Source: a virus
IMG/VR virus record: IMGVR_UViG_3300046167_000884
Span: 32,001-96,000 of that record
Strand: one strand, 5' to 3'
DNA length: 64,000 bases
The notes beneath the pieces were generated by a model. The model was not told the DNA's origin. It made no database searches and saw nothing but the letters and a program-made list of their open reading frames with translations. Positions 1 to 64,000 of this stretch are shown here, piece after piece (within the stretch, counting starts at the first letter, position 1; each line of letters opens with the position of its first letter). A program made the translations under genes and the position numbers.

Positions 1-3000
1 TCAGGTTCTTCAGGTTCAAGTGGCTCATCAGGTACAAGTGGTTCTGCAGGAACCTCGGGTTCAAGTGGTACAAGTGGTACATCTGGTTCATCAGGTACCG
101 CCGGTTCATCAGGCACATCAGGTTCTTCAGGAACAAGTGGTACTTCAGGTACTTCTGGATCCTCTGGCAATTCAGGAACTAGTGGTTCTTCAGGAACATC
201 AGGGACATCAGGTTCAAGTGGTACATCAGGTACATCAGGGACATCAGGTTCAAGTGGTTCAAGTGGTACAAGTGGCTCATCAGGTTCATCAGGTACAAGT
301 GGCTCATCAGGTACAAGTGGGGAAGGTGGATCCTCAGGCTCAAGTGGAACATCAGGTTCAAGTGGTGAATCTGGTACATCCGGCTCTTCAGGCACATCAG
401 GTTCCTCAGGAACAAGTGGTACTTCAGGTTCTGCAGGAACCTCGGGTTCAAGTGGTACAAGTGGTACATCTGGCTCATCAGGATCAAGTGGTTCATCAGG
501 TACTTCTGGTACATCGGGTTCAAGCGGAACTTCGGGTACAAGCGGTACATCAGGTACATCTGGTACTTCAGGTTCAAGTGGTTCATCAGGTACAAGTGGT
601 CATCAGGTACATCAGGTTCAGGTCTCATCAGGTACATGCAGGTTCTTCAGGAACATCAGGTTCTTCAGGAACATGCTGGAACATCAGGAACTTCAGGTTC
701 ATCAGGTACAAGTGGTACTTCAGGTTCAGTGGAACTTCTGGTTCATCTGGTTCATCAGGTACTTCAGGTCAGCGGTTCAGCTGGAACTTCAGGTACTTCA
801 GGAACTCAGGTTCATCGGTACAAGCGGAACTTCAGGTACAGGGTACTTCAGGTACATCAGGTTCATCTGGTACATCAGGTTCTTCAGGTACTTCAGGTAC
901 AAGTGGTACATCAGGAACATCAGGTTCTTCAGGAACTTCAGGTTCATCAGGTATAGACGGTACTTCAGGTTCGTCAGGCACTTCAGGTTCATCAGGTATT
1001 GATGGTACTTCAGGTTCGTCAGGCACTTCAGGTACAAGCGGTTCATCAGGTACATCAGGAACTTCAGGTTCTTCAGGTACGAGTGGATCTTCAGGAACAT
1101 CAGGTACATCAGGAACGTCTGGAACATCAGGTTCTTCAGGTACTTCAGGTTCATCAGGAACTTCTGGTTCATCAGGAACTAGTGGTTCATCAGGAACATC
1201 AGGTTCATCAGGTACTGCAGGAACTTCAGGAACATCAGGTTCTTCAGGTAACGACGGTACATCAGGAACTTCAGGTTCATCAGGTACAAGCGGTTCAGCG
1301 GGTACATCAGGAACAGATGGTACTTCTGGTATAGACGGTACTTCTGGTTCATCTGGTACTTCTGGTTCATCGGGTACAAGTGGCTCTTCAGGAACTTCTG
1401 GTTCTTCAGGAACTTCAGGAACATCTGGTTCATCAGGAACATCAGGTTCATCTGGTACTTCAGGTTCATCAGGTATTGATGGTACTTCAGGTTCGTCAGG
1501 AACTTCAGGTTCATCAGGTACAAGTGGTTCAGCTGGAACTTCAGGAACTTCAGGTTCATCAGGAACTTCAGGTTCATCAGGTTCTGCTGGTACATCAGGA
1601 ACTTCTGGTTCATCAGGTATTGATGGAACTTCTGGTTCATCTGGTACGAGCGGTTCATCAGGAACTTCAGGTTCTGCTGGTACGTCAGGTACAAGCGGAG
1701 TTTCAGGAACTTCAGGTTCATCAGGTACATCAGGCTCAGCTGGTACTTCAGGAACATCAGGTTCTTCAGGTACAAGCGGTTCATCAGGTAACGATGGAAC
1801 TTCAGGAACATCAGGTTCAGCTGGTACATCAGGAACATCAGGTTCTTCAGGTACAAGCGGATCTTCAGGAACTTCAGGTTCATCAGGAACATCAGGTTCT
1901 TCAGGTACTGCAGGAACGTCAGGAACTTCAGGTTCATCAGGTACATCAGGATCATCTGGTGTAAGCGGAACTTCAGGTTCATCAGGTACGAGCGGTTCAT
2001 CAGGAACATCAGGTTCATCAGGAACTTCAGGTTCTTCAGGTACTGCAGGAACATCAGGAACATCAGGTTCATCTGGTGTAAGTGGAACTTCAGGTTCTTC
2101 AGGAACTTCAGGTTCAGCTGGAACTTCAGGTTCTTCAGGAACTTCAGGTTCGGCTGGAACATCAGGTTCTTCAGGAACATCAGGTGTAAGTGGAACTTCA
2201 GGTTCTTCAGGAACTTCAGGTTCTTCTGGAACTTCAGGTTCATCAGGTGTAAGCGGAACTTCAGGTTCTGCTGGTACGTCAGGAACAAGCGGTTCATCTG
2301 GAACTTCAGGTTCATCAGGTTTCTCTGGTACTTCAGGTTCATCAGGTGTAAGTGGAACTTCAGGTTCAGCTGGTACATCAGGAACATCAGGTTCATCAGG
2401 TACAAGCGGATCTTCAGGTACTTCAGGTTCTTCTGGTACTTCTGGTTCATCAGGAACTTCTGGAACTTCTGGTTCTTCAGGTACTTCTGGTTCATCAGGA
2501 ACTTCAGGTTCATCAGGTGTAAGTGGAACTTCAGGTTCGGCTGGTACATCAGGAACTTCAGGTTCATCGGGTACAAGCGGTTCTTCAGGTAATGATGGAA
2601 CTTCAGGAACTTCTGGTTCTTCAGGAACTTCAGGTTCTGCTGGTACATCTGGTTCATCAGGTATCATCAGGTACATCAGGTACATCTGGTTCATCAGGAC
2701 AAGTCGGTTCATCAGGTACTTCAGGTTCATCAGGTACGATGGTACATCAGGAACTTCTGGTTCATCTGGTACATCAGGTTCATCAGGTAACGATGGAACA
2801 TCAGGATCATCTGGTTCATCAGGTACTTCAGGTTCATCAGGTACATCAGGTTCTAGTGGTACAAGTGGTACTTCAGGGGAACTCAGGAGACACATATGCC
2901 GATTGTAGTACTCAGGAATCTATCTGGTTACCTCTGGCAATGACGGTAGCTTCACGGAACTTAGCTCATCAGGAACTCAGGTTCTTCAGCGTATACTGCT

Positions 3001-4080
3001 GCACACTTCCGGTACATCTGGTATCTTCAGGAATGCCTCAGGTTCTTTCGAGTGTACGAGCGGACTCATCAGTAACTCAGGAACATCAGGTGCAATTCAG
3101 GATTACATCAGGTTCTTCAGGTACTTCAGGTTCTTCAGGTGGTTCGCGGAACTTCGTGGATAAATCTAGCTGGTGCTTCAGGAACATCAGGTTCATCTGG
3201 TACTAGCGGTTCAGCAGGTTCTTCAGGCACAAGTCAGGTTCTTCAGGTACAAGTGGCTCATCAGGTACTTCAGGTTCATCAGGTACTTCAGGTCATCAGG
3301 CTCTTCAGGAACATCAGGTTCAAGCGGTACTTCAGGTACTTCAGGTACATCAGGTACATGCGGTTCATCAGGTTTAGGAACATCAGGTTCTATCGGAACA
3401 TCAGGTTCAGTGGTACATCAGGTACATTCAGGTACAGTGGTTCTTCAGGTACTCAGGAACAAGTGGTTCAAGTGGAACATCAGGTTCATCAGGTACGAGC
3501 GGTTCTTCAGGTACTTCTGGTTCATCTGGTCAAGTGGTTCTTCAGGAACATCGGGTTCATCTGGTACTTCAGGTTCATCAGGTACAAGTGGAACAATGGC
3601 TCATCAGGTACTTCAGGTTCTTCAGGTACTTCAGGTTCATCTGGTTCAAGTGGTACATCTGGTTCATCAGGTACAAGTGGTACATCTGGTTCATCCGGTA
3701 CATCAGGTACATCAGGCTCATCAGGTACAAGCGGTTCTTCAGGCACATCAGGTACAAGCGGTTCTTCAGGTACATCAGGTACTAGTGGTTCAAGTGGAGA
3801 AGATGGATCCTCGGGCTCAAGTGGAACATCAGGTTCAAGTGGTACATCTGGTTCATCAGGTACATCAGGTACATCTGGAACTAGTGGTTCATCTGGTAAT
3901 TCAGGTACAAGCGGTTCTTCAGGGACTAGTGGTTCATCTGGTAATTCTGGAACATCCGGTTCATCAGGTACATCAGGTACATCAGGTTCTTCAGGAACTA
4001 GTGGTTCATCAGGCACATCAGGTTCTTCAGGAACTAGTGGTTCTTCAGGAACAAGTGGTAGTTCAGGTGCATCAGGTCCA
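1..4080 (+). repeat. Gly-X-Y (GTS/GSS/GSA/GID/GND) collagen-like low-complexity coding repeat, begins before the window
   Basis: 9-nt units such as tcaggtaca/tcaggttca/tcaggaact; Gly at every third residue in whichever frame carries the repeat; third codon positions vary synonymously. Confidence 0.95.
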
Positions 4081-6751
4081 ATAGGTCCTTACGAATATTA
4101 TGCTCCCGGAGACGAAGATTCGGGTATTCAACCTGTAAGTGGTTCAAATACTGCTGCAGGTTGTTGGTCAACTATTGCTGGTGGTCAAAATAATTATGTT
4201 GGTCTTGGGGGTACATTATATCATTTTATAGGAGGTGGTTTTGATAACCAAACAGGAACTTGTGCTGCTGGTCAAGTAATTGTTGGTGGATATTGTAACT
4301 GTTCACAAGGTGGTACTTCTCCTAATAAAGCTGATTGGAACTTTATAGGAGCTGGTATTGAAAACTGTAATCTTGGAGGTGCAGCTGCTATTGTAGCTGG
4401 TAAAAATAATAAAATTTCAGGAGTAGGAATAGGTGGAACTAATACAGGTGCATCTGGTAGTTTTATTGGAGCTGGTGTTGGAAATGAAATTGAAGCAGGA
4501 TGTTGTAGTTTTATAGGAGCTGGTTCTAATAACTTTATAACAAGTAGTCATACTTCAATTGTAGGTGGTACCCTAAACACAGCTTCAGCAGATTGTAGTT
4601 TCATAGGAGGTGGACATAACAACCTAACAAAAATATGCACCTATTCAGATTAGTATGGTGGATTTATTTCCGAAGGAACAGGTTCATCAATTGTGGGTGG
4701 TACTTTAAACACTTCCTCCACAGATTATAGCTTTATAGGAGGTGGTAAAAACAATTTTATAAGTGTTTCATCTTGTTATGGTTATTGTCAGGAGGGAGGA
4801 TGCTCTGTTATAGCAGGTGGTCAAAACAATATACTTTCATCATGTCATAGTTTTATAGGAAGTGGGTGTTGTAATTCCATTTCGGACATTTTATGGTCAT
4901 AATTCAATTTTAGGAGGTGGAGGTAATTCTATAAGTGGGGAGTATATTGGACATAGTTCTATATTAGGTGGTTTTAGCAACCTTATTAGAGGATATGGCT
5001 TCATCTACTTCAATTGCAGGTGGTTCCCAAAACACAGGCTCAGGACCACAAAGTTTTATTGGAGCCGGACTTTGTAATTCAATCTCAGGAGGATATGGTA
5101 TTATAGGAGCTGGAAAGTAATAACTCCCTTAGTGGTTATAGACTCAGCTATTGTAGCAGGTTGTAATAACTGTGTTAATGATACTTTTTCGTTTATAGGA
5201 GCTGGTAATTCTAATACTGTTTCAAGTTATTATAGCAATAACATAGTAGGGGGACATCTAAATAAAATAACCGGTTACAATTGTAATGGGTTTATTGGAG
5301 CTGGATGTAAAAACCTAATTGATAGTGTTGATAATTCTTCAATTGTAGGAGGTGTACGTAACACAGCATCAGCAGATTATAGTTTCATAGGAGGTGGTAA
5401 AGAAAACTATATTGTAGGTAGTAACTCTTGCTTTGATGCAATAGTAGGTGGTACTTCTAATAAAATTGCTCATACCATTGGCTAATCCATCTTCTGGTCG
5501 TAGTTTTATAGGTGGTGGATGTTTAAATCAAATCTTATCAAATACATCTCTAGGCTTTATAGGAGGTGGTACATCTAATACTATAAGTTCTGGTTATACA
5601 GGTCTTAGTTTTATTGGGAAGTGGAGATACAAATACAATTTCGGGTGCTTATGCTTCTAGAAATTTTATAGGAACAGGACGCCTTAATGATATTTGTACT
5701 GAGTATGATACAAATATAATATTAAACGGTAAAGAAAACACTATAAGTGGATATTCAGGTTTTAATACAATCGTAAATGGATCAGGATCAGTAATACATG
5801 ATGGAAATTGGAACTTTATAGGAGCAGGGGTATGTAACAGCGCAACACCTGGAGATTATACCCCTGATGATGCTTTTGGTGCAACTATTGTAAATGGGGT
5901 TTGTAATACAGGATCTGGACAATACTCTTTTATAGGAAGTGGAAAACAGAATCATGCTGCTAGTGATTATTCTATAATTGTAGGAGGTATTCTAAATACA
6001 GCTTCTGCAGTATGTAGCTTTATAGGATTATTAGGAGGTGGATGTAATAATAGTATTACCGGGGCCTTAGCGCAACTAAGCACCAGATCCAATGACGTAA
6101 TAGTTGGTGGGTCCAATAATAAAATATGCGGTGCCTGTAATACAAATTCCAATTCAATATTAGGGCGGAACTTTTAATACAATATGTCCTGTTTACTCTT
6201 CAGGAAATACAATCGCTGGCGGATCTTCAAATATTATATCTGGTGGTTTCCGTTCATTCAGTTTTATTGGTAATGGATATCAAAACGTAATTTCAAATGG
6301 TTCTTGTAATGGAATATTAGGAGGTAATAACAATACATTAACTCATTCTTGTTCATTTATAGTAGGTTCTAACTTAACCTCAACAGCTGTTTGTTATACC
6401 TTTATGAACAATGCTTGTGTAGCAGGTACAACTCGTACTACAACATTAGTAGAAACATCAGCTAGAAGATTTAAACAATGTATCTTACCTTTACAGGATC
6501 AAATCGAAAATATTAAAAAACTCGAACCTGTAGAATTCCAATGGAAAAAAGATAAAACAAAAGACATTGGGTTTATAGCCGAAGATGTAAAAGAAATTTA
6601 TCCCGATCTTGTAGCATACGAAGAAGATGGAAAAATAAGTGGTGTACAATACTCAAAATTAACAACAGTTCTTGTAAAAGCTTTACAACAACAACAACAA
6701 CAAATTGAAGAGTTGAAAAAAGAAATATTTATATTAAAACAAAATAAATAA
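1..6751 (+). CDS. Giant tail fibre/filament protein (5'-truncated, many frameshifts): collagen-like shaft, SFIGGGxxN beta-helix-type repeats, C-terminal Peptidase S74 intramolecular chaperone
   Basis: ORF pieces 20-2908, 3139-4653, 4693-4902, 5132-5485, 5614-6177 and 6404-6751 carry continuous motifs; the last piece has SARRFK..I..L, FQWK, GFIAEDV..IYPDLV, YSKLTTVLVKALQ and a coiled coil, typical of S74 chaperones. Confidence 0.8.
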
Positions 6752-6752
6752 T

Positions 6753-8771
6753 ATGGCATATTTACAATCTACATGCGTTATAGGTACTTTAGCAATTAGT
6801 GCATCTAATTCAAATGCCCTAGGTTCTATCATAATATCAGATACAATGTCCCCAGGTCCTGAATTTGATGGTAATTGTAATTTAATTGCTATAGGTAAAA
6901 ATACCACACTAACAGGATCACTAGGATTAGATGTCAATACTTTAACATTAACCCAAGCAGGGGAAAATTTTAATGCAAGTTATAACTATTATGAAAGGAA
7001 TGAAGGTGGTTGCGCAAAACCTGTTATACTTACAGGAGGTGGTGGAGGTACTGGAGCTGTTATTAAAGGCTTCCCAAGAAGATATACTAACTACTATGCA
7101 GGAGAAGAAGAAGGGTCTATTAATTTAGATGGAATCCAAGTTTCAGACCCAGGTAGTGGATATACATCCACGGTAACAGGCACAGTATGTGATCCTACAA
7201 CAACAAATGAAACTTGTGCTATATTTACTATAGAACCTCTACATAACGAAAATAGTATAAACATTGGCCATAATGCAGGTTGTAGATCCCAAGGTTCAAA
7301 TACTATAAGAATTGGTTCATGTGCAGGTAGAGGAAATCTAAATAATGGTTATTGTATTCATACTAATAGTATAGCTATAGGTTCAAATACTATGCTTTCT
7401 GGGTCATTCATAGATAGTATAGCTATTGGGGAAAATGCATTAAAGGGTAATACTACTTGTACAAATAATTTGAGATGTATAAAAGATAATGTAGTAATAG
7501 GAAAAAATAGCCTTTGTAATTTTAAAACCCAAACTTGTTATAACGCAATAGTTGGTAACTGCAATCTACCTAATGCTTGTTCTAATTATGCTAATACCGT
7601 AATTGGACATTGTAATGGTCTTACTGTTTGCAATGGTGGAACTTATAACATTATAATTGGAAATCGTAATGCTTGTATATCTGGAACAAATAAAAATATA
7701 GGGAGTACAAACACAGCTATTGGATATTTCAATTTTAGATGTTCACTGAACGGAAATTATAATACTGCAATTGGTGCGCTTAATATGTGTGGTGGTATCC
7801 TATCCGGTGCGTATTATAACATAGGGATTGGCTATCAAAATTTAAGATCAATTACCACAGGAGATTATAATGTAGGAATGTCAGCGTATTCCGGCTACAA
7901 CAATACTACAGGAGGGTATAATGTATATATGGGGTACTTTGCTGGTAAAGGTAATTGCACAGGTCAAAGATCTATTTATATAGGATGTGGAGCAGGTTGT
8001 GGTATGAGGAATCAAAATGATTCTATTTTTATAGGTAATAAAGTTGGAGCATATGGTAATAGTGACCAAGGAGGTCATATAGTTATAGGAATTGATGCTT
8101 TAAGAAATATGTGTGCTGGATATTTCAATACAGTCATTGGATATTGTGCATTAAGTGTAGGACAACAAACATCTACTTCTTGTGCTATAAATGGAGGATG
8201 TAATATAGCTATTGGACCATATGCTGGACAATGTATTAAAGGAGCATCTAATAATAACATTTATATAGGACAAAGATCAGGCCCTACTAGTTTTGGGTCT
8301 GAAACCTATAAATTTTATCTTGGGCAAGGCGCTGGTAATCATTTAATGTGTGGTTGTTTAAATTCTAGTGGTAGAACATTATGCGTAAATGGAACTTTAT
8401 CTAAAACAGCAGGATCATTTGCAATATCTCACCCAAATCCAACTAAAACTCAAGCTTGCGAGTTGTGGCATAGTTTCGTGGAATCTCCAACAGCAGGTGA
8501 TAACTTATACAGGTTTGAGGTAGAAGTAGAAAATGGTCAAGCAACTATAGATTTACCTGATTACTATAAACACTTAAATGAAAACGATCAAGTGTGGGTT
8601 AACGCTAAAAACCATTTTGGTAGAGCATATGGTGTAGTAAACCAAGAAAAAACAACCCTAACAGTATTTGCTGATACAGATGGTGAATATAATATTTTAC
8701 TTATAGGTACTAGGAAAGATAAAGATGCAATAAACGCTTGGAAAGGAACAGAACGATTAAAAGAAAGTTAA
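6753..8771 (+). CDS. Second tail fibre/adhesin-like protein with N.AIG beta-helix repeats, Cys-rich
   Basis: 672 aa; repeated SIAIG/NTAIG/NIGIG units; about 31 Cys counted; C-terminal SKTAGSFAISHP..HSFVESP..NLYR..IDLPDY domain of a type seen at phage fibre ends. Confidence 0.75.
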   Translation: MAYLQSTCVIGTLAISASNSNALGSIIISDTMSPGPEFDGNCNLIAIGKNTTLTGSLGLDVNTLTLTQAGENFNASYNYYERNEGGCAKPVILTGGGGGTGAVIKGFPRRYTNYYAGEEEGSINLDGIQVSDPGSGYTSTVTGTVCDPTTTNETCAIFTIEPLHNENSINIGHNAGCRSQGSNTIRIGSCAGRGNLNNGYCIHTNSIAIGSNTMLSGSFIDSIAIGENALKGNTTCTNNLRCIKDNVVIGKNSLCNFKTQTCYNAIVGNCNLPNACSNYANTVIGHCNGLTVCNGGTYNIIIGNRNACISGTNKNIGSTNTAIGYFNFRCSLNGNYNTAIGALNMCGGILSGAYYNIGIGYQNLRSITTGDYNVGMSAYSGYNNTTGGYNVYMGYFAGKGNCTGQRSIYIGCGAGCGMRNQNDSIFIGNKVGAYGNSDQGGHIVIGIDALRNMCAGYFNTVIGYCALSVGQQTSTSCAINGGCNIAIGPYAGQCIKGASNNNIYIGQRSGPTSFGSETYKFYLGQGAGNHLMCGCLNSSGRTLCVNGTLSKTAGSFAISHPNPTKTQACELWHSFVESPTAGDNLYRFEVEVENGQATIDLPDYYKHLNENDQVWVNAKNHFGRAYGVVNQEKTTLTVFADTDGEYNILLIGTRKDKDAINAWKGTERLKES

Positions 8772-8775
8772 AATT

Positions 8776-9072
8776 ATGACACAACAAGATATAGAAAATT
8801 CAATTTCATCATCATTTGATAGTTTAGAACTTTGCCAAACTATATTATCTAATTCTATGGAAGATTTAATCTCTGGTAGTTTTAATACTGAACCCTATTT
8901 ATTTCCTATTAGTGATAGTGAAGATAATATACGTTATATATTAAATAAAAATAGAGAAGCTTTAGAATGGATTTTAATAGAAGATTGGTTTAAAATTAAT
9001 GTTAATGAACCCAAAATAACAGAGTATGAAACAACAATATCAGCTTCAAAATCATTTAATTCTATAATATAA
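8776..9072 (+). CDS. Hypothetical protein (possible fibre accessory)
   Basis: 98 aa ORF tightly coupled to the fibre gene. Confidence 0.6.
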   Translation: MTQQDIENSISSSFDSLELCQTILSNSMEDLISGSFNTEPYLFPISDSEDNIRYILNKNREALEWILIEDWFKINVNEPKITEYETTISASKSFNSII

Positions 9073-9077
9073 AAGTT

Positions 9078-9344
9078 ATGCTAACACAAGATCAAAAAGT
9101 AAAAAAACTTGAAATTTTATTAAATTCTTACAACATTCAATCATTAATTTCAAAAACTATAGAGGAAAATATTAAAAGTAATTCCCCTAATTATGGGGAT
9201 AGCCTAAAAGAAATACGTTTTAGTTTAAGAGATTATACTATGGGTTTAAGACAAGGTATTCAAGTTTCCTCTTCATTATTTAGTGATGATGAATTAGATA
9301 ATATCCAAATAGTTCTAACAGGTTCTGCTTTATATGGTTCTTAA
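9078..9344 (+). CDS. Hypothetical protein
   Basis: 88 aa ORF in a tightly packed operon. Confidence 0.6.
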   Translation: MLTQDQKVKKLEILLNSYNIQSLISKTIEENIKSNSPNYGDSLKEIRFSLRDYTMGLRQGIQVSSSLFSDDELDNIQIVLTGSALYGS

Positions 9345-10003
9345 AGAAAAAAAAACTTTATTTCTTCTTCCATCAAAAACAGGTTCTACTTCTTTAGTTA
9401 GGATGTTTAAGGACTATGATATTCCTTTTATTTTAACCCCAATTAAAAAACACCCCTTACTTTCGGAATTATTAGAACTTAATAATATCCAAGATTTCTA
9501 TAATTATAAGATTTATCAAATTTGTAGAAATCCTATAGATAGAATGGTTTCATCTTATTATTTTCAACGTCAAATTATAAAAGATAAAGATAAATATAAA
9601 AAGTTTTTTAATTTAGATTTTAATCAGTTTATCGAATTGATAACAGACAATCAACATTATTTACCTAACCATATAAATAGATTTTGTATGAATGTTTTTT
9701 AATGATGTAAATTTTAGCAAAAATAAAGCTCCAACAGCTTATGGAGTAAGATTTTATCTTCCTCAAACAAAATGGAATGATATAGGAGCAAAAGTTAATT
9801 ATTTAAAATTAGAAGATTTAATTAAAGATAGTTCTATAATATCAAAAATTTTAAATGTTAATACTAATTTTATTTTCCCTCATAAAAATAAAACAAAAAA
9901 CAAACCAACTACTTCTTCAATAGATTTATATAATACTAAAAGTTTAAAATTATTAAAAAAAGCTTATCAAGAAGACTTTAAACAACTGCAATATGATATC
10001 TAA
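9334..10003 (+). CDS. Sulfotransferase (Sulfotransfer_2-like), split by a frameshift near 9695
   Basis: PSKTGSTS 5'-PSB-like loop and RNPIDRMVSSY 3'-PB motif; C-terminal half (HKNKT..Y..DF) in ORF 9692-10003; break at a T run. Confidence 0.75.
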
Positions 10004-10577
10004 ACGTGAATATTACCAAAACCAAAAATCATCCCAACCTTTTGACTTTAAATTTTTAGGCAATTTAGATATAACTTTAATTTTAAAAAATCTAAATACT
10101 TTTACTGAGGAACAATGGAATGAACATACTCATAGAAATGAAGCTTTTAGAGCCCACAACCAAACTAATTCTTTAGAAATATTATGGGATAAAGATAGTT
10201 TAAAAACGGGACTAACAGGGGCTAAAAATAAAATTAATTATAAACAATTAGATTTTGATTATATAAAAAATCTCCTCCAACCCATTTATGATAAACATTA
10301 TGGCCCAGGATATTTTATTCGTGTGTTAATCCCTAGATTAAATCCCGGAAGTTCTATACCTATTCATAGGGATAACGGAAAATCATTAATGGAAGTAAAA
10401 AGAACCCATATACCTTTAATTACAAATGAAAATATATTTTTTAAAGTAGGTGATACTACTAAAAATTTAAAAGCAGGAGAAGTATGGGAAATTAATAATG
10501 GTCGTGAACATGCTGTAAATAATGAAAGTGATGAATATAGAATTCATTTAATAGTTGATTATTTACCAAAAAGTTAA
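9993..10577 (+). CDS. 2OG-Fe(II) dioxygenase, aspartyl/asparaginyl beta-hydroxylase family
   Basis: PGSSIPIHRD (HxD), RTHIPL, GEVWEINN..HAVNN..RIHLIVD. Confidence 0.85.
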   Translation: MISKREYYQNQKSSQPFDFKFLGNLDITLILKNLNTFTEEQWNEHTHRNEAFRAHNQTNSLEILWDKDSLKTGLTGAKNKINYKQLDFDYIKNLLQPIYDKHYGPGYFIRVLIPRLNPGSSIPIHRDNGKSLMEVKRTHIPLITNENIFFKVGDTTKNLKAGEVWEINNGREHAVNNESDEYRIHLIVDYLPKS

Positions 10578-10578
10578 T

Positions 10579-10588
10579 ATATTTATAA
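10579..10588 (+). promoter_or_regulatory. Putative late promoter ATATTTATAA
   Basis: Recurrent intergenic motif. Confidence 0.65.
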
Positions 10589-10607
10589 TAAACAAAAATT
10601 CAATATA

Positions 10608-10916
10608 ATGAATCATACTTGGAAAATTTACGATCTAAAAAGAACTATTGCTGATGGCGTAGTAACTAAAGTAACCTATGCTTGTGAATCCGAGCTATCT
10701 GGATCAAGCACAAGAAAAATTGGAGAACTTACAGTTGAAGGTTCTGTAGATGATGCAGATTTTATTGCATATGAAGATCTTACTCAAGCTGATGTTTTGG
10801 GATGGGTTGATGCTAATGTAGATAAATCTTCAACTGAAACCCAAAATTCAGCCTCTATTGCTGCTGCTATTACAGCTAGAGCAGCTAGAACAGAATCAAA
10901 CGGTACTCCTTGGTAA
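10608..10916 (+). CDS. Small fibre-associated protein
   Basis: 102 aa with a late-type motif upstream; WKIYDLKR..DGVVTKV.Y pattern resembles small proteins found beside phage fibre genes. Confidence 0.5.
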   Translation: MNHTWKIYDLKRTIADGVVTKVTYACESELSGSSTRKIGELTVEGSVDDADFIAYEDLTQADVLGWVDANVDKSSTETQNSASIAAAITARAARTESNGTPW

Positions 10917-10921
10917 AATAA

Positions 10922-10953
10922 CTAGGAGTATTTAAATAAGTTACATATATTAA
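10922..10953 (+). promoter_or_regulatory. Variant host-type promoter
   Basis: CTAG-N20-TATATT before the GT9-like gene. Confidence 0.35.
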
Positions 10954-10957
10954 TGTT

Positions 10958-11833
10958 ATGAATATAATCTTTCAAATAGACGGAGGTCTAGGAAAATCTA
11001 TCATGGCAACGGCCATGACTAAAGTTTTAAGAAAACGCTATAAAAATGCTCATATTGTAGTTGTTACAGCTTATCCCGATGTATTTTTAAATAATCCCAA
11101 TATAAATGAATGTTTTAGAATTGAACAAATGGGGGGTGCCTATTTAAAATATGCTAAAGATCAAGATTGTAAACTTTTCTTATCTGACCCATATCACCAC
11201 AATTCCTTCCTTACAGAAAAAGAACATTTATTTAGAACATGGTGTAAAATTTATGGTTTAAACTATAATAATGAACAACCAGAACTCTATTTAACCCAAC
11301 CCGAAATAGAATATTTTAAACCCTTTTATCAAGTAGAAAAACCCATTATGGCAATTCAACCTAATGGAGGACCAATAGGTCAAGGTTTTCAATATTCATG
11401 GACACGAGACATACCAGAACCCACAGTTAACGAGATAATTCAACATTATAAGGAAGACTATACCATAGTCCATATTAAAAGAGAAGATCAATATAAATAC
11501 CCAGATACATTACATGCTTTAGATGGGTTTAGAAGTATAGCTATATTATTACAATTATCTTCTAAACGCCTATTAATCGATTCATTCAGCCAACATTTAG
11601 CCGCTGCTATGGGTAAAAAATCTACAGTTTGTTGGGTAACTACAAAACCAAAAATATTCGGTTATAAACTACATGATAATATTTTATCTAACCCATTTAC
11701 AAAAGAACCTCAACTCCAAAATTCTATTTATCAACCTTTTAATTTAGCACAAGATGTTTCTTCTATTCCATATAATGATTTAAGAGAGGTATTTGATGTA
11801 AATAAAATTGTAGAGTCGATAAATAAACAGTAA
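10958..11833 (+). CDS. Glycosyltransferase, GT9/heptosyltransferase-like (GT-B)
   Basis: N-terminal IDGGLGKSIMAT..LRKRYKNAHIVV; C-terminal LIDSFSQHLAAAMGKKSTVCW. Confidence 0.7.
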   Translation: MNIIFQIDGGLGKSIMATAMTKVLRKRYKNAHIVVVTAYPDVFLNNPNINECFRIEQMGGAYLKYAKDQDCKLFLSDPYHHNSFLTEKEHLFRTWCKIYGLNYNNEQPELYLTQPEIEYFKPFYQVEKPIMAIQPNGGPIGQGFQYSWTRDIPEPTVNEIIQHYKEDYTIVHIKREDQYKYPDTLHALDGFRSIAILLQLSSKRLLIDSFSQHLAAAMGKKSTVCWVTTKPKIFGYKLHDNILSNPFTKEPQLQNSIYQPFNLAQDVSSIPYNDLREVFDVNKIVESINKQ

Positions 11834-12648
11834 TGGAAAAAATATTCTTTCAATCATCACTACCTAGAGCAGGTAGTACTTTGCTTCAAAACATATTAGG
11901 ACAAAATCCTGATTTTTATGTTACACCAACTTCTGGTGTGTTAGAACTACTATATTCAGCTCGTCAAAATTATACTTCTGATAATGCTTTTAAAGCACAG
12001 GATCCTGAATTAATGAAAAAAGGATGGCTTAATTTTTGTCGACAAGGTATAGAAGGATTCTTCAATGGTATTACAGACAAGAAATATGTAGTTGATAAAT
12101 CTAGAGGATGGGGTATACATTATAACTTTTTAAATTCATTCCACCCAGATCCAAAGATAGTTTGTATGGTTAGAGATTTAAGATCTATCTATGCTTCTAT
12201 GGAAAAAAACTTTAGAAAAAATCAAGATAAAGATAGTGGTGTAGTCAATTGGGCTGAAATGAAAGGTACTACAACTGCTAAAAGAGTAGACTTATGGGCA
12301 CAATCACCTCCAATAGGTATTGCAGTTGAAAGATTAAAACAAATGATAGATGAGGGTATAGATAAAAATATTTTATTCATCAGATTTGAAGATCTAACCT
12401 TTAATCCTCAAACAGAATTAGATAAAGTATATGATTTTTTTAGTGTAGACAGATACCAACACGATTTCCAAAATGTAGAACAAATAACACAAGAAGATGA
12501 TACAGTTCATGGTATTTTTGGAGACCATACAATACGTAAGGAGGTAAAACCTATACCTGAACAGTATAATGAGTACTTAGGTCAGGAACTATCACAAAAT
12601 ATAGTTAATACTTATCCTTGGTTTTACGAATATTTTCAATATTTATAA
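11833..12648 (+). CDS. Sulfotransferase (Sulfotransfer_3-like)
   Basis: SSLPRAGSTLLQNIL PAPS-binding loop, VDKSRGW, MVRDLRSIYAS, IRFEDL. Confidence 0.85.
   Translation: MEKIFFQSSLPRAGSTLLQNILGQNPDFYVTPTSGVLELLYSARQNYTSDNAFKAQDPELMKKGWLNFCRQGIEGFFNGITDKKYVVDKSRGWGIHYNFLNSFHPDPKIVCMVRDLRSIYASMEKNFRKNQDKDSGVVNWAEMKGTTTAKRVDLWAQSPPIGIAVERLKQMIDEGIDKNILFIRFEDLTFNPQTELDKVYDFFSVDRYQHDFQNVEQITQEDDTVHGIFGDHTIRKEVKPIPEQYNEYLGQELSQNIVNTYPWFYEYFQYL
12639..12648 (+). promoter_or_regulatory. Putative late promoter ATATTTATAA
   Basis: Recurrent motif, 19 nt before the nuclease start. Confidence 0.55.
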
Positions 12649-12667
12649 TTAACTTTAAAACACACAT

Positions 12668-13150
12668 ATGAGTTGGACCTATAAAACACATGAAATAGGA
12701 GACATTACTCAATTCCCAGAAAATACATTTGGCTTTGTTTATATGACAACACACAAACCTACGGGTAAGTCATATATTGGGAAAAAAGTACTATTTCATA
12801 ATCAAAAGAAAAAATTAGGTAAAAAAGAACTAGCGGCCATAACAGGAGTTGTTGGTAGACGACCTTCATATAAATTAATAATTAAAGAATCAGATTGGAT
12901 GAACTATTATGGTTCCCAAAAAGATATCAAACAACTATTATTAGAAGGTAAAAAAGATGAATTCGAACGTACCATCTTAAAAATGTGTCCCGATAAAAAA
13001 TCAATGACATATTTTGAAGTTAAATACCAAATGCTTTATCAAGTACTAGAAAAACCAGATGAGTTTTTTAATGACAATATTTTAGGTAAATTTTTTACTA
13101 AAGATTTAAAAGATATTGAATTCGAAGATCTCGTGAAAGAGCGAAAATAG
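12668..13150 (+). CDS. GIY-YIG family endonuclease (Seg/endonuclease II-like)
   Basis: GFVYMTTHKPTGKSYIGKK, YYGS, F.R.IL, FFNDNI. Confidence 0.8.
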   Translation: MSWTYKTHEIGDITQFPENTFGFVYMTTHKPTGKSYIGKKVLFHNQKKKLGKKELAAITGVVGRRPSYKLIIKESDWMNYYGSQKDIKQLLLEGKKDEFERTILKMCPDKKSMTYFEVKYQMLYQVLEKPDEFFNDNILGKFFTKDLKDIEFEDLVKERK

Positions 13151-13168
13151 TTTCATATATTACCATTC

Positions 13169-14098
13169 ATGGTAAATCAGTTATTAGTTACATTAGTAAA
13201 TTCAGTATTGGGTTCGGGCAAAGCCACGGCTCGAAACAATTATGCTTACCACTGTCCTTTCTGTCACCACCATAAACCAAAAATGGAGGTTAATTTAACA
13301 GAAAATCGTGAAGGTAAAAATCCTTGGCATTGTTGGGCTTGTGATGTAAGAGGTACTACTATATATTCTTTATTTAAACAGTTAAAAACAGATGTAAGTA
13401 AATTTACTGAACTTAAATCACTTGTTAAAACATCTAAATCAATTAAAGAGACACAAGTTGTGTCTAGCGTATCGCTTCCAAATGAATATATTAGCCTAAA
13501 TAACGTTGATACTAGCGATATTATGGCTAGACACGCGCTCGCGTACCTAAAAAATAGGCATGTGAGTAAATACGATATTATCAAATATAATATAGGTTAT
13601 TGTAAAGAAGGTTTATATAAAAATATGATTATTATACCAACATATGATGCAGATGGTAGGTTAAATTACTTTACCGCCCGTTCATTTGAAAAAGAACCAT
13701 ATGTTAAATACCGTAACCCCTCAGCATCAAGAGACATAGTACCAAATGAACATTTAATAAATTGGAATGTACCAGTTATTTTATGTGAGGGATTATTTGA
13801 CGCTATGGCTATAAAAAGAAACGCAATTCCCCTATTAGGGAAAAACATACAGAGTAGCTTAATGAAAAAAATAGTTACATCTGTAGTAGATAAAATTTAT
13901 ATTGCATTAGATAGGGATGCAATTAAACAAGCTTTAAAATTCTGCGAGCGATTAATGGCAGAAGGCAAAGAAGTCTATCTTGTAGATTTACAAGATAAGG
14001 ATCCGAGTGAAATGGGTTTCGAAAATTTCACTAAACTTATTCAAAAAACAGTTCCATTAACCTACTATGATTTAATGGAACAAAAACTAGCTTTATGA
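13169..14098 (+). CDS. DNA primase (Zn finger + TOPRIM), T4 gp61-like
   Basis: CPFC..HCWAC zinc finger; LCEGLFDAM and IALDRDA TOPRIM motifs; KDPSE. Confidence 0.9.
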   Translation: MVNQLLVTLVNSVLGSGKATARNNYAYHCPFCHHHKPKMEVNLTENREGKNPWHCWACDVRGTTIYSLFKQLKTDVSKFTELKSLVKTSKSIKETQVVSSVSLPNEYISLNNVDTSDIMARHALAYLKNRHVSKYDIIKYNIGYCKEGLYKNMIIIPTYDADGRLNYFTARSFEKEPYVKYRNPSASRDIVPNEHLINWNVPVILCEGLFDAMAIKRNAIPLLGKNIQSSLMKKIVTSVVDKIYIALDRDAIKQALKFCERLMAEGKEVYLVDLQDKDPSEMGFENFTKLIQKTVPLTYYDLMEQKLAL

Positions 14099-14874
14099 TC
14101 AAAAAATCATACAAAAGATTATTAGAAATTTCAGATGATTACCAACAAGTTACAATGCCTGATTCAAGATATTATAGACGCAATGGTAAATATTATCCAT
14201 CAGTAACCCATGTTTTGAGTTCCTATCCAAAAGGCAAATACTTCGAAGACTGGCTTAAAAAAGTAGGTTATAGTGCTGAATGGGTTGTCAAGAAAGCAGC
14301 AGAAGAGGGGACACTAGTCCATGAAATGATTGAAGATTGGTTAAATGGTAAAGAAATCAAATTTTTATATGATGATGGAAACCCTAGAATGCCTACTCAT
14401 GTGTGGCAAATGTTCCTTAGATTCGTAGATTTTTGGGAAACTTATAACCCAACATTAATTGAAGCCGAAGTACATTTATTTTCAGATAAAATTGAGGTAG
14501 CAGGTACTTGTGATTTAGTATGTGAAATTGAAATAGATGGAAAAATGGAACGCTGGATTATAGATTTTAAAACATCTAATCATTTACAAACAACTTATGA
14601 TTTACAAAGTGCGGTATATGCTCAATGTTATGAGGAATGTTATGGTAAAAAAATAGACCGTATTGGAGTTTTATGGTTAAAATCTAAATCTAGAGGTGAA
14701 GATAAATCTGGCAAACGTTTAAAAGGTAAAAATTGGGAAGTATACGAATCACCCCGTACTCAGGAAGAAAATATAGAAATATTTACTCATGTTAAAGCAT
14801 TGTTTGATATTGAGAATCCTAAACCAAAACCTTACACTAATACATTCCAAACTACTTCAAAGAGAACCGTGTAA
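14095..14874 (+). CDS. PD-(D/E)XK exonuclease
   Basis: YPSVTHVLS, GTLVH, AGTCDL, IIDFKTS, LQSAVYA. Confidence 0.85.
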   Translation: MIKKSYKRLLEISDDYQQVTMPDSRYYRRNGKYYPSVTHVLSSYPKGKYFEDWLKKVGYSAEWVVKKAAEEGTLVHEMIEDWLNGKEIKFLYDDGNPRMPTHVWQMFLRFVDFWETYNPTLIEAEVHLFSDKIEVAGTCDLVCEIEIDGKMERWIIDFKTSNHLQTTYDLQSAVYAQCYEECYGKKIDRIGVLWLKSKSRGEDKSGKRLKGKNWEVYESPRTQEENIEIFTHVKALFDIENPKPKPYTNTFQTTSKRTV

Positions 14875-14877
14875 AAA

Positions 14878-14909
14878 TTTGGCTACCCGGGCTATCCTTC
14901 GTATATTTA
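14878..14909 (+). promoter_or_regulatory. Bacteroidota-type sigma70 promoter (-33 TTTG, -7 TAnnTTT)
   Basis: TTTGG-N19-TATATTTA; 20 nt between TTTG and TA. Confidence 0.65.
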
Positions 14910-14952
14910 CCCTGTATTGATAATTAAGTCAATGCATTAAATAATTAAGGTT

Positions 14953-15303
14953 ATGTCAAGTATTAAAGAAATTATTGGAAAAGGAGATGTTAAATTTACT
15001 GTAAAAGGAATTACTGAGTACCGAAGAGGTGGTGATGATAATGAGTATGGTGATTTCCCAAAAATATTTAGAATTAATGAAGAGGGTGATGCTATTTTTG
15101 AAGATTCACGTTTATTTAGTAGAGGAATGAATGTTACCAAATTAGGCCCTACTTGTATTACATTGTATGATTACAATATGTTAGGTAAAAAAACAGTAGG
15201 TAAAATTAGTTATAAAGATATTACAATCTTGAACGAGGTTAAAGACATTCCAGGTTTCGAAGGAACATTAGAAGCATTAAACGAACTTACAATTTTAAAA
15301 TAA
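14953..15303 (+). CDS. Hypothetical protein
   Basis: 116 aa ORF downstream of a host-type promoter. Confidence 0.6.
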   Translation: MSSIKEIIGKGDVKFTVKGITEYRRGGDDNEYGDFPKIFRINEEGDAIFEDSRLFSRGMNVTKLGPTCITLYDYNMLGKKTVGKISYKDITILNEVKDIPGFEGTLEALNELTILK

Positions 15304-15308
15304 GAGTT

Positions 15309-15422
15309 ATGAGCAATTTAGAAAAATTATTATTATTACAAAAAAAGGTATGTGCAATAACAGAACCTGAATTAGCAGAGTATGTGAGTGTGTTAATCAA
15401 AACAGAATATGAATATCAATAA
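15309..15422 (+). CDS. Small hypothetical protein (37 aa)
   Basis: MSNLEKLLLLQKKVCAITEPELAEYVSVLIKTEYEYQ fills the gap between genes; below the ORF-track cutoff. Confidence 0.4.
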   Translation: MSNLEKLLLLQKKVCAITEPELAEYVSVLIKTEYEYQ

Positions 15423-15432
15423 AATAAAGGTT

Positions 15433-15888
15433 ATGAAAAAAATAGTATATTTACACGGCTTAGAAAGTGAAGCAGGAGGTCCAAAAGTATCTTTCCTTGC
15501 TGAAAAAGGTATGGTTTATGCTCCTGCTATGAATTATGAAAGCTTAAACTTACATGAATTTATCCTTACTTTAGGTATGCCCGATTTAATTATTGGATCT
15601 AGTATGGGTGGTTATGTTGCCGATGTTATAGGTTCAAGATTAGGAGTAGATGTTTTATTATTTAATCCTGCTTTACATAACAGATCAATCCCAGTAAATC
15701 ATGAATATTATGGTGAAACTTATAAACGTACAATTGTTTTAGGTACTGAAGATAATGTTATCAATCCTGAAATAACTAAAAATTTATGGTCTGTTCATGG
15801 TAATGTAGCAATACATGATGAGATAGAGGGTATGGGTCATAGAACGCCACTTGATGTTTTTATTAATATGTATAATAAACATGCTTAA
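15433..15888 (+). CDS. Alpha/beta hydrolase (YqiA/UPF0227-like esterase)
   Basis: YLHGLES, GSSMGG nucleophile elbow, LFNPAL, MGH; likely start MKKIVY at 15433. Confidence 0.85.
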   Translation: MKKIVYLHGLESEAGGPKVSFLAEKGMVYAPAMNYESLNLHEFILTLGMPDLIIGSSMGGYVADVIGSRLGVDVLLFNPALHNRSIPVNHEYYGETYKRTIVLGTEDNVINPEITKNLWSVHGNVAIHDEIEGMGHRTPLDVFINMYNKHA

Positions 15889-15890
15889 TT

Positions 15891-16436
15891 ATGATTAAAT
15901 TAATAGATCTATTAAATGAGATAGATATCCCTAAGAACAAATGGGTTACTATTCCTGCCTCAGAACTAAAAGACTATAGTGAAGAAATTTATAAGTTAAT
16001 TGATAATGCTTATGCACCAATTGGCGGTCATCCTAACTATAAATCCGCGGGTAATGTATCAGGTAGTGAATCTGATGCAGAATATGAAATAATTGATTTA
16101 GACGATGACCCTGAAATTGATGCAGTATCCGCTTCTAAACTTAAAGCCGCAGGTAAAAAATTTACAGCAACAGGACATGATGGGTCTAAACCAGCTAAAT
16201 CCAGTGTTGTAAATCATAAGGCAAATCAATTAAAATCTGGAGGATATTATGTTGAAGTATCAGGTGTAATAAAAGATATTTTTAAAGCTAAAGGTGTAGA
16301 AGCTATTAACGATGAAGAACTAGTACGTAAAGTACTTAAAGGAAAAGAAATTGAGTGGCTAGGTAATGGCGAATATAAAAGAACAATTGGTGGTAAATTA
16401 TTTACCAAAGCATTAATGGGAAAACCAACAGTATGA
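15891..16436 (+). CDS. Hypothetical, probable head-packaged protein
   Basis: N-terminus MIKLIDLLNE ends in an [IL]xE site. Confidence 0.55.
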   Translation: MIKLIDLLNEIDIPKNKWVTIPASELKDYSEEIYKLIDNAYAPIGGHPNYKSAGNVSGSESDAEYEIIDLDDDPEIDAVSASKLKAAGKKFTATGHDGSKPAKSSVVNHKANQLKSGGYYVEVSGVIKDIFKAKGVEAINDEELVRKVLKGKEIEWLGNGEYKRTIGGKLFTKALMGKPTV

Positions 16437-17230
16437 TAAGTTTAGTACAATTATTAAGAGAAGCACAAGGTAACCCAAAAGCGGTTATCTTAGCAGGAGC
16501 ACCTGGAGCAGGTAAAGGATATATTTTACGTGGTTTAGACTTAGGAGGTCTAAAAACAATGAATGTAGATGATATCTATGTTCCTTTACTAAAAAAAGCT
16601 AACGTTAGTTTAGATTTAAAAAACGCTACACCTGAAGAAAGAAGTGAGCAAGCCAAACAAATGGCCGCAGCTAATAAACAATTTAAAGGTGAATTAGAAC
16701 AAGTAATAGCAGGTAAAGAATCATTTATATTAGATGGTACAGCAGCTTCATTTAAAAAAACAGCAGAATTAAAATCAGAACTAGAAGAAGCAGGATATGA
16801 TACATTTATGCTTTATGTCTATACAGATTTAGAACGTTCGTTAAGTCAAAACCAAGATAGATACGTAAAATCAGGAGGTGAAGATAGAAGTTTAGCACCT
16901 GCAATTGTAATGCGTACTTGGAAAAGTGTAACAGATAATTTACCTAAATATGAAGAATTATTTGGTAATAATTTTGTAGCAGTAGCTAATACATTAGATG
17001 ATAGAATGCAAGATATAGATAAAATTATACAAAAATATCTTAAACCATTTACACCTCAAGGTACTAAACCTAAAACCCCAGCTCAGCAAAAGAAATCTGA
17101 TGAACGAAAGGCTAAGGACAAAGAAGAAATTCAAGCTATGTTAGATGATGATTTTATATATGATGTAATTGAATATACTATGTCTAAGGAAGAGGCACAA
17201 ATGAGATTAAAACAATTCTTATCTAAATGA
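16433..17230 (+). CDS. P-loop kinase, zeta-toxin/AAA_33-like
   Basis: AVILAGAPGAGKG Walker A, MNVDD, FILDGTA; leader MISLVQLLRE. Confidence 0.8.
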   Translation: MISLVQLLREAQGNPKAVILAGAPGAGKGYILRGLDLGGLKTMNVDDIYVPLLKKANVSLDLKNATPEERSEQAKQMAAANKQFKGELEQVIAGKESFILDGTAASFKKTAELKSELEEAGYDTFMLYVYTDLERSLSQNQDRYVKSGGEDRSLAPAIVMRTWKSVTDNLPKYEELFGNNFVAVANTLDDRMQDIDKIIQKYLKPFTPQGTKPKTPAQQKKSDERKAKDKEEIQAMLDDDFIYDVIEYTMSKEEAQMRLKQFLSK

Positions 17231-18909
17231 GTTTAGTAAACGAATTAATTAAAGGGTTATTACCTGAAGAAGAAAAAAAGAAGGTAGTGGCAGTATATGG
17301 TGGTGGTTTTAAACCACCCACATCTGGTCACTTTGAAGTTGTAAAACAAGCACTTAAAGAAAACCCCGAAATAGATGAATTTATTATCTTAATAGGTGGT
17401 AAACCAAGAAATGGTATTACACCTGATGAATCTATTTTAATTTGGGATATCTATAAAACATACTTACCATTTAAAGTTGAAGTAAAATACACATCAGTAC
17501 CTCCTATAAAAGGTATTTATAATTATGCCAAAGAACACCCAGATGAAGAAGTATTATTCATTATAGGTGCTAGAGAAGGTAATGAAGAAGATTTTAAAGA
17601 TATAGCATCTAGAACAACAACATTGGATAAATATCCAAATTTAAATTTACGTACCATTGTAACACAAGGTGGTGTTTCAGGTACAGCTGCTAGAAATGCT
17701 TCTAAAATATCATTAGATAAATTTAAACCCTTTGTTCCATCTGAATTATCAGATGAAGAAATAGAGCAAGTATATAATATAGTAGCAGATAAAATACAAG
17801 AAAATAACCCAGAGGATGGCAAGGCTGCTCCTTATGGTTCCGGATATAAAAAACTAAAAGAAAACGCATCATATTCTCAAAATATAGATGTAATGGAAAA
17901 AATAGCTCAATTAACCAATCATATGATTGATAAGGGTATGAATATTGAACCATTACCTACTATGGAATTTATAGACGGTGATTCAGAAAATGCTAAAGAC
18001 TTTTTTGGTAAAACAGCATATTACGATCCAAACAGAAAACATATAGTATTATACACTGAAGGTAGACACCCTAAAGATATAGTACGTTCGTATGCACATG
18101 AAATGATCCACCATATCCAAAATCTAGAGGGTAGATTAGGTGATATTTCAACTACAAATACACAAGAAGACGATAAACTAAATGATATTGAAGCGGAAGC
18201 TAACCTAAAAGGCACAATGACATTTAGAAATTGGACGGATAGTTTAAATGAAGCAATCGTAGGTGAAAAAATCGAATGTGATAATTGTGGTTGGAGCTGG
18301 AATATAGTAGACGGTGGAGATGATTTATTTATATGTCACAAATGTGGGCACGATAATACACCAATAAATGAAAAGAAAACTAAAGACCCGTTTGGTATAA
18401 ATGCATATGCAATGGAATTAGGAAGGTTACGTGAAGAAGAAACAGAATATAAAATATACTGCGATATGGATGGCGTAATAGCAGATTTTGAACGTGGTTA
18501 TGAAGAATTAACAGGTATAGATTTACAAGGTGAATTTAAACCTGAAGGAAAAGAGTTTTGGGATCCTATCTCTAAAGCAGGAGTTGGATTTTGGGCTGGT
18601 TTAAAATGGATGCCTGATGGGCAACAATTATGGGATTATATTAAACCCCATAAACCAAAATTATTATCTGCACCTTCACGTGAACAAACTTCTAGAATAG
18701 GAAAACACGTTTGGGTTAAACATAAAATACCTGGTACAAAATTAATATTAAGGTATGCTGATAAAAAGAAAGAATTAGCTTCACCAACATCAATATTAAT
18801 AGATGATAGAATGGTAAATATAAAAGACTGGGAATCCGCAGGAGGGATTGGTATATTACATACTAGTGCTGCTAATACTATTAGCCAATTAGAAAAATTA
18901 GGTTTATGA
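17227..18909 (+). CDS. Multidomain protein: HIGH nucleotidyltransferase + HExxH metallopeptidase-like + Zn ribbon + HAD 5'(3')-nucleotidase
   Basis: GGGFKPPTSGHF; AHEMIHHIQ; CDNC..CHKC; IYCDMDGVIADF..LIDDR..W..AGGIGILH. Confidence 0.8.
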   Translation: MSLVNELIKGLLPEEEKKKVVAVYGGGFKPPTSGHFEVVKQALKENPEIDEFIILIGGKPRNGITPDESILIWDIYKTYLPFKVEVKYTSVPPIKGIYNYAKEHPDEEVLFIIGAREGNEEDFKDIASRTTTLDKYPNLNLRTIVTQGGVSGTAARNASKISLDKFKPFVPSELSDEEIEQVYNIVADKIQENNPEDGKAAPYGSGYKKLKENASYSQNIDVMEKIAQLTNHMIDKGMNIEPLPTMEFIDGDSENAKDFFGKTAYYDPNRKHIVLYTEGRHPKDIVRSYAHEMIHHIQNLEGRLGDISTTNTQEDDKLNDIEAEANLKGTMTFRNWTDSLNEAIVGEKIECDNCGWSWNIVDGGDDLFICHKCGHDNTPINEKKTKDPFGINAYAMELGRLREEETEYKIYCDMDGVIADFERGYEELTGIDLQGEFKPEGKEFWDPISKAGVGFWAGLKWMPDGQQLWDYIKPHKPKLLSAPSREQTSRIGKHVWVKHKIPGTKLILRYADKKKELASPTSILIDDRMVNIKDWESAGGIGILHTSAANTISQLEKLGL

Positions 18910-19484
18910 AACAAAAAGTAACAGGGTTAAAAAAAGAATTTCAAGAAAAAGATGTTGAACGTTTAAGGAATTTAATAACGGGAAAACATGGTAATAAAAC
19001 ACGTTCGAGTGTTGGTTTTTCTAAAGCTGATGAGTTTTATGCCGAGGGTGATATTTGGGAAGCAGATGGTCGTACTTGGACAATCAAAGAAGGGATTAAA
19101 CAAAACATTACAAAACTAGATAAAGCTAAAAAGGCACACGTTATGCCTTTACTTTGTCCCTGTTGTAAAAAAGTAATGAAAAAGCGCAATGATAAACCTA
19201 CTTATAATTTACATAAAAAATGTTTTGACTGTGTTGCTCTGATGGAACATGAAATCAAAATCTCAGGTAAATGGGAAGAGTATACTCACAATTTACATAA
19301 CCAACAGATTGACCATACTTTAGAAGAATTTAAAGTTTTTGTAAAAGAAAAACTTGAAGAATCAAATGATTCTTTTGTATCTGAAGATGGAGATGTTGAA
19401 AAATGGGTTGGTAAACTGGATAAAGAAAAAGTAGATGAATATATGAATTCTGTAATAAAATATGCTAGGGCACTTAAAAAGTAG
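18906..19484 (+). CDS. Hypothetical protein with Cys4 Zn-finger-like motif
   Basis: CPCC..KCFDC. Confidence 0.65.
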   Translation: MKQKVTGLKKEFQEKDVERLRNLITGKHGNKTRSSVGFSKADEFYAEGDIWEADGRTWTIKEGIKQNITKLDKAKKAHVMPLLCPCCKKVMKKRNDKPTYNLHKKCFDCVALMEHEIKISGKWEEYTHNLHNQQIDHTLEEFKVFVKEKLEESNDSFVSEDGDVEKWVGKLDKEKVDEYMNSVIKYARALKK

Positions 19485-19490
19485 TTTTGC

Positions 19491-19500
19491 ATATTTATAA
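19491..19500 (+). promoter_or_regulatory. Putative late promoter ATATTTATAA
   Basis: Recurrent intergenic motif. Confidence 0.7.
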
Positions 19501-19514
19501 TAAAATACCTAACC

Positions 19515-20615
19515 ATGAAAGATAATTTTGACCTTTATTCTTGGAATAAAAATCGTTATTTAGAAAAAGAACATAAATCTAAGGATACTAAAGAAAAAGA
19601 TTTTGATTTACGTGAATGGAATAAGAAAAGATATTTAGGTGAACTAGATATTAATACTGCAGGAGGTGAAACTAATGTAGATAATATAGATGTAACCCAT
19701 GGTGGAGATGATCCTAAAATTGGTGCAGAATTAGAATCAGATGCCAATGTAGTAGGAGAAAATAAAGATTATTTAGAAAGCCTTGCCTTAAACCTCACAC
19801 AAGCACACCCAGATTTAGAATTTGAAGTTAGTAACTTTGATGATGTAAGAGTTTATGGTTCTCAAAGTGATTTAATGAAGTTTGGAAATAAAATGCATGG
19901 TAAAAAATTTGGAGAATATGAAGTATTTCATGTAGAAGATGATGATAGAGGAGAAATTGTTCGAATAGTTAAATCAGATAGCATTTTAAGAAATTTTGAA
20001 AATTTAAATGAAGCAAGTTATATGTACAAAGGATATAAAGATAAACACTTTGATATTTGCCCAGGAGCTGAAGCATTAAGAGATAGATTATTAGCTGGTG
20101 AATTTAAAGATAATAATTGGGCTACAGGAACTAATTTTGAAAAAGAAGTAGGTGAATGGCTTTACCAACATGACGTAATATTTGGTATTGAAAAAAATAT
20201 TATAAAAGATAAAGAAGGTGATGAAAATGATATAGCTAAAGCTAAAGAAGCTGAAGGTAGAGTTGTTAACTTATCTCGTGATTTAGGTATTCCGGCTTCT
20301 GAAATAAATGCTTATCTTCCTGCTCATATTAAAACCATTAAAGATATGGTTGAGTATAGTTCATTAACTGAAAGCATTAAAGAAACACTTCGTTTTATTA
20401 AAGAACACAATCCAGATTTTACTAACGAAGAAATTAAATCTGAATTAAAAGAACTTAAAGAATTAGGCAAGCAATTAAACGAAAAACTTTGTAAAAAAGG
20501 CGAAGCATATCGTAAACGTAGAATGGCTGCAGGTGAAAAATCATCAGCTTATTTATCTGGTCGTGCTGTTAAAGTATGTAAAGGTCAAATGAGTGGTAAA
20601 AAAAAGAAAAAATAA
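19515..20615 (+). CDS. Probable internal head protein with duplicated FDL leader and basic C-terminal module
   Basis: DNFDLYSWNKNRYLE / DFDLREWNKKRYLGE; several LxE sites; LCKKGEAYRKRR..VKVCKG tail. Confidence 0.6.
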   Translation: MKDNFDLYSWNKNRYLEKEHKSKDTKEKDFDLREWNKKRYLGELDINTAGGETNVDNIDVTHGGDDPKIGAELESDANVVGENKDYLESLALNLTQAHPDLEFEVSNFDDVRVYGSQSDLMKFGNKMHGKKFGEYEVFHVEDDDRGEIVRIVKSDSILRNFENLNEASYMYKGYKDKHFDICPGAEALRDRLLAGEFKDNNWATGTNFEKEVGEWLYQHDVIFGIEKNIIKDKEGDENDIAKAKEAEGRVVNLSRDLGIPASEINAYLPAHIKTIKDMVEYSSLTESIKETLRFIKEHNPDFTNEEIKSELKELKELGKQLNEKLCKKGEAYRKRRMAAGEKSSAYLSGRAVKVCKGQMSGKKKKK

Positions 20616-21310
20616 TGGGTACATTTGATTTAAAAAAATATATTTCTGATAATCCTTTGCTAAAGGAAGAAATTTTAACTGAAGTAAGTGATGCTGATAT
20701 TGTTAAAGCTTTAGCTAAAGTAGTAGACATGGAACCTAAAGATGTTGTAGCTAAAATAAAGGCAGATAAAGAGGAAGTAAATGAAATAGCAATTACAACC
20801 GCTATCACTATTGCAGGTCTTCTTCCAGCGGTTATGGAATTAGTAGGTGGTGCTTTTAATAAAGCTAAAAATTCTTTTAAATTAAATGATAAAGAAAAAA
20901 CAGAATATTTAGCATTACAACAATTCTACAAGGAAGCAAAAGATAAAGATGAAAAGAAAAGACTTAAAAAAGAAATGGAACCCTATGAATCTAAAATAGG
21001 AAACTGGTTTAAAGATGCAGGGCATTCTTTACACAAAGCTTATACTTGGCCTATTAGAAAAATGTTAAACTTGGCTGGAACCTTTTCTTCTAAAGATTCT
21101 CCTTTAAAGGATAAAGAAAAAGTAGAAAAAATAGCTAATGTTATTTATGCTACGGCAATGATAGGGATAGCAGGGTATGGAGTTGCTTCTCACCTAGGAC
21201 ATTTAAAAGGCGTATCAGATGTAGCTATTACTATTGCAGATTCTATTAAAGGAGGTAAAAGTATAAAAGATGCTGCCTTAGGTGGTTTAGAATTACTTGG
21301 TTTATTATAA
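20615..21310 (+). CDS. Probable internal head protein with hydrophobic segments
   Basis: Leader MGTFDLKKYISDNPLLKEEILTE; two hydrophobic Gly/Ala-rich stretches. Confidence 0.55.
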   Translation: MGTFDLKKYISDNPLLKEEILTEVSDADIVKALAKVVDMEPKDVVAKIKADKEEVNEIAITTAITIAGLLPAVMELVGGAFNKAKNSFKLNDKEKTEYLALQQFYKEAKDKDEKKRLKKEMEPYESKIGNWFKDAGHSLHKAYTWPIRKMLNLAGTFSSKDSPLKDKEKVEKIANVIYATAMIGIAGYGVASHLGHLKGVSDVAITIADSIKGGKSIKDAALGGLELLGLL

Positions 21311-21585
21311 TGACACAAGACAAACTAACAGAAAGAATACAAGAATCACTACGTGATTGGTTTAAAAAAGAAGATTGGGTTAGAATCAATACTTCAGGTA
21401 ATATTTCTGGTAAATGTGGCACAATGAAAAAAGGTAAAGCTACAACAAGATGCTTGCCTAGAAAGAAAGCACAATCACTTACTAAAGCAGAGCGTAAAGC
21501 AACTGTAGCCAAAAAAGTACGTGGTAGTAAAAAGGGTAAACAGTTTGTGAAAAACACAGACAAAGCTGAATTTAAAAAGAAATAA
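21310..21585 (+). CDS. Small basic protein (DUF5872-like)
   Basis: SLRDWFKKEDWVRI..GKCG..RCLPRKKA..ERKATVAKK. Confidence 0.6.
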   Translation: MTQDKLTERIQESLRDWFKKEDWVRINTSGNISGKCGTMKKGKATTRCLPRKKAQSLTKAERKATVAKKVRGSKKGKQFVKNTDKAEFKKK

Positions 21586-22344
21586 ATGAGATTATTATAT
21601 CTATTATTTATACTACTTTTCACAAGTTGTGGAGTTGGATTTCAATACACAACACTAAATCATGCTGGTCACATTGACGGCATTTATTCATCTAATGATT
21701 ATAAAATAGATACATTAAATGAATTTCAGGTAAGAAATAAACTAAGAACAGATTTTAATTTTAGATACGATATTGCACAATATGCTTTATCCCAACCAGC
21801 TTCATTTGATTGGAATAATAGGTTACTAGGTAACAGATATAATTGGAATAGACCTTACTGGGGCTATAGTTACTATTGGAATAGAACTCAAATGTGGAAT
21901 GATTGGGCTTGGGGATACCCTTATTCGAATTGGGGATATAATAACTGGCATAGTTGGAATAGGCCTTATTGGGGTTGGAATAATTCTTGGTGGAATAATT
22001 GGGGTTGGAGACAACAAATGAATGATTATGCTTGGATATATAGGAATAGGTCTAATACTGTTCGTATAAATGGTTATAGAACTTTTAATAGAACATCTAC
22101 TCGTACTGTTGTAAATAACACAAATAGAAGAACAACCCCTTCAGTTAATGTTAATAATAACAATAGAACTATTAAAGTAAACAAACCAAGGGTTAATTAT
22201 AACTCTAAACCAAGAATTAATACACCTAGAGTAAGAGTTAATACTCCTCCTAGGCAACCTTCAACAATAAGAACAACTCCACGTATTTCTACTCGATCTA
22301 CTAACAATACTACTGTAAGAAGCAATTCTAGGAGAAAAAACTAA
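21586..22344 (+). CDS. Lipoprotein with W/Y/N-rich core and R/T/N/P-rich tail
   Basis: Signal peptide II MRLLYLLFILLFTSC; low-complexity aromatic repeats. Confidence 0.75.
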   Translation: MRLLYLLFILLFTSCGVGFQYTTLNHAGHIDGIYSSNDYKIDTLNEFQVRNKLRTDFNFRYDIAQYALSQPASFDWNNRLLGNRYNWNRPYWGYSYYWNRTQMWNDWAWGYPYSNWGYNNWHSWNRPYWGWNNSWWNNWGWRQQMNDYAWIYRNRSNTVRINGYRTFNRTSTRTVVNNTNRRTTPSVNVNNNNRTIKVNKPRVNYNSKPRINTPRVRVNTPPRQPSTIRTTPRISTRSTNNTTVRSNSRRKN

Positions 22345-22353
22345 TATTTATAA
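22344..22353 (+). promoter_or_regulatory. Putative late promoter ATATTTATAA
   Basis: Contains TATAAATA, the T4 late consensus. Confidence 0.7.
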
Positions 22354-22369
22354 ATAAAAATATACACTA

Positions 22370-23308
22370 ATGGACAACTTTAATTATCAAGCTTATATCA
22401 AAAGTGGTAGAATCCACGGAGAAAAAGCGATTTTAACCGAATCAGAACAAGTTTCTGAAAAAAAATACAAGCAAGGATATGACGATAGAGAAGATGAATC
22501 TCTAGGCGATCGTACTGGTGCTGAAAAAGGCAAGAAACAATCTATGAAAGACCGTAGAGATGATTCTTATGGAAAATTTGGCAAACGTGATGCTGAAAAA
22601 AAGGGCAAAAATAAAGTCAACAAAGAAAGCCTATCAGAAACTATTGCTGAAGCTAAAGCTAAAATTGACGAGGGTTCTTACCCATTTGATCAATGCTTGG
22701 CTGATAATGAAGGTAAATATGGTAAAAAAGGTGCTGCCAAAGTATGTGGTGCTATTAAAGCCCAATACGGTGAAGGTCAAGTAAATGAAATGGATGAAGT
22801 TTCATGGAATGATAAAAACAACCCAACCAGAAGTGATTCAGTAGGCGAAAGAGATCCTAAAAAAGTAGGCCAATCTACAGCAGCATACTCAGTAAATGAA
22901 GACGCTCGTACTGATGCTGAACAAGAAGGATATAAAGATGGATTTGAAGATGCTAAAGATGATATTGAAGGAGTATTAAAGAAAATGAAAGTATCTGAAC
23001 TTAAAGATAAAATTAAAACTGAAATTGTAAGTGCACTATCAGAAGCTGAAGAAGAAGTAGACGTTGATGTAGATGTTGAAGACGAAGTTGAAGTAGAAGC
23101 AGGTGCTGATGATATTGAAATCGAAAGACCAGGAGTTAAAACAACAGTAGATGTTGGACTATCTCCAGAAGAGGAAATTGTTCAAGATTCTTTAAAAGCT
23201 GCAATGGATGCTGCAGAAGCTTTAGGTAGTCAAAAATTAGCAGATCAAATTGGTAATACAATTACTTTCTTTACAAGACAATTTGTAGTAGGTGATAATA
23301 CTGATTAA
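22370..23308 (+). CDS. Probable head core/internal protein sharing modules with the scaffold
   Basis: Leader MDNFNYQAYIKSG; RTDAEQEGYKDGFEDAKDDIE and DEVSWN.KNNPTR modules repeated elsewhere in the window. Confidence 0.65.
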   Translation: MDNFNYQAYIKSGRIHGEKAILTESEQVSEKKYKQGYDDREDESLGDRTGAEKGKKQSMKDRRDDSYGKFGKRDAEKKGKNKVNKESLSETIAEAKAKIDEGSYPFDQCLADNEGKYGKKGAAKVCGAIKAQYGEGQVNEMDEVSWNDKNNPTRSDSVGERDPKKVGQSTAAYSVNEDARTDAEQEGYKDGFEDAKDDIEGVLKKMKVSELKDKIKTEIVSALSEAEEEVDVDVDVEDEVEVEAGADDIEIERPGVKTTVDVGLSPEEEIVQDSLKAAMDAAEALGSQKLADQIGNTITFFTRQFVVGDNTD

Positions 23309-23311
23309 TAC

Positions 23312-25942
23312 ATGCTTAACGAACGTAAACTTACGGAAAGAGAACTAGATAAACGTGCTGAAGCAATTCAGGGTTTGTTGTCCAATAAACGTACGCTAGT
23401 TAAAAAGTACGGTAAGGATGCGGAAAAAGTTATGTATGGTATTGCAACAAAACAAGCTAAATCAAAAGTAGAAGGCATGAATAAAGATAAAATTAAAGAA
23501 TTAATCCAAACAGTATTGCAAAAAGAAGAAAATGATAACATTGATGTTGCCTTTTCTGGTGTAGCTGATTATGGTGAAGAAGATAAAGCATTAGGTCGAG
23601 AAGATGAACTTGAAATGAAAGGTTTAGAAGAAGGTCATGGTTTAGATCAAGGTGATTTAGATACTCTAGAATCACTTAGAAATCAAATAGAACAAGGAAT
23701 ATTAGATAAAAAAAATCGAATCAAATTCGTTAAAGTTCTTGATTTTTTAATTAAATCAAACATATTACAAGATAAAACAAAAGATTTATCTATTAAAGAA
23801 GGGAATTTCAATGCTGGCTTTGACCAATTTGTAGCTATTATAGATAATAGAGCAAAACAATCCAATAGATCACCTAAAGAAGAAGCAGAAGACTTAATTG
23901 ACGATCTTAGATTACATTATGGTATAGATGCATTTTATGAGTCTTTAAACGAAGCTCTCAACCCAGAAGTATCCCAAGCAGTAAATCGTTTTATTAAAGC
24001 AATGGCTAAACGATATAGCTACAGCGAACAAGATGCTGTATTTGCTATTATGGCTGCTTTAAAACAAAGAAAATTTGATGGTTTAAATGAAGATCTAGAT
24101 GTAGGACATCAAGACAACGAACCTCACATGCTTAAAAAAGAATTAGCTAGAGCAGGTCAAATGATACAAATGCTTTATAGAGCAGTAGATAATTACGATG
24201 GTCAGGGTGAAGTAGATTTTCCACAATGGTGGCAAGCCAAAATTATCAAAGCAAACTCTATGTTAGATAGTGCTTTTGATTATTTGGATGGTGAAGAAAT
24301 GGTAGCTAAAATAGATGCTATGATTGATGGAGCAGATAAAGTTGAAGTAGATATTGATGTAGTTAATGAAGATGAAGTACAAAAAAGACTTGATGCCGAA
24401 AAAGCAATTAAATCAACACTTAAAGATGAAGGTGGAGCTGCTGGTTTAGAACCATTAGCAAAAGCTGTAAAAAAATTAGGTATTAGTAAAGATGAACTAC
24501 TTAAAATGATTAAAAAAGTAGTTGGTGTTGCTAAACATAAACATGGAGATTATATTTCAACCCCAATAAATGAAATTGACTACGATGAAGCTTTAACCTT
24601 AAGGGGTATGTTAGCTGATTTAAAGAAAGAAAGAGAGCAATTATTTAGAGACATGGAGCAAGAAGCTGAACCAGAAGGTGGGCCAATTGCTGATAGATAC
24701 GGTGATGAATTAAATAAAATTGAAGACCGTATGTACCAAATTGCTAAACAACTTCGTGATTATGATATGAACGAAGGAGTAAATGAAATAGGTATGTTTC
24801 ATGACCCTCGAATGTCAAGTGGAAACTTTGATCATTTAACTCCTGATCCAAAAGAAGACCAATTAAAAACCGCTTACGCTGCTTTAGAAAAAGCAGAAAA
24901 AGACGGTGATATTAGAAAACAAGAATTAGCTTTAGCTGCTATTGATCTTATCAATGGTAATATTAACGAAGAATCATCAGATGTATTCTTAGATGACATT
25001 GCACAAATGATGTTTAGTATGGATTATGATCAATTATCCCCACTAGAACAAGAAACGGTTAGAGATGAGGCAGAAAGACAAGATCCAGGAGATATGTCTC
25101 ACCAATTTCAATATTATGATGATGAAGATGAATCACTAAACGAAGCAATGGATGGTGGTCAATTATTTGACTACTTTAAGTCTAAAGGATACGATATAAC
25201 AGAACGTAGACCAGATGGATATCCACCTAAAGAAGGAGTAGAAGGATACCAAGTAAATAGAGGTAGAGGTAGATACCCTCAATCAGTAATATTTCAGTAT
25301 AATAAAGATACTGACGAATTTACCATCAGTAGGATGAGTGGTTATAGAATCGATGAAAAAGATGCTATAAAAGCTGGGATGAGAGAAGCAGGCCGTTCAG
25401 GAGCAGCTGGTATGGATTCTTACATGACAGATGGAAATTACACACCAGTAGATATTTCAGCCGAAGGTTTAAAAGATATAGTTGACCACGTAATGACTGG
25501 TTTAGATAGAGAAAGTAAAGCACAATCAGATTTTTATCGTGCTAGAGGGCGTACATCAGGTACTATAGATGAAAAAATAGCTACTGCAGTTAGAGAAAAA
25601 TTAACTAAATCATCATCAGTAGAAGACCATGTTGAAGATTTTAAAGATTCAGATGCACCTCAATTTAAAGGTAAATCATTAGAAAAAATTAAACAAATGG
25701 CTTTAGCATCATTTTTACAAAAACAAGGTAAGAAAAAAGTATCTGAAGTTAAAGATAGTAGAAAGAAAAAAGAATTCAAAGTAGGTGATAAAGTAACATA
25801 CTTAGGACACCCAGGTGAAATTACTAAAGTTAATAAAGAAATGACTGGTGTTATTACCTATAATGTATCATATGATAAAGGTAATGGTAAAACAAAAGCA
25901 TCAAACATCTATAATAAAGGTGGTGAAATAAAAACTGTATAA
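23312..25942 (+). CDS. Large acidic modular internal head protein
   Basis: 876 aa; more than 10 [ILVM]-N/x-E sites separating modules; C-terminal KOW/SH3-like FKVGDKV module. Confidence 0.6.
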   Translation: MLNERKLTERELDKRAEAIQGLLSNKRTLVKKYGKDAEKVMYGIATKQAKSKVEGMNKDKIKELIQTVLQKEENDNIDVAFSGVADYGEEDKALGREDELEMKGLEEGHGLDQGDLDTLESLRNQIEQGILDKKNRIKFVKVLDFLIKSNILQDKTKDLSIKEGNFNAGFDQFVAIIDNRAKQSNRSPKEEAEDLIDDLRLHYGIDAFYESLNEALNPEVSQAVNRFIKAMAKRYSYSEQDAVFAIMAALKQRKFDGLNEDLDVGHQDNEPHMLKKELARAGQMIQMLYRAVDNYDGQGEVDFPQWWQAKIIKANSMLDSAFDYLDGEEMVAKIDAMIDGADKVEVDIDVVNEDEVQKRLDAEKAIKSTLKDEGGAAGLEPLAKAVKKLGISKDELLKMIKKVVGVAKHKHGDYISTPINEIDYDEALTLRGMLADLKKEREQLFRDMEQEAEPEGGPIADRYGDELNKIEDRMYQIAKQLRDYDMNEGVNEIGMFHDPRMSSGNFDHLTPDPKEDQLKTAYAALEKAEKDGDIRKQELALAAIDLINGNINEESSDVFLDDIAQMMFSMDYDQLSPLEQETVRDEAERQDPGDMSHQFQYYDDEDESLNEAMDGGQLFDYFKSKGYDITERRPDGYPPKEGVEGYQVNRGRGRYPQSVIFQYNKDTDEFTISRMSGYRIDEKDAIKAGMREAGRSGAAGMDSYMTDGNYTPVDISAEGLKDIVDHVMTGLDRESKAQSDFYRARGRTSGTIDEKIATAVREKLTKSSSVEDHVEDFKDSDAPQFKGKSLEKIKQMALASFLQKQGKKKVSEVKDSRKKKEFKVGDKVTYLGHPGEITKVNKEMTGVITYNVSYDKGNGKTKASNIYNKGGEIKTV

Positions 25943-25944
25943 TA

Positions 25945-26415
25945 ATGACTAAAGCAGAATTAAGACAAAAAATTAAGACATTAGCAGTTACTGTTATGGC
26001 TGAAAAAGCTAAAACTGATGATGCTGCCTTAGCTTATGATGAATTAGTTAAATTTCCAGCTTTAAAAGATATTATAGTGGATCTATTAACTGATCAATTT
26101 GATTCATTTTTAGAATCAGTAGATTGGGTAGCTCCACGTCCTACAACTTTTCGTATAAATTTGTTGAATGGTGAAAATTTCTTACTTATGTTTACGGACA
26201 GAAGTTGGATAGGACAAGTACAAGGAAAAAAATATTATTTACTAAATCTCGATGAGGAAGAAAGATGTGCTCTAGCGATTAACAGACTTCTAAGAGTAGG
26301 ACCCGCTAGTGGTGCTGAAATGGAGGGAGAAGCAAGTGAAACTGATACAACAACAGACACAGCTGATACCGAAGTTGAAGATGAAGTAGATGTTGATGTA
26401 GACGTAGAAGCATAA
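25945..26415 (+). CDS. Hypothetical head-associated protein
   Basis: MTKAELRQKIK leader; acidic VDVDVDVE tail. Confidence 0.6.
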   Translation: MTKAELRQKIKTLAVTVMAEKAKTDDAALAYDELVKFPALKDIIVDLLTDQFDSFLESVDWVAPRPTTFRINLLNGENFLLMFTDRSWIGQVQGKKYYLLNLDEEERCALAINRLLRVGPASGAEMEGEASETDTTTDTADTEVEDEVDVDVDVEA

Positions 26416-26424
26416 AATAAAATA

Positions 26425-27735
26425 ATGAGTATATTCGATAAATTTTTTACAAAATTCGCTTACAAATTCGACAAAGGATATCCTGACATGAATAATGATC
26501 AGGATGTTTTGTTGTTGGAGTCACTTATTAGTGAAGTATTAGGTGAAAGATATAGTTTAGAAGAAGCTAATATGGTTGGATCCGCTACAAATTATCCTTC
26601 TGTTACTGGGACTTGGGAAAAATATATTGAAAACCCACTATCTAAACATGAAGACGGAAAAACAACTTATACTGCAATAAAAACATCTCCAGTATGGATT
26701 AAAACTCCATCAAATAATATTGAAAAAACAGATGTAATAGTAAATGTAAATGATACGTTTACTATTAGTTCTAGGTCTACTGATGATTTAATAAAAAAAG
26801 GAAGTTCTTATTATGCTCCTATTAATTATAAAGGAAAGGAATACTATTTCCCCTTTAATGCTATACTAAAACCTACAGGCAAAAATGTCCAAAAATTTGA
26901 ACCTAATTTAGATTCTAAAAATGACCCATCAGTTTATCATGCCTTCACCCCAGGCCATCCACAAGAAGCAAATATTGCAATGTTATTTATTGAAAAAACA
27001 TCTCCTGATTGGGAATTTGAATATAAAGGAAAATCATTAAAAGTAATATATTTAGGTGATCCTAATGTTAAAAGTACTGGTTATCCTAAAAATGATTTAC
27101 AAATTAATACTGAACCTGCCCCTGAAGGTTTAGATTCTTCAATGAGGATTAGTTTAAAAGCAGATAATGCTACTTACGTAGAGAATTGGATGACTTCTAC
27201 TAGAGCAGAACAGATATTAGGTGATACCAAAGTAAAAGAAATTGTTTTAGGAGCATATAATGCTTTATTAAAATCAACACCACCTAGATCTGGTAAAGGT
27301 TTATTTAAAGGAACCCTTAAATCATATCAAATTTGTATGTTTATTAAAGACAAACAACCACCGTATGGATCAGAAGCACCTTCAATACTATCAGAACCCC
27401 TATCTAAAGATGAGGCATATGAAGCTTATACAGGGGATAAAAAGTTTGGGGATACTGATGGGTCAGCTAATTATTTTTATAAAGGAGGAAAACCAAAAAC
27501 AACAACAGAATTTCTGGGAGATTTAAAACCATTCAAAGATAATATGGATAATTTATCAGATTTATGGGTTTCTTTAAGGGGATCTAATGAATCAGGTAAA
27601 GGAAGAAGTAGAGTATTTTATTGGGAAGGAAAAGATGATGATCCAAATGGAAAATGGATTATAAATCCATTATGGGCAGAAATAGCTGGGATAACCAAAT
27701 CAGAAGATAAAGAAGGTAATATAAAATATAGTTAA
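26425..27735 (+). CDS. Hypothetical protein with possible PD-(D/E)XK nuclease-like domain
   Basis: N-terminal AYKFDKGYPD..LLESLISE; internal PKNDLQI..ISLKAD. Confidence 0.45.
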   Translation: MSIFDKFFTKFAYKFDKGYPDMNNDQDVLLLESLISEVLGERYSLEEANMVGSATNYPSVTGTWEKYIENPLSKHEDGKTTYTAIKTSPVWIKTPSNNIEKTDVIVNVNDTFTISSRSTDDLIKKGSSYYAPINYKGKEYYFPFNAILKPTGKNVQKFEPNLDSKNDPSVYHAFTPGHPQEANIAMLFIEKTSPDWEFEYKGKSLKVIYLGDPNVKSTGYPKNDLQINTEPAPEGLDSSMRISLKADNATYVENWMTSTRAEQILGDTKVKEIVLGAYNALLKSTPPRSGKGLFKGTLKSYQICMFIKDKQPPYGSEAPSILSEPLSKDEAYEAYTGDKKFGDTDGSANYFYKGGKPKTTTEFLGDLKPFKDNMDNLSDLWVSLRGSNESGKGRSRVFYWEGKDDDPNGKWIINPLWAEIAGITKSEDKEGNIKYS

Positions 27736-27744
27736 TATTTATAA
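27735..27744 (+). promoter_or_regulatory. Putative late promoter ATATTTATAA (last one upstream of the cassette array)
   Basis: Recurrent intergenic motif. Confidence 0.7.
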
Positions 27745-27753
27745 TAAAACAAT

Positions 27754-28938
27754 ATGTGTAACTGCGGATGTAATACTTGCGAAACTAAAACAAAAGGACC
27801 TTTACTTACTGAAAGTAAAGTTAAATCTTTATTATCCGAAGGTCTACAATATCACATAGATAAAAAAATACCATTATTTGAAACAGTATATCGTATTGGT
27901 TCAGATAAACATCTAGCCTTAATTAAAGAAGCTAGAAAAATGTATTCACGTAACATAATTGATTTATGTGAAGATGATGAAGCACTAATTAAAACACATT
28001 TAGGTGAATTTGCTTTATATGAAGGTGAATCTGTACCATTAGATTTACCTATGTTAAATGAATCAGATTCTAACTATCCAGATTTTGATTTAAATAAAAA
28101 CATAAGATACAAAGATACATCTATTTCAAGCGGAATGTGGAGATATACAGGTCAAGAACAAGGTGGAAAAGGCGTTTATAGAAATTTAAATAATGATCAA
28201 ATATTAGCTTTTGATAGAAGTGATTTTGATATATTTAAAAACAATCTTGGTAGTCATTTTGATATTTCAGAATCATTAAATGAATTTTCATTACCTAAAT
28301 TTGATGTAGTAAAACCTATTATTGATAAATTTTTAGGTGGGATAGAAAAAGCTGGTAAAAAACTATTACAAATAGTTAAACGAGAAGGTAAACAGACTTT
28401 AGTATTAATTAAAGAAATAGCCGAATACGTAGTAAGTGGAGAAAAACCAACATCATCTGAACAGAAAAAAATTACAGAACAATTAAAGGATTTAGGTTTT
28501 TTAGCTTTTTTAGGAATAGCAGGTAATATTCCTTTTTCATTATTTTCTATAATTTATTTTATAATAGATGAATCAGGCATAGCTAAAGAATTTTTAAAAT
28601 TAAATGAGTCATTAAATGAAGATGAACAATTAGACGAAAAGAAAAAGGCTAAGAAAAAAGAAAAAAAAGACCCACCATTAAATAAACCAAAACGTGGTGG
28701 TTCTAAAGCATATTATGTTTATGTACGTGATCCTAAAACTAAAAAAATTAAAAAAGTATCATTTGGATCCGGTGGTTTAAGAGCTAAAATTAAAAACAAA
28801 GAAGCTCGTACTGCATTTGCCGCTAGACATAATTGTAAAAATAAAAAAGATAGAACTAAAGCAGGATATTGGTCATGTAATTTACCAAGATACGCTCCAG
28901 CATTAGGATTAGGTGCTAAAATGAATACTTTTTGGTAG
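27754..28938 (+). CDS. Modular internal head protein with Cys leader and basic C-terminal domain
   Basis: MCNCGCNTC; LTES/MLNES/SLNE/KLNESLNE sites; KPKRGGSKAYYVYV..FAARHNC..AGYWSC. Confidence 0.6.
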   Translation: MCNCGCNTCETKTKGPLLTESKVKSLLSEGLQYHIDKKIPLFETVYRIGSDKHLALIKEARKMYSRNIIDLCEDDEALIKTHLGEFALYEGESVPLDLPMLNESDSNYPDFDLNKNIRYKDTSISSGMWRYTGQEQGGKGVYRNLNNDQILAFDRSDFDIFKNNLGSHFDISESLNEFSLPKFDVVKPIIDKFLGGIEKAGKKLLQIVKREGKQTLVLIKEIAEYVVSGEKPTSSEQKKITEQLKDLGFLAFLGIAGNIPFSLFSIIYFIIDESGIAKEFLKLNESLNEDEQLDEKKKAKKKEKKDPPLNKPKRGGSKAYYVYVRDPKTKKIKKVSFGSGGLRAKIKNKEARTAFAARHNCKNKKDRTKAGYWSCNLPRYAPALGLGAKMNTFW

Positions 28939-28939
28939 T

Positions 28940-29212
28940 ATGAAAATAGATATATTTAATGAAATACACTGGTTAAATTTTAGGAAATTACCTGAAATTC
29001 AACCTTTATCATTAAATGAACAAGTAAAAAAATACAACCTTTACATAAATGAACTTACGTATGAACGTAATGTATATTTACATTGGTTAGAGGGACATAA
29101 AAAAGGTCCTAAAAGAACAACTCTTCAAGAAACAGGTTTTTTATTGCAAGAGGATTTATTTGATTTAGAACAAGAAAACGGAAGTAAAATTTTAATAACA
29201 GGATATGCCTAA
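28940..29212 (+). CDS. Hypothetical protein
   Basis: 90 aa, coupled to both neighbours. Confidence 0.55.
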   Translation: MKIDIFNEIHWLNFRKLPEIQPLSLNEQVKKYNLYINELTYERNVYLHWLEGHKKGPKRTTLQETGFLLQEDLFDLEQENGSKILITGYA

Positions 29213-29720
29213 TTTACCTATTTCAGGATTACCAGCTTCATCTACATTACAAGGAGATGAATTATTTGCCGATGTACAAGGTGGTGTAACTAAATATACT
29301 ACTTTAGATGATGTAACAAGCTATGTAAGTGGCTCAATTGAAGTCTATAATCAAACTAACCCTAATAACTCATATATAGTTCCCGTAACTTTAACAGTTG
29401 AAAAAGGAGATACAATTAATTTATCAGATACTGTATATCAAAATGCTTCTATGATTGAATTATCATGGAGTGGAGAGACTAACCCAGATGTAACTCTAAA
29501 TCTTCCAGATGCAACAAATGCTAATAATACTTATAGAACAATAAGATTTATTTCTGATTCAACCTTTATCAATTCTAGTCATCATGTTGATTTAACTCCA
29601 ACAGGAGGTCAAACATTAGATGGAAGTACAAACCCTTATGTAATAAATAAAGCATATGAAGGTATTATGGTATGGTCAGATGGAGCAGAATGGTTTATAA
29701 TACAGAAAAAAGCTGGATAA
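29205..29720 (+). CDS. Probable virion structural protein
   Basis: MPNLPISGLP..LQGDELF..VQGGVTKYTTL N-terminus and DGAEWFII C-terminus resemble phage fibre/baseplate modules. Confidence 0.55.
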   Translation: MPNLPISGLPASSTLQGDELFADVQGGVTKYTTLDDVTSYVSGSIEVYNQTNPNNSYIVPVTLTVEKGDTINLSDTVYQNASMIELSWSGETNPDVTLNLPDATNANNTYRTIRFISDSTFINSSHHVDLTPTGGQTLDGSTNPYVINKAYEGIMVWSDGAEWFIIQKKAG

Positions 29721-29968
29721 TGAACCCATACAAAAATAAAGGTAACATAAGAACGTTTTCGAAAGATGTAAATAAACTAGAACTAGTTTGGCATCAAGAC
29801 GCTGAAGATAGAGATATCGAAGTATTAGAAGGCAAAGGATGGGAATTACAAATGGATAATGAATTACCCTTTGAATTAGTAAAGGGAGATCGTATATTTA
29901 TAACAGAAGGTAGAATACACCGAATATTAAAAGGCATAACAGATTTAAAAATAAAAATAAATGGATAA
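29720..29968 (+). CDS. Small cupin-like protein
   Basis: LVWHQDAEDR..VLEGKGWELQMD..IFI..IHRILKG; likely start MNPYK at 29720. Confidence 0.7.
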   Translation: MNPYKNKGNIRTFSKDVNKLELVWHQDAEDRDIEVLEGKGWELQMDNELPFELVKGDRIFITEGRIHRILKGITDLKIKING

Positions 29969-30254
29969 CTTTAATTTAAGAAAATATTTAGCTGAAGGAA
30001 AATTACATGAAGAACAAGTAATGGGATATGCTGTACTTATAAATGGTAAATTCTATAATAATAAAGTATACAAATCAGAATCAGTAGCTAATGGACAGTT
30101 AACTACATTACTAGGTGATGTAAAAAGTGAATTAGGTCTTGAAGGTGGAAGAAAAGATCAATATTATTTTGGTACTAAAAAAGGAGATAAAGATTTAGAA
30201 CAACGTTTAAAAGATTTAGAACAAGCTAAAGTAGTAGCTGTAACCTATAAATAA
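29961..30254 (+). CDS. Leader-cassette protein 1 (putative capsid-targeted internal protein)
   Basis: MDNFNLRKYLAEGKLHEE leader + unique payload. Confidence 0.8.
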   Translation: MDNFNLRKYLAEGKLHEEQVMGYAVLINGKFYNNKVYKSESVANGQLTTLLGDVKSELGLEGGRKDQYYFGTKKGDKDLEQRLKDLEQAKVVAVTYK

Positions 30255-30260
30255 AAATAA

Positions 30261-30902
30261 ATGGATAACTTCGATTTAAAAAAATATTTAGCTGAAGGTC
30301 GCTTATTTAAAGAAGAAATAGACTACCCATCTATTAAAGATGAAATGAAAAAAATATATGATATAGATGTAGATCTAGATACCATTAAAGATTTTGTTAC
30401 ATCATATAATGATAGTGAGGGTATGGATGTATTTGATACAACGGAACGAGAAGATTTTTATTTATATTTAAAAGATTTAGCTGAAGGCCTCTTATTTGAA
30501 GAAGAACAATGGTTTGATCCCTCTAGCCCTTCACACGGTAAAGGATATAAAGTATTAGGCGATAAACCACAAGAAGGTGCTTTTTATGTAAGTGGATATG
30601 ATTTTGATAATGATAAAAGCTTTGAATATTATGTACTTGATCCTAATTATAATAAATACCTTACTGCTACCCAAGAATTATTAGGTCTTGCTGATGAACA
30701 GGGACACGAGTATGAAAGTATAGAACAGTATTATGATACAGTTAAAGCTTTTCAAAATGATTTAAGATCTTATGCTAAAGGAGGTAAGTTCGAAGGTGAT
30801 GAGGTACCTAATTGGCTTATGCAAGATCTTGCTATGAGTTTTGGAACTGATTATGACCAATTTTATAGTGATGATGAAGACGAAGACGAAGACGATTATT
30901 AA
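30261..30902 (+). CDS. Leader-cassette protein 2 (acidic)
   Basis: MDNFDLKKYLAEGRLFKEE; internal LAEGLLFEEE; acidic tail. Confidence 0.8.
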   Translation: MDNFDLKKYLAEGRLFKEEIDYPSIKDEMKKIYDIDVDLDTIKDFVTSYNDSEGMDVFDTTEREDFYLYLKDLAEGLLFEEEQWFDPSSPSHGKGYKVLGDKPQEGAFYVSGYDFDNDKSFEYYVLDPNYNKYLTATQELLGLADEQGHEYESIEQYYDTVKAFQNDLRSYAKGGKFEGDEVPNWLMQDLAMSFGTDYDQFYSDDEDEDEDDY

Positions 30903-30920
30903 AAATAAAATTAAAATAAA

Positions 30921-31472
30921 ATGGATAATTTCGATTTAAAAAAATATTTAGCTGAAGGAAGACTATTTGAAGAAGATTTTAAAAATCCAATTCTAGATAA
31001 ATATTTAGAACTAAAAAAATCAGTAGATAACAATACAGCTTTTGAGTATGAACTATCAGATTTTATTAATGGTTTAGATAATACTGAACGTGAGGGATTA
31101 GAAAGCGATTTAGGATTAGAAAGAGATGAGTTATATGAAGGTCGCTTATTAAAAGAAGAGATAATGGTTGACACCACTATTATGTTTGGTGGTAATGACT
31201 ATATTAAAGATGTACTTACATCACCTGATGATTTTGGCTTTGATGAAGAAGATGCTGAATGGATTAAAAGTAATATTTTAACTGCTCCTAAAATGGTATC
31301 TATTGAAGATTACATGGCTTTAGAGGATAAGTGGGTAGAACAAGCAGATTTAGATGTTGGAACAGGAGCAGATCGTGAGTCTGTTCTAGATGCTATTGAT
31401 GTTCATATTAAACAAGGATTAATAACTCCTGAAGAAGGAGAAGAAGCTAAAAAAATAGCACTAAAATTTTAA
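30921..31472 (+). CDS. Leader-cassette protein 3 (acidic)
   Basis: MDNFDLKKYLAEGRLFEED; internal YEGRLLKEE. Confidence 0.8.
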   Translation: MDNFDLKKYLAEGRLFEEDFKNPILDKYLELKKSVDNNTAFEYELSDFINGLDNTEREGLESDLGLERDELYEGRLLKEEIMVDTTIMFGGNDYIKDVLTSPDDFGFDEEDAEWIKSNILTAPKMVSIEDYMALEDKWVEQADLDVGTGADRESVLDAIDVHIKQGLITPEEGEEAKKIALKF

Positions 31473-31477
31473 AATAA

Positions 31478-31789
31478 ATGGATAACTTTGATCTAAAAAA
31501 ATATTTAGCTGAAGGTAAATTATATGAACAAAAATCTCCTAAATTTAAAATAGGTGATTTTGTTCAACCTAAAAGCCGAGATAAATATGTAGGCCAAATT
31601 GAAGATGTTTATATTAATAAACCTGAAAATTTAGAAATAAAAGATGGTGAATATGTTTATTCAGTTGATAAATTAAATCACAGAGGAAAAGATGCAATGT
31701 CATTTGATTTTAAAGAATCAGATTTAGAATCAATATCTGACCCAACTGAATATATAAAAAGTTTAACACCATATAAAAGAAGAAACTAA
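31478..31789 (+). CDS. Leader-cassette protein 4 (KOW/SH3-like payload)
   Basis: MDNFDLKKYLAEGKLYEQ; FKIGDFVQ..YVGQIEDV. Confidence 0.8.
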   Translation: MDNFDLKKYLAEGKLYEQKSPKFKIGDFVQPKSRDKYVGQIEDVYINKPENLEIKDGEYVYSVDKLNHRGKDAMSFDFKESDLESISDPTEYIKSLTPYKRRN

Positions 31790-31790
31790 A

Positions 31791-32372
31791 ATGGATAATT
31801 TCGATTTAAAAAAATATTTAGCGGAAGGCCGCTTATTAAAAGAAGAATTAACTTTTTCTTTTGACGAATATAGCTATGAAATTGATGATGATGCCTATCA
31901 AGCAGAAGTAGAGGCAGGTATTAAAACTCAATTACCAAACATCTCAGATAAAGTTTTACAAGCAATCATAGATAGTTCTGTAGAATACTATTATGATCAA
32001 AGAGAAGAAGATGTACCTTCTAGTGATATCGTAGATATGGCAGTTGATTATTATAATGATGAAATGACTGGAGGCAGTAAACCATCTGCTCCAAGTCAAA
32101 AATATGATTTATCTAGTGTTGATTTAAGTGGATTAGATAAAGGCCAAAAAGAAGCTTTTGATAAATTTGTAGATATTTACCTTAAACCTTATGGTGATAC
32201 TGATGCACAAGAAGATTTAGAACGCTACGTTAGACAATTTGGAAAAGTAGAAAATGCATACGATCTTGATTCTCTAATCCCAAACTCATTTCAGTACGAC
32301 AGGGAGGAAAGGGAAGCTATGCAACTTCAATTGAGAAGAGCTTATTTAGATGATGATCAACCTATAAACTAA
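31791..32372 (+). CDS. Leader-cassette protein 5 (acidic)
   Basis: MDNFDLKKYLAEGRLLKEE. Confidence 0.8.
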   Translation: MDNFDLKKYLAEGRLLKEELTFSFDEYSYEIDDDAYQAEVEAGIKTQLPNISDKVLQAIIDSSVEYYYDQREEDVPSSDIVDMAVDYYNDEMTGGSKPSAPSQKYDLSSVDLSGLDKGQKEAFDKFVDIYLKPYGDTDAQEDLERYVRQFGKVENAYDLDSLIPNSFQYDREEREAMQLQLRRAYLDDDQPIN

Positions 32373-32378
32373 TATATT

Positions 32379-32444
32379 ATGAAATGTAATTGTAAAGTAT
32401 GTAATTGCGGAACATCATGTGGATGTGATTGCTGTAATTGTTAA
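32379..32444 (+). CDS. 21-aa Cys-rich metallothionein-like peptide
   Basis: Translated by hand: MKCNCKVCNCGTSCGCDCCNC*, 9 Cys; fits exactly between cassettes 5 and 6. Confidence 0.7.
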   Translation: MKCNCKVCNCGTSCGCDCCNC

Positions 32445-32457
32445 AATATAAAATAAA

Positions 32458-32979
32458 ATGGACAATTTTGATTTAAAAAAATATTTAGCTGAAGGTAGGC
32501 TATTAAAAGAAAATATAGATATGGCTACAATACTTAGCCATGATGATTATAAAGAACTTTATATAGGAAATAGAGCTGAACATGATGCTTCTCCTGAAGA
32601 AGAACAATTCAGTGATGAATATATAATTGACCTTAAACCAGGAATGTACCACATGATATTTTGGAATGATGAAGGTCCTGATTATAATGTTTATAATAGC
32701 AAAGAAGAATATATAAAAGATTCTATTGTAAGTTTTTGGGACATCGAACACTTTGAAAGAAAATTTGGACTTACAGATGAATTAGATGCAGCTGGAGATA
32801 ATTGGGAAAGTGTTTTTAATAAACATATAGAAGATAATTTAGATATGTATTATGAAGAACTAAATAGACTTATTAACAATTCAGAAGCTGATGGTGATTC
32901 AGCTAATGGGGTTGTTCTTTTACAAAATGGTAAAGTAGTAGCTGGTGAAGCAACTAATATAAGCAGAAGATTTGATTAA
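32458..32979 (+). CDS. Leader-cassette protein 6 (acidic)
   Basis: MDNFDLKKYLAEGRLLKEN. Confidence 0.8.
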   Translation: MDNFDLKKYLAEGRLLKENIDMATILSHDDYKELYIGNRAEHDASPEEEQFSDEYIIDLKPGMYHMIFWNDEGPDYNVYNSKEEYIKDSIVSFWDIEHFERKFGLTDELDAAGDNWESVFNKHIEDNLDMYYEELNRLINNSEADGDSANGVVLLQNGKVVAGEATNISRRFD

Positions 32980-32985
32980 ACTAAA

Positions 32986-33021
32986 ATGGATAATTTTGAT
33001 TTTAAAAAACATATAGGATAG
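32986..33021 (+). pseudogene. Empty/degenerate leader cassette MDNFDFKKHIG*
   Basis: aaaatggataattttgattttaaaaaacatataggatag matches the array leader and stops after 11 codons. Confidence 0.7.
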
Positions 33022-33059
33022 ATTCATAGCCTATCCGATTAGAAATAATTAAAGAGATC

Positions 33060-33086
33060 TGTGGCCTCCATTTGGAGGTCACATTT
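33060..33086 (+). terminator. Hairpin closing the cassette array
   Basis: gtggcctcc-attt-ggaggtcac stem (one G-U pair); short T tract. Confidence 0.6.
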
Positions 33087-33102
33087 AAGTTTCGTATATT
33101 AA
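33071..33102 (+). promoter_or_regulatory. Bacteroidota-type promoter
   Basis: TTTG-N20-TATATT. Confidence 0.65.
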
Positions 33103-33124
33103 CGTGTTAAAAATAGAAGTATAG

Positions 33125-33280
33125 ATGGATATAGATAAAGAATTTTATTTAGTAAGAAAAAATGAAGGTAATTCATTTCAAAGATTAATGATGTTTTTTT
33201 TAGAACAAAACAAAAAACATGGTGCAGATTTCGGAGTAGCAGGAATGTATAATACTTTAAATAGATTTTATGGTGAGTAA
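33125..33280 (+). CDS. Small hypothetical protein (51 aa)
   Basis: MDIDKEFYLVRKNEGNSFQRLMMFF... downstream of a host-type promoter; overlaps the next start. Confidence 0.5.
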   Translation: MDIDKEFYLVRKNEGNSFQRLMMFFLEQNKKHGADFGVAGMYNTLNRFYGE

Positions 33281-34577
33281 AAACGTAGTAATGATTGGAG
33301 CAGGTGTAGCAAATGTAAATGCTGCTACCAAGCTAGTTGACAATGGGTTTAAAGGTAAAATCACTATTATTGATATGGGTAAAGACCCATATTTAAGACC
33401 TTATGAAGAGGTAATGACAGGTTTCCTAGGAGCAGGAGGTTGGTCTGATGGTAAATTAACTTATCATACTTCAATTGGAGGGCAATTATCTAAATATTGT
33501 GGTGAAGAAAAAGCAATGGAATTATTTGATCAGGTGATAGATAATTTTAAACGATTCCATCCTAAACCAGAAGAGGTACAATGCTCAAATCCAGTTGCAG
33601 AACCAGATTTTATTAAACCATATTTCGGTTTACGTTTATTCCCTGTATGGCACGTTGGTACAGATTATTTACATGAGATTGGTAAAAATTGGTATGATTT
33701 CTTAGTTGATAATGGTGTAGAATTTATTTGGGAAACTAAAGTATATGCTATTGATTTTGTAAATGAAAGGGTATTAGGTAAATCATTAATTAAAGATTTA
33801 GAATATGAACGTAGGTATGATAAACTCATATTTGGTGTAGGTAAATCAGGTATTGATTTTGGTAAACAATTAGCAGAGGAATATGATCTGCCAACTGAAT
33901 CTAAACCAGTACAAATAGGTGTTAGATTTGAAGCACCACAAAAACACTTTCAAAAATTAATTGATGTAAGCTATGATTTCAAATTATATAGAAAATATGA
34001 AGACAAAGGCGTATCACTACGTTCATTCTGTACAAATAATAATGCAGCTTATGTTGCCGTTGAGGAAACATATGGAGATCACAGTTACAATGGACACGCT
34101 AAAAAAGATGAAGCATTCCGAAATGATATGACCAATTTTGGTATATTAATGGAAGTACAAGGTATTGATAAACCATTTGATTGGTCAAGAGAAGTAGTTA
34201 AAAACTTACAAATAGATGGTACAGGATTATATTATAGCCCAACACGTAAACCCTCTACAACATCTGAAGGTGTAAATGTATCAGCTATTCAAGTAGATAC
34301 ATTACATAAAATAGCAAAATCAATGCAACCATACTTTATGTATGTATATGATTTTATTGAGGACATGAAAAAAGTGTTTCCAACATTAAAAGACGATTGG
34401 GGTATTTATGTACCTGAAGTAAAATATCTATCACCTGAGCCACTTGTCGATTATACCAATTTAGCACTCACCAAGTATCCTAACGTACACTTCGTAGGCG
34501 ATGCTTTATCAGCTAGAGGTATAACGGTAAGTGGTGCACAAGGGACATATGTTGCTGAATCACTTTTGGAGAACTAA
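33270..34577 (+). CDS. FAD-dependent oxidoreductase (COG2509-like uncharacterised dehydrogenase)
   Basis: MIGAGVA Rossmann motif, GAGGWSDGKL, IGVRFE, RSFCTN, FVGDA..RGI..SGAQG. Confidence 0.85.
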   Translation: MVSKNVVMIGAGVANVNAATKLVDNGFKGKITIIDMGKDPYLRPYEEVMTGFLGAGGWSDGKLTYHTSIGGQLSKYCGEEKAMELFDQVIDNFKRFHPKPEEVQCSNPVAEPDFIKPYFGLRLFPVWHVGTDYLHEIGKNWYDFLVDNGVEFIWETKVYAIDFVNERVLGKSLIKDLEYERRYDKLIFGVGKSGIDFGKQLAEEYDLPTESKPVQIGVRFEAPQKHFQKLIDVSYDFKLYRKYEDKGVSLRSFCTNNNAAYVAVEETYGDHSYNGHAKKDEAFRNDMTNFGILMEVQGIDKPFDWSREVVKNLQIDGTGLYYSPTRKPSTTSEGVNVSAIQVDTLHKIAKSMQPYFMYVYDFIEDMKKVFPTLKDDWGIYVPEVKYLSPEPLVDYTNLALTKYPNVHFVGDALSARGITVSGAQGTYVAESLLEN

Positions 34578-34596
34578 AATAAATTTCGTATATTGA
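34565..34596 (+). promoter_or_regulatory. Bacteroidota-type promoter
   Basis: TTTG-N20-TATATTG. Confidence 0.65.
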
Positions 34597-34611
34597 TATC
34601 AAATAAAAATT

Positions 34612-34878
34612 ATGGCAAAATCAGAAAAAACACCGTTCCCACAAAGTAAAAAATTAAAAAAAGCAGATGGTACTATCGCTTATGTATGGGATAATAAACT
34701 CCACAATTGGGAGGGGCATGCTTTAATCCCTGAAGGTAAAGAAAAATTAGGTGAATATCATTTATATGGTATTAAACATACTAAAGAAGAATGGAGCGAA
34801 GCTAGAAAACAAAGAGAAGGGTTACCTTATTATAAAAATCAATCAATGAAAGCACACCTTTCAGATTATAGAAATTAA
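34612..34878 (+). CDS. Hypothetical protein
   Basis: 88 aa after a host-type promoter; KLHNWEGHALIP. Confidence 0.6.
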   Translation: MAKSEKTPFPQSKKLKKADGTIAYVWDNKLHNWEGHALIPEGKEKLGEYHLYGIKHTKEEWSEARKQREGLPYYKNQSMKAHLSDYRN

Positions 34879-34881
34879 GAT

Positions 34882-35412
34882 ATGAAAATAGGTTTATGTG
34901 GTACAATGAGTGTAGGTAAAACTACATTAGTAAATGCTTTAAAAGAAACAAAACAATTTAAAGATTATATGTTTAGAACAGAGCGTTCTAAATTTTTAAT
35001 GGAGCAAGGTATTCCACTTAATACTGATTCTACATTAAAGGGCCAAACTGTATTTTTAGCTGAACGTTGTGCCGAATTAATCCAAACAGACATTATTACA
35101 GATAGAACAGTTCTTGATGTTATGGCATTTACTTTAAATGCAAAATCAATAAACCATCAAGATAAAGAAGCATTTGAGACATATGCTAGTGAATTTGTTA
35201 GAGAATATGATTATATTTTTTACATATCCCCTTATGGGATAGATATTGAAGATAATGGAGTACGTGAAACAGATGAACATTATAGAGATTTAATTGATTT
35301 TACTATTACAACATTAATTAAAAGACATGGTCATAAAGCAGGTAAATTAGAAAAAATATCTGGATCTACAGAGGAACGTATTCAACAAATATTGAATATT
35401 ACAGGCCTTTAA
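34882..35412 (+). CDS. NadR/AAA_28-like P-loop nucleotide kinase
   Basis: IGLCGTMSVGKTTL, TDRTVLD, YDYIFY, DNGVRE. Confidence 0.8.
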   Translation: MKIGLCGTMSVGKTTLVNALKETKQFKDYMFRTERSKFLMEQGIPLNTDSTLKGQTVFLAERCAELIQTDIITDRTVLDVMAFTLNAKSINHQDKEAFETYASEFVREYDYIFYISPYGIDIEDNGVRETDEHYRDLIDFTITTLIKRHGHKAGKLEKISGSTEERIQQILNITGL

Positions 35413-35413
35413 C

Positions 35414-35423
35414 ATATTTATAA
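35414..35423 (+). promoter_or_regulatory. Putative late promoter ATATTTATAA
   Basis: Recurrent intergenic motif. Confidence 0.7.
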
Positions 35424-35438
35424 TAAAACCTTATTATA

Positions 35439-36122
35439 ATGAAAAAATCTGAATTAAAAAATTATATTAGAGAAAATATTATCTCTACATTATCTGAAGA
35501 TACTGAGGCAGAAATTGAAAAAACTAAAGAATTAACTTCAGCAATTAAAGATCTTGAAGCTGCTAAAAAAGAAGCTGGTATAGAAGAAGATGCAACCCCT
35601 AAAGGTGAAGATTTTTTTTATGATTATTTAGATATTGGTATGTCTTATTTAGAAGGATTTGGTAAAAAACATTCTTTAGATGACAGTCAGTTAGAAAAAC
35701 TAGGTAAAAAAATAGTAGATCAATTATATAAAGGTGATGTTGGTAAAGCATATGATGCTATTGTTAAAAGGGGCTCAATGAAAGAAGCATCATACTCTAA
35801 TCAATATGTAAATAAAAATAGGATTGCAAGTAATAAGTATAAACAAGCTAATACTTACAAAAAATCATATGATAGTCTTGCCCAAGTGGCATCAGAAAAA
35901 CAATTTGATGATGATAACATAGATAAAAAAGCTGTTAAAGGGGCTAAAAAAAATAAAGGTTTAGCTAAAGCAGCTGAAGAATTAGCTTTATTAACTCGTG
36001 ATATGAAATCATTGGCTAAAAAGTATTCCAAAGCTGAAGGTGAAGAAAAAGAAAAACTAGTAGCTGATCTTAAGAAAAAAACAAAACTTAAGAAAGAATT
36101 AGAAGCTATTATAGACAAATAA
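35439..36122 (+). CDS. Probable internal head protein
   Basis: MKKSELKNYIRENIISTLSE leader; late motif upstream. Confidence 0.55.
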   Translation: MKKSELKNYIRENIISTLSEDTEAEIEKTKELTSAIKDLEAAKKEAGIEEDATPKGEDFFYDYLDIGMSYLEGFGKKHSLDDSQLEKLGKKIVDQLYKGDVGKAYDAIVKRGSMKEASYSNQYVNKNRIASNKYKQANTYKKSYDSLAQVASEKQFDDDNIDKKAVKGAKKNKGLAKAAEELALLTRDMKSLAKKYSKAEGEEKEKLVADLKKKTKLKKELEAIIDK

Positions 36123-36124
36123 AA

Positions 36125-36508
36125 ATGGAGTCTAAAGAAAGGGTTATTTACATATTAAAAATTATAGTACTATTCTGTATAATATTTTGGTTATTATTTT
36201 CAGATGAGGAAGAGTATGTTGAAGATTATAATGCTAAAATAGTAGCATTAGGACAAAAAGTTGATTCGTTGCATCATATAAATAACGAATTGACTTTTAA
36301 AATCGATACCTTAAATGGACAAATAACACAATTAGACCAACAAATAAATCTTAAAGATAACAGAATAAATAGCTTAAAATATGAAATTAGTACTAAAGTG
36401 GATGCTGTTGATAACTTTAATGATGATGAGCTTGAAAGGTTTTTCACAGAACGTTACAGACAGTACATCGATTCAGTTAAAAAAACCGATAGCAAAGTTA
36501 GTAATTAA
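36125..36508 (+). CDS. Membrane-anchored coiled-coil protein (i-spanin-like)
   Basis: N-terminal TM IYILKIIVLFCIIFWLLF + heptad coiled coil; overlapped by the next gene. Confidence 0.6.
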   Translation: MESKERVIYILKIIVLFCIIFWLLFSDEEEYVEDYNAKIVALGQKVDSLHHINNELTFKIDTLNGQITQLDQQINLKDNRINSLKYEISTKVDAVDNFNDDELERFFTERYRQYIDSVKKTDSKVSN

Positions 36509-36795
36509 AGATTTAATTACGGGTGATGGGAGCTAAAAAAGAGTTAGCTTTAACATTAGATAAAATTAATTTTTTAGAACAAAAAATAGTTCTAAAAGAT
36601 AGTATTATTTTTAGTTTAAATACCCAAGTAGGGAATTTTGAATCTATTATGCTTACTAAAAGTGACCAATTAGCTTTATCCCAAAAATTATCTAAAAGAC
36701 TTCAAACCGATTTAAAAAAGCAAAAATTAAAAACTAAATTAATGGGTGGTGCTGGTTTAGTGGCTATTGCTGGGGTAATTCTTATATTAAAATAA
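36381..36795 (+). CDS. Overlapping secreted coiled-coil protein with C-terminal TM (spanin partner-like); +1 indel at GGG 36528-36530
   Basis: Frame-3 ORF MKLVLKWMLLITLMMMSLKGFS-QNVTDSTS..ITGDG joins ORF 36523-36795 (AKKELALT..GLVAIAGVILILK). Confidence 0.6.
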
Positions 36796-36798
36796 TAT

Positions 36799-38370
36799 AT
36801 GTCTGATTTAAAAAAAGTAATACGCCAAGAATATCTAAAATGTGCTCAAGACCCAGTACATTTTATGCGTAAATACTGTTATATACAGCACCCACAACGT
36901 GGTCGCATACAATTTAATCTATACCCATTTCAAGAAAAAGTATTAACGTTAATGCGCGATAATCCATATTCGATTATCTTAAAATCTAGACAGTTAGGGA
37001 TATCAACATTATCAGCAGGTTATTCTTTATGGTTAATGGTATTCCACAAAGACAAAAACATACTTTGTATAGCGACAAAGCAGGAAACTGCTAAAAACAT
37101 GGTTACAAAGGTAAAATTTATGTATGAAAATTTACCTTCATGGCTTAAAGTAGATGCAGCTGAAAATAACAAATTAACACTAAGATTAGTAAATGGGTCC
37201 CAAATAAAAGCCACATCAGCATCAAGTGATGCAGGTAGATCAGAAGCAGTATCCTTACTACTAATTGATGAGGCAGCATTTATTGATAACATTGGAGAGA
37301 TTTGGGCCTCAGCACAACAAACATTAGCAACTGGTGGTGGGTGTATAGCATTATCTACACCTTATGGTACTGGTAACTGGTTTCATCAAACATGGGTTAG
37401 AGCTGAATCAAGTGAAAATCAATTCTTACCTATTAAATTACCTTGGTACGTTCACCCTGAACGAGATCAAAAATGGAGAGACCAACAAGATGAATTATTA
37501 GGTGATCCTAGAATGGCGGCCCAAGAATGTGACTGCGATTTTAGTACTTCAGGTGATATTGTATTTTATCCTGAATATATAGACTTTTATGAAAAAACAT
37601 ATGTAAAAGATCCTATGGAAAGAAGGGGTGCGGATCAAAATTTATGGGTTTGGGAATCACCTGATTATACAAGAGATTATGTTATAGTAGCTGATGTAGC
37701 TCGTGGAGATGGAAAAGATTACTCAGCATGCCATGTAATTGATGTTGCAAGTAATACACAAGTTGCTGAATATAAAGGTCAATTAGGTACAAAAGAATAT
37801 GGTCATTTATTAGTTGGACTAGCAACTGAATATAATGAAGCAATGTTAGTAATAGAAAACGCTAATATAGGATGGGCAACAATACAAGTAGCTTTAGATA
37901 GACAATATCCTAACCTTTACTATTCACAACGGAGTGACTCCCCAAATGCTAGTTCGTATTTTGATAAATATCAAGACCACTCCAAAATGGTAGCTGGTTT
38001 TACAATGTCTTCTAGAACAAGACCTATGGTAATAGGCAAATTCCAGGAGTATATTAGTGATAAAGGAGTAACAATTCAATCAAAAAGGTTGATAGAAGAA
38101 ATGAAAACCTTTATATGGAAAAATAATAGAGCAGAAGCCCAAAGTGGGTACAATGATGATTTAGTAATGTCCTTTGGAATTGCTATGTATATTAGAGACA
38201 CTGCTTTAAGATTAAGACAACAAGGGTTAGAAGCAACTAAAAACTCTTTAAATAATATGACTGTAAATAGAACAGCATATCAAGGTAGTTATGGTTTTTC
38301 AAAAGGAGCAGATAATCCTTACCATATTGATACTAAAGATGGTAAAGAGGATATTAGGTGGCTTCTATAG
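36799..38370 (+). CDS. terL: Terminase large subunit (T4 gp17-like)
   Basis: LKSRQLGIST Walker A region, LLIDEAAFI Walker B, STPYG.GNWFH, VADVARGDGKDYS nuclease motif, NDDLVM. Confidence 0.97.
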   Translation: MSDLKKVIRQEYLKCAQDPVHFMRKYCYIQHPQRGRIQFNLYPFQEKVLTLMRDNPYSIILKSRQLGISTLSAGYSLWLMVFHKDKNILCIATKQETAKNMVTKVKFMYENLPSWLKVDAAENNKLTLRLVNGSQIKATSASSDAGRSEAVSLLLIDEAAFIDNIGEIWASAQQTLATGGGCIALSTPYGTGNWFHQTWVRAESSENQFLPIKLPWYVHPERDQKWRDQQDELLGDPRMAAQECDCDFSTSGDIVFYPEYIDFYEKTYVKDPMERRGADQNLWVWESPDYTRDYVIVADVARGDGKDYSACHVIDVASNTQVAEYKGQLGTKEYGHLLVGLATEYNEAMLVIENANIGWATIQVALDRQYPNLYYSQRSDSPNASSYFDKYQDHSKMVAGFTMSSRTRPMVIGKFQEYISDKGVTIQSKRLIEEMKTFIWKNNRAEAQSGYNDDLVMSFGIAMYIRDTALRLRQQGLEATKNSLNNMTVNRTAYQGSYGFSKGADNPYHIDTKDGKEDIRWLL

Positions 38371-38372
38371 TA

Positions 38373-38382
38373 ATATTTATAA
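38373..38382 (+). promoter_or_regulatory. Putative late promoter ATATTTATAA (portal)
   Basis: Recurrent intergenic motif. Confidence 0.7.
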
Positions 38383-38397
38383 TAATAATAACAAATT

Positions 38398-40317
38398 ATG
38401 GCTGATAAAAGCGTATTTTCAAGATTAAAAAGATTATTTTCAACTGATGTAATTATCAGGAATGTAGGGGGTAACCAAATAAAAACCGTTGATTCAGGTC
38501 ACATCCAATCTAGTGGGGAATATGAAACTAATTCGTTAGTTGATAGATATAATAGAATTTATTCTACTGCCCCTTCTTCATTATATGGTGCCCAATTTAA
38601 CTTAAATTACCAATATTTACGTACCATGATCTATTCAGAATATGATGTGATGGATCAAGATGCAATTATTGCTTCTGCCTTAGATATTTTAGCAGATGAA
38701 TCTACTCTAAAAAACGATATGGGGGAGGTTCTTTCAATTAGGAGTGCTAATGAAGATATTCAAAATATATTATACAACCTATTTTATGATGTATTAAATA
38801 TTGAATTTAATATGTGGATGTGGATTCGTCAAATGTGTAAATATGGTGACTTTTTCTTAAAACTAGAAATAGCTGAAAAATTTGGGGTATATAATGTTAT
38901 ACCTTATACAGCTTATCATATGGAAAGACAAGAGGGGTATAATGAAGAAAACCCACAAGAAATTAGATACATTTACAACCCAGAAGGATTTGTAGGAGGA
39001 GGAACCAGCAGCTCAGGTTATTATACAGTAAATCAAAATCCAGATAATACAACAGGAATTGTATTTGACAACTATGAAATGGCTCATTTTAGATTAGTAG
39101 GTGATGTTAATTATCTTCCTTATGGTAGAGCTTACATAGAACCCGCTAGAAAGTTATTTAAGCAATATACCTTAATGGAGGATGCAATGTTAATTCATAG
39201 AATTGCTCGTGCCCCAGAAAAACGTATTTTTTATGTAAATGTAGGAGCCATTCCCCCTAATGAAATAGAAACATTTATGCAAAAAACTATTTCAAGTATG
39301 AAACGTACCCCGTTTATGGATGAAAAAACAGGAGAATATAATTTAAAATATAACATGCAAAATATGTTAGAAGATTTTTATATCCCTGTTCGTGGTAATG
39401 ATAATACTACTAAAATAGATACTACCCCAGGATTACAATATGATGGTATTCAAGATGTAGAATATTTAAGAGGTAAACTATTTGCAGCTCTTAAAATTCC
39501 AAAAGCATTTTTAGGGTATGAAGAAGGTTTAGAAGGTAAAGCTACATTAGCGCAACAAGATATTAGATTTGCTCGTACCATTGATAGAATCCAAAGAATT
39601 ATATTATCGGAGCTAAATAAAATTGCTTTAGTTCACTTATATACTCAAGGGTATACAGATGAAACATTAACAAACTTTACATTAAACATGACTACTCCTT
39701 CGATCATATATGATCAGGAAAGAATTGAGTTAATGAAATCAAAAGCCGAATTATCTGCTACTTTACTAGAACAAGGTTTAGTACCATCTGATTGGATTTA
39801 TGATAATATTTACCACTTTAGTGAAGACCAATATGATGAGTATAGAGATCTAGTTAGAGAAGATGCTAAACGTAAATTTAGAATAGCACAAATTGAAGCA
39901 GAAGGAAATGATCCCGTTGAAACAGGTAAATCATATGGTACCCCTCATGATTTAGCTTCATTATATGGTAAAGGAAGAATGTATAATGATCCAGGGAATG
40001 TCCCAGACCCAGAAAAGTATGCGGCTGATGATCCTAAACTAGGTAGACCAAAGGATACCAATGTTAAACGTAATACACAAGACGATAATTTTGGTAAAGA
40101 TAGATTAGGAACTAAACGCATGAAAGATAAAGATAAAAATGATTCTAATGCTATCCGTCCTAAATTTAAAGGTGGTAGTCCACTAGCTCTTGAAAGTGCT
40201 AAAACTGTTTTCTTAAAAAACAAAGATATTTTTAAAAAAATGACCCAAAAGAAATTAATTTTTGAGGAAGATAAGGATACATCTTCATTATTAGATGAAA
40301 ACCAATTAAAGAAGTAA
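38398..40317 (+). CDS. gp20: Portal protein (T4 gp20-like)
   Basis: MEDAMLIHRIARAPEKRIFYVNVG, MLEDFYIPVRG, DVEYLRGKLFAALKIPKAFL, DIRFARTIDRIQ. Confidence 0.95.
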   Translation: MADKSVFSRLKRLFSTDVIIRNVGGNQIKTVDSGHIQSSGEYETNSLVDRYNRIYSTAPSSLYGAQFNLNYQYLRTMIYSEYDVMDQDAIIASALDILADESTLKNDMGEVLSIRSANEDIQNILYNLFYDVLNIEFNMWMWIRQMCKYGDFFLKLEIAEKFGVYNVIPYTAYHMERQEGYNEENPQEIRYIYNPEGFVGGGTSSSGYYTVNQNPDNTTGIVFDNYEMAHFRLVGDVNYLPYGRAYIEPARKLFKQYTLMEDAMLIHRIARAPEKRIFYVNVGAIPPNEIETFMQKTISSMKRTPFMDEKTGEYNLKYNMQNMLEDFYIPVRGNDNTTKIDTTPGLQYDGIQDVEYLRGKLFAALKIPKAFLGYEEGLEGKATLAQQDIRFARTIDRIQRIILSELNKIALVHLYTQGYTDETLTNFTLNMTTPSIIYDQERIELMKSKAELSATLLEQGLVPSDWIYDNIYHFSEDQYDEYRDLVREDAKRKFRIAQIEAEGNDPVETGKSYGTPHDLASLYGKGRMYNDPGNVPDPEKYAADDPKLGRPKDTNVKRNTQDDNFGKDRLGTKRMKDKDKNDSNAIRPKFKGGSPLALESAKTVFLKNKDIFKKMTQKKLIFEEDKDTSSLLDENQLKK

Positions 40318-40327
40318 AAAATTTTAC

Positions 40328-40337
40328 ATATTTATAA
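40328..40337 (+). promoter_or_regulatory. Putative late promoter ATATTTATAA
   Basis: Contains TATAAATA. Confidence 0.7.
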
Positions 40338-40353
40338 ATAAATATATTTTTTG

Positions 40354-41217
40354 ATGAAGATAAAACATTCAAAGTACAAAAACACAGGCATATTATTTGA
40401 ACTGTTAGTACGACAAATTACCGCTGATACACTTAAAGGTGGTAGTTCACCCGCTATAGATATATTAAAAGAATATTTTGTTAATACTTCTTTAGGCAAA
40501 GAATACAAATTGTATGAATCTGTACTTAAATCTAAGGTAATAACTGAAGGTAGAGCTACATTAGTTATTGATACTATATTAGAGGCATCTACTAAATTTA
40601 ATAGAAAATCTTTAAAAAAGCAAAAATATAATTTAATTAATGAAATTAAAAAACATTATAATTTAGAATCTTTTTTTGGTTCTAAAATTACAAATTATAA
40701 AGAATTAGCTGCTTTATATACTTTAATAGAAAATGTTAATTCTAACTCAATTTCTAACCCAACCCAATTAGTAGATAATAAAGTAACTTTATTAGAACAT
40801 TTAACAAAAAAAGAGGTATCAACAAACTCCAAAGAATCAGTACTTAAAGAATTTTCTACATATGATAAAGATGTAAGAACTTTAACTTACAAAGTATTAT
40901 TAGAAAAATTTAATGATAAGTATGATACTTTAACTAATGATCAAAAACAAGTCCTTAAAGAATATATCAATTCTGTAGATTCAACTCCAGATTTAAGAAA
41001 TTTTTATAATGTTAAAATTATTGAGTTAAAATCAATTTTAAATAAAGAATCTAAAAATATAAAAGATAAAGCAACTCAAATCAAAATTACTGAAGTAGCT
41101 AAATTTTTAACTGAATTAAAAAAGACTGATAAAGTTGGAGACAACAATTTAGTTGATTTGTTACGTTATTATCAATTAATAAGCGAAATTCAAATAGCAA
41201 ATGGCGTTCAAGTATAA
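40354..41217 (+). CDS. Head-morphogenesis-region protein
   Basis: KIKHSKYKNTGILFELLVRQIT; lies between portal and protease; late motif upstream. Confidence 0.65.
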   Translation: MKIKHSKYKNTGILFELLVRQITADTLKGGSSPAIDILKEYFVNTSLGKEYKLYESVLKSKVITEGRATLVIDTILEASTKFNRKSLKKQKYNLINEIKKHYNLESFFGSKITNYKELAALYTLIENVNSNSISNPTQLVDNKVTLLEHLTKKEVSTNSKESVLKEFSTYDKDVRTLTYKVLLEKFNDKYDTLTNDQKQVLKEYINSVDSTPDLRNFYNVKIIELKSILNKESKNIKDKATQIKITEVAKFLTELKKTDKVGDNNLVDLLRYYQLISEIQIANGVQV

Positions 41218-41836
41218 ACTTAAAGAGGCACCTTCCCCTAACCTAGCCCAACAAACAGGAGCTAAAATAGGTGATGTATCCTATTCTAAAGATGGAGATA
41301 CTAAATTTGTAGTTAATTCTATAGATAAAGAAACAGGACAAATAGGATGGGAAGTAATTGAACTCCCAGCATTTGATAAATTAAATGATGATGTTGATGA
41401 ATTAGTTTCTACAGCTAAAGGAGTTTATACTAAAACTAAGAATGATGAAAAGTTTAGAGAAATATATGAAGAAGCTAGACTTTTAAGAAACAAAATCAGA
41501 AAACATCTTCGTAACGAGTACCCAGACGAGTATAAAAGAATGACTATGGAAGGGGAAATTGAAGAAATGTCTACTACAGGAGGTGGAGCTGGGTCATCTA
41601 GTTTTACTAGTGGTACAGGAATGCAGTATGCTACACCCTATGCTTTTAAAAAAAAGAAAAAAAAAATTAAAAAAGAAGGAGTTGGGGCAACATTAGGTCC
41701 TGGTCCTAAGGCAACAGAGGATGGAGTTAAAGATAATGCATATGTAAAACAATTTAAATATAAGTTAGTTCCTAAAACAAAAGATGGTACTTATGTACAG
41801 AAAGGTTCAGGACTCGAAGTAAATAAATTATTTTAA
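41201..41836 (+). CDS. Probable core/internal protein
   Basis: MAFKYKLKE leader; IEEMSTTGG..YATPYAF module. Confidence 0.55.
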   Translation: MAFKYKLKEAPSPNLAQQTGAKIGDVSYSKDGDTKFVVNSIDKETGQIGWEVIELPAFDKLNDDVDELVSTAKGVYTKTKNDEKFREIYEEARLLRNKIRKHLRNEYPDEYKRMTMEGEIEEMSTTGGGAGSSSFTSGTGMQYATPYAFKKKKKKIKKEGVGATLGPGPKATEDGVKDNAYVKQFKYKLVPKTKDGTYVQKGSGLEVNKLF

Positions 41837-41837
41837 T

Positions 41838-42071
41838 ATGTATAATCGTAATATAAAAGAAAACGAAAACAAAGCATCTAAATTCCATGAGGAACGTATA
41901 GAAGCTTTTGATAAATTAGAAGCTAGATTTGAAGATATTAAAAAAGCAATCAAACTAGGTAAAATAGAAACAATAAAATATTATAGAGATAATCCTAATA
42001 GTTTTAGTGTTGTAATAGGCACAGATATGATTAACGATTATTTTAACGACATTGAAACATTATTACAATAA
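41838..42071 (+). CDS. Hypothetical protein
   Basis: 77 aa in the head operon. Confidence 0.55.
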   Translation: MYNRNIKENENKASKFHEERIEAFDKLEARFEDIKKAIKLGKIETIKYYRDNPNSFSVVIGTDMINDYFNDIETLLQ

Positions 42072-42079
42072 ACAAAAAT

Positions 42080-43333
42080 ATGAAATCACCAGAACAATTA
42101 CATAAAGAATTAACAGAAAAGTTAATTACAGAAAATTATGTAGACTTACATCCCATTTCTACATTTGAAGCAACTCCAAAACAAGATTTTGAAACTAAGT
42201 TTGCTCAATTCTTAGCAGAGAAAAAAGGGGAGGAATTAAAACCTATTGTTAATACAGACGAATCAATTAATACTCTAAAAGATTCAGAAGGAATATCAGC
42301 AGATTCTAAGGCTAAATTTGAAGGTAAAGGATTTCAAGCTTCCTATAAAGTAGATAAAACTTTAGAAAATATTGATTCTCATAATTATGATTACAATACT
42401 ACCTTAGAAAATATTAATAATGTTAATGGTGAAGAATTATTAAAAGGTGTTCAATTAGAAACTAGTTATAATAGTGAATTAACTTTAGACGAAGCTAAAG
42501 AACTTGTAATTAAAAACCTAGCTAAAGATCCTTTACATTATGTAAAGGAAGGTCAATTTGGTATTAAAGGCTTAGGATATACAGAAGCTAAAACACAAAA
42601 AGCAGATGGTAAACATGCTGCTAGTGGTTATAGTGAAAAACTAAAAGATAGCGATAACACATTTGACTTAGTAAAAGAAAGTATAGGTGGTGTAGTTACA
42701 ACAGGACACAACCCTTGGACAATAATTGCAGATGAAATTCTTCATGAAGAAGAAGAAGAAAAAAAATTACCAATGGATGAAGGAGATGCTGAAGACGCTA
42801 GGCAAGAAGCTATAGATGCTTCAAATGAAAGTGCGGGTGTTGAAGAAGATAAAAGACCAGATTATCCAGACGTAGATGGAGATGGTGATACTAAAGAACC
42901 AATGGAAAAAGCACTTAAAGACAAGAAAAGCAAAAAGATGAAAAAAGAATCAATTGATAGTAAATTAGCTGAAATAGGAAAAGCAGGTGATGTTACAAAA
43001 TTAGAAGCTCAACTAGAATTTTTAACTAACCATATTGATGAAAAAATTCAAAGAGTAAGTTCAATTAATGAAGATGATAATCTTAAAGAATTAATTGATA
43101 AAAAGAAAATGAAAGACATGCAAAAAGAAATTAAGCTTTTAGAAAAAAGAAAAGCTGGAATGGAAAAAATGTATGAAAAAATGTGTGGTAAAAAATACCA
43201 AAAAGAAGAAATTGTAGATGAAGCAGATGAAGTAAGTTGGAATGAAAAAAACAACCCAACACGTGGAGCTGCTGGTGAAAGAGACCCAAAACAAGTAGGA
43301 CAATCAGTTTCTGATTATGCTATAAATAAATAA
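42080..43333 (+). CDS. Acidic core/internal head protein
   Basis: LTEKLITE, LVKE, ILHE sites; C-terminal DEVSWNEKNNPTR module shared with the 22370 gene. Confidence 0.6.
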   Translation: MKSPEQLHKELTEKLITENYVDLHPISTFEATPKQDFETKFAQFLAEKKGEELKPIVNTDESINTLKDSEGISADSKAKFEGKGFQASYKVDKTLENIDSHNYDYNTTLENINNVNGEELLKGVQLETSYNSELTLDEAKELVIKNLAKDPLHYVKEGQFGIKGLGYTEAKTQKADGKHAASGYSEKLKDSDNTFDLVKESIGGVVTTGHNPWTIIADEILHEEEEEKKLPMDEGDAEDARQEAIDASNESAGVEEDKRPDYPDVDGDGDTKEPMEKALKDKKSKKMKKESIDSKLAEIGKAGDVTKLEAQLEFLTNHIDEKIQRVSSINEDDNLKELIDKKKMKDMQKEIKLLEKRKAGMEKMYEKMCGKKYQKEEIVDEADEVSWNEKNNPTRGAAGERDPKQVGQSVSDYAINK

Positions 43334-43337
43334 AATT

Positions 43338-43946
43338 ATGGGTAAAACACTCTTAATAGAAACTAATACCTTTAAATTATCATCACCTTTATTAACTGAA
43401 AATGTTAATAAGGATAATGGTAATGTTTTAGTTGAGGGTATTTTAGCTACAGCTGAAGTAAAAAATGGTAATGGTCGTTACTATTCAAAAGAATTATGGC
43501 AACGCGAAATGGATAAATATAATGAGCTTATTGAACAAAGACGCTCAATGGGAGAATTAGACCACCCAGAATCCACTGTTGTAAATTTAAAAAATGTTTC
43601 TCATATTATAAATGAATACTGGTGGGATGGAGACCAAGTAATGGGTAAAATTGAAATATTACCTACCCCATCGGGTAACATACTTAAAGAACTTATTAAA
43701 AATGGGTGTACTGTAGGAGTATCATCTAGAGGTATGGGTTCATTAGAACAAAGGGGTGAAATAATGGAAGTACAAGATGACTTTGAATTATTATGTTGGG
43801 ATTTTGTTTCAACTCCTTCAAACCCTGGTTCTTATATGCATGAAATTCTTAAAGAAGGTAAAGAAAATTACACTTACGATTATACAAATGTTAATAAATT
43901 AATACATGAAATTCTTTGTTCAAAAGGATCATGTCCTATAACTTAA
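43338..43946 (+). CDS. gp21: Prohead protease (T4 gp21-like)
   Basis: KNGNGRYY, GELDHP, NVSH, GVSSRGMGS, WDFVSTPS. Confidence 0.95.
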   Translation: MGKTLLIETNTFKLSSPLLTENVNKDNGNVLVEGILATAEVKNGNGRYYSKELWQREMDKYNELIEQRRSMGELDHPESTVVNLKNVSHIINEYWWDGDQVMGKIEILPTPSGNILKELIKNGCTVGVSSRGMGSLEQRGEIMEVQDDFELLCWDFVSTPSNPGSYMHEILKEGKENYTYDYTNVNKLIHEILCSKGSCPIT

Positions 43947-43974
43947 CCTCTCTATAGATAACCTTTATAGACCT

Positions 43975-43997
43975 AAGCCCTCTTTTTGAGGGCTTTT
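43975..43997 (+). terminator. Rho-independent terminator
   Basis: aagccctc-ttttt-gagggctt + T run. Confidence 0.8.
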
Positions 43998-44017
43998 ATA
44001 TTTTAATATCTCTCCAT

Positions 44018-44027
44018 ATACGTATAA
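44018..44027 (+). promoter_or_regulatory. Variant late promoter ATACGTATAA for scaffold/MCP
   Basis: Follows the terminator; precedes a structured leader. Confidence 0.5.
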
Positions 44028-44124
44028 TCGCAATGTGTCATGAGTACCTAGATATGACACCAATATATATTATTCCCTATTACGATTCTTAATAATCGTA
44101 TTTCACAAAAAAAATTTTGAGATT

Positions 44125-45282
44125 ATGGCAAACAATGATTTGTTAAAAGAAGCAATTGCCGATGCTAAAGCTGTTAAAGAAACTGCTATTGCAAACGCAA
44201 AACTTGCTCTTGAAGAAGCATTCACACCACATTTGAAATCTATGCTTTCAGCAAAATTAGAAGAAATGGACAAAGAAGACGTTGACGAAGGATACGACGA
44301 AGACGTTAAAGAAGAAATGGATTCTAAAGATGACATGAAAGAAGGAGAAGATGAAGTGTATGAAGAAAAAGAAGAGCTTGATGAAATTGACCTTGACGAA
44401 CTACTTGCTGAACTTGAATTGGATGAAGACAAACGTACAGATGCTGAACAAGAAGGCTATAAGGACGGATTCGAAGACGCTAAAGACGACATCGAAAAAG
44501 AACTTAAATCTATGAAAGTATCAGAAGCAAAAGACGAAGATGAAAAAGTTGACGAAGCTAAAAAAGGCGACGACAAGGATGACATTAAGGAAGATGCTAG
44601 AACTGATGCTGAAGAAGAAGGCTACCTTGACGGTATGAAAGACGAAAAAGAAGACGAAGAAGACAAAATCGACGATGAAGAAATTGATCTAGAAGATATG
44701 TCAGAAGACGACTTAAAAGGATTCATTGAGGATGTTATTAAAGATTTAGTAACAGACGGAACAATTGAAGCTGGCGAAGATTTTGAAGAGGAAGATGTTG
44801 AAGACGAAGTTGAAGTTGAAGACGATGTAGAAGTTGATGTAGAAATCGACGAAGCAGTTGACGGCGAAAAAGGTGTTGGAAACGAAGATGGAGACAAAGA
44901 TGACTCCAAAGTTGAGAAAGAAACTGAAAAAATGAGATTTAAAGAAGCCTTAGATGAAATCGAAGCTCTTAAAGTTGAATTACAAGAAGTTAATTTACTT
45001 AATGCTAAGTTACTTTACACAAACAAAGTATTCAAATCTAAAAACTTAACTGAAGACAAAAAAGTTAGAGTGCTTAAAGCATTTGATAAAGCGTCAACAG
45101 TAAAAGAAGCTAAAGTTATTTTTGATACATTAAACGAAGGTTTAGTGTCTAAAACAGCTGCTCCTGCAAGACCAAAAGGTAGTGCATCTAAAGCAACTGG
45201 TGCAATAACTGAAGCTAAAAAACCTATTATTGAAAGCAATGATGTATACAACCGTATGCGTAAACTTGCTGGATTAATTTAA
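44125..45282 (+). CDS. gp22: Prohead scaffold/core protein (T4 gp22-like)
   Basis: Acidic; LLKEAIADAKAVKETA..; C-terminal LQEVNLLNAKLLY..RMRKLAGL; sits between protease and MCP. Confidence 0.88.
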   Translation: MANNDLLKEAIADAKAVKETAIANAKLALEEAFTPHLKSMLSAKLEEMDKEDVDEGYDEDVKEEMDSKDDMKEGEDEVYEEKEELDEIDLDELLAELELDEDKRTDAEQEGYKDGFEDAKDDIEKELKSMKVSEAKDEDEKVDEAKKGDDKDDIKEDARTDAEEEGYLDGMKDEKEDEEDKIDDEEIDLEDMSEDDLKGFIEDVIKDLVTDGTIEAGEDFEEEDVEDEVEVEDDVEVDVEIDEAVDGEKGVGNEDGDKDDSKVEKETEKMRFKEALDEIEALKVELQEVNLLNAKLLYTNKVFKSKNLTEDKKVRVLKAFDKASTVKEAKVIFDTLNEGLVSKTAAPARPKGSASKATGAITEAKKPIIESNDVYNRMRKLAGLI

Positions 45283-45317
45283 AAAAACAAATTTTAACCC
45301 TATTAAAACCTAAAAAA

Positions 45318-46949
45318 ATGAGCTTAAATACTCTTTTAGAAAGTGCGAACCCATATCACTCAATGCAGAGTGACGCAGCCAAATTGGCATCAAAATGGGA
45401 AAAAACAGGTTTACTAGAAGGCCTTCAAGGAGCAAATAAATCCAACATGGGTATTATTCTTGAAAACCAAGCTAAACAACTTGTAGTAGAAGAATCTAAC
45501 ACTGGCGGTGGTGCTGGAGCTGGTCAATTTCAGGCTGGTACTGGTGCACAATGGGCTGGAGTAGCTTTACCATTGGTAAGAAAAGTATTTGGTCAGATTG
45601 CAGCGAAAGAATTCGTTAGCGTTCAGCCAATGAACTTACCTTCTGGTCTTGTATTCTACCTAGATTTCCAATATGGAACAGGAAAAACCCCATTTACAGC
45701 AACTGAATCTCTATATGGAGATGCAGGAACTGACCCTTCAACTTCTCCTTTCGGGAACACTAATTCAGGTGGCCTTTATGGACAAGGAAGATATGGATAT
45801 TCTATTAACACAACAGCATCTGCTGTAGCTACAGTAACAACTGCTTCAGCTGATAGATCTGATGTTAATTTTAATTCATTATTCACAGCTTCTTTAGCTG
45901 CTGGAGATATTAAAGTATGTCCAATTCCACTTGCTTCTCTTGATGCAAATTACGACCCAGAAGCAATTAGAAGTTTCTACTTAGAAGGTGCAAATGCTCC
46001 TACAGTAGCACAACAATACCCACAATTTACTAAAATTGTAGGTACAGATCTTCAGTTAATAGTAGATGCAGATTCATTTGATCCTGCTGCTGCAACTTCA
46101 ATTTCTTATTCACTAAAAACATTAGATTATGAAAGAGGTGATTTTGAAGATGGAAATAATAACCTAAATGGTAATAACTCTCCAATTTCAATTCCTGAAA
46201 TTAACGTACAGATGCAATCATCTGCTATTGTAGCTAAAACTCGTAAGTTAAAAGCTGTATGGACTCCTGAGTTCGCACAAGACTTGAATGCTTACCACGC
46301 TTTAGATGCTGAAGCAGAATTGACTTCTATCTTAAGTGAGTACATTTCATTAGAAATTGACATGGAAATCTTAGACATGCTACAAGAATCTGCTGCTGCA
46401 GGTACTGAAGTATGGTCAGCTGTAAACAACCAAGCTATTGTAGATAATGGTACTAATGGTACATTCTCAGATCTAGGATTTTACAACAGCCAAGGACAAT
46501 GGTTCCAAACACTTGGAACTAAAATCCAAAAATTAAGTAACGCTATCCACCAGAAAACTCTACGTGGTGGTGCTAACTTTATGGTAATTTCTCCAACAAT
46601 TGGTACTATCTTGGAATCAATTCCTGGATACGCTGCTGATGCTGATGGAGACGTGTCTAAATCTACTTATGCCTTTGGTGTACAAAAAGTAGGTGCATTT
46701 AACGGAAGAATGAAAGTATACAAAAATCCTTACCAAACTGAAAACCAAATCCTATTAGGGTTTAGAGGTGCTCAGTTCTTGGAAACAGGTGCTGTATTTG
46801 CTCCATACATTCCATTAATCATGACTCCACTTATCTACGATCCATCTACCTTCACACCACGTAAAGGATTGATGACTCGTTACGCTAAGAAAATGGTACG
46901 TCCTGAATTCTACGGATTGATTAAAGTATCTGGTTTAGAGACTCTATAG
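45318..46949 (+). CDS. gp23: Major capsid protein (T4 gp23-like)
   Basis: KWEKTGLLEG, ILLENQ, VSVQPMNLPSGL.FYLDF, AKTRKLKAVWTPEFAQDL, APYIPL, FTPRKG.MTRYA. Confidence 0.97.
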   Translation: MSLNTLLESANPYHSMQSDAAKLASKWEKTGLLEGLQGANKSNMGIILENQAKQLVVEESNTGGGAGAGQFQAGTGAQWAGVALPLVRKVFGQIAAKEFVSVQPMNLPSGLVFYLDFQYGTGKTPFTATESLYGDAGTDPSTSPFGNTNSGGLYGQGRYGYSINTTASAVATVTTASADRSDVNFNSLFTASLAAGDIKVCPIPLASLDANYDPEAIRSFYLEGANAPTVAQQYPQFTKIVGTDLQLIVDADSFDPAAATSISYSLKTLDYERGDFEDGNNNLNGNNSPISIPEINVQMQSSAIVAKTRKLKAVWTPEFAQDLNAYHALDAEAELTSILSEYISLEIDMEILDMLQESAAAGTEVWSAVNNQAIVDNGTNGTFSDLGFYNSQGQWFQTLGTKIQKLSNAIHQKTLRGGANFMVISPTIGTILESIPGYAADADGDVSKSTYAFGVQKVGAFNGRMKVYKNPYQTENQILLGFRGAQFLETGAVFAPYIPLIMTPLIYDPSTFTPRKGLMTRYAKKMVRPEFYGLIKVSGLETL

Positions 46950-46977
46950 TAAGAGCTTAATCAATATCCAATAAATT

Positions 46978-47004
46978 AACCCGGTCTTTGACCGGGTTTT
47001 TTTT
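46978..47004 (+). terminator. Rho-independent terminator after MCP
   Basis: aacccggtc-ttt-gaccgggtt + long T run. Confidence 0.9.
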
Positions 47005-47144
47005 ATTTTTCATATGTATAATAAAATGCGTTATATCAAAACTATATTTATCTCATTATATAGCTATATTAAAATTCCCACGTATATTAACGTATTTACT
47101 CCGGTTTTATTCAATTTATGTATAATCCCTAATTTCAAGAATTT

Positions 47145-47882
47145 ATGGCAAGTAAACCCCATACGGATGATGTATATCGTCCTAAGAGAATTCCTAAAAA
47201 CCCAATTAAGTTCAAACTCCAACTTAATGAAGAACAAAAAGACGCTAAAAAACACATCCTGGAAAATACAATCACTCTCTTGGGAGGGGGTGCAGGTAGT
47301 GGAAAAACATTACTTGCATGTAATGTTGCCCTAGATGGTCTGTTACGAAGACAATATGATAAAATTATAATTACCCGGCCTACAGTATCAAAGGAAGAAA
47401 TAGGGTTTTTACCTGGTGATTTAAGAGAAAAGATGGATCCCTGGGTTCAACCTATTTATCAAAATTTCTTTGCATTATATGATAAATCTAAAATTGAAAA
47501 ATTAATTAGTGATGGTAAAATAGAAATTGTACCTGTGTCATTTATGAGAGGTAGAACATTTATGGATTCAATGATTATAGTTGATGAAGCTCAAAATGTC
47601 ACTCATGAACAAATGGAAATGATTACTTCACGTATAGGTTTAAGAAGTAAAATGATGATATGTGGTGATGCCCACCAAACAGATTTAAAAAAGAAATCAG
47701 ATTCTGGTTTTAAATTTTTATATACAGCGGCAAGAAAAATTAAAAATTTAGAAGCTATTACATTAATCACTAATCATAGAAATGAAATTGTTGAAGATTT
47801 ATTAAATTATTATAATGAAGCTGTTGATAAGGGAGCAAGTATTACTGTTTCTGGTTCATATATTTATAATAATAAAAGCTAA
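47145..47882 (+). CDS. phoH: PhoH family ATPase
   Basis: GGAGSGKT, ITRPTV, GFLPGDLREK, FMRGRTF, IVDEAQN, GDAHQTDL. Confidence 0.95.
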   Translation: MASKPHTDDVYRPKRIPKNPIKFKLQLNEEQKDAKKHILENTITLLGGGAGSGKTLLACNVALDGLLRRQYDKIIITRPTVSKEEIGFLPGDLREKMDPWVQPIYQNFFALYDKSKIEKLISDGKIEIVPVSFMRGRTFMDSMIIVDEAQNVTHEQMEMITSRIGLRSKMMICGDAHQTDLKKKSDSGFKFLYTAARKIKNLEAITLITNHRNEIVEDLLNYYNEAVDKGASITVSGSYIYNNKS

Positions 47883-47886
47883 TATC

Positions 47887-47896
47887 ATATTTATAA
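47887..47896 (+). promoter_or_regulatory. Putative late promoter ATATTTATAA (second copy at 47860)
   Basis: Recurrent motif. Confidence 0.65.
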
Positions 47897-47908
47897 CAAA
47901 ATTACAAA

Positions 47909-48451
47909 ATGGCAAAATGTGTAACTAGTGGATCTTTAAAAGTCCTTATACAAGAAAGTATAACTTTACCTAATAAAAACGAAGAAGTTTGTATTAATGA
48001 AGTTACAATACCTGGCATAAACCAAACTGTAAGAAGAGTAGATACAATTTCAACTACATTTAGTAGCAGTGGAATTGAAATCTTAAGGTTTGTAGATTCC
48101 GAAGAACAACAAACAGCAGGATCTTTTGTAAGAGATACAGTTAAATATATGAGGTTTACTAATTTATGTACAAAACATTATTGTTCCCTTTATTTGATAC
48201 AAGATAGTCCGGATGCTCAAAACCCAAATACAACTGATTTTGGTTCGGGTGATGATGGTTTATTTAAACTAGACCCAGGTAAATCAATGGTGTTTTCTAA
48301 TGGGCAATTTGATAGTAACAATTACTATGATTATGTTGTAGAAGGATATGTTGATGAGCAATACATTGGTGGTTTTGCTTCTTTATCTTTAATAAAAGCA
48401 AAGGCAGATACTGAAGATGTTCAAATAGAATATTTTGTAGCTTCTTCTTAA
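47909..48451 (+). CDS. Probable virion protein
   Basis: 180 aa, late motif upstream, beta-rich composition. Confidence 0.55.
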   Translation: MAKCVTSGSLKVLIQESITLPNKNEEVCINEVTIPGINQTVRRVDTISTTFSSSGIEILRFVDSEEQQTAGSFVRDTVKYMRFTNLCTKHYCSLYLIQDSPDAQNPNTTDFGSGDDGLFKLDPGKSMVFSNGQFDSNNYYDYVVEGYVDEQYIGGFASLSLIKAKADTEDVQIEYFVASS

Positions 48452-48460
48452 TATTTATAA
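48451..48460 (+). promoter_or_regulatory. Putative late promoter ATATTTATAA
   Basis: Recurrent motif. Confidence 0.7.
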
Positions 48461-48482
48461 TAAAATTAAATTAAAATAAAAA

Positions 48483-49061
48483 ATGGCATTAACTTATAGA
48501 TCAGTAAAAGGTTCAGCATTAACAATAACTGAATTAGATGATAATTTTAGACACTTTACTTCATCCCATTCCATAACGGCCTCTGCGGAACCTGTTATAA
48601 TTTCAGGTTCTAGTGTTAATAACATAGTCTTAGAAACAACTGGTTCAGTAGGGATAACTGGAAGTTTAATAGTAGATGGTAATTTATTAATTACTGGAAG
48701 CATTATACCATCAGGTTCAGGAGTATTTAATTTAGGTAATCCTGATAATTACTTTGGAGAAATATTTGTTGGGCAAAATTCAATTGTATTTGTAAGTGGT
48801 TCAACTACCAGTTCATTTGGTATCGACCCTTCAGGATCTTTATCAGGTTCATTCGATGGTGTTCTTACTGGTTCAATATCTGGTTCATTTACAGGATCTG
48901 CTGATGTAACAGGCTCATTATCTGGTTCATTTTCTGGATCAATTGATGGAACAGATTTTTATTTATATAATCTCCCAACTTCAGAACCAGCAGAACCTGG
49001 AAGGTTATGGTTAAGTGGTAGTGCCGCAGGCAATTCTAAATATTTAGTGGTAAGAAATTAA
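48483..49061 (+). CDS. Probable virion (collar/fibre-like) protein
   Basis: MALTYRSVKGSALT..ELDDNF N-terminus; GS[LI]SGSFxG repeats; PTSEP..GRLW C-terminus. Confidence 0.6.
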   Translation: MALTYRSVKGSALTITELDDNFRHFTSSHSITASAEPVIISGSSVNNIVLETTGSVGITGSLIVDGNLLITGSIIPSGSGVFNLGNPDNYFGEIFVGQNSIVFVSGSTTSSFGIDPSGSLSGSFDGVLTGSISGSFTGSADVTGSLSGSFSGSIDGTDFYLYNLPTSEPAEPGRLWLSGSAAGNSKYLVVRN

Positions 49062-49085
49062 ATTAATACTTTACATAAAAAATTT

Positions 49086-49112
49086 AAGGGCTCATATTGA
49101 GTCCTTTTTTTT
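49086..49112 (+). terminator. Rho-independent terminator
   Basis: aagggctca-tat-tgagtcctt + T8. Confidence 0.85.
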
Positions 49113-49113
49113 C

Positions 49114-49123
49114 ATATTTATAA
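49114..49123 (+). promoter_or_regulatory. Putative late promoter ATATTTATAA (neck operon)
   Basis: Immediately after the terminator. Confidence 0.7.
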
Positions 49124-49136
49124 CAAAACATAAATT

Positions 49137-50291
49137 ATGAATGTACCTATTTGGCCTGGTTCAAGTTCATTCGCACCCGGAGAAACACCTTTTGGCTTTT
49201 ATGATAACGATCCTGAATTTAGAAGGGACGCAGATAAAGTAGCTGTTTTTTGTGCTAATAGAATGGGTTACCCCTTAGTTGATATTGAATTACAATCTGG
49301 ATCTTTCTATACAGCATTTGAAGAAGCGGTAACTATTTATGGTAATGAAATTTGGGCATATATAGTTAGAGATAATTTCTTAGATTTAGAAGGAATTTCT
49401 ATATTTGATGAGTTAAATGAAACTATCATAACTCCTAGTATGAAAACCATAGTTAAATTAACCCAACAGTATGCAGATGAAGCAGGTGTAGGAGGTACAA
49501 TCCCATGGTATTCAGGTTCATTTGATCTTGTAGCAAACCAACAAAATTACAGCTTTGAAAATTTTATGACAGCTAGTGGATTTACCGGTTCTGCTTATTC
49601 AGAAGGTATTGAAGTAAAAAGAGTATTTTTTCAAGAACCTGTTCCTGCTTCCGCTCAATATTTAGATCCTTATACCGGATTTGGATTTGGTGGTTCTATT
49701 GCAGCTGGGTTAGTTGGTGTTGGAGGATTTGGTGGTGATATGGGTTATTTAATGATGCCTCTTAGCTATGATATGCAAGTAATTCAATCCATCGAAATGA
49801 ATGAAATGGTTAGATGGGCAGATTATAGTTTTGAAATTCATGCTAATGAACTTAAAGTATTCCCTAGACCTAAAAAAACAGAAGGCAAAATCTGGTTTCA
49901 GTATATTTTTGAAAAAGATAGAGGGGGAGTAAAATGTGCTGCTGATCAAGTTAATAATGTTGGTAATGCTAATTTTAAAAACCCTAATTATTCATTAATT
50001 AATTCAATTGGTAGACAATGGATATTTGAAATGACTTTAGCTATCGCTAAAGAAATGTTGGGGTATGTTAGAGGTAAATATTCAAGTATACCAATTCCAA
50101 ATGCTGAAGTTAATTTAAATCAACAAGATTTATTAGCAGCGGCAACAGCAGAAAAAACAGCATTAATAGAAAGATTAAGAGCTTATCTTGATGAAACTTC
50201 TAGAAAAGCCCTATTAGAAAGAAAAGCACAAGAAGCAGAATCTAAAATGGTAGAATTACAACAAGTCCCTTGGACAATTTTTATAGGATAA
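49137..50291 (+). CDS. Neck/head-tail adaptor protein (gp13-like)
   Basis: LGYPLVDIEL-like motif (MGYPLVDIEL), LAIAKEMLGYVRGKY..IPIP; position after the head genes. Confidence 0.7.
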   Translation: MNVPIWPGSSSFAPGETPFGFYDNDPEFRRDADKVAVFCANRMGYPLVDIELQSGSFYTAFEEAVTIYGNEIWAYIVRDNFLDLEGISIFDELNETIITPSMKTIVKLTQQYADEAGVGGTIPWYSGSFDLVANQQNYSFENFMTASGFTGSAYSEGIEVKRVFFQEPVPASAQYLDPYTGFGFGGSIAAGLVGVGGFGGDMGYLMMPLSYDMQVIQSIEMNEMVRWADYSFEIHANELKVFPRPKKTEGKIWFQYIFEKDRGGVKCAADQVNNVGNANFKNPNYSLINSIGRQWIFEMTLAIAKEMLGYVRGKYSSIPIPNAEVNLNQQDLLAAATAEKTALIERLRAYLDETSRKALLERKAQEAESKMVELQQVPWTIFIG

Positions 50292-50292
50292 T

Positions 50293-50808
50293 ATGGCAAT
50301 GTTTACAGGACAGAGAGATGTCTCTCTGGTAAGAAAATTAAATAGAGAATTGATGGGTAATATTATTACCCAACAATGTGCTTTATACCAATTTAAATTA
50401 GAAGAAACTAAAGTTAATATATATGGTGAAGCTGCTGGTGCTAAATTTTATAATGGTCCTTTCTTATTTAATGTATTAATAAATAGATCAAATGAGGTGT
50501 TTGGTGAAGACGAAGAAGGAATTCAGTTTAATCAACCAATTGATTTTTATTTCTTTAGAGACGATTTAGTAGATGCCGATGTGGTACCTGAAGTTGGTGA
50601 TATAATTTTATATCAAGAAGGATATTATGGAGTACAAAGTACAGTAGCAAACCAATATTTTGGAGGCAAAAACCCAGATTACCCAAATAATATAAATCCA
50701 TTAAATCCTGGGTTAGAATATTTTGGAAATAATTTATCAATATTAGTATCAACATATTATATACCAGCGGATAAAGTAGCAATTTCTCCATATCAAGAAA
50801 GAATGTAA
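50293..50808 (+). CDS. Head completion/neck protein (gp14-like)
   Basis: NIYGEA, VVPEVGDII; synteny. Confidence 0.55.
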   Translation: MAMFTGQRDVSLVRKLNRELMGNIITQQCALYQFKLEETKVNIYGEAAGAKFYNGPFLFNVLINRSNEVFGEDEEGIQFNQPIDFYFFRDDLVDADVVPEVGDIILYQEGYYGVQSTVANQYFGGKNPDYPNNINPLNPGLEYFGNNLSILVSTYYIPADKVAISPYQERM

Positions 50809-51732
50809 TGAGTAAAATTAGAAAACCAATTCCCAAAACCCAAAGACAATTAAGTGTTGAACAACAAAAGGCGTTTGATACTGAAAGAGGTAATCCTAAT
50901 GCTCGTATTAACCCTAATGAATCGGAAACCGGAATTGATTTTAATAGATCAACTAAATTAAGTTTTAAAGATGATAGCACTAAACCCTTTTCTATTGGTC
51001 TTCAAGATTTAGATGAGGCTGTATTTTATTATTTTAAAGAAGTTATTAAACCCTTTGTATATCAAAATGGGGGGAAGAAGAAATGTACCTATAATTTATG
51101 GGTCCCCTGAAAGATGGAAATCATTCCAAAGAGATGGCTATTACAGGGATAAAAAAGGTGCTATAATGTTACCCATTATAGTTGTAAAAAGGAACACAAT
51201 ATCAAAAGATAGATCTGTTTATAATAAATTAGATGCTAATGGAGTAAACTTATATAGCTCATTCCAGAAAAAATATAGCCCTAATAACTTTTATAATAAT
51301 TTTTCAGTTTTAAATAATAAAAAACCAGTAAAAGAACATTATGCTGTAGCTGTTCCTGATTTTGTTACCCTAGAATATAGTTGTATCATTCAAACATATT
51401 ACATGGAACAGTTAAATAAAATTATTGAAGCTTGTGAATATGCCTCTGATGCTTATTGGGGTAACCCTGAAAGATTTAAATTTAGGGCTTTCATAGATCA
51501 GTTTACAACAGCAACCGAATTAACATCTGGTAAAGATAGATTAGTAAAAGGTACCTTTAATATACAATTAAGAGGTTATATTATACCTGATACTATTCAG
51601 AAAGAAATGAATTCAATTAACAAATGGAATAGCAAATCTAAGGTTACAATTAATTTTGAAACCACTAGTAATGTTGATACATTTAAACCGGGAATTAAAA
51701 CTTTTCCTGGTGGGCAAACTAGAGAAGAATAG
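50808..51732 (+). CDS. Tail terminator/sheath stabiliser (gp15-like), frameshift at G6 near 51068
   Basis: DLDEAVFYYF..VPIIYGSPERW, AVPDFVTLEY, YWGNPERFKF; two ORFs join at a homopolymer. Confidence 0.6.
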
Positions 51733-51764
51733 TTTGGATTAGTTAAATTGGTTACATACATTAT
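51733..51764 (+). promoter_or_regulatory. Bacteroidota-type promoter for the cysC/glycosylation operon
   Basis: TTTG-N20-TACATT. Confidence 0.6.
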
Positions 51765-51784
51765 GGTTACAAAAATAACGTTAT

Positions 51785-52244
51785 ATGATATATTGGTTTA
51801 CAGGTCAGCCTTGCTCTGGGAAGACTGTTTTAGCAAACATGCTTAAAGAAAAGTATCTCCCTCATGCGTATCGCATTGATGGAGATGAAATGAGAGAATT
51901 ATTTACAAATAAAGATTATTCTATAAAAGGTAGAATAACTAATGTAGATGCTGCTCAAAAAATTGCCCATTATTTACACAATCAAGGTAAAGATGTAATT
52001 GTATCTTTAGTATCTCCTTATTTAGACCAAAGAGAAGAATTTAAGGATATAATGGAGTGGCAATTACATGAAATCTTTGTACATTATGACCTAGATAAAG
52101 GACTTAGGGGTAGAGAAAATTACCATGTTGCACAATTCCAAAAACCAGATTTAGATTACAGTTGATATAGATACAACAACACATACCCCAGAAGAATCTC
52201 TAGAAATAATAGCTAAACAAATAGGTTTACATGCAAAAATTTAA
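51785..52244 (+). CDS. cysC: Adenylyl-sulfate (APS) kinase, frameshift near 52160
   Basis: YWFTGQPCSGKT, IDGD..RE.F, DYS..GR, IVSLVSPY..QRE; continues DIDTT.HTPEES in another frame. Confidence 0.85.
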
Positions 52245-52569
52245 TACATACTTTTGTGATATAGATGGAACTATTTTAAAATATCGCAAATTTGAAACAT
52301 ACGAATCTTCTAAAGCTGAGGGGATAAAATCCACTATAGAATATCTAGACAAAGCTTCAGTTGAGGGACATATGATAGTTTTAACTACAGCACGTCCTGA
52401 GTACCTTAGGATGCATACTGAAATAGAATTATATGAAAATGAAGTACCATATCACAGATTAATTATGGGTATCGAAAGAGGACCTCGTTATTTAATCAAT
52501 GATATGGATCCAAATAAACCTGGAGAACGGGCTATTGCAATAAATTTAGAAAGAGATAAAGGTATATGA
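52231..52569 (+). CDS. HAD-like phosphatase
   Basis: FCDIDGTI, LTTARP, RYLIND. Confidence 0.75.
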   Translation: MQKFNTYFCDIDGTILKYRKFETYESSKAEGIKSTIEYLDKASVEGHMIVLTTARPEYLRMHTEIELYENEVPYHRLIMGIERGPRYLINDMDPNKPGERAIAINLERDKGI

Positions 52570-52965
52570 AAAAGTATTTAGCACAAGCAGCATTTCAGTC
52601 ATCATTTAATAAGAATAAGTACTCAATGTATATTGGTAGATGGCAACCATGGCACGCAGGACATCGATGGTTAATAGACCAGCGCTTAAATGAAGGTAAA
52701 AACGTATGGATAGCAATTAGAGATATCCCACCAGATGAAAAAAACCCCTGGACAGGCCCAAGAGGTATTAGTTAACTTGGGGCATGAATTAAAAGATCTT
52801 CTTAATGAAGGTAGAGTAAAAATTACAATAGTACCAGATATTGAATCAATTAATATAGGTAGAGGGGTAGGATATGATGTTATAGAACACTGCCCACCTG
52901 AGGAAGTAAAAAATATCTCTGCTACTAAAATTAGAGAACAAATGAAAAAAGATGGTAAGTTATAA
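52566..52965 (+). CDS. Cytidylyltransferase-like (HIGH) protein, frameshift near 52755
   Basis: IGRWQPWHAGH; VPDIESINIGRGVGY; ISATKIR. Confidence 0.8.
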
Positions 52966-53176
52966 AAGACACATTGCTAAAACAATTTCCTGGAGGATTA
53001 TAGGTACTCTAGACACCATAATCCTTTCAGGTGTTAATAACAGGTTCAGTGGGAAATCGGGGACTAGCCATTGGAGGAATCGAAGTTATTACAAAAATGG
53101 TCATTATATTTCGTTACATGAAAGAGCTTGGTATAAATTAAGTAAATTTGGGGTAAATGGAAAATCAAAAACCTAA
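52952..53176 (+). CDS. DUF2061-like small membrane protein (indel-damaged)
   Basis: RHIAKTISWRIIGTLDT and LHERAW motifs. Confidence 0.75.
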   Translation: MVSYKRHIAKTISWRIIGTLDTIILSGVNNRFSGKSGTSHWRNRSYYKNGHYISLHERAWYKLSKFGVNGKSKT

Positions 53177-56100
53177 AATTTTTGCACATGGTAGTTATAT
53201 AGGAACAACAGGATATAATAACCATACAAGAGCAATTTACAGGGAACTTTCTAATCTTTATGATTTAAAGGTTAGGAATTATACTGTAGGTAAATCATGG
53301 GAAGGACATAATGAAGAACCCCATAATGGAGAAGATTATATTGATGGTTTAGATAAAAAATTATTAGTTGAACAATCCCTTTGGGAAGAAGATAAATTAA
53401 TTCATAAATCTTTTTATAATAATTACCCTAATAGTTTTGATCATAATGTAAATATAGTTTTAAATGAAACAAATCATCATTTCTTTTATCAAAATTACGA
53501 TGGTCCTAAGATAGCATATAATGTTTGGGAGTCTACAAGACAACCAGAAGAGTTTTTTAACCAATTAAAAACATTTGATCAGGTTTGGGTTGCCTCAAAA
53601 TGGCAAAGGGATTGCACAATTGAGCAAGGTATTGACCCTACTAAGGTAAAAGTAGTACCCGAAGCTGTAGATGGACTTACATTTAGACCAAATTCACAAG
53701 TTACTTTACCTGAATATAGTGATAAAAGATTTAAATTTGTTTTATTTGGTAGATGGGACTATAGAAAGGCAACAAAAGAAGTAATAGAATCTTTCCTACA
53801 GGAGTTTAATGAAGATGAACCCATTGATTTAATAGTATCAATTGATAACCCATATGCTAAAGATAAATTTAAATCAACCGAAGATAGATTAAAACATTAC
53901 AAATTAAATGACCCCAGGGTCAAAATAAAACATTTTCCTACCAGAGAAGAATATATAAATTATTTACAAAAAGGTCATGTATTTTTATCTTGTGCTAGGG
54001 CTGAAGGGATGGAATTTACCCTTAATTGAAGCTATGGCATGTGGTACCCCATCAATATATTCTAACTGTAGCGCCCAATTAGAATTTGCAGAGGGACTAG
54101 GGTTACCTGTAAATATAAAATCTACATCAGAAGCAAAACTAGGGGAATATAGTAGTTTCTCTCAATCTTTATTAGCAGGGGAATTTTATGAACCTGATTT
54201 TGACCATTTAAAAAAGGTAATGAGAGATGCTTATGAAAATTATAAACACCATAAACAAAAAGCATTAGAAGAATCTAAAATAATTAGAGAAAAGTTTACT
54301 TGGGAAAATGCTGCTAAAATAGCAGGCAAAGAAATAGAAAATTTATTAGATAATTTACCTAAAAATAAGGTAGAAGTAAGTTTTGATTTAGGACCTAAAG
54401 TAGAAGTATTAGGACACCATAAGAATAAATATTTTGTTGAGTTTATAGATGGTAATACTAATGAAGTTATACATAGTGATACCATAAGTAATAATATGTG
54501 GACTAAATGTAGTAAAAGTTATCACATTCCTTGGGTTATAAAAGTAAACGGAAAAATAATTCATGTTTTTTCCCTTAAAGATAAAACTGTTAAAATATCT
54601 TTAGAGTCAAGGTCTATAGGAGATACTTTAGCATGGTCTCCCCAAGTAATAGAATTTGCAAAACACTATAAATGTAAAGTTATACTTAGTACTTTCCATA
54701 ATGATTGGTTTGAATCTCTAGAAGAATACAAGGATATTACTTTTATAAAACCAGGAGAAGACTGTTCATATTATGCTAGTTTTCAAATAGGATGGTTTAG
54801 AGATGAAAATAATGGGTGGAAAAATTTTAATGACCACCCAACTCAAGTAAATACAATTCCCCTTATTCAAGCGGCTACTGATATTTTAAGAATACCCTAT
54901 AAAGAATTACATTATGGTATTAATTTTACACCGAAAAAAAGACCTATAAAAGGTAAATATATTTGTATAGGGCCTAGATCAACCTCTGGGTTAAAAGAAT
55001 GGCCTTATGAACATTGGAAAAATTTAGCAAAAAAACTCCATAGTAAAGGGTATAAAATAGTTAATTTATCTAGAGAAGGATTTAAAGGAGTAAATATAAT
55101 AGATAAAAAGAATTTAAAATGGGAAGATACATTAAATCATCTTTACCATGCAGATTTATTTATTGGTCTAGGGTCAGGTCTATCTTGGTTGAATTGGGTT
55201 TTAGATAAACATACTGTAATGATAAATAATTTTATCCCTTATGGTTATGAATTTACTAATCATTTAACTAAAATTGAAAATAATTCTGTTTGTAATAATT
55301 GCTGGGTAAGTAAAACCCACATATTTGATAGTGGAGATTGGGATTGGTGTCCAGAACATCAAAATACTAAACTACAACATATTTGCCAAAAATCAATATC
55401 AACGGAGCAAGTATATAATAAAGTTTTAAACCTTCTAGAACCAAAAAAAAAAGATAATTTTATATGGATAACAGGAGGTGATGAATCTTATCTTCCTATG
55501 ATAGAGGTATTAGCTAAAAGTTTATTAAAATATTCTAAATATAAGTTAATTGTATATGGGTTCAATTGTGATTCAAATATAGAATTACCTAATGTAATTA
55601 ATAAAAGGATAGATTACAGACCAAAACCTCCAACTTCTAGTAAGTATGAGTCTGATCTATTTAATAAAGATTACTCTATTTATTTTGCTAAATATTTAGC
55701 TAGTTTAGATTCATTAAATGAAAACTATGATAATTTTGCTTGGATTGATGGTGATGCTTTTGCAACTGAAAACATTGATACTTCATTACACCATTTAAAT
55801 AATTTAGAAGATTATCCTTTATTTATGAGATACTTCCATGAAGATATTAACCAATGGAGGTATCATAATAATATAAAATTAGAAGGAAACTATGGGGGTG
55901 AATTAGCTTTTATTAAAAATTTAACTAGAAACCCTAATCAAAGAATTATAGCTACTGGTTTTTACTTTTATAATAAAAATAGTAAAATATTTTTTGAAAA
56001 ATGTTTAAAATGGAACCGGGAATTAAATAATTATAGTGTAAAAGTATATGCTGATGATAATGCCTTTTCTGAAGAAAGAGTAGCAAATAATGTTTTATGG

Positions 56101-56880
56101 GAAGAAAATAAACAGAATTATCTCCCAGTTACTTGGAATAACTATTATAGTAGTATTGAAGAAAGAAAGACAAATAATTATTTTTTAAACCAAGGATTTG
56201 ATGTTATGTATGATGAATATACTTTAAAACCTTATTTTATTCATGGACCCGATCCTTCTGTTAAAAGTAAAGATGCTAATACCTTATTAAAAGCATTTAA
56301 AGACTACCAAATAAACAAATTAATGATAGTAGCACATCCTGATGATGAATTAATATTTGGGGGAGCAGAATTAATACAACATGGTCCAGAATACAAAGTA
56401 ATTTGTCTTACCAATAAATCTAATAAAACACGAAGTAAAGAATTTGAACAAGTAATGGGAAAATTAAATGTTGGTTCTTGGGAAATGTTAGATTATGAAG
56501 ATAAGTTAGATTCTACTGAAGAATTTAATTTAAATGATATTTTAAGTTATAAAAATTGGAAAAAAATTGTTACCCATAACCCAATAGGAGAATATGGTCA
56601 CCCACAACATAAATTAATTTTTGAATCTGTAAAGAGATTTACTACTAATTTTTATGTTTTTGGGAAATCCAATGTAAAATTATCTCAAGATATTTTAAAT
56701 AATAAATTAGAAACCCTAAAATTATATAAATCAGAACAATCTATTATAAACCAAATTCAAACTAAAAAGGGTGATTGGTTTAAAAGTAATTCTGATACAA
56801 ATTATATAGAATATGAGTCTATTACTAAGTATAATAAAAATAAAGATATAACCCCTTATATAGCATGTTATGACAAATAA
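53157..56880 (+). CDS. Giant glycosylation fusion: GT4 + TibC/AAH-type heptosyltransferase-like + GT-A-like + PIG-L deacetylase; frameshift near 54005
   Basis: RAEG-WNLPLIEAMACG (GT4); SIGDTLAW.P..F..HYKC.V..ST..GLGSGLSW; WIDGD; AHPDDE..HNPIGEYGHPQH. Confidence 0.75.
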
Positions 56881-57802
56881 AAACCTAGTAATTATCTTAA
56901 GTCATTGTGATACTGAAGAAAAGTTAAAAGTATTAGAGAACAATATTCAACAATTAAAAACTAATAATTTTGATATATTACTTACATCACACATCCCATT
57001 ACCTGGAAACATTCAATCTCAAGTAGAATATTTTATATATGACAAAAGTAACCCTATTTTACATTGGCCTAAAAGAGGTATGACCTACTGGAAAATCCTC
57101 CCAACCGATACCGAAAATTTAAAACTAGTAAATATTCTCTCAGATTATGGGTGGACAGCTTTTAATCAACTTTTAACTTCAAGTCATTTAGGGTTATCTT
57201 TAGAATATGATCATTATAGTTTTATTAATTATGATATAATATTTACCCCACAAATAATTGAAACAATGAAATTACCCCATAATTTCCTTTGTAGTAAAGT
57301 TTATGAAAGTAAAAATCAAGAAGGGTTTAGGTTTCCTAGTTTCATGTTTAGTATAATAAATAAAGATAATTTAAAAAAGTTACTTCCCTTAATTTCCAAA
57401 CAACAATACATACGTGGTGATTTTAAGGATGCTGAAAATTATTTAGGTTATTTACTTTCTGTGTTTGATTATGAAATCCATCCTGAAATTATTAAGGATC
57501 AAATTGAATATGGAGATAAAGATCCTTTTAATTATAACAAAGATAATGATTTATTTAAGATTTTTTACCAAAGTGTGGTAGACCCTAAAATTTACGAAAC
57601 ACCTCCTTCTATTTTATTTTATGATATTCAAGAAGAATTTGAATTAAATATAAACGAAGAAAAAATTATAATCCACCCTACATCTCATAGAATAGAATAC
57701 TCAGATATAAAAAAACTTGGATATTATTTAAAGGATTCATATATTGATCTAATGTACATTTTTCAAGAAAACCACCAAACATCTATAGATATCAATGATT
57801 AA
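56870..57802 (+). CDS. Hypothetical, possible glycosyltransferase
   Basis: VIILSHC..; FINYDII (DxD-like); operon context. Confidence 0.5.
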   Translation: MTNKNLVIILSHCDTEEKLKVLENNIQQLKTNNFDILLTSHIPLPGNIQSQVEYFIYDKSNPILHWPKRGMTYWKILPTDTENLKLVNILSDYGWTAFNQLLTSSHLGLSLEYDHYSFINYDIIFTPQIIETMKLPHNFLCSKVYESKNQEGFRFPSFMFSIINKDNLKKLLPLISKQQYIRGDFKDAENYLGYLLSVFDYEIHPEIIKDQIEYGDKDPFNYNKDNDLFKIFYQSVVDPKIYETPPSILFYDIQEEFELNINEEKIIIHPTSHRIEYSDIKKLGYYLKDSYIDLMYIFQENHQTSIDIND

Positions 57803-58736
57803 AAATAAAAAAATATTCATAACTGGGGGAGCAGGATTTTTAGGTAAAAATTTAGTTAGACGTTATTACAATGATAATGAAATTACAGTTTATAGTAGAG
57901 ATGAAGCCAAACATTACTATTTAAAAAAAGAATTTCCTAATATAAATTGTATTATTGGGGATGTACGTAATTTTGATTTATTAAAAAGAGCATCCGTAGG
58001 GCACAATATCGGTATATTTGCTGCTTCATTAAAGCAAATAGGAGCAGTAGATCAAAATGTAGAAGAAAGTGTTAAAGTATTAGTAGATGGAGCTCTTAAT
58101 TCAAGAAGAGTAGCTGAAGAAAACAATTTTGAAGCAGCATGTTTTATATCCTCAGATAAATCCAGAGCAGCTACTACATTATATGGTGCAATGAAATTTG
58201 TAGCAGGAGAATCATTTATAGTAAATGCTGAAAAATCAAATGTTAAATTATCCACAGCAGTATACGGAAATGTATTAAATTCAACTGGTAGTATAATTCC
58301 ACTAATATGGGATTCCATTAATAAAAACTACCCACTTACTTTATACTCAGAAGAAATGACTCGTTTTATGATTGATATAGAGGAAGCAATGGACTTGATT
58401 GAATTAGGACTCCAAACTAGTGGATATAATATTATTCCTAATTTAAGATCATTTAGAGTAAAAGATTTATTTAAAATATATCAAGAGAAATTTAATCTTA
58501 AATACACAATTGGTAAACCTAGAATTTCAGAAAAACTTCATGAAATGATGATTTCAAAAGAAGAAACCCCTAGAACTCATTATGAATTTGATGAAAATAC
58601 ATTTTATATGCATTACAAAGATACTGTATCTATAGCTGATCGTTGTATGGATGAAGAATTTACAAGTGATAAAGTATGTGTATCTAAAGAAGAATTAGTT
58701 AAAATTTTAAATCATTATAATTTTTTTAAACCATGA
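57795..58736 (+). CDS. UDP-sugar 4,6-dehydratase (CapD/PseB, Polysacc_synt_2 family)
   Basis: ITGGAGFLG, SRDEAKH, IGDVR, SSDK, YGAMK, YGNVLNSTGSIIP, MTRF, EKLHE. Confidence 0.85.
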   Translation: MIKNKKIFITGGAGFLGKNLVRRYYNDNEITVYSRDEAKHYYLKKEFPNINCIIGDVRNFDLLKRASVGHNIGIFAASLKQIGAVDQNVEESVKVLVDGALNSRRVAEENNFEAACFISSDKSRAATTLYGAMKFVAGESFIVNAEKSNVKLSTAVYGNVLNSTGSIIPLIWDSINKNYPLTLYSEEMTRFMIDIEEAMDLIELGLQTSGYNIIPNLRSFRVKDLFKIYQEKFNLKYTIGKPRISEKLHEMMISKEETPRTHYEFDENTFYMHYKDTVSIADRCMDEEFTSDKVCVSKEELVKILNHYNFFKP

Positions 58737-59444
58737 AAGTATTAATATTAGGACATAAAGGAATGTTAGGACATATGGTCCATAAATTTTTTGAAAGTAA
58801 AGGAATTGAATGTGTTACCACAAGTTGTAGATGGCCTTCATCTTGTTTTAAAAATTTTGTACAAAAATTTGAAGGTGATTTTATTATAAATTGTATAGGG
58901 GCTATTCACCAACGAACAGATCAGTTTAATATTAATTGGGAATTACCGCAATGGTTAGATGAAAACCTTTCTACTAAAATAATCCACCCAGGTACTGACT
59001 GTGAAATGGATGATGATGATTATGGTAACTCTAAAAGAATAGCAGCAGAATGGATTAAAGAAAAAGCTAAAAACACAAAAATTATTAAAACATCAATATT
59101 TGGTCCTGAATTAAATACTAAAGCTAGTTTAATGGAGTGGTTTTTATCACAAGAAGGTGAAATAAATGGGTATTCTGAATATTATTGGAATGGTAATTCT
59201 ACTTTAACTTGGGCTCAATACTGCTTATATTTAATATTCCATTGGGATGAACTACCCACAGAAAATATATTAGAAGGAGAATGTATATCTAAATACAATT
59301 TACTTTTACTATTAAAAGAAGTATATAGTAAAAATATTACTGTTAATCCTGTTGATACTCCCCATATTTAATAAATGTTTAGTAGGAACAGTAAAAACTT
59401 TACCATTAAAAGAACAAATAATTGCATTAAAAGAATTTTATTAA
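58733..59444 (+). CDS. RmlD-like NDP-4-keto sugar reductase, frameshift near 59365
   Basis: VLILGHKGMLG, IINCIG, STDC-like GTDC, YGNSK, WNG.STL. Confidence 0.8.
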
Positions 59445-59453
59445 TATTTATAA
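59444..59453 (+). promoter_or_regulatory. Putative late promoter ATATTTATAA
   Basis: Recurrent motif. Confidence 0.65.
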
Positions 59454-59465
59454 ACAAAATAAAAA

Positions 59466-59718
59466 ATGAGTACAACAAAGTTATCACAAGAAGAGTTACA
59501 ACAATTAAGAAATTTTCAAAGATCAGAAAATGAAATTACTTTTTCCTTAGGTCAAATTGAATTAAGAAAAGTATTTTTAGAAAAAGGATAAACAAAACCT
59601 CCAAAACCAATACCAATCACTCCTCCAGGACCAAGAAAAAGCAGGTAAAGAATTACAAGAAAAATATGGAGAAGGTAATATTGATTTAGAAAAAGGAGAA
59701 TTCATTAAATCAGAATAG
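59466..59718 (+). CDS. Small coiled-coil phage protein, frameshift at A run near 59585
   Basis: MSTTKLSQEELQQL..LGQIEL joins EKDKQ..EKYGEGNIDLEKGEF. Confidence 0.6.
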
Positions 59719-59737
59719 TTCTTTGAGAAAATCTTTA

Positions 59738-59747
59738 ATATGTATAA
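59738..59747 (+). promoter_or_regulatory. Putative late promoter ATATGTATAA (sheath)
   Basis: One-base variant of the recurrent motif. Confidence 0.6.
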
Positions 59748-59776
59748 TAAAACAATATTAAAAATAACATATAAAG

Positions 59777-62126
59777 ATGGCAGAAACATTATTATCTCCA
59801 GGTGTATTAGCTAGAGAAAACGACCAATCATTTATTACTCAACAACCCTGCAGAAATTGGTGCTGCTATTATAGGACCAGCTGCTTTAGGACCTGTTGAA
59901 GTACCTACATTGGTTACTTCTTTTAGTGAATATACAGCAATTTTTGGTACTACCGTACAAAGTGCATCAATTGCTTATTCGTATTTGACTTCATTAGCAG
60001 CAAATAATTATTTCCAAAGTGGTGGAACAAGCTTATTAGTTACTAGAGTAACTCCAGAAACCTTTACTTCTGCTACAAGCTCATTTATTAGTACAGTTGA
60101 TGGTTCGGAATTAAAAACGGGTGATACTAATGCCGCAGCCTTATTTGCTGAGGGCGTTGATGCTGGTTCAGATTTTACAGGTTCGGGTACAGTAACTTAT
60201 ACCGGAGCTACATTTACAACAAATGGTAGTGGAACAGGAGCAACATTTAATTTAGTTACAACTGCTGGAGCTCCAGTAGCAGTAACAGCTTCAGTCGCGG
60301 GTACAGGATACGATCTAGGAGATACACTAACATTTTCTACAAATGATAATGGTGGTTCTCCTTTAGTAACAACTGAACTATCCGGATCAACTTCATTTGC
60401 AGCCGACGATGATTATGATGCAGGTACAATTACTATTGCTCCCTCAACAACTACTTCAACAGATGTAACAGGTCAAACTTGGTCTTTAACTTTTGCTGGA
60501 GATACAGGAACTACTGATGCCCATTTAACAACAATTACCGCTACTACTGCTGGAGAAGGAGTTAAAGCTGGAGATATATTTAGTTGGACAGCAGCAGATA
60601 TTAATACTGAATTAGGTGGTACCTCAGCTGGGGTAACTAATATAGTACTTACAGTACAAGAAGCTGATTTAGTAGCTGGAACATTTACAGTAACTTTAGC
60701 TGCCGGAAATTTAACAGATGATGTTACACCTTTTGAATTAGAAACAATCTCAGAAGGGGCAATAATGAATACAGGAACAACTGAACTATCAGGAGGTGCC
60801 TTAGAAACAGGATCAGCAGAAAATGTTCGTTGGTCAATCCCTTCAGTAAACACAGCCTCAGGAACTTTTAGTTTACTTATTCGTAGAGGTAACGATAATA
60901 CAAACCAACAAGTAGTATTAGAACAATACAATAATTTATCATTAGACCCATATCAACCAAATTATATATCAGCACAAATTGGTGATATTAATAGAAATTT
61001 AGTTAATGAGGGATCAGATTACTTTATCCAAGAATCAGGATCTTATGCTAATTTATCAAGATATGTAAGAGTAAAATCAGTAAATTTAAAAACACCAAAT
61101 TATTTCGATAATAATGGTCAAGCAAAATCTCAATTTACAGGTTCTTTACCAGCAGTATCTTCTGGTTCATTTAATGGAGCTAGTGGGGAAAATATAACAA
61201 CTGCTACTTCAGGACGTGTTGCTAACTTTTATGGAAACATAGGAGATGGTGCTGCATTTGATACACAAGGATTAACTGGTAGTAATTATGATAACGCAAT
61301 TGCTTTACTAGGAAATGTAGATGAATACAAGTATAATGTTATTAGTGCTCCTGGGTTACTTAACGCAACTCACGCAACTCAAACAACAAATTTGCTATCA
61401 AACACAATCCAAAGAGGAGATGCAATCGCAGTACTAGATTTAGTAAAATATGGTAGTTCAATAGCATCAGTTTCACAAGCTGCTGCTGCGTTTGATAATA
61501 GTTATGCTGCAACTTATTGGCCATGGGTTCAAATGATTGACCCACAAACAGGCGAATTAGTTTACTCCCCAGCCTCAACTGTAATCCCTGGAGTGTATGT
61601 ATTTACAGATGCTTCAAGCGAACCATGGTTTGCACCTGCTGGATTAACTAGAGGAGCTTTGGGTCAAGTAGTTAGAGCTGAAAGAAAATTATCTGCAACA
61701 AATAGAGATACTTTATATGAAGCAAATGTTAACCCACTTGCAACATTCCCACAATCAGGAGTAGTTGTATTTGGTCAGAAAACATTACAAAAACGTGCTA
61801 GTGCTTTAGATAGAGTAAATGTACGTAGATTGTTAATATCTCTTAAAGGATTTATTTCTGGGGTAGCTGATAATTTAGTATTTGAACAAAATACTATTGC
61901 TACAAGAAACAATTTCTTAAGTGTAGTTAATCCTTATTTAGAAGGAGTACAACAAAGACAAGGATTGTATGCTTTTAAAGTAGTAATGGATGATACAAAT
62001 AATACAGCATCAACTATAGATAGGAATGAGTTAGTAGGACAAATATTTTTACAACCAACTAAAACAGCTGAATTTGTAATATTAGATTTCAATGTATTAC
62101 CAACTGGAGCAACATTCCCAGCATAA
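59777..62126 (+). CDS. gp18: Tail sheath protein (T4 gp18-like), frameshift near 59848
   Basis: MAETLLSPGVLAREND start; YAATYWPWV, PWFAPAGLTRG, VFGQKTLQ, DRVNVRRLL, FEQN, FLQPTKTAEF. Confidence 0.95.
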
Positions 62127-62141
62127 AAAATAAAAAGATAA

Positions 62142-62151
62142 ATATTTATAA
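62142..62151 (+). promoter_or_regulatory. Putative late promoter ATATTTATAA (tube)
   Basis: Recurrent motif. Confidence 0.7.
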
Positions 62152-62168
62152 TAAAATAAAATAATAAA

Positions 62169-62657
62169 ATGGCAGTATTAGATCCAAACGAAATATTTTT
62201 CACAGCTTTTGAGCCAAAACAAGCAAATAGATTTGTCATGTATATTGATGGTATTCCAGCTTATTTAGTAAAAGAAGTAGGGGCTGTAACCTTATCACAA
62301 GGTACAGTTGAATTAAATCATATGAATGTATCAAGATATGTAAAAGGAAAATCCACTTGGGATCCAATCTCTTTAACATTATTTGACCCAATCACCCCTT
62401 CTGGAGCACAAGCAACTATGGAATGGGTACGTTTACACCACGAATCAGTTACTGGTCGTGATGGGTATAGTGATTTTTATAAAAAAGATCTTACTTTTAA
62501 CGTACTAGGACCTGTAGGAGATATTGTATCTGAATGGATTATAAAAGGTGCATTTATTACAAATACATCATTTGGAGATTATAATTGGGATACTGTAGAT
62601 ACTGCTCAGAACATAAGCATTACAGTACAACCAGATTATTGTATCTTAAACTTCTAA
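62169..62657 (+). CDS. gp19: Tail tube protein (T4 gp19-like)
   Basis: EPKQANRF, W.PISLTLFDP, MEWVRLHHES.TGRDGY, EWIIKGAF. Confidence 0.92.
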   Translation: MAVLDPNEIFFTAFEPKQANRFVMYIDGIPAYLVKEVGAVTLSQGTVELNHMNVSRYVKGKSTWDPISLTLFDPITPSGAQATMEWVRLHHESVTGRDGYSDFYKKDLTFNVLGPVGDIVSEWIIKGAFITNTSFGDYNWDTVDTAQNISITVQPDYCILNF

Positions 62658-62686
62658 AAATTTTACCCACCCCTGATTTAGAAAAT

Positions 62687-62710
62687 AGCTTGGCTCCGGT
62701 CAAGCTTTTT
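62687..62710 (+). terminator. Rho-independent terminator after tail tube
   Basis: agcttggc-tccg-gtcaagct + T run. Confidence 0.8.
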
Positions 62711-62720
62711 CTTATATTAA
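62689..62720 (+). promoter_or_regulatory. Bacteroidota-type promoter followed by late motif ATATGTATAA
   Basis: CTTG-N20-TATATT. Confidence 0.5.
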
Positions 62721-62759
62721 TATGTATAAATGTAAAAACGTTTTAATTAAATAAAGATT

Positions 62760-63497
62760 ATGTCCAAATTTAAAATACCCACTGAAACAGTAACATTACC
62801 CTCAAAAGGACTTCTATATCCAAAAGACCATCCATTAGCTGATGGTACAATAGAAATGAAATATATGACTGCCAAAGAAGAAGATATTCTCACTAATGCT
62901 ACTTATATTAGTGATGGGTCAGTAATTGATAGAGTATTAAAAGCATTAGTAGTTACCGATTTTAACTGGGGTGACCTATTAATTGGTGATAAAAATGCTG
63001 TTATGGTAGCAGCTAGAGTTTTAGGGTATGGGAAAGATTATACTTTTAATTATAATGGAAAAAAACAAACAGTAGATTTATCTAAAATAGAAGATAAAGA
63101 AATTGATGAAGATTTATACAAAAGTGGGAATAGTTTTTCTTTCACTCTTCCCCATTCTGGTAATGTAGTTACCTATAAACTACTTACAGCATCTGACGAA
63201 ATCAAAATTCAAAATGAGCTAAAAGGGTTAAAAAAGATTAGTAAAGACAATGTACCTGAAGCTACTACTAGGTTAAAATATATGATTCAATCTATCGAAG
63301 GAGATAATGATAGAAAAACAGTAAGAGACTTTGTTGAGAATTATTTATTAGCTCGAGATGCTCGAGCACTCCGAGAAAACATATTACAAACCCAACCAGA
63401 CGTAGATCTGACTTTTTTTCCCGAAAACGGAACTAACAGGGTTAATATCCCCATTGGAATTAACTTTTTTTGGCCTGACATTGACGTCAGCTCCTAA
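62760..63497 (+). CDS. Tail assembly chaperone / baseplate hub assembly protein (gp26-like)
   Basis: LPSKGLLY, MKYMTAKEEDIL, LLIGDKNAVMVAARVLGYG; ends FFWPD. Confidence 0.75.
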   Translation: MSKFKIPTETVTLPSKGLLYPKDHPLADGTIEMKYMTAKEEDILTNATYISDGSVIDRVLKALVVTDFNWGDLLIGDKNAVMVAARVLGYGKDYTFNYNGKKQTVDLSKIEDKEIDEDLYKSGNSFSFTLPHSGNVVTYKLLTASDEIKIQNELKGLKKISKDNVPEATTRLKYMIQSIEGDNDRKTVRDFVENYLLARDARALRENILQTQPDVDLTFFPENGTNRVNIPIGINFFWPDIDVSS

Positions 63498-63747
63498 AGT
63501 TAGACAAAATTTATTTAGACAAATCCATGAAATAGTTTTTCATGGTAAAGGTGGATATGATTGGCATACTATATATAATATGCCAATTTGGCTTCGTAAA
63601 TATACTTTTAAATTAATTTCTGATTTTTATAAAGAAGAAACCGAATCCTTTAAAAAAGCACAAGAGGGTAAAGACAAAAAATCACTTATTAATTCTGATG
63701 GTAAAGTAAGTTCCCCTAATTTTAAGAATACAACTAGTTATAAATAA
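63454..63747 (+). CDS. Overlapping downstream ORF, probable frameshift extension of the chaperone
   Basis: No ATG near its start; FFGLT overlaps FFWPD at a T7 run; QIHEIVFHGKGGYDW..YNMPIWLR. Confidence 0.6.
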   Translation: MELTFFGLTLTSAPKVRQNLFRQIHEIVFHGKGGYDWHTIYNMPIWLRKYTFKLISDFYKEETESFKKAQEGKDKKSLINSDGKVSSPNFKNTTSYK

Positions 63748-63763
63748 AAAGTAAAAATATTTA

Positions 63764-63773
63764 ATATTTATAA
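63764..63773 (+). promoter_or_regulatory. Putative late promoter ATATTTATAA (tape measure)
   Basis: Recurrent motif. Confidence 0.65.
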
Positions 63774-63785
63774 CAAAATACTTCA

Positions 63786-64000
63786 ATGGCAACCAATTCA
63801 GAATTAGAAAAAGGTAAAAATCTTATAAAAGACCAATCTACAGAAGTTGGTTTTTTAGATAGTGCCTTTAAATCATTAGCAGCTACTATATCTACTACTC
63901 TAGAAGATGCTATTGATAATATGAATGGTTTAGATACTGTTGCTAAAAAAGTAGCACAATCCTATAATAGAGATATTACAAATTCTATTAAAAAATCAAC
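63786..64000 (+). CDS. Probable tape measure protein, 3'-truncated
   Basis: MATNSELEKGKNLIKDQ.. helical; follows tube and chaperone genes; late motif upstream. Confidence 0.55.
   Translation, partial: MATNSELEKGKNLIKDQSTEVGFLDSAFKSLAATISTTLEDAIDNMNGLDTVAKKVAQSYNRDITNSIKKS

Follow-up and report, generated by a model that had tools for sequence, protein, structure and literature searches.

Six tandem genes (29961-32979, plus strand) in a T4-like phage genome begin with a near-identical leader peptide and continue into unrelated bodies. Our preferred explanation, to which we assign a probability of about 0.7, is that this peptide is a capsid-targeting and processing leader of the T4 type, attached to hypervariable and mostly acidic cargo. 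The leader is 18 residues long (MDNFDLKKYLAE / G[KR]L-x-E) and, from its sequence, is most likely the version of the T4 capsid-targeting sequence (CTS) used by this phage clade. T4 internal proteins (IPs) are the textbook example of proteins that are injected with phage DNA; to our knowledge only a handful of internal proteins have a known function, and all of these come from coliphages. The evidence lies in the anatomy of the array, the depletion of a protease motif in the bodies, and the turnover and recombination of the genes among relatives.

The leader and the six-cassette array

The window, that is, the whole 64,000-nt stretch of DNA analysed, holds six leader-bearing cassettes and the truncated start of a seventh, with MDNFDLKKYLAEG[KR]L-x-(x)-E in common (Table 1). 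MDNF[DN]L[KR]KYLAEG[KR]L opens 6/6 ORFs, and a second hydrophobic-x-E site follows by residue 18 in every one, as F-K-E in cassette 2 and as [LI]-x-E in the other five. A leader HMM scored the six cassettes at 44-48 bits (E about 1e-13), and the next-best match in the 120-kb genome reached 13 bits. Outside the array there is one lone leader-like start, in the gene at 20615, which has only this part in common with gp003 of Flavobacterium phage immuto. Beyond the leader, comparison of the six payloads with one another gave no BLASTP match at E<=1e-3, which bears out the description of the array in an earlier, sequence-only reading of this DNA. Its observation that the leader repeats differ mainly at synonymous sites was also confirmed: within codons 1-15, the six copies show synonymous variation at eight codons (GAT/GAC, AAT/AAC, TTT/TTC, TTA/CTA, GCT/GCG, GGA/GGT/GGC, CGC/AGA/AGG), and replacements fall in three codons only and are conservative (D/N, K/R). 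The same reading called the payloads mostly acidic, which is correct for four of the six (pI 4.05-4.23) and not for the basic cassette 1 or the neutral cassette 4. A secretion signal was rejected, as the leader is charged and not hydrophobic.

Table 1. Features of the array, its surroundings and the head module (positions in the window).
Feature	Position	Strand	Remarks
Lone leader-like start	20615..21310	+	MGTFDLKKYISDNPLLKEE; outside array; leader HMM 13.4 bits, E 0.0034
Late-promoter-like motif	27736..27743	+	core TATTTATA inside ATATTTATAATAAAA; 11 nt upstream of the 27754 gene
Conserved left-flank gene	29672..29968	+	98 aa; 3' end overlaps cassette 1 start
Second late-promoter-like motif	29895..29902	+	ATATTTATAAC; within left-flank gene, 59 nt upstream of cassette 1
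Cassette 1	29961..30254	+	97 aa; leader and 79-aa basic payload, pI 9.1
Cassette 2	30261..30902	+	213 aa; leader, ~55-aa first module, internal leader copy, acidic payload ending DDEDEDEDDY
Cassette 3	30921..31472	+	183 aa; leader, module A, internal leader copy, payload
Cassette 4	31478..31789	+	103 aa; leader and 85-aa payload, pI 6.8
Cassette 5	31791..32372	+	193 aa; leader and acidic two-domain helical payload
Cys-rich micro-ORF	32379..32444	+	21 aa, nine Cys; lacks leader; within array
Cassette 6	32458..32979	+	173 aa; leader and acidic alpha/beta payload domain
Truncated seventh leader	32986..33021	+	MDNFDFKKHIG*; fused to conserved right flank
Intrinsic-terminator-like hairpin	33060..33083	+	10 pairs, 6 GC, T-rich tail; closes operon
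Conserved right-flank gene	33270..34577	+	435 aa; FAD/NAD-binding fold-like
T4 gp21-type prohead protease	43338..43946	+	PF03420 Peptidase_S77, 4.5e-29; N-terminus MGKTLLIE
Acidic scaffold, gp22-like by position	44125..45282	+	between protease and capsid protein; L-x-E-rich
gp23-type major capsid protein	45318..46949	+	PF07068, 1.2e-75; 56% identical to immuto capsid protein

Within the array, cassettes 2 and 3 each hold an internal copy of the leader (DLAEGLLFEEE, nt 30470-30506, and ELYEGRLLKEE, nt 31124-31160). These two copies and the truncated seventh leader add to what the sequence-only reading described. Intergenic gaps are 1-18 nt, except for one of 85 nt that holds the Cys-rich micro-ORF; Cys-rich ORF ends similar to it stand directly before the right flank in related loci L004, L019, L026, L038, L064, L067 and L081. 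Homology to relatives restarts at ~33003, within the remnant of the seventh leader, and at this position the relatives have AAAAAACATATAGGATAG and lack the ATGGATAATTTTGATTT part.

The array lies between a left-flank gene whose homologues adjoin leader genes in 38/85 loci and a right-flank gene with a weak Pyr_redox_2 match, a match to phrog_12409 and homologues in 44/85 loci. The motif upstream of the 27754 gene is the probable start of an operon running into the array, as judged from its sequence, and the same motif is found 11-24 nt ahead of the start of structural genes, among them those for portal, neck and tube; the promoter assignment is based on the motif only. The second motif, ATATTTATAAC, is at the same place in 32/38 related loci, even where the protein is just 40-45% identical. 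The T4 late promoter TATAAATA was dropped as such, and it is the reverse TATTTATA within ATATTTATAA that precedes structural genes. Between the cassettes no plus-strand hairpin or terminator was found; the sole plus-strand terminator is the hairpin after the array, which is kept in related loci.

Searches of Pfam and PHROGs with the six cassettes, four immuto leader proteins and six long metagenomic payloads returned no credible family. The cassette 6 model was confident (pLDDT 90.1, pTM 0.82), with residues 1-20 at a pLDDT of about 60 and the fold beginning at about residue 21; Foldseek gave no match for it, the ESM Atlas gave no usable match for its payload, and the best VIA-wide neighbour had a Z of 2.8, and no more than 12 chains reached Z>=2. 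For cassette 5 (pLDDT 75.7), Foldseek against PDB and BFVD gave nothing at E<=0.001, and the best VIA-wide Z of 6.9, to small helical bundles, is within background for helical models. In both models the leader lies outside the fold and has low confidence. The DNA-mimic and anti-defence roles proposed earlier for the payloads are not backed by any Pfam, PHROG or fold match.

The head module and the depletion of a protease motif

The source is a T4-like myovirus contig of 120,008 bp (120 kb) with no terminal repeat, probably from a marine phage of Flavobacteria. It had been called a jumbo phage, a label that does not suit this contig, the longest related contigs (about 166-173 kb) or the closest cultured relative, immuto (160 kb). 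The window encodes a gp20 portal (Portal_T4), an S77/gp21 prohead protease, a gp23 capsid protein and terminase. No tRNA genes were found in the window and Rfam gave no match over its whole length; the high GC content of its first 5 kb belongs to a collagen-like tail-fibre region and not to rRNA. The protease is proposed, from its sequence family, as the processing enzyme of the cassettes; its L[IV]ET N-terminus is retained in 9/10 relatives and matches QLLIETW of T4 gp21. The N-terminus of the predicted scaffold, MANNDLLKEAIADAK, resembles the leader, yet the leader HMM missed the scaffold, and because of this we do not rely on the resemblance.

If the leader is cut by a gp21-type protease, the cleavage motif itself is of interest; for T4 gp21 this motif is [LI]-x-E. 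The six payloads contained 0 [LI]xE against 11.0±2.9 expected (0/2000 shuffles were as low), and beyond the N-terminal leaders only four were present, all of them within the internal leader copies of cassettes 2 and 3. The same payloads were enriched in LxD (26 against 14.0 expected), and ExL, LE and [ASG]xE showed no depletion. With one representative per payload cluster from the relatives (n=56), LxE numbered 60 against 96.9±8.5 expected and LxD 155 against 107.5; the depletion is incomplete in this metagenomic set of payloads (ratio about 0.6), and its significance is inflated by related sequences. As a control, the genome's other acidic ORFs (n=39) held 122 L-x-E against 104.6 expected. 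The predicted scaffold, protease and core proteins were enriched in L-x-E and not depleted, with observed and expected [LI]xE of 15 and 8.9 (scaffold), 9 and 3.6 (protease), 15 and 4.3 (40354 gene), and 17 and 4.9 (27754 gene).

In T4 itself, ipI, ipII and ipIII have one [LI]xE each, which closes the N-terminal propeptide (CTS), and gp22 has 16 against 5.8 expected. The T4 IP bodies thus follow the same pattern more weakly (0 against 2.8 expected) and form a weak control if taken alone. The second [LIVF]-x-E was found at aa 14-21 in 92/98 unique leaders, where x is unconstrained (K, F, Y, N, H, S), as predicted for a cleavage motif.

Relatives, turnover and recombination joints

The exact leader peptide was found in 85 IMG/VR loci (151 ORFs), and 79 of the loci have other genes in common with the source genome; the loci come nearly all from one phage clade and mostly from one site ~4 kb upstream of terminase. 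Among 50,697 phage records, immuto was the only match to the leader, and neither blastn of the region against these records nor tblastn of cassette 2 gave a match. Clustering of 154 payloads produced 58 clusters. Where both flanks are present (30 loci), the gap between them measures 125-2894 bp and contains 0-4 leader genes, and cassette content differs between loci whose left-flank proteins are 95-98% identical, including cases with flanks at 96-97% identity. The payload turnover that the sequence-only reading expected at this locus is therefore evident, with 0-4 cassettes at a fixed site and content that differs between close relatives. Leader genes are also found in head, replication and tail regions. 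L028 and L041 each have a leader gene between the protease and the scaffold, and at this place immuto has gp069 (MENNFDIHKW...), with a shorter and more diverged leader-like start.

Comparison of the relatives shows that copies of the leader mark the exact points at which modules join or separate. The cassette 2 payload stands alone behind a leader in L054/L055, and its first module is fused to the cassette 6 payload in P0124. Module A carries four different payloads, that of cassette 3 and three others in L001, L044 and L038, with the joint at ELYEG[KR]L in L001 and L044 and at the variant DLAEGSLLKE in L038; the payload that follows it in L001 is that of cassette 4. Homologues of cassette 5 have sub-modules recombined at leader-like linkers. 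The cassette 6 payload family has several upstream contexts, with other leaders or none, and the join is always right after [LI][LI]KE. Leaderless members of this family indicate that bodies can exist untagged too. Interchangeable fused and split forms are expected if cleavage makes both equivalent, and the position of the joints, exactly in the leader, agrees with the earlier suggestion that the leader acts as a recombination point for payload exchange.

Interpretation and comparison with known systems

We propose that the array is probably transcribed late, with the structural genes, because a structural-gene promoter motif precedes it and a terminator follows it. The leader would carry each product into the assembling prohead core, where the gp21-type S77 protease would cut behind Glu12, behind the second L-x-E and, in fused cassettes, at the internal copies of the leader, freeing compact and mostly acidic bodies. 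Because they are purged of the protease motif, these bodies would survive maturation, and they would then remain in the head and be delivered with the DNA. Since every cassette starts with the same roughly 55 nt, recombination in the leader may swap, fuse, split and delete cassettes, giving a hypervariable cargo island at a fixed site. The capsid-targeting proposal in the sequence-only reading is supported indirectly, by the S77 protease, the leader with its L-A-E and second L-x-E, the motif-purged payloads, the cassette turnover and the joints in the leader; packaging, cleavage, injection and any role in the host would follow if the proposal is right. A point against our reading is that the payloads are mostly acidic (median pI 4.3), which is awkward beside packed DNA, whereas the T4 internal proteins are basic.

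The bodies could instead be loaded and trimmed and then work inside the head, as core or filler, as modulators of charge or pressure, or as DNA-ejection helpers, and not as host effectors. The leader gene of L028 and L041, with the protease on one side and the scaffold on the other, would fit such a role, the payloads match the scaffold in acidity, and no payload is similar to a known anti-defence protein. We nevertheless think it unlikely, as hypervariable and dispensable content better suits arms-race cargo and scaffold-type proteins here are enriched in L-x-E. Another view takes the leader as a tag for a partner unrelated to the capsid, such as a chaperone, a host protein or a modifying enzyme, in the way a maturase reads a RiPP leader. 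RiPP precursor arrays (e.g. prochlorosins) line up genes in which a conserved leader precedes a hypervariable core, an arrangement like the one described here, and both the Cys-rich micro-ORF and the FAD-fold gene adjoin the array. The bodies, however, are folded domains of 80-250 aa (79-195 aa in the six cassettes) with no short cores (cassette 6 being a confident domain), the neighbouring genes yielded no maturase family, and the FAD gene is present in 9/9 loci that lack a cassette at the site. A tag of this sort also sits poorly with leader genes in head, replication and tail regions, and would leave unexplained why specifically [LI]xE is lost and LxD gained, and why fused and split forms interchange at the leader, so that we regard it as improbable.

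It is more improbable still that the 5' stretch works mainly as nucleic acid, for translation initiation or as a gene-converted recombination site, with the peptide incidental. Conservation does reach about 12 nt upstream of the ATG, in an A-rich tract, and the joints fall within the leader. Synonymous sites are nonetheless free while the peptide is held (TTT/TTC 53:53, counts biased by the search pattern), K/R at position 14 uses six different codons (a sample with the same bias), internal copies retain the peptide motif without a start codon, and the immuto variant has the same peptide pattern in different DNA.

The capsid-targeting reading can be set against the T4 system directly. According to the CTS concept, diverse T4 IPs have only the CTS in common (PMC3012670, PMC9026906), and gp21 protease removes it from IPI, IPII, IPIII and Alt (Mullaney & Black 1996, as reviewed in PMC9026906 and PMC3012670). 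The cassettes resemble T4 IPs in having a short, predicted N-terminal propeptide ending [LI]-x-E on otherwise unrelated proteins and bodies without the cleavage motif; their genome also has genes for an S77/gp21 protease, for a scaffold of gp22-like type and for a gp23 capsid protein. Unlike the T4 CTS, the leader has 18 aa and two tandem sites and is otherwise dissimilar to MKTYQEFIAE; the last four residues alone agree in type (YLAE and FIAE), a stretch too short for statistics. The leader had been regarded as an independent code, a view weakened by the T4-like head module and by a leader end, [FY]-[IL]-A-E, of the same form as in T4. We hold a diverged version of the T4 system and an independent invention of the leader code to be equally likely. 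T4 has three dispersed IP genes, whereas six genes form one tandem array here, and the cassettes, known from sequence, are often fused and multi-module with internal leader copies.

T-even IP loci are polymorphic (Repoila et al. 1994), with >30 IP variants (Comeau et al. 2007; both as cited in PMC2839356 and PMC9026906), and like them the leader-bearing genes are variable, occupy fixed loci between conserved genes and differ among close relatives. IP exchange in T-evens has been linked to promoter- and stem-loop-like elements on either side of the genes (PMC2839356); in the present array it is the coding leader that contains the joints, and no PeSL-type promoter and stem-loop elements flank each ORF of the array. 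The giant phages phiKZ, 201phi2-1 and SPN3US process head, ejection and inner-body proteins with an S77-like protease (PMC5694885). Many of their head-internal proteins likewise have N-terminal propeptides with multiple cleavage sites, and include diverged paralogues with identical N-termini (PMC5694885). Their propeptides differ in being mostly >100 aa, with the motif [ASG]-x-E, and the proteins form paralogue families, in contrast to the unrelated cassettes of one array described here (PMC5694885). 

A bolder version, which we hold only tentatively and consider doubtful as a whole, is that the clade runs a combinatorial cargo system: dozens of ORFan modules, each bounded by a double protease site, would be freely fused, split and exchanged by recombination in the leader, and all would enter the head and reach the host by injection, as a counter-defence kit that is acidic and possibly mimics nucleic acid. 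Were this true, protease-motif depletion would be a general marker of packaged cargo, readable from sequence, in any phage with an S77 protease. At least one of the modules has a fold without a solved neighbour.

On the capsid-targeting reading, the T4 principle would operate on a far larger scale in a marine phage clade that is abundant and uncultured. The tagged ORFs, none of which has a known domain, would then be a candidate list for host-takeover or anti-defence proteins, and the leader could serve to load cargo into Bacteroidota phages. The motif-depletion test, which needs sequence alone to infer whether a protein meets the head protease, could be used on other phages, and the cultured phage immuto, with its variant leader, makes the idea testable at the bench.

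The leader gene array and its setting

The window spans bases 32001-96000 of one contig (120,008 bp, 31.8% GC) and carries six consecutive plus-strand genes (cassettes 1-6) whose products all start with MDNF[DN]L[KR]KYLAEG[KR]L followed by a second hydrophobic-x-Glu. ORF listing and repeat finding agree on the same six starts, and so the near-identical leader described in the sequence-only reading is borne out; two internal leader copies and a truncated seventh leader start, which are listed among the features below, were absent from that reading. With a leader profile the six genes score 44-48 bits, against 13 bits for the runner-up in the genome. In the first 15 codons of the six copies, 8 vary synonymously and 3 have D/N or K/R changes only. 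Because this variation is mostly synonymous, it is, to judge from the codons, the leader peptide and not just its DNA that selection retains, as had been proposed. Codon statistics on leaders gathered with a degenerate DNA pattern are biased by that pattern. The payloads behind the common leader had been called unrelated and mostly acidic; pairwise BLASTP among the six bodies gave no matches, and four of the six are strongly acidic (pI about 4.1), but one is basic and one neutral.

Features of the window and of the array surroundings, in window coordinates
Feature	Position	Remarks
GC-rich block	1-4653	47% GC in a 32% GC genome; collagen-like (Gly-X-Y) tail-fibre proteins; many spurious overlapping ORFs
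ATATTTATAA[T/C]AAAA motif, examples	19492, 22345, 27736, 35415, 38374, 40329, 47888, 48452, 49115, 62143, 63765	
Gene with leader-like start MGTFDLKKYISDNPLLKEE	20615	leader profile runner-up, 13 bits
27754 gene	27754-28938	N-terminus MCNCGCNTCE
98-aa gene, left flank of array		conserved; homologues in 38 loci
Cassettes 1-6, starts	29961, 30261, 30921, 31478, 31791, 32458	
Internal leader copy DLAEGLLFEEE		inside gene 2
Internal leader copy ELYEGRLLKEE		inside gene 3
Cys-rich 21-aa ORF	32379-32444	nine Cys (MKCNCKVCNCGTSCGCDCCNC); between cassettes 5 and 6
Truncated seventh leader start	32986-33021	MDNFDFKKHIG-stop
Hairpin GGATAG...CTATCC	33016-33036	right flank
Strong terminator-like hairpin	33060-33083	3' of array
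435-aa FAD-fold gene, right flank of array		homologues in 44 loci
Gene with N-terminus MKKS[EQ]L..[IL]I[KR]E	35439-36122	just before terminase
Terminase		first of the head-module genes, about 4 kb downstream of array
T4 gp20 portal		after terminase; PF07230, 5.7e-67
40354 gene	40354-41217	
gp21-type prohead protease (Peptidase_S77)	43338-43946	after portal; PF03420, 4.5e-29
Scaffold, very acidic		between protease and capsid protein
gp23 capsid protein		after scaffold; PF07068, 1.2e-75
Tail sheath		farther downstream than capsid gene

A host in the Bacteroidota is plausible, because among cultured phages Flavobacterium phage vB_FspM_immuto has the closest capsid protein (56% identity; genome 160 kb) and Rhodothermus phage RM378 comes next. 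Of the earlier description as a Bacteroidota-type jumbo phage, the host part is thus plausible and the size part unsupported, the longest related contigs seen being about 166-173 kb. No terminal repeat was found in the 120,008-bp contig, which may be incomplete.

Copies of the motif ATATTTATAA[T/C]AAAA precede many structural genes, among them those for portal, neck and tube, at 11-24 nt from the start codon. One copy stands ahead of the 27754 gene, and another, 59 nt 5' of cassette 1, has the same place in 32 of 38 loci. The motif is probably the late promoter of this clade, and as motif evidence its placement points to late co-expression of the array with the head genes. Related loci conserve both right-flank hairpins, and the changes within the GGATAG stem look compensatory. 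ORF ends with a Cys-rich sequence like that of the 21-aa ORF directly precede the conserved right flank in the loci L004, L019, L026, L038, L064, L067 and L081.

Cassette turnover and module joints

A degenerate DNA pattern search identified 85 IMG/VR stretches that match the exact leader peptide MDNFDLKKYLAEG. They contain 151 leader ORFs, and the payloads of these ORFs and of the window's six genes form 58 BLAST clusters (29 singletons). On this distribution the leader is a trait of one T4-like clade, because 79 of the 85 loci have further genes in common with this genome and the sole matches to the peptide among 50,697 phage records are the immuto genomes.

The site of the array is fixed, upstream of terminase and portal. 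Where both flanks are present (30 loci), they stand 125-2894 bp apart with 0-4 leader genes in between, and even where the left-flank protein is 95-98% identical to that of the window the cassettes are quite different, which is the payload turnover that a comparison of related genomes had been expected to reveal. The homologue of cassette 5 is first in the array of L021 and third in that of L031. Relatives also have leader genes at further sites; in L028 and L041 one leader gene lies directly between protease and scaffold.

DNA homology to relatives spans the left flank, ends within the first leader (about 30000-30020) and restarts at about 33003, within the truncated seventh leader. The first module of gene 3 (roughly 55 aa) has a different body behind it in each of four places (the window, L001, L044 and L038); the switch point is ELYEG[KR]L in the first three and the variant DLAEGSLLKE in L038, and the body that follows in L001 is that of gene 4. 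The cassette-6 body is found behind the first module of gene 2 (payload ORF P0124), behind a complete internal leader with Met retained (P0099), behind an internal leader with Met changed to Thr (P0108), and, in other family members, behind further leader variants or leaderless; in every context the joint falls directly after [LI][LI]-K-E. Cassette 5 consists of two sub-modules, which recombine likewise at leader-like joints. The suggestion that the leader doubles as a recombination point agrees with these module joints and homology breaks, which fall at leader copies. If the peptide at such joints is later excised, fused and split forms would be expected to interchange freely.

Distribution of the prohead protease motif

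T4 gp21 cleaves after the Glu of [LI]-x-E (PMC9026906, PMC5694885), and Asp in the cleavage position prevents processing (PMC9026906). Counts of these motifs, compared with expectations from per-protein shuffles, are indirect evidence that the leader-tagged proteins are exposed to the head protease.

Observed and shuffle-expected motif counts
Proteins	Motif	Observed	Expected
Six window payloads, internal leader copies left out	[LI]xE	0	11.0±2.9 (0/2000 shuffles as low)
Six window payloads	[LI]xD	26	14.0
56 cluster representatives	[LI]xE	60	96.9±8.5
56 cluster representatives	[LI]xD	155	107.5
39 other acidic ORFs of the genome	[LI]xE	122	104.6
Scaffold	[LI]xE	15	8.9
Protease	[LI]xE	9	3.6
40354 gene	[LI]xE	15	4.3
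27754 gene	[LI]xE	17	4.9

Beyond their N-terminal leaders the six window proteins have only four [LI]xE, all in the two internal leader copies, and no depletion of the reverse motif ExL, of LE or of [ASG]xE was found in the six payloads. The depletion statistic for metagenomic payloads is inflated by relatedness, and the test with one payload per cluster holds nonetheless. The gain of LxD fits the Asp block of processing in T4. Proteins enriched in [LI]xE are the ones expected as protease degradation targets, and the products of the 27754 and 40354 genes, which belong to no known family, may be prohead core proteins that the protease degrades. T4 shows a like split: ipI, ipII and ipIII each have one [LI]xE, at the end of the N-terminal propeptide, and their bodies have none (2.8 expected, a difference that is weak alone), whereas gp22 has 16 (5.8 expected).

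The window protease begins MGKTLLIET, and L[IV]ET is found in 9 of 10 relatives. Since this N-terminus matches QLLIETW of T4 gp21, conservation of the protease specificity is suggested. At the second site of the leader L and E are retained and the middle residue varies freely. A rival reading, in which the leader is a tag for a radical-SAM enzyme, leaves the motif depletion unexplained, and among the neighbouring genes no enzyme of that kind was found linked to the leader.

Payloads and comparison with T4 and immuto

The HMM and structure searches proposed for the payloads returned no match in Pfam or PHROGs and, for the two cassettes modelled, no meaningful structural neighbour. The model of cassette 5 has two helical domains (pLDDT 75.7). 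Cassette 6 is predicted with confidence as an alpha/beta protein (pLDDT 90.1, pTM 0.82) with residues 1-20 at low confidence and outside the fold; its best match among 48,161 PDB representative chains has a Z of 2.8, and the body may be a new fold. That payloads are DNA mimics or anti-defence proteins is a guess from their charge and hypervariability. The cassette-2 payload family (30261-30902) ends in an Asp/Glu run closed by Tyr, DDEDEDEDDY, and a homologue (L055:250-666) ends EEEYEDY, a C-terminus that recalls the acidic tails of single-strand-binding proteins.

The principle of tagged internal proteins is already known from T4 and the system described here is probably a variant of it, because diverse T4 internal proteins have only a capsid-targeting sequence in common (PMC3012670, PMC9026906); IP variants known from variable loci number more than 30 (PMC2839356). 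Unlike in T4, the leader is different, longer and double-site, the genes form a tandem array, the bodies are mostly acidic and multi-module fusions are frequent. The joints lie within the coding leader, whereas those of T4 IP loci lie in flanking promoter and stem-loop elements.

Immuto, a cultured carrier of a variant leader, offers a direct experimental route. Its variant, MENFDLKKFLVENKLT.NS.[IL]LKE, is found on gp003, gp076 (directly 5' of terminase), gp077 and gp092; gp069, whose gene lies between those for protease and scaffold, has a shorter version. Another N-terminus that recurs, MKKS[EQ]L..[IL]I[KR]E, likewise ends I-x-E; it is present on one window gene and on five immuto genes (record L089; 102294, 102880, 111675, 113188 and 123355), and may represent a second leader class.

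Follow-up and report, generated by a model that had tools for sequence, protein, structure and literature searches.

What would a phage do with an APS-kinase-like gene and a set of sugar-nucleotide genes placed among its structural genes? The question is raised by a tightly packed unit on the plus strand, at 51785-59444 of a 64,000-nucleotide window (positions 32,001 to 96,000 of IMG/VR record IMGVR_UViG_3300046167_000884), which comes from an uncultured marine phage whose host probably belongs to the Flavobacteria. A preliminary description saw here one operon behind a host-type promoter, supplying donors to distant sulfotransferases in a single sulfated-glycan pathway. Most likely the gene set provides PAPS, the donor of sulfate groups, and the unit is composed of two parts, a conserved core and a variable cassette. 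The genes needed for the argument are the following.

11833..12648, plus strand: sulfotransferase, 271 aa; Sulfotransfer_3 65 bits, Sulfotransfer_1 43 bits
50808..51732, plus strand: structural gene of the neck region (relatives: 313 aa), bordering the island on the left
51785..52249, plus strand: APS-kinase-like P-loop kinase (cysC), 142-175 aa in relatives; PF01583 64 bits over 51785-52165
52231..52569, plus strand: capless minimal HAD phosphatase, 112 aa; motifs DIDGT, TTAR, INDMD; optional core member
52566..52965, plus strand: HxGH nucleotidyltransferase (NT, the HIGH protein), CTP_transf_like; 117-133 aa in relatives
52952..53176, plus strand: DUF2061 small membrane protein, 72 aa; PF09834
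53157..56880, plus strand: giant enzyme with four domains (relative L009: 1,244 aa); GT4 (GT-B), TibC/Aah-type, third domain, PIG-L
56870..57802, plus strand: 310-aa protein of a phage-only family
57795..58736, plus strand: PseB/FnlA/CapE-type UDP-HexNAc 4,6-dehydratase (SDR); Polysacc_synt_2 143 bits
58733..59444, plus strand: short SDR-like protein, weakly RmlD-type; 243 aa in L009
59910..62126, plus strand: tail sheath gene, phrog_23 E = 1.4e-54; right border of the island

Layout and integrity of the island

Profile searches recovered the gene families named in the preliminary description, apart from its GT-like label, in the same order and on the plus strand. The placement between neck and sheath genes also held: neck-type and adaptor genes precede the unit, and those for sheath, tube and hub follow it. 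Near the neck gene, which itself had no match in Pfam or PHROG families, gene 49137-50291 matches a head-tail adaptor. From cysC through the RmlD-like gene, neighbouring gene ends overlap or abut, which fits one transcription unit. The proposed promoter, in contrast, did not stand out, as 54 sigma-70-like matches occur in 51500-60000 versus 56.6 expected by chance, and this consensus is not Bacteroidota's own.

The genes had also been taken as intact, yet at least 10 single-base insertions over 8.6 kb break genes of this record. The neck gene appears as 100-aa and 239-aa ORFs, as a G-run near 51069 is one G too long. The kinase stops after 126 aa, with its C-terminal tail continuing in the +1 frame (insertion near 52159-52161), the NT is split into 69 and 76 aa (near 52754) and the giant enzyme into 290 and 967 aa (near 54006). 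About five one-base insertions scramble the middle of DUF2061, and the RmlD-like gene, with an extra C in a C-run, ends early at 59371 instead of at its true end, 59444. Apparently broken as well are a small gene at 59467-59718 and the N-terminus of the sheath, whose true start probably is the ATG at 59778.

So many breaks in so short a stretch might be real mutations in a decaying pseudogene cluster that is non-functional in this phage, and one low-depth contig, from run X4, indeed retains the extra G at 51069. We find this reading hardly credible. Every break aligned to relatives is a one-base insertion, and insertions also strike the neck gene, which is essential, and apparently the sheath. 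Relatives carry single open frames (neck 17/17, NT 78/78, cysC 13/15, GT 10/11). Otherwise letter-identical seawater contigs from four independent studies have one base fewer than the record at 52159/52161, 52754 and 54006, while the base at 51069 is missing in three of four runs, and the extra bases at 53033, 53049 and 53058 are missing in the sole run covering the DUF2061 stretch. Around the break in the RmlD-like gene, the flanks in relative L067 are 100% identical. The breaks hence belong to this record, and the island is intact in nature.

The core and a candidate minimal ATP sulfurylase

The core, an APS-kinase-like protein, an optional HAD, the small NT and DUF2061, was found in about 370 viral contigs. 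APS kinase is the top Pfam family for the kinase (62-64 bits, cut-off 21.1), with a marginal Zeta_toxin match as the only other one above a curated cut-off, and its PDB matches are APS kinases only (E about 1e-8). The best NCBIfam match is APS kinase as well, at 59.6 far below the CysC equivalog cut-off of 138.7. The P-loop and the DGDxxR, (F/Y)S, R, N and SPY motifs are conserved, so that the APS-binding motifs are kept; the lid and the IRR arginines of APS kinases are absent from the phage alignment. DUF2061 points to sulfate activation as well. PF09834 gives 80 bits for its intact copy in L009, phage and Flavobacteriaceae DUF2061 proteins share 60-82% identity, and in Flavobacteriales chromosomes at least 6 of 12 loci place the gene next to cysC, cysD, cysN or cysH. 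The HAD is carried by 40 of 80 core loci. It matches Hydrolase_3 (23 bits) and, weakly, HAD_PNKP and Acid_phosphat_B in Pfam, and PNK phosphatase-type and GmhB-like families in PHROG; among the loci compared, it was associated neither with sulfotransferases nor with the TibC-type domain.

The NT carries the motifs GRWQPWHxGH, RD..PDEKNP, IPDIES.N.GRGVGY and ISATxIR. In every viral locus examined whose flank is long enough, it lies downstream of the kinase, and its frame is intact in 78 of these loci. Kinase and NT form a single protein in Casjensviridae phages (phrog_10255), adjoin in Flavobacteriales MAGs, where the kinase reaches 285 bits, and form fusions in both orders in bacterial and environmental proteins, with a kinase half of 184-264 bits against the equivalog-domain cut-off of 138.7. 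About 36 of the top 150 NT family representatives have a kinase-sized N-terminal extension. In the 12 fusion-bearing genomes, which are MAGs or a single-cell assembly of unestablished completeness, Sat (PF01747) was found in none and a CysD-like gene in only two. In one of these two the CysD-like gene lies directly beside the fusion, so that the NT is not always the sole candidate sulfurylase. In two bacterial MAGs the fusion is flanked by a sulfotransferase or sulfatases. A fusion of NT with DHHA1 exists, too; the DHH/DHHA1 family includes NrnA-type pAp phosphatases.

From the CysC fusions in both orders, the absence of Sat and rarity of CysD, the link of DUF2061 to cys operons and the linkage to sulfotransferases, we infer that the NT probably is an undescribed minimal ATP sulfurylase that replaces the usual one. 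Of the two options offered in the preliminary description, supply of APS or activation of a sugar, the former is hence favoured as the predicted activity. Nevertheless, the NT may adenylylate a different product, since NMNAT and PPAT are its nearest relatives by sequence and fold, with similarity confined to the N-terminal half, and no resemblance to Sat or CysD was detected.

The arrangement recalls bifunctional PAPS synthases such as the Aquifex aeolicus SAT/APS kinase (2GKS) and human PAPSS1/2, in which an adenylyltransferase and an APS kinase act one after the other and lie side by side or joined in both possible orders. The phage kinase matches their kinase domains, although it lacks lid and N-terminal extension, and its predicted partner is the 117-133-aa NMNAT/PPAT-like HxGH protein instead of a protein with a Sat domain or CysD match. 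With the Flavobacteriales sulfate-assimilation operon (DUF2061-cysC-cysD-cysN or DUF2061-cysH-cysD) the phage shares neighbouring cysC and DUF2061. In contrast, it has the small NT in the place of host CysDN, no CysH, and linkage to sulfotransferases.

Linkage to sulfotransferases and other readings of the core

Sulfotransferase-family ORFs lie at 9334-9702 and 11833-12648 of the window. The latter, with faint NoeE similarity, is 39 kb from the core here; in many relatives it is located directly upstream. Its viral relatives occupy 69 loci whose downstream flank reaches 3 kb or more; 34 of these carry the kinase-NT core, in three different arrangements, and the core mostly begins 5-30 nt past the sulfotransferase stop codon. 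Counted from the side of the kinase, a Sulfotransfer_1 gene lies no more than 4.2 kb away, on the strand of the kinase, in 15 of 50 contigs. Linkage of cysC with sulfotransferases across relatives had been set beforehand as the test, and this part of the earlier interpretation was supported, unlike the single sulfated-glycan pathway, the promoter and the intact genes. The gene neighbourhoods suggest that the sulfotransferase is the likely consumer of the core product.

PAPS could, however, serve another consumer. As auxiliary metabolic genes, the core genes would raise the flux from host sulfate to PAPS, which host CysH and CysIJ convert to sulfide, and eventually cysteine for phage proteins. 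DUF2061 and cysC do sit with cysH, cysD and cysN in host operons, and in the near-complete core-bearing genomes G007 and G008, searches for four families recovered no sulfotransferase. In virome surveys (Kieft et al., listed in PMC12713726), viral cysC is indeed read as an auxiliary metabolic gene of assimilatory sulfate reduction. As far as represented there, these surveys concern the same gene family on aquatic viral contigs and treat cysC alone, whereas here it belongs to a conserved kinase-NT-DUF2061 unit, often in one operon with a sulfotransferase. Against an assimilatory role, PAPS reductase was found in none of 16 large core-bearing contigs, and the core immediately adjoins about half of the sulfotransferase relatives, a link specific to sulfotransfer and not to reduction. 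We therefore consider it rather unlikely as a general explanation. Both readings share their enzymology and differ only in the PAPS consumer, and both may apply in different phages.

Other readings depart from sulfate altogether. The core might make an NDP-heptose or other NDP-sugar, with the kinase acting on a sugar phosphate, a GmhB-like HAD on the bisphosphate and an HldC/RfaE domain II-like NT forming the ADP- or CDP-sugar for the TibC/GT9-type domain, the sulfotransferases being unrelated. Kinase, HAD, HxGH NT and a TibC-type heptosyltransferase domain do occur in one unit in the window, the HAD matches a PHROG annotated as a heptose-pathway enzyme, and there is experimental precedent. 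In phage contig 53, a HAD/APH-kinase fusion, a cytidylyltransferase and a GT-B are all needed to place heptose on 5hmC in DNA (bioRxiv 10.1101/2023.12.21.572611). That cluster likewise is a phage operon of kinase, HAD, HxGH-type nucleotidyltransferase and GT-B, but with an APH-like kinase joined to the HAD, a GT that resembles T4 beta-GT, and DNA as the target. Here, in contrast, the kinase is of the APS-kinase family, not a ribokinase- or APH-type sugar kinase, and the core mostly comes without any heptosyltransferase, as the TibC-type domain is present in no more than 2 of the 16 large contigs with the core and in 14 of 80 loci in total, and absent, like PAPS reductase, from G007 and G008. 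The HAD is not enriched with this domain (7/14 versus 40/80), and the NT, without any rfaE domain II match in NCBIfam, is fused to equivalog-grade CysC. With the DUF2061-cys operon link and the sulfotransferase adjacency left unexplained, we regard a heptose route as unlikely. Still less probable is a role in NAD or nucleic-acid metabolism, in which the NT would be a true NMN adenylyltransferase that joins a nucleoside or nucleotide kinase and a nucleotidase in NAD salvage or counter-defence, or kinase and HAD would be a split polynucleotide kinase-phosphatase for RNA or DNA end repair. NMNATs are the best sequence and fold matches of the NT, some of its cultured-phage homologues are annotated as such, kinase and HAD match the respective halves of the PNK-type phrog_505, and HAD_PNKP is among the weak Pfam matches. 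Yet the NMNAT similarity spans the ATP-binding half only, at 37-56 bits against family cut-offs of 127 or more, the NT is 40-50 residues shorter than NMNATs, and PNK-type scores fall far below those for APS kinase (Pfam 1.5e-3 versus 6e-17). Neither version accounts for the canonical CysC fusion, the DUF2061-cys link or the sulfotransferase adjacency.

The predicted glycosylation cassette and a proposed pathway

Cassette content varies among relatives, and the GT/dehydratase cassette is absent from most core-bearing ones. Core and cassette hence are separable modules, and one joint pathway for a sulfated glycan is not supported. The giant enzyme had been labelled a GT fusion, a description that missed its TibC/Aah-type protein O-glycosyltransferase domain. 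In Pfam it matches Glycos_transf_1 (42 bits), PIG-L (43 bits) and GT9 (29 bits), and TIGR04414 scores 202.5 bits in L009 (cut-off 200) and 191 bits in the window copy. The TibC structure 4RAP aligns over residues 38-386 (E = 3.8e-33), with the 4-Cys iron finger motif conserved. The similarity to the TibC/Aah heptosyltransferases (BAHT; PDB 4RAP/4RB4) thus covers their full length including the four-Cys region, although the phage version is one domain of a four-domain protein with no autotransporter substrate nearby. The TibC/Aah part is of the protein O-heptosyltransferase type and the PIG-L part of the de-N-acetylase type; the third domain (about 55444-56316) had no match in the searches made. 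The TibC/Aah-type domain suggests that the acceptor is a protein and not a polysaccharide, and a Ser/Thr-rich collagen-like fibre is a candidate.

For the 310-aa protein, which the preliminary description called GT-like, no match was found in Pfam, NCBIfam or PHROG, and the nearest named Atlas cluster, WavE (0.91), is a lead only. The dehydratase scores 161 bits on PseB (TIGR03589) and 113 bits on FnlA, and its PDB matches are 4TQG (1e-40), 2GN4 (2e-32), 4J2O and CapE. It shares the Polysacc_synt_2 fold, with matches of 1e-40 to 1e-25, with the UDP-GlcNAc 4,6-dehydratases PseB/FlaA1, FnlA, CapE and 4TQG that start 2-acetamido-2,6-dideoxyhexose pathways, but stays under every equivalog cut-off. 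As in FnlA/FnlB-type pathways, a reductase-like gene follows. This short protein reaches 20.5-22.5 bits on RmlD_sub_bind, below the Pfam cut-off of 27 (PDB 1VL0, E = 9e-4), and probably is the 4-reductase partner of the dehydratase.

Taken as a whole, we favour, with a probability of roughly 0.6, a PAPS-making core that serves one or more phage sulfotransferases, accompanied by a swappable protein-glycosylation cassette. Both modules would be co-transcribed late, along with the structural genes. Module 1 (51785-53176) would be a self-contained sulfate-activation cassette in which the NT adenylylates sulfate (ATP + sulfate to APS + PPi) and the trimmed kinase converts APS to PAPS. DUF2061, presumably acquired from a host cysDNCH operon, would keep the same accessory role as in the host, and the optional HAD may pull the pathway, either because it strips PAP of its 3'-phosphate or because it hydrolyses PPi. 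PAPS would then feed the phage sulfotransferase or sulfotransferases, in many relatives encoded by the first gene of the same operon; any sulfation of a glycan would be a putative further step. In module 2 (53157-59444), the swappable part, the PseB/FnlA-like dehydratase and the RmlD-like reductase might provide a UDP-2-acetamido-2,6-dideoxyhexose, and the giant fusion would build and trim a glycan that a protein, probably one of the virion, carries on Ser/Thr.

Gene order and reading frames of the island

The gene families that the preliminary description had named were all found, in the order claimed, within the first of the following features:

51785-59444, + strand: island between a neck-type gene and the sheath gene, with a core (APS-kinase-like gene cysC, HAD gene, small HxGH nucleotidyltransferase (NT), DUF2061 gene) and, downstream, a cassette (giant glycosyltransferase fusion, 310-aa gene, PseB/FnlA-like dehydratase, RmlD-like gene)
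11833-12648: sulfotransferase gene
2-2908 and 3139-4653: high-GC (47%) collagen-like ORFs, (Gly-Thr-Ser / Gly-Ser-Ser)n, with hundreds of Ser/Thr

Head, adaptor and neck genes flank the island on one side, and sheath, tube and baseplate-hub genes on the other. From cysC through the RmlD-like gene, successive genes overlap or directly adjoin at their stop and start codons, which is consistent with one transcription unit, and on the + strand inside the island no terminator-like site was found but one weak 5-bp stem. The single host-type promoter proposed earlier found no support, as sigma-70-like sites occur at chance level (54 against 56.6 expected) and their consensus is not that of Bacteroidota.

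The window spans positions 32001-96000 of a viral contig from IMG/VR, 120 kb long, with a CheckV completeness of 74%; the G+C content is ~30%, and a tRNA scan found none. For the major capsid protein, identity is 56% with the Flavobacterium myophages vB_FspM_immuto and 49% with Microcystis phage Mel-JY01, and the phage DUF2061 protein shares 60-82% identity with marine Flavobacteriaceae proteins. These features together therefore point to marine Flavobacteria as the likely host. Near-identical copies of 50800-54100 (more than half of sampled words) occur in 13 public metagenome runs (seawater, marine or viral), and runs with at least part of this stretch come from 17 studies dating from 2015 to 2025, so the phage lineage is widespread. 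As judged by DNA search, the island is carried by no cultured phage: queried as a whole, it gave a single short match, in Mel-JY01. A tblastn search of cultured phages with the kinase returned distant matches only (26-29% identity).

In this record, many of the genes are interrupted. cysC stops at 52165 while its conserved C-terminus continues in the +1 frame, the NT is broken into 69 + 76 aa, the DUF2061 midsection is scrambled, a GT4 motif running from ...AEG into WNLPLIEAMACGTP spans the 290/967-aa junction of the giant gene, and the RmlD-like gene ends at a premature stop 24 codons early; the neck gene is broken as well and so, apparently, are the sheath N-terminus and a small gene at 59467. 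Every break aligned at the DNA level to the closest relatives is a one-base insertion, often extending a short run, and the genes broken here are single frames in relatives. Contigs from four other studies, with otherwise zero differences over the aligned pieces, have exactly one base fewer at 51069, 52159/52161, 52754 and 54006, and the bases at 53033, 53049 and 53058 are likewise absent in the sole run covering that stretch. From the independent assemblies and the frames of relatives it follows that the natural population carries intact genes, and functional analysis was done on the intact versions of L009, a viral relative with the full cassette. Programmed frameshifting as the source of the split genes was rejected, since the aligned breaks are insertions missing from identical independent assemblies.

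Similar irregularities were seen elsewhere. The small coiled-coil-like gene at 59467-59718 (83 aa in L009) appears frame-broken, as does the sheath gene over 59778-59910, with an ATG at 59778 and the annotated ORF beginning at TTG 59910. At 9334-10003, a 122-aa sulfotransferase-like ORF, whose match is limited to the central part of the family model, overlaps with the next ORF (103 aa), and this gene too was probably split by insertion. The PhoH-like gene region at 47014-47882, where a 106-aa ORF read in a different frame precedes and overlaps the gene and the PHROG match begins at profile position 66, may be another frame break. Frames of the collagen-like ORFs are scrambled in places, probably by similar insertion errors.

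A trimmed APS-kinase-like protein and a compact nucleotidyltransferase

By far the top family of the kinase in both Pfam and NCBIfam is APS kinase (62-64 bits against PF01583, cut-off 21.1; 59.6 bits against TIGR00455, cut-off 138.7), and the only solved structures it matched are APS kinases. In our alignment and in the PDB alignments, the P-loop, DGDxxR, the (F/Y)S...R...N substrate motifs and SPY are invariant between phage and canonical kinases. In the phage proteins the lid (KGLYKKAR.GEI..FTG) is ~20 residues shorter and TNVDA replaces ENIRR. The kinase has neither the lid nor the IRR arginines nor an N-terminal extension, and is hence best described as a trimmed, divergent member of the APS kinase family. 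A predicted complex of kinase and NT scored 0.01 and was weighed neither for nor against.

For the NT, a minimal Rossmann-like HxGH fold was predicted with confidence (pLDDT 85.7). Its N-terminal half aligns to 2QJO, 1F9A and 1M8J, and the motifs GRWQPWHxGH and ISATxIR, counterparts of the NMNAT-type ATP-binding motifs GRFQPxHxGH and ISxTxIR, are invariant. Likeness to NMNAT and PPAT is confined to this half (TM ~0.5 over ~80 residues). Against the NMN adenylyltransferase models (archaeal/NadM; TIGR01527, NF002243) the NT reaches 37-56 bits, below the cut-offs of 127-181, with the NMN-binding half unmatched, and it measures 117-133 aa compared with 167-181 for those enzymes. Members of the NT family, which comprises ~1,000 clusters at 50% identity (~1,015 at E <= 1e-10), are currently annotated 'cytidylyltransferase-like' or NMNAT. 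Neither Sat (PF01747) nor CysD (TIGR02039) occurs among the Pfam, NCBIfam and PDB matches of the NT, and its fold matches include no ATP sulfurylase. We propose that the NT acts like an ATP sulfurylase, not that it belongs to the Sat or CysD families.

Gene fusions place the NT next to APS kinase. In environmental and bacterial proteins the two are fused in both orders; the fused kinase halves are CysC by the NCBI equivalog-domain criterion (184-264 bits against 138.7), and in a Flavobacteriales MAG the kinase gene adjacent to the NT scores 285 bits. The NT-kinase fusion of Casjensviridae phages corresponds to phrog_10255. Further NT fusions involve DHHA1, HAD, class I methyltransferase, FeS_assembly_P and a mannose-6-phosphate-isomerase-type cupin (P0257, P0015, P0229, P0013 and P0021). 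A Sat-type sulfurylase is absent from all 12 genomes with the fusion or the gene pair, and a CysD-like gene is present in just two; these are incomplete MAGs, and the absence is supportive only; in one fusion-bearing genome the CysD-like gene adjoins the fusion.

In Xylella phage Salvo (NC_042345, 15167-15913), kinase and NT form one 248-aa protein, and 3.5 kb upstream of it stands a gene with the annotation 'cysteine dioxygenase'. Casjensviridae of Xylella, Xanthomonas and Stenotrophomonas carry the kinase-NT protein under the annotation 'kinase' or 'adenylylsulfate kinase'. In a Planctomycetota MAG (L085, 7938-12388) sulfatases stand on both sides of a CysC-NT fusion, and in a Pyrinomonadaceae MAG (L084, 6351-8844) such a fusion adjoins a Sulfotransfer_3 gene.

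Sulfotransferase linkage and the variable cassette

The donor supply to distant sulfotransferases suggested in the preliminary description presupposes that both are linked, and this linkage recurs across relatives. Loci related to the window's sulfotransferase (58-91% identity) carry the core in their flanks in 34 of 69 cases. Conversely, 15 of 50 core contigs have a Sulfotransfer_1 gene on the same strand within 4.2 kb, and in six of them it lies < 165 nt upstream. Usually the core starts 5-30 nt past the sulfotransferase stop codon; in some lineages it lies 2-3 kb upstream instead. The linkage has outlived rearrangement, and the 39-kb gap in the window is one more variant. The window's sulfotransferase itself matched no PDB sequence. 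In two near-complete core-bearing phage genomes, one of them G008, searches recognised neither a sulfotransferase nor a TibC-type domain nor a PAPS reductase. The phrog_27463 profile, run over the sulfotransferase-less genomes, matched nothing anywhere and was given no weight.

The intact L009 copy of DUF2061 scores 80.4 bits against PF09834 (cut-off 23.1); the window copy reaches 24 bits over 19 residues because of its indels. Of 12 DUF2061 loci in Flavobacteriales chromosomes, at least 6 have cysC, cysD, cysN or cysH as a neighbour, even though the flanks span just 1.5 kb. By gene content, the phage core looks like this host operon with the small NT in place of CysDN. Four independent lines, namely fusions, the scarcity of other sulfurylases in the 12 fusion- or pair-bearing genomes, DUF2061 and the sulfotransferases, tie the core to sulfate activation. 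The HAD protein shows the motifs DIDGT, TTAR and INDMD and 22-23 bits against Hydrolase_3 (20.9); its single PDB match, Pnkp1, was non-significant. As a marker to tell sulfation from a heptose pathway, HAD was dropped, being enriched neither with sulfotransferases nor with the TibC-type domain.

In G008 (100% complete; L065, 6834-13501) the core sits amid an HtrL_YibB-family gene, QueC, a 2OG-Fe(II) oxygenase and a carbamoyltransferase, the oxygenase lying between NT and DUF2061. A DUF7936 gene is found beside the sulfotransferase region in the window (10608-10916) and directly 3' of the core in the core-bearing genome G007 (93% complete; L062, 1467-1859).

Across 80 loci fetched via the kinase, the conserved core consists of kinase, HAD (40/80), NT and usually DUF2061, while the content between core and sheath differs by locus. 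The full cassette occurs as in the window in L002, L004, L009 and L067; other loci have the cassette without the dehydratase, the GT4 and TibC-like part only, the TibC-like domain only, or nothing. A TibC-type domain is present in 2 of 16 large core-bearing contigs. Core and cassette are therefore separable.

The intact giant protein of 1,244 aa combines GT4, a TibC/Aah-type domain, a third domain and a PIG-L de-N-acetylase. In L009, TIGR04414 is matched with 202.5-205 bits (cut-off 200; window copy 191.4 bits) and Glycos_transf_1 (PF00534) with 41.8 bits (26.4); PIG-L (PF02585) scores of the giant protein are 40-43 bits (28.2). The TibC-type domain aligns to TibC 4RAP nearly full length (E = 3.8e-33, residues 38-386), including the four-Cys iron-finger region (C..C...C...C); the third domain matched no PDB sequence. 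TibC and Aah are protein O-glycosyltransferases, and by this analogy a protein acceptor is more probable than one made of polysaccharide or DNA. The collagen-like fibre encoded at 2-4653, whose ORF at 3139-4653 matches the Pfam Collagen family, is a possible acceptor for O-glycosylation or sulfation. TibC-like domains were found in four phage records only, Mel-JY01 included. There (L254, PP395634, 4750-8430), a 1,226-aa multidomain protein annotated 'methyltransferase FkbM' carries the domain at its C-terminal end, 41% identical to the window's, with a structural gene alongside and a 640-aa 'cytidylyltransferase like protein' 3 kb downstream.

The dehydratase is by profile score a PF02719 family member (143 bits against 20.2; PseB 161 against 408, FnlA 113 against 730), closest to 4TQG, FlaA1/PseB, FnlA-type enzymes and CapE. 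The RmlD-like protein resembles the RmlD family at 20.5-22.5 bits, under the PF04321 cut-off of 27, so that membership is not demonstrated (PDB 1VL0, E = 9e-4). By analogy with established PseB/FnlA pathways, the pair would yield a UDP-2-acetamido-2,6-dideoxyhexose. The 310/318-aa protein falls into phage-only clusters in the Atlas, with WavE as a weak lead.

Competing readings and biological meaning

What the tools show directly is the family assignments, the linkage and the fusions; that the NT has sulfurylase activity, and what HAD and DUF2061 do, we infer. The NT would convert ATP and sulfate to APS and PPi, the kinase would turn APS and ATP into PAPS, and the sulfotransferase would consume PAPS; HAD may clear PAP or PPi, and DUF2061 may have a membrane role brought along from the host operon. 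In the most far-reaching reading, to which as a whole we give a probability of about 0.4, the NT would be a third type of ATP sulfurylase that has so far gone unrecognised and shares no sequence relationship with Sat or CysDN; paired with APS kinase, it would make up minimal PAPS synthases both in marine phages and in several bacterial phyla. Sulfotransferase, kinase, NT and DUF2061 would then give phages a complete host-independent sulfation pathway, whose target here may be an O-glycan that the phage builds on one of its virion proteins, e.g., the Ser/Thr-rich collagen-like fibre.

The same enzymology would serve an assimilatory auxiliary metabolic gene (AMG) set, a reading that may apply to the phages without a sulfotransferase and that we regard as unlikely overall. 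An NDP-heptose donor pathway has a genuine experimental precedent (bioRxiv 10.1101/2023.12.21.572611), but it leaves the core distribution, the kinase family, the CysC fusions, DUF2061 and the sulfotransferase linkage unexplained, which makes it rather improbable. NMNAT or PNK functions depend on weak, partial similarities and are very unlikely. That the island is pseudogenised is contradicted by the independent assemblies and seems hardly credible.

Viral cysC is already known from virome surveys. In the open-access literature searched, we found no description of the kinase-NT-DUF2061 unit, its sulfotransferase operon or the candidate sulfurylase family, and no account of DUF2061 in sulfate activation. 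The island varies on systems of recognised kinds, a putative PAPS synthase together with a phage glycosylation island, and includes a candidate new enzyme family that is open to testing. Should the NT prove to be an ATP sulfurylase, sulfur metabolism would have, for one of its central steps, a very compact enzyme family that has gone unrecognised, and genomes scored as lacking sulfate activation may possess it; the two-protein PAPS generator could also serve in vitro enzymatic sulfation. With the TibC-type domain part of a four-domain enzyme in a structural operon, O-glycosylation of virion proteins can be tested directly in abundant phages of marine Flavobacteria. In the light of the sulfotransferase-kinase-NT-DUF2061 operon, viral cysC would be read no longer as an AMG for nutrient assimilation but as a supplier of the donor for sulfation directed by the phage, and sulfation has hardly been studied in phages.
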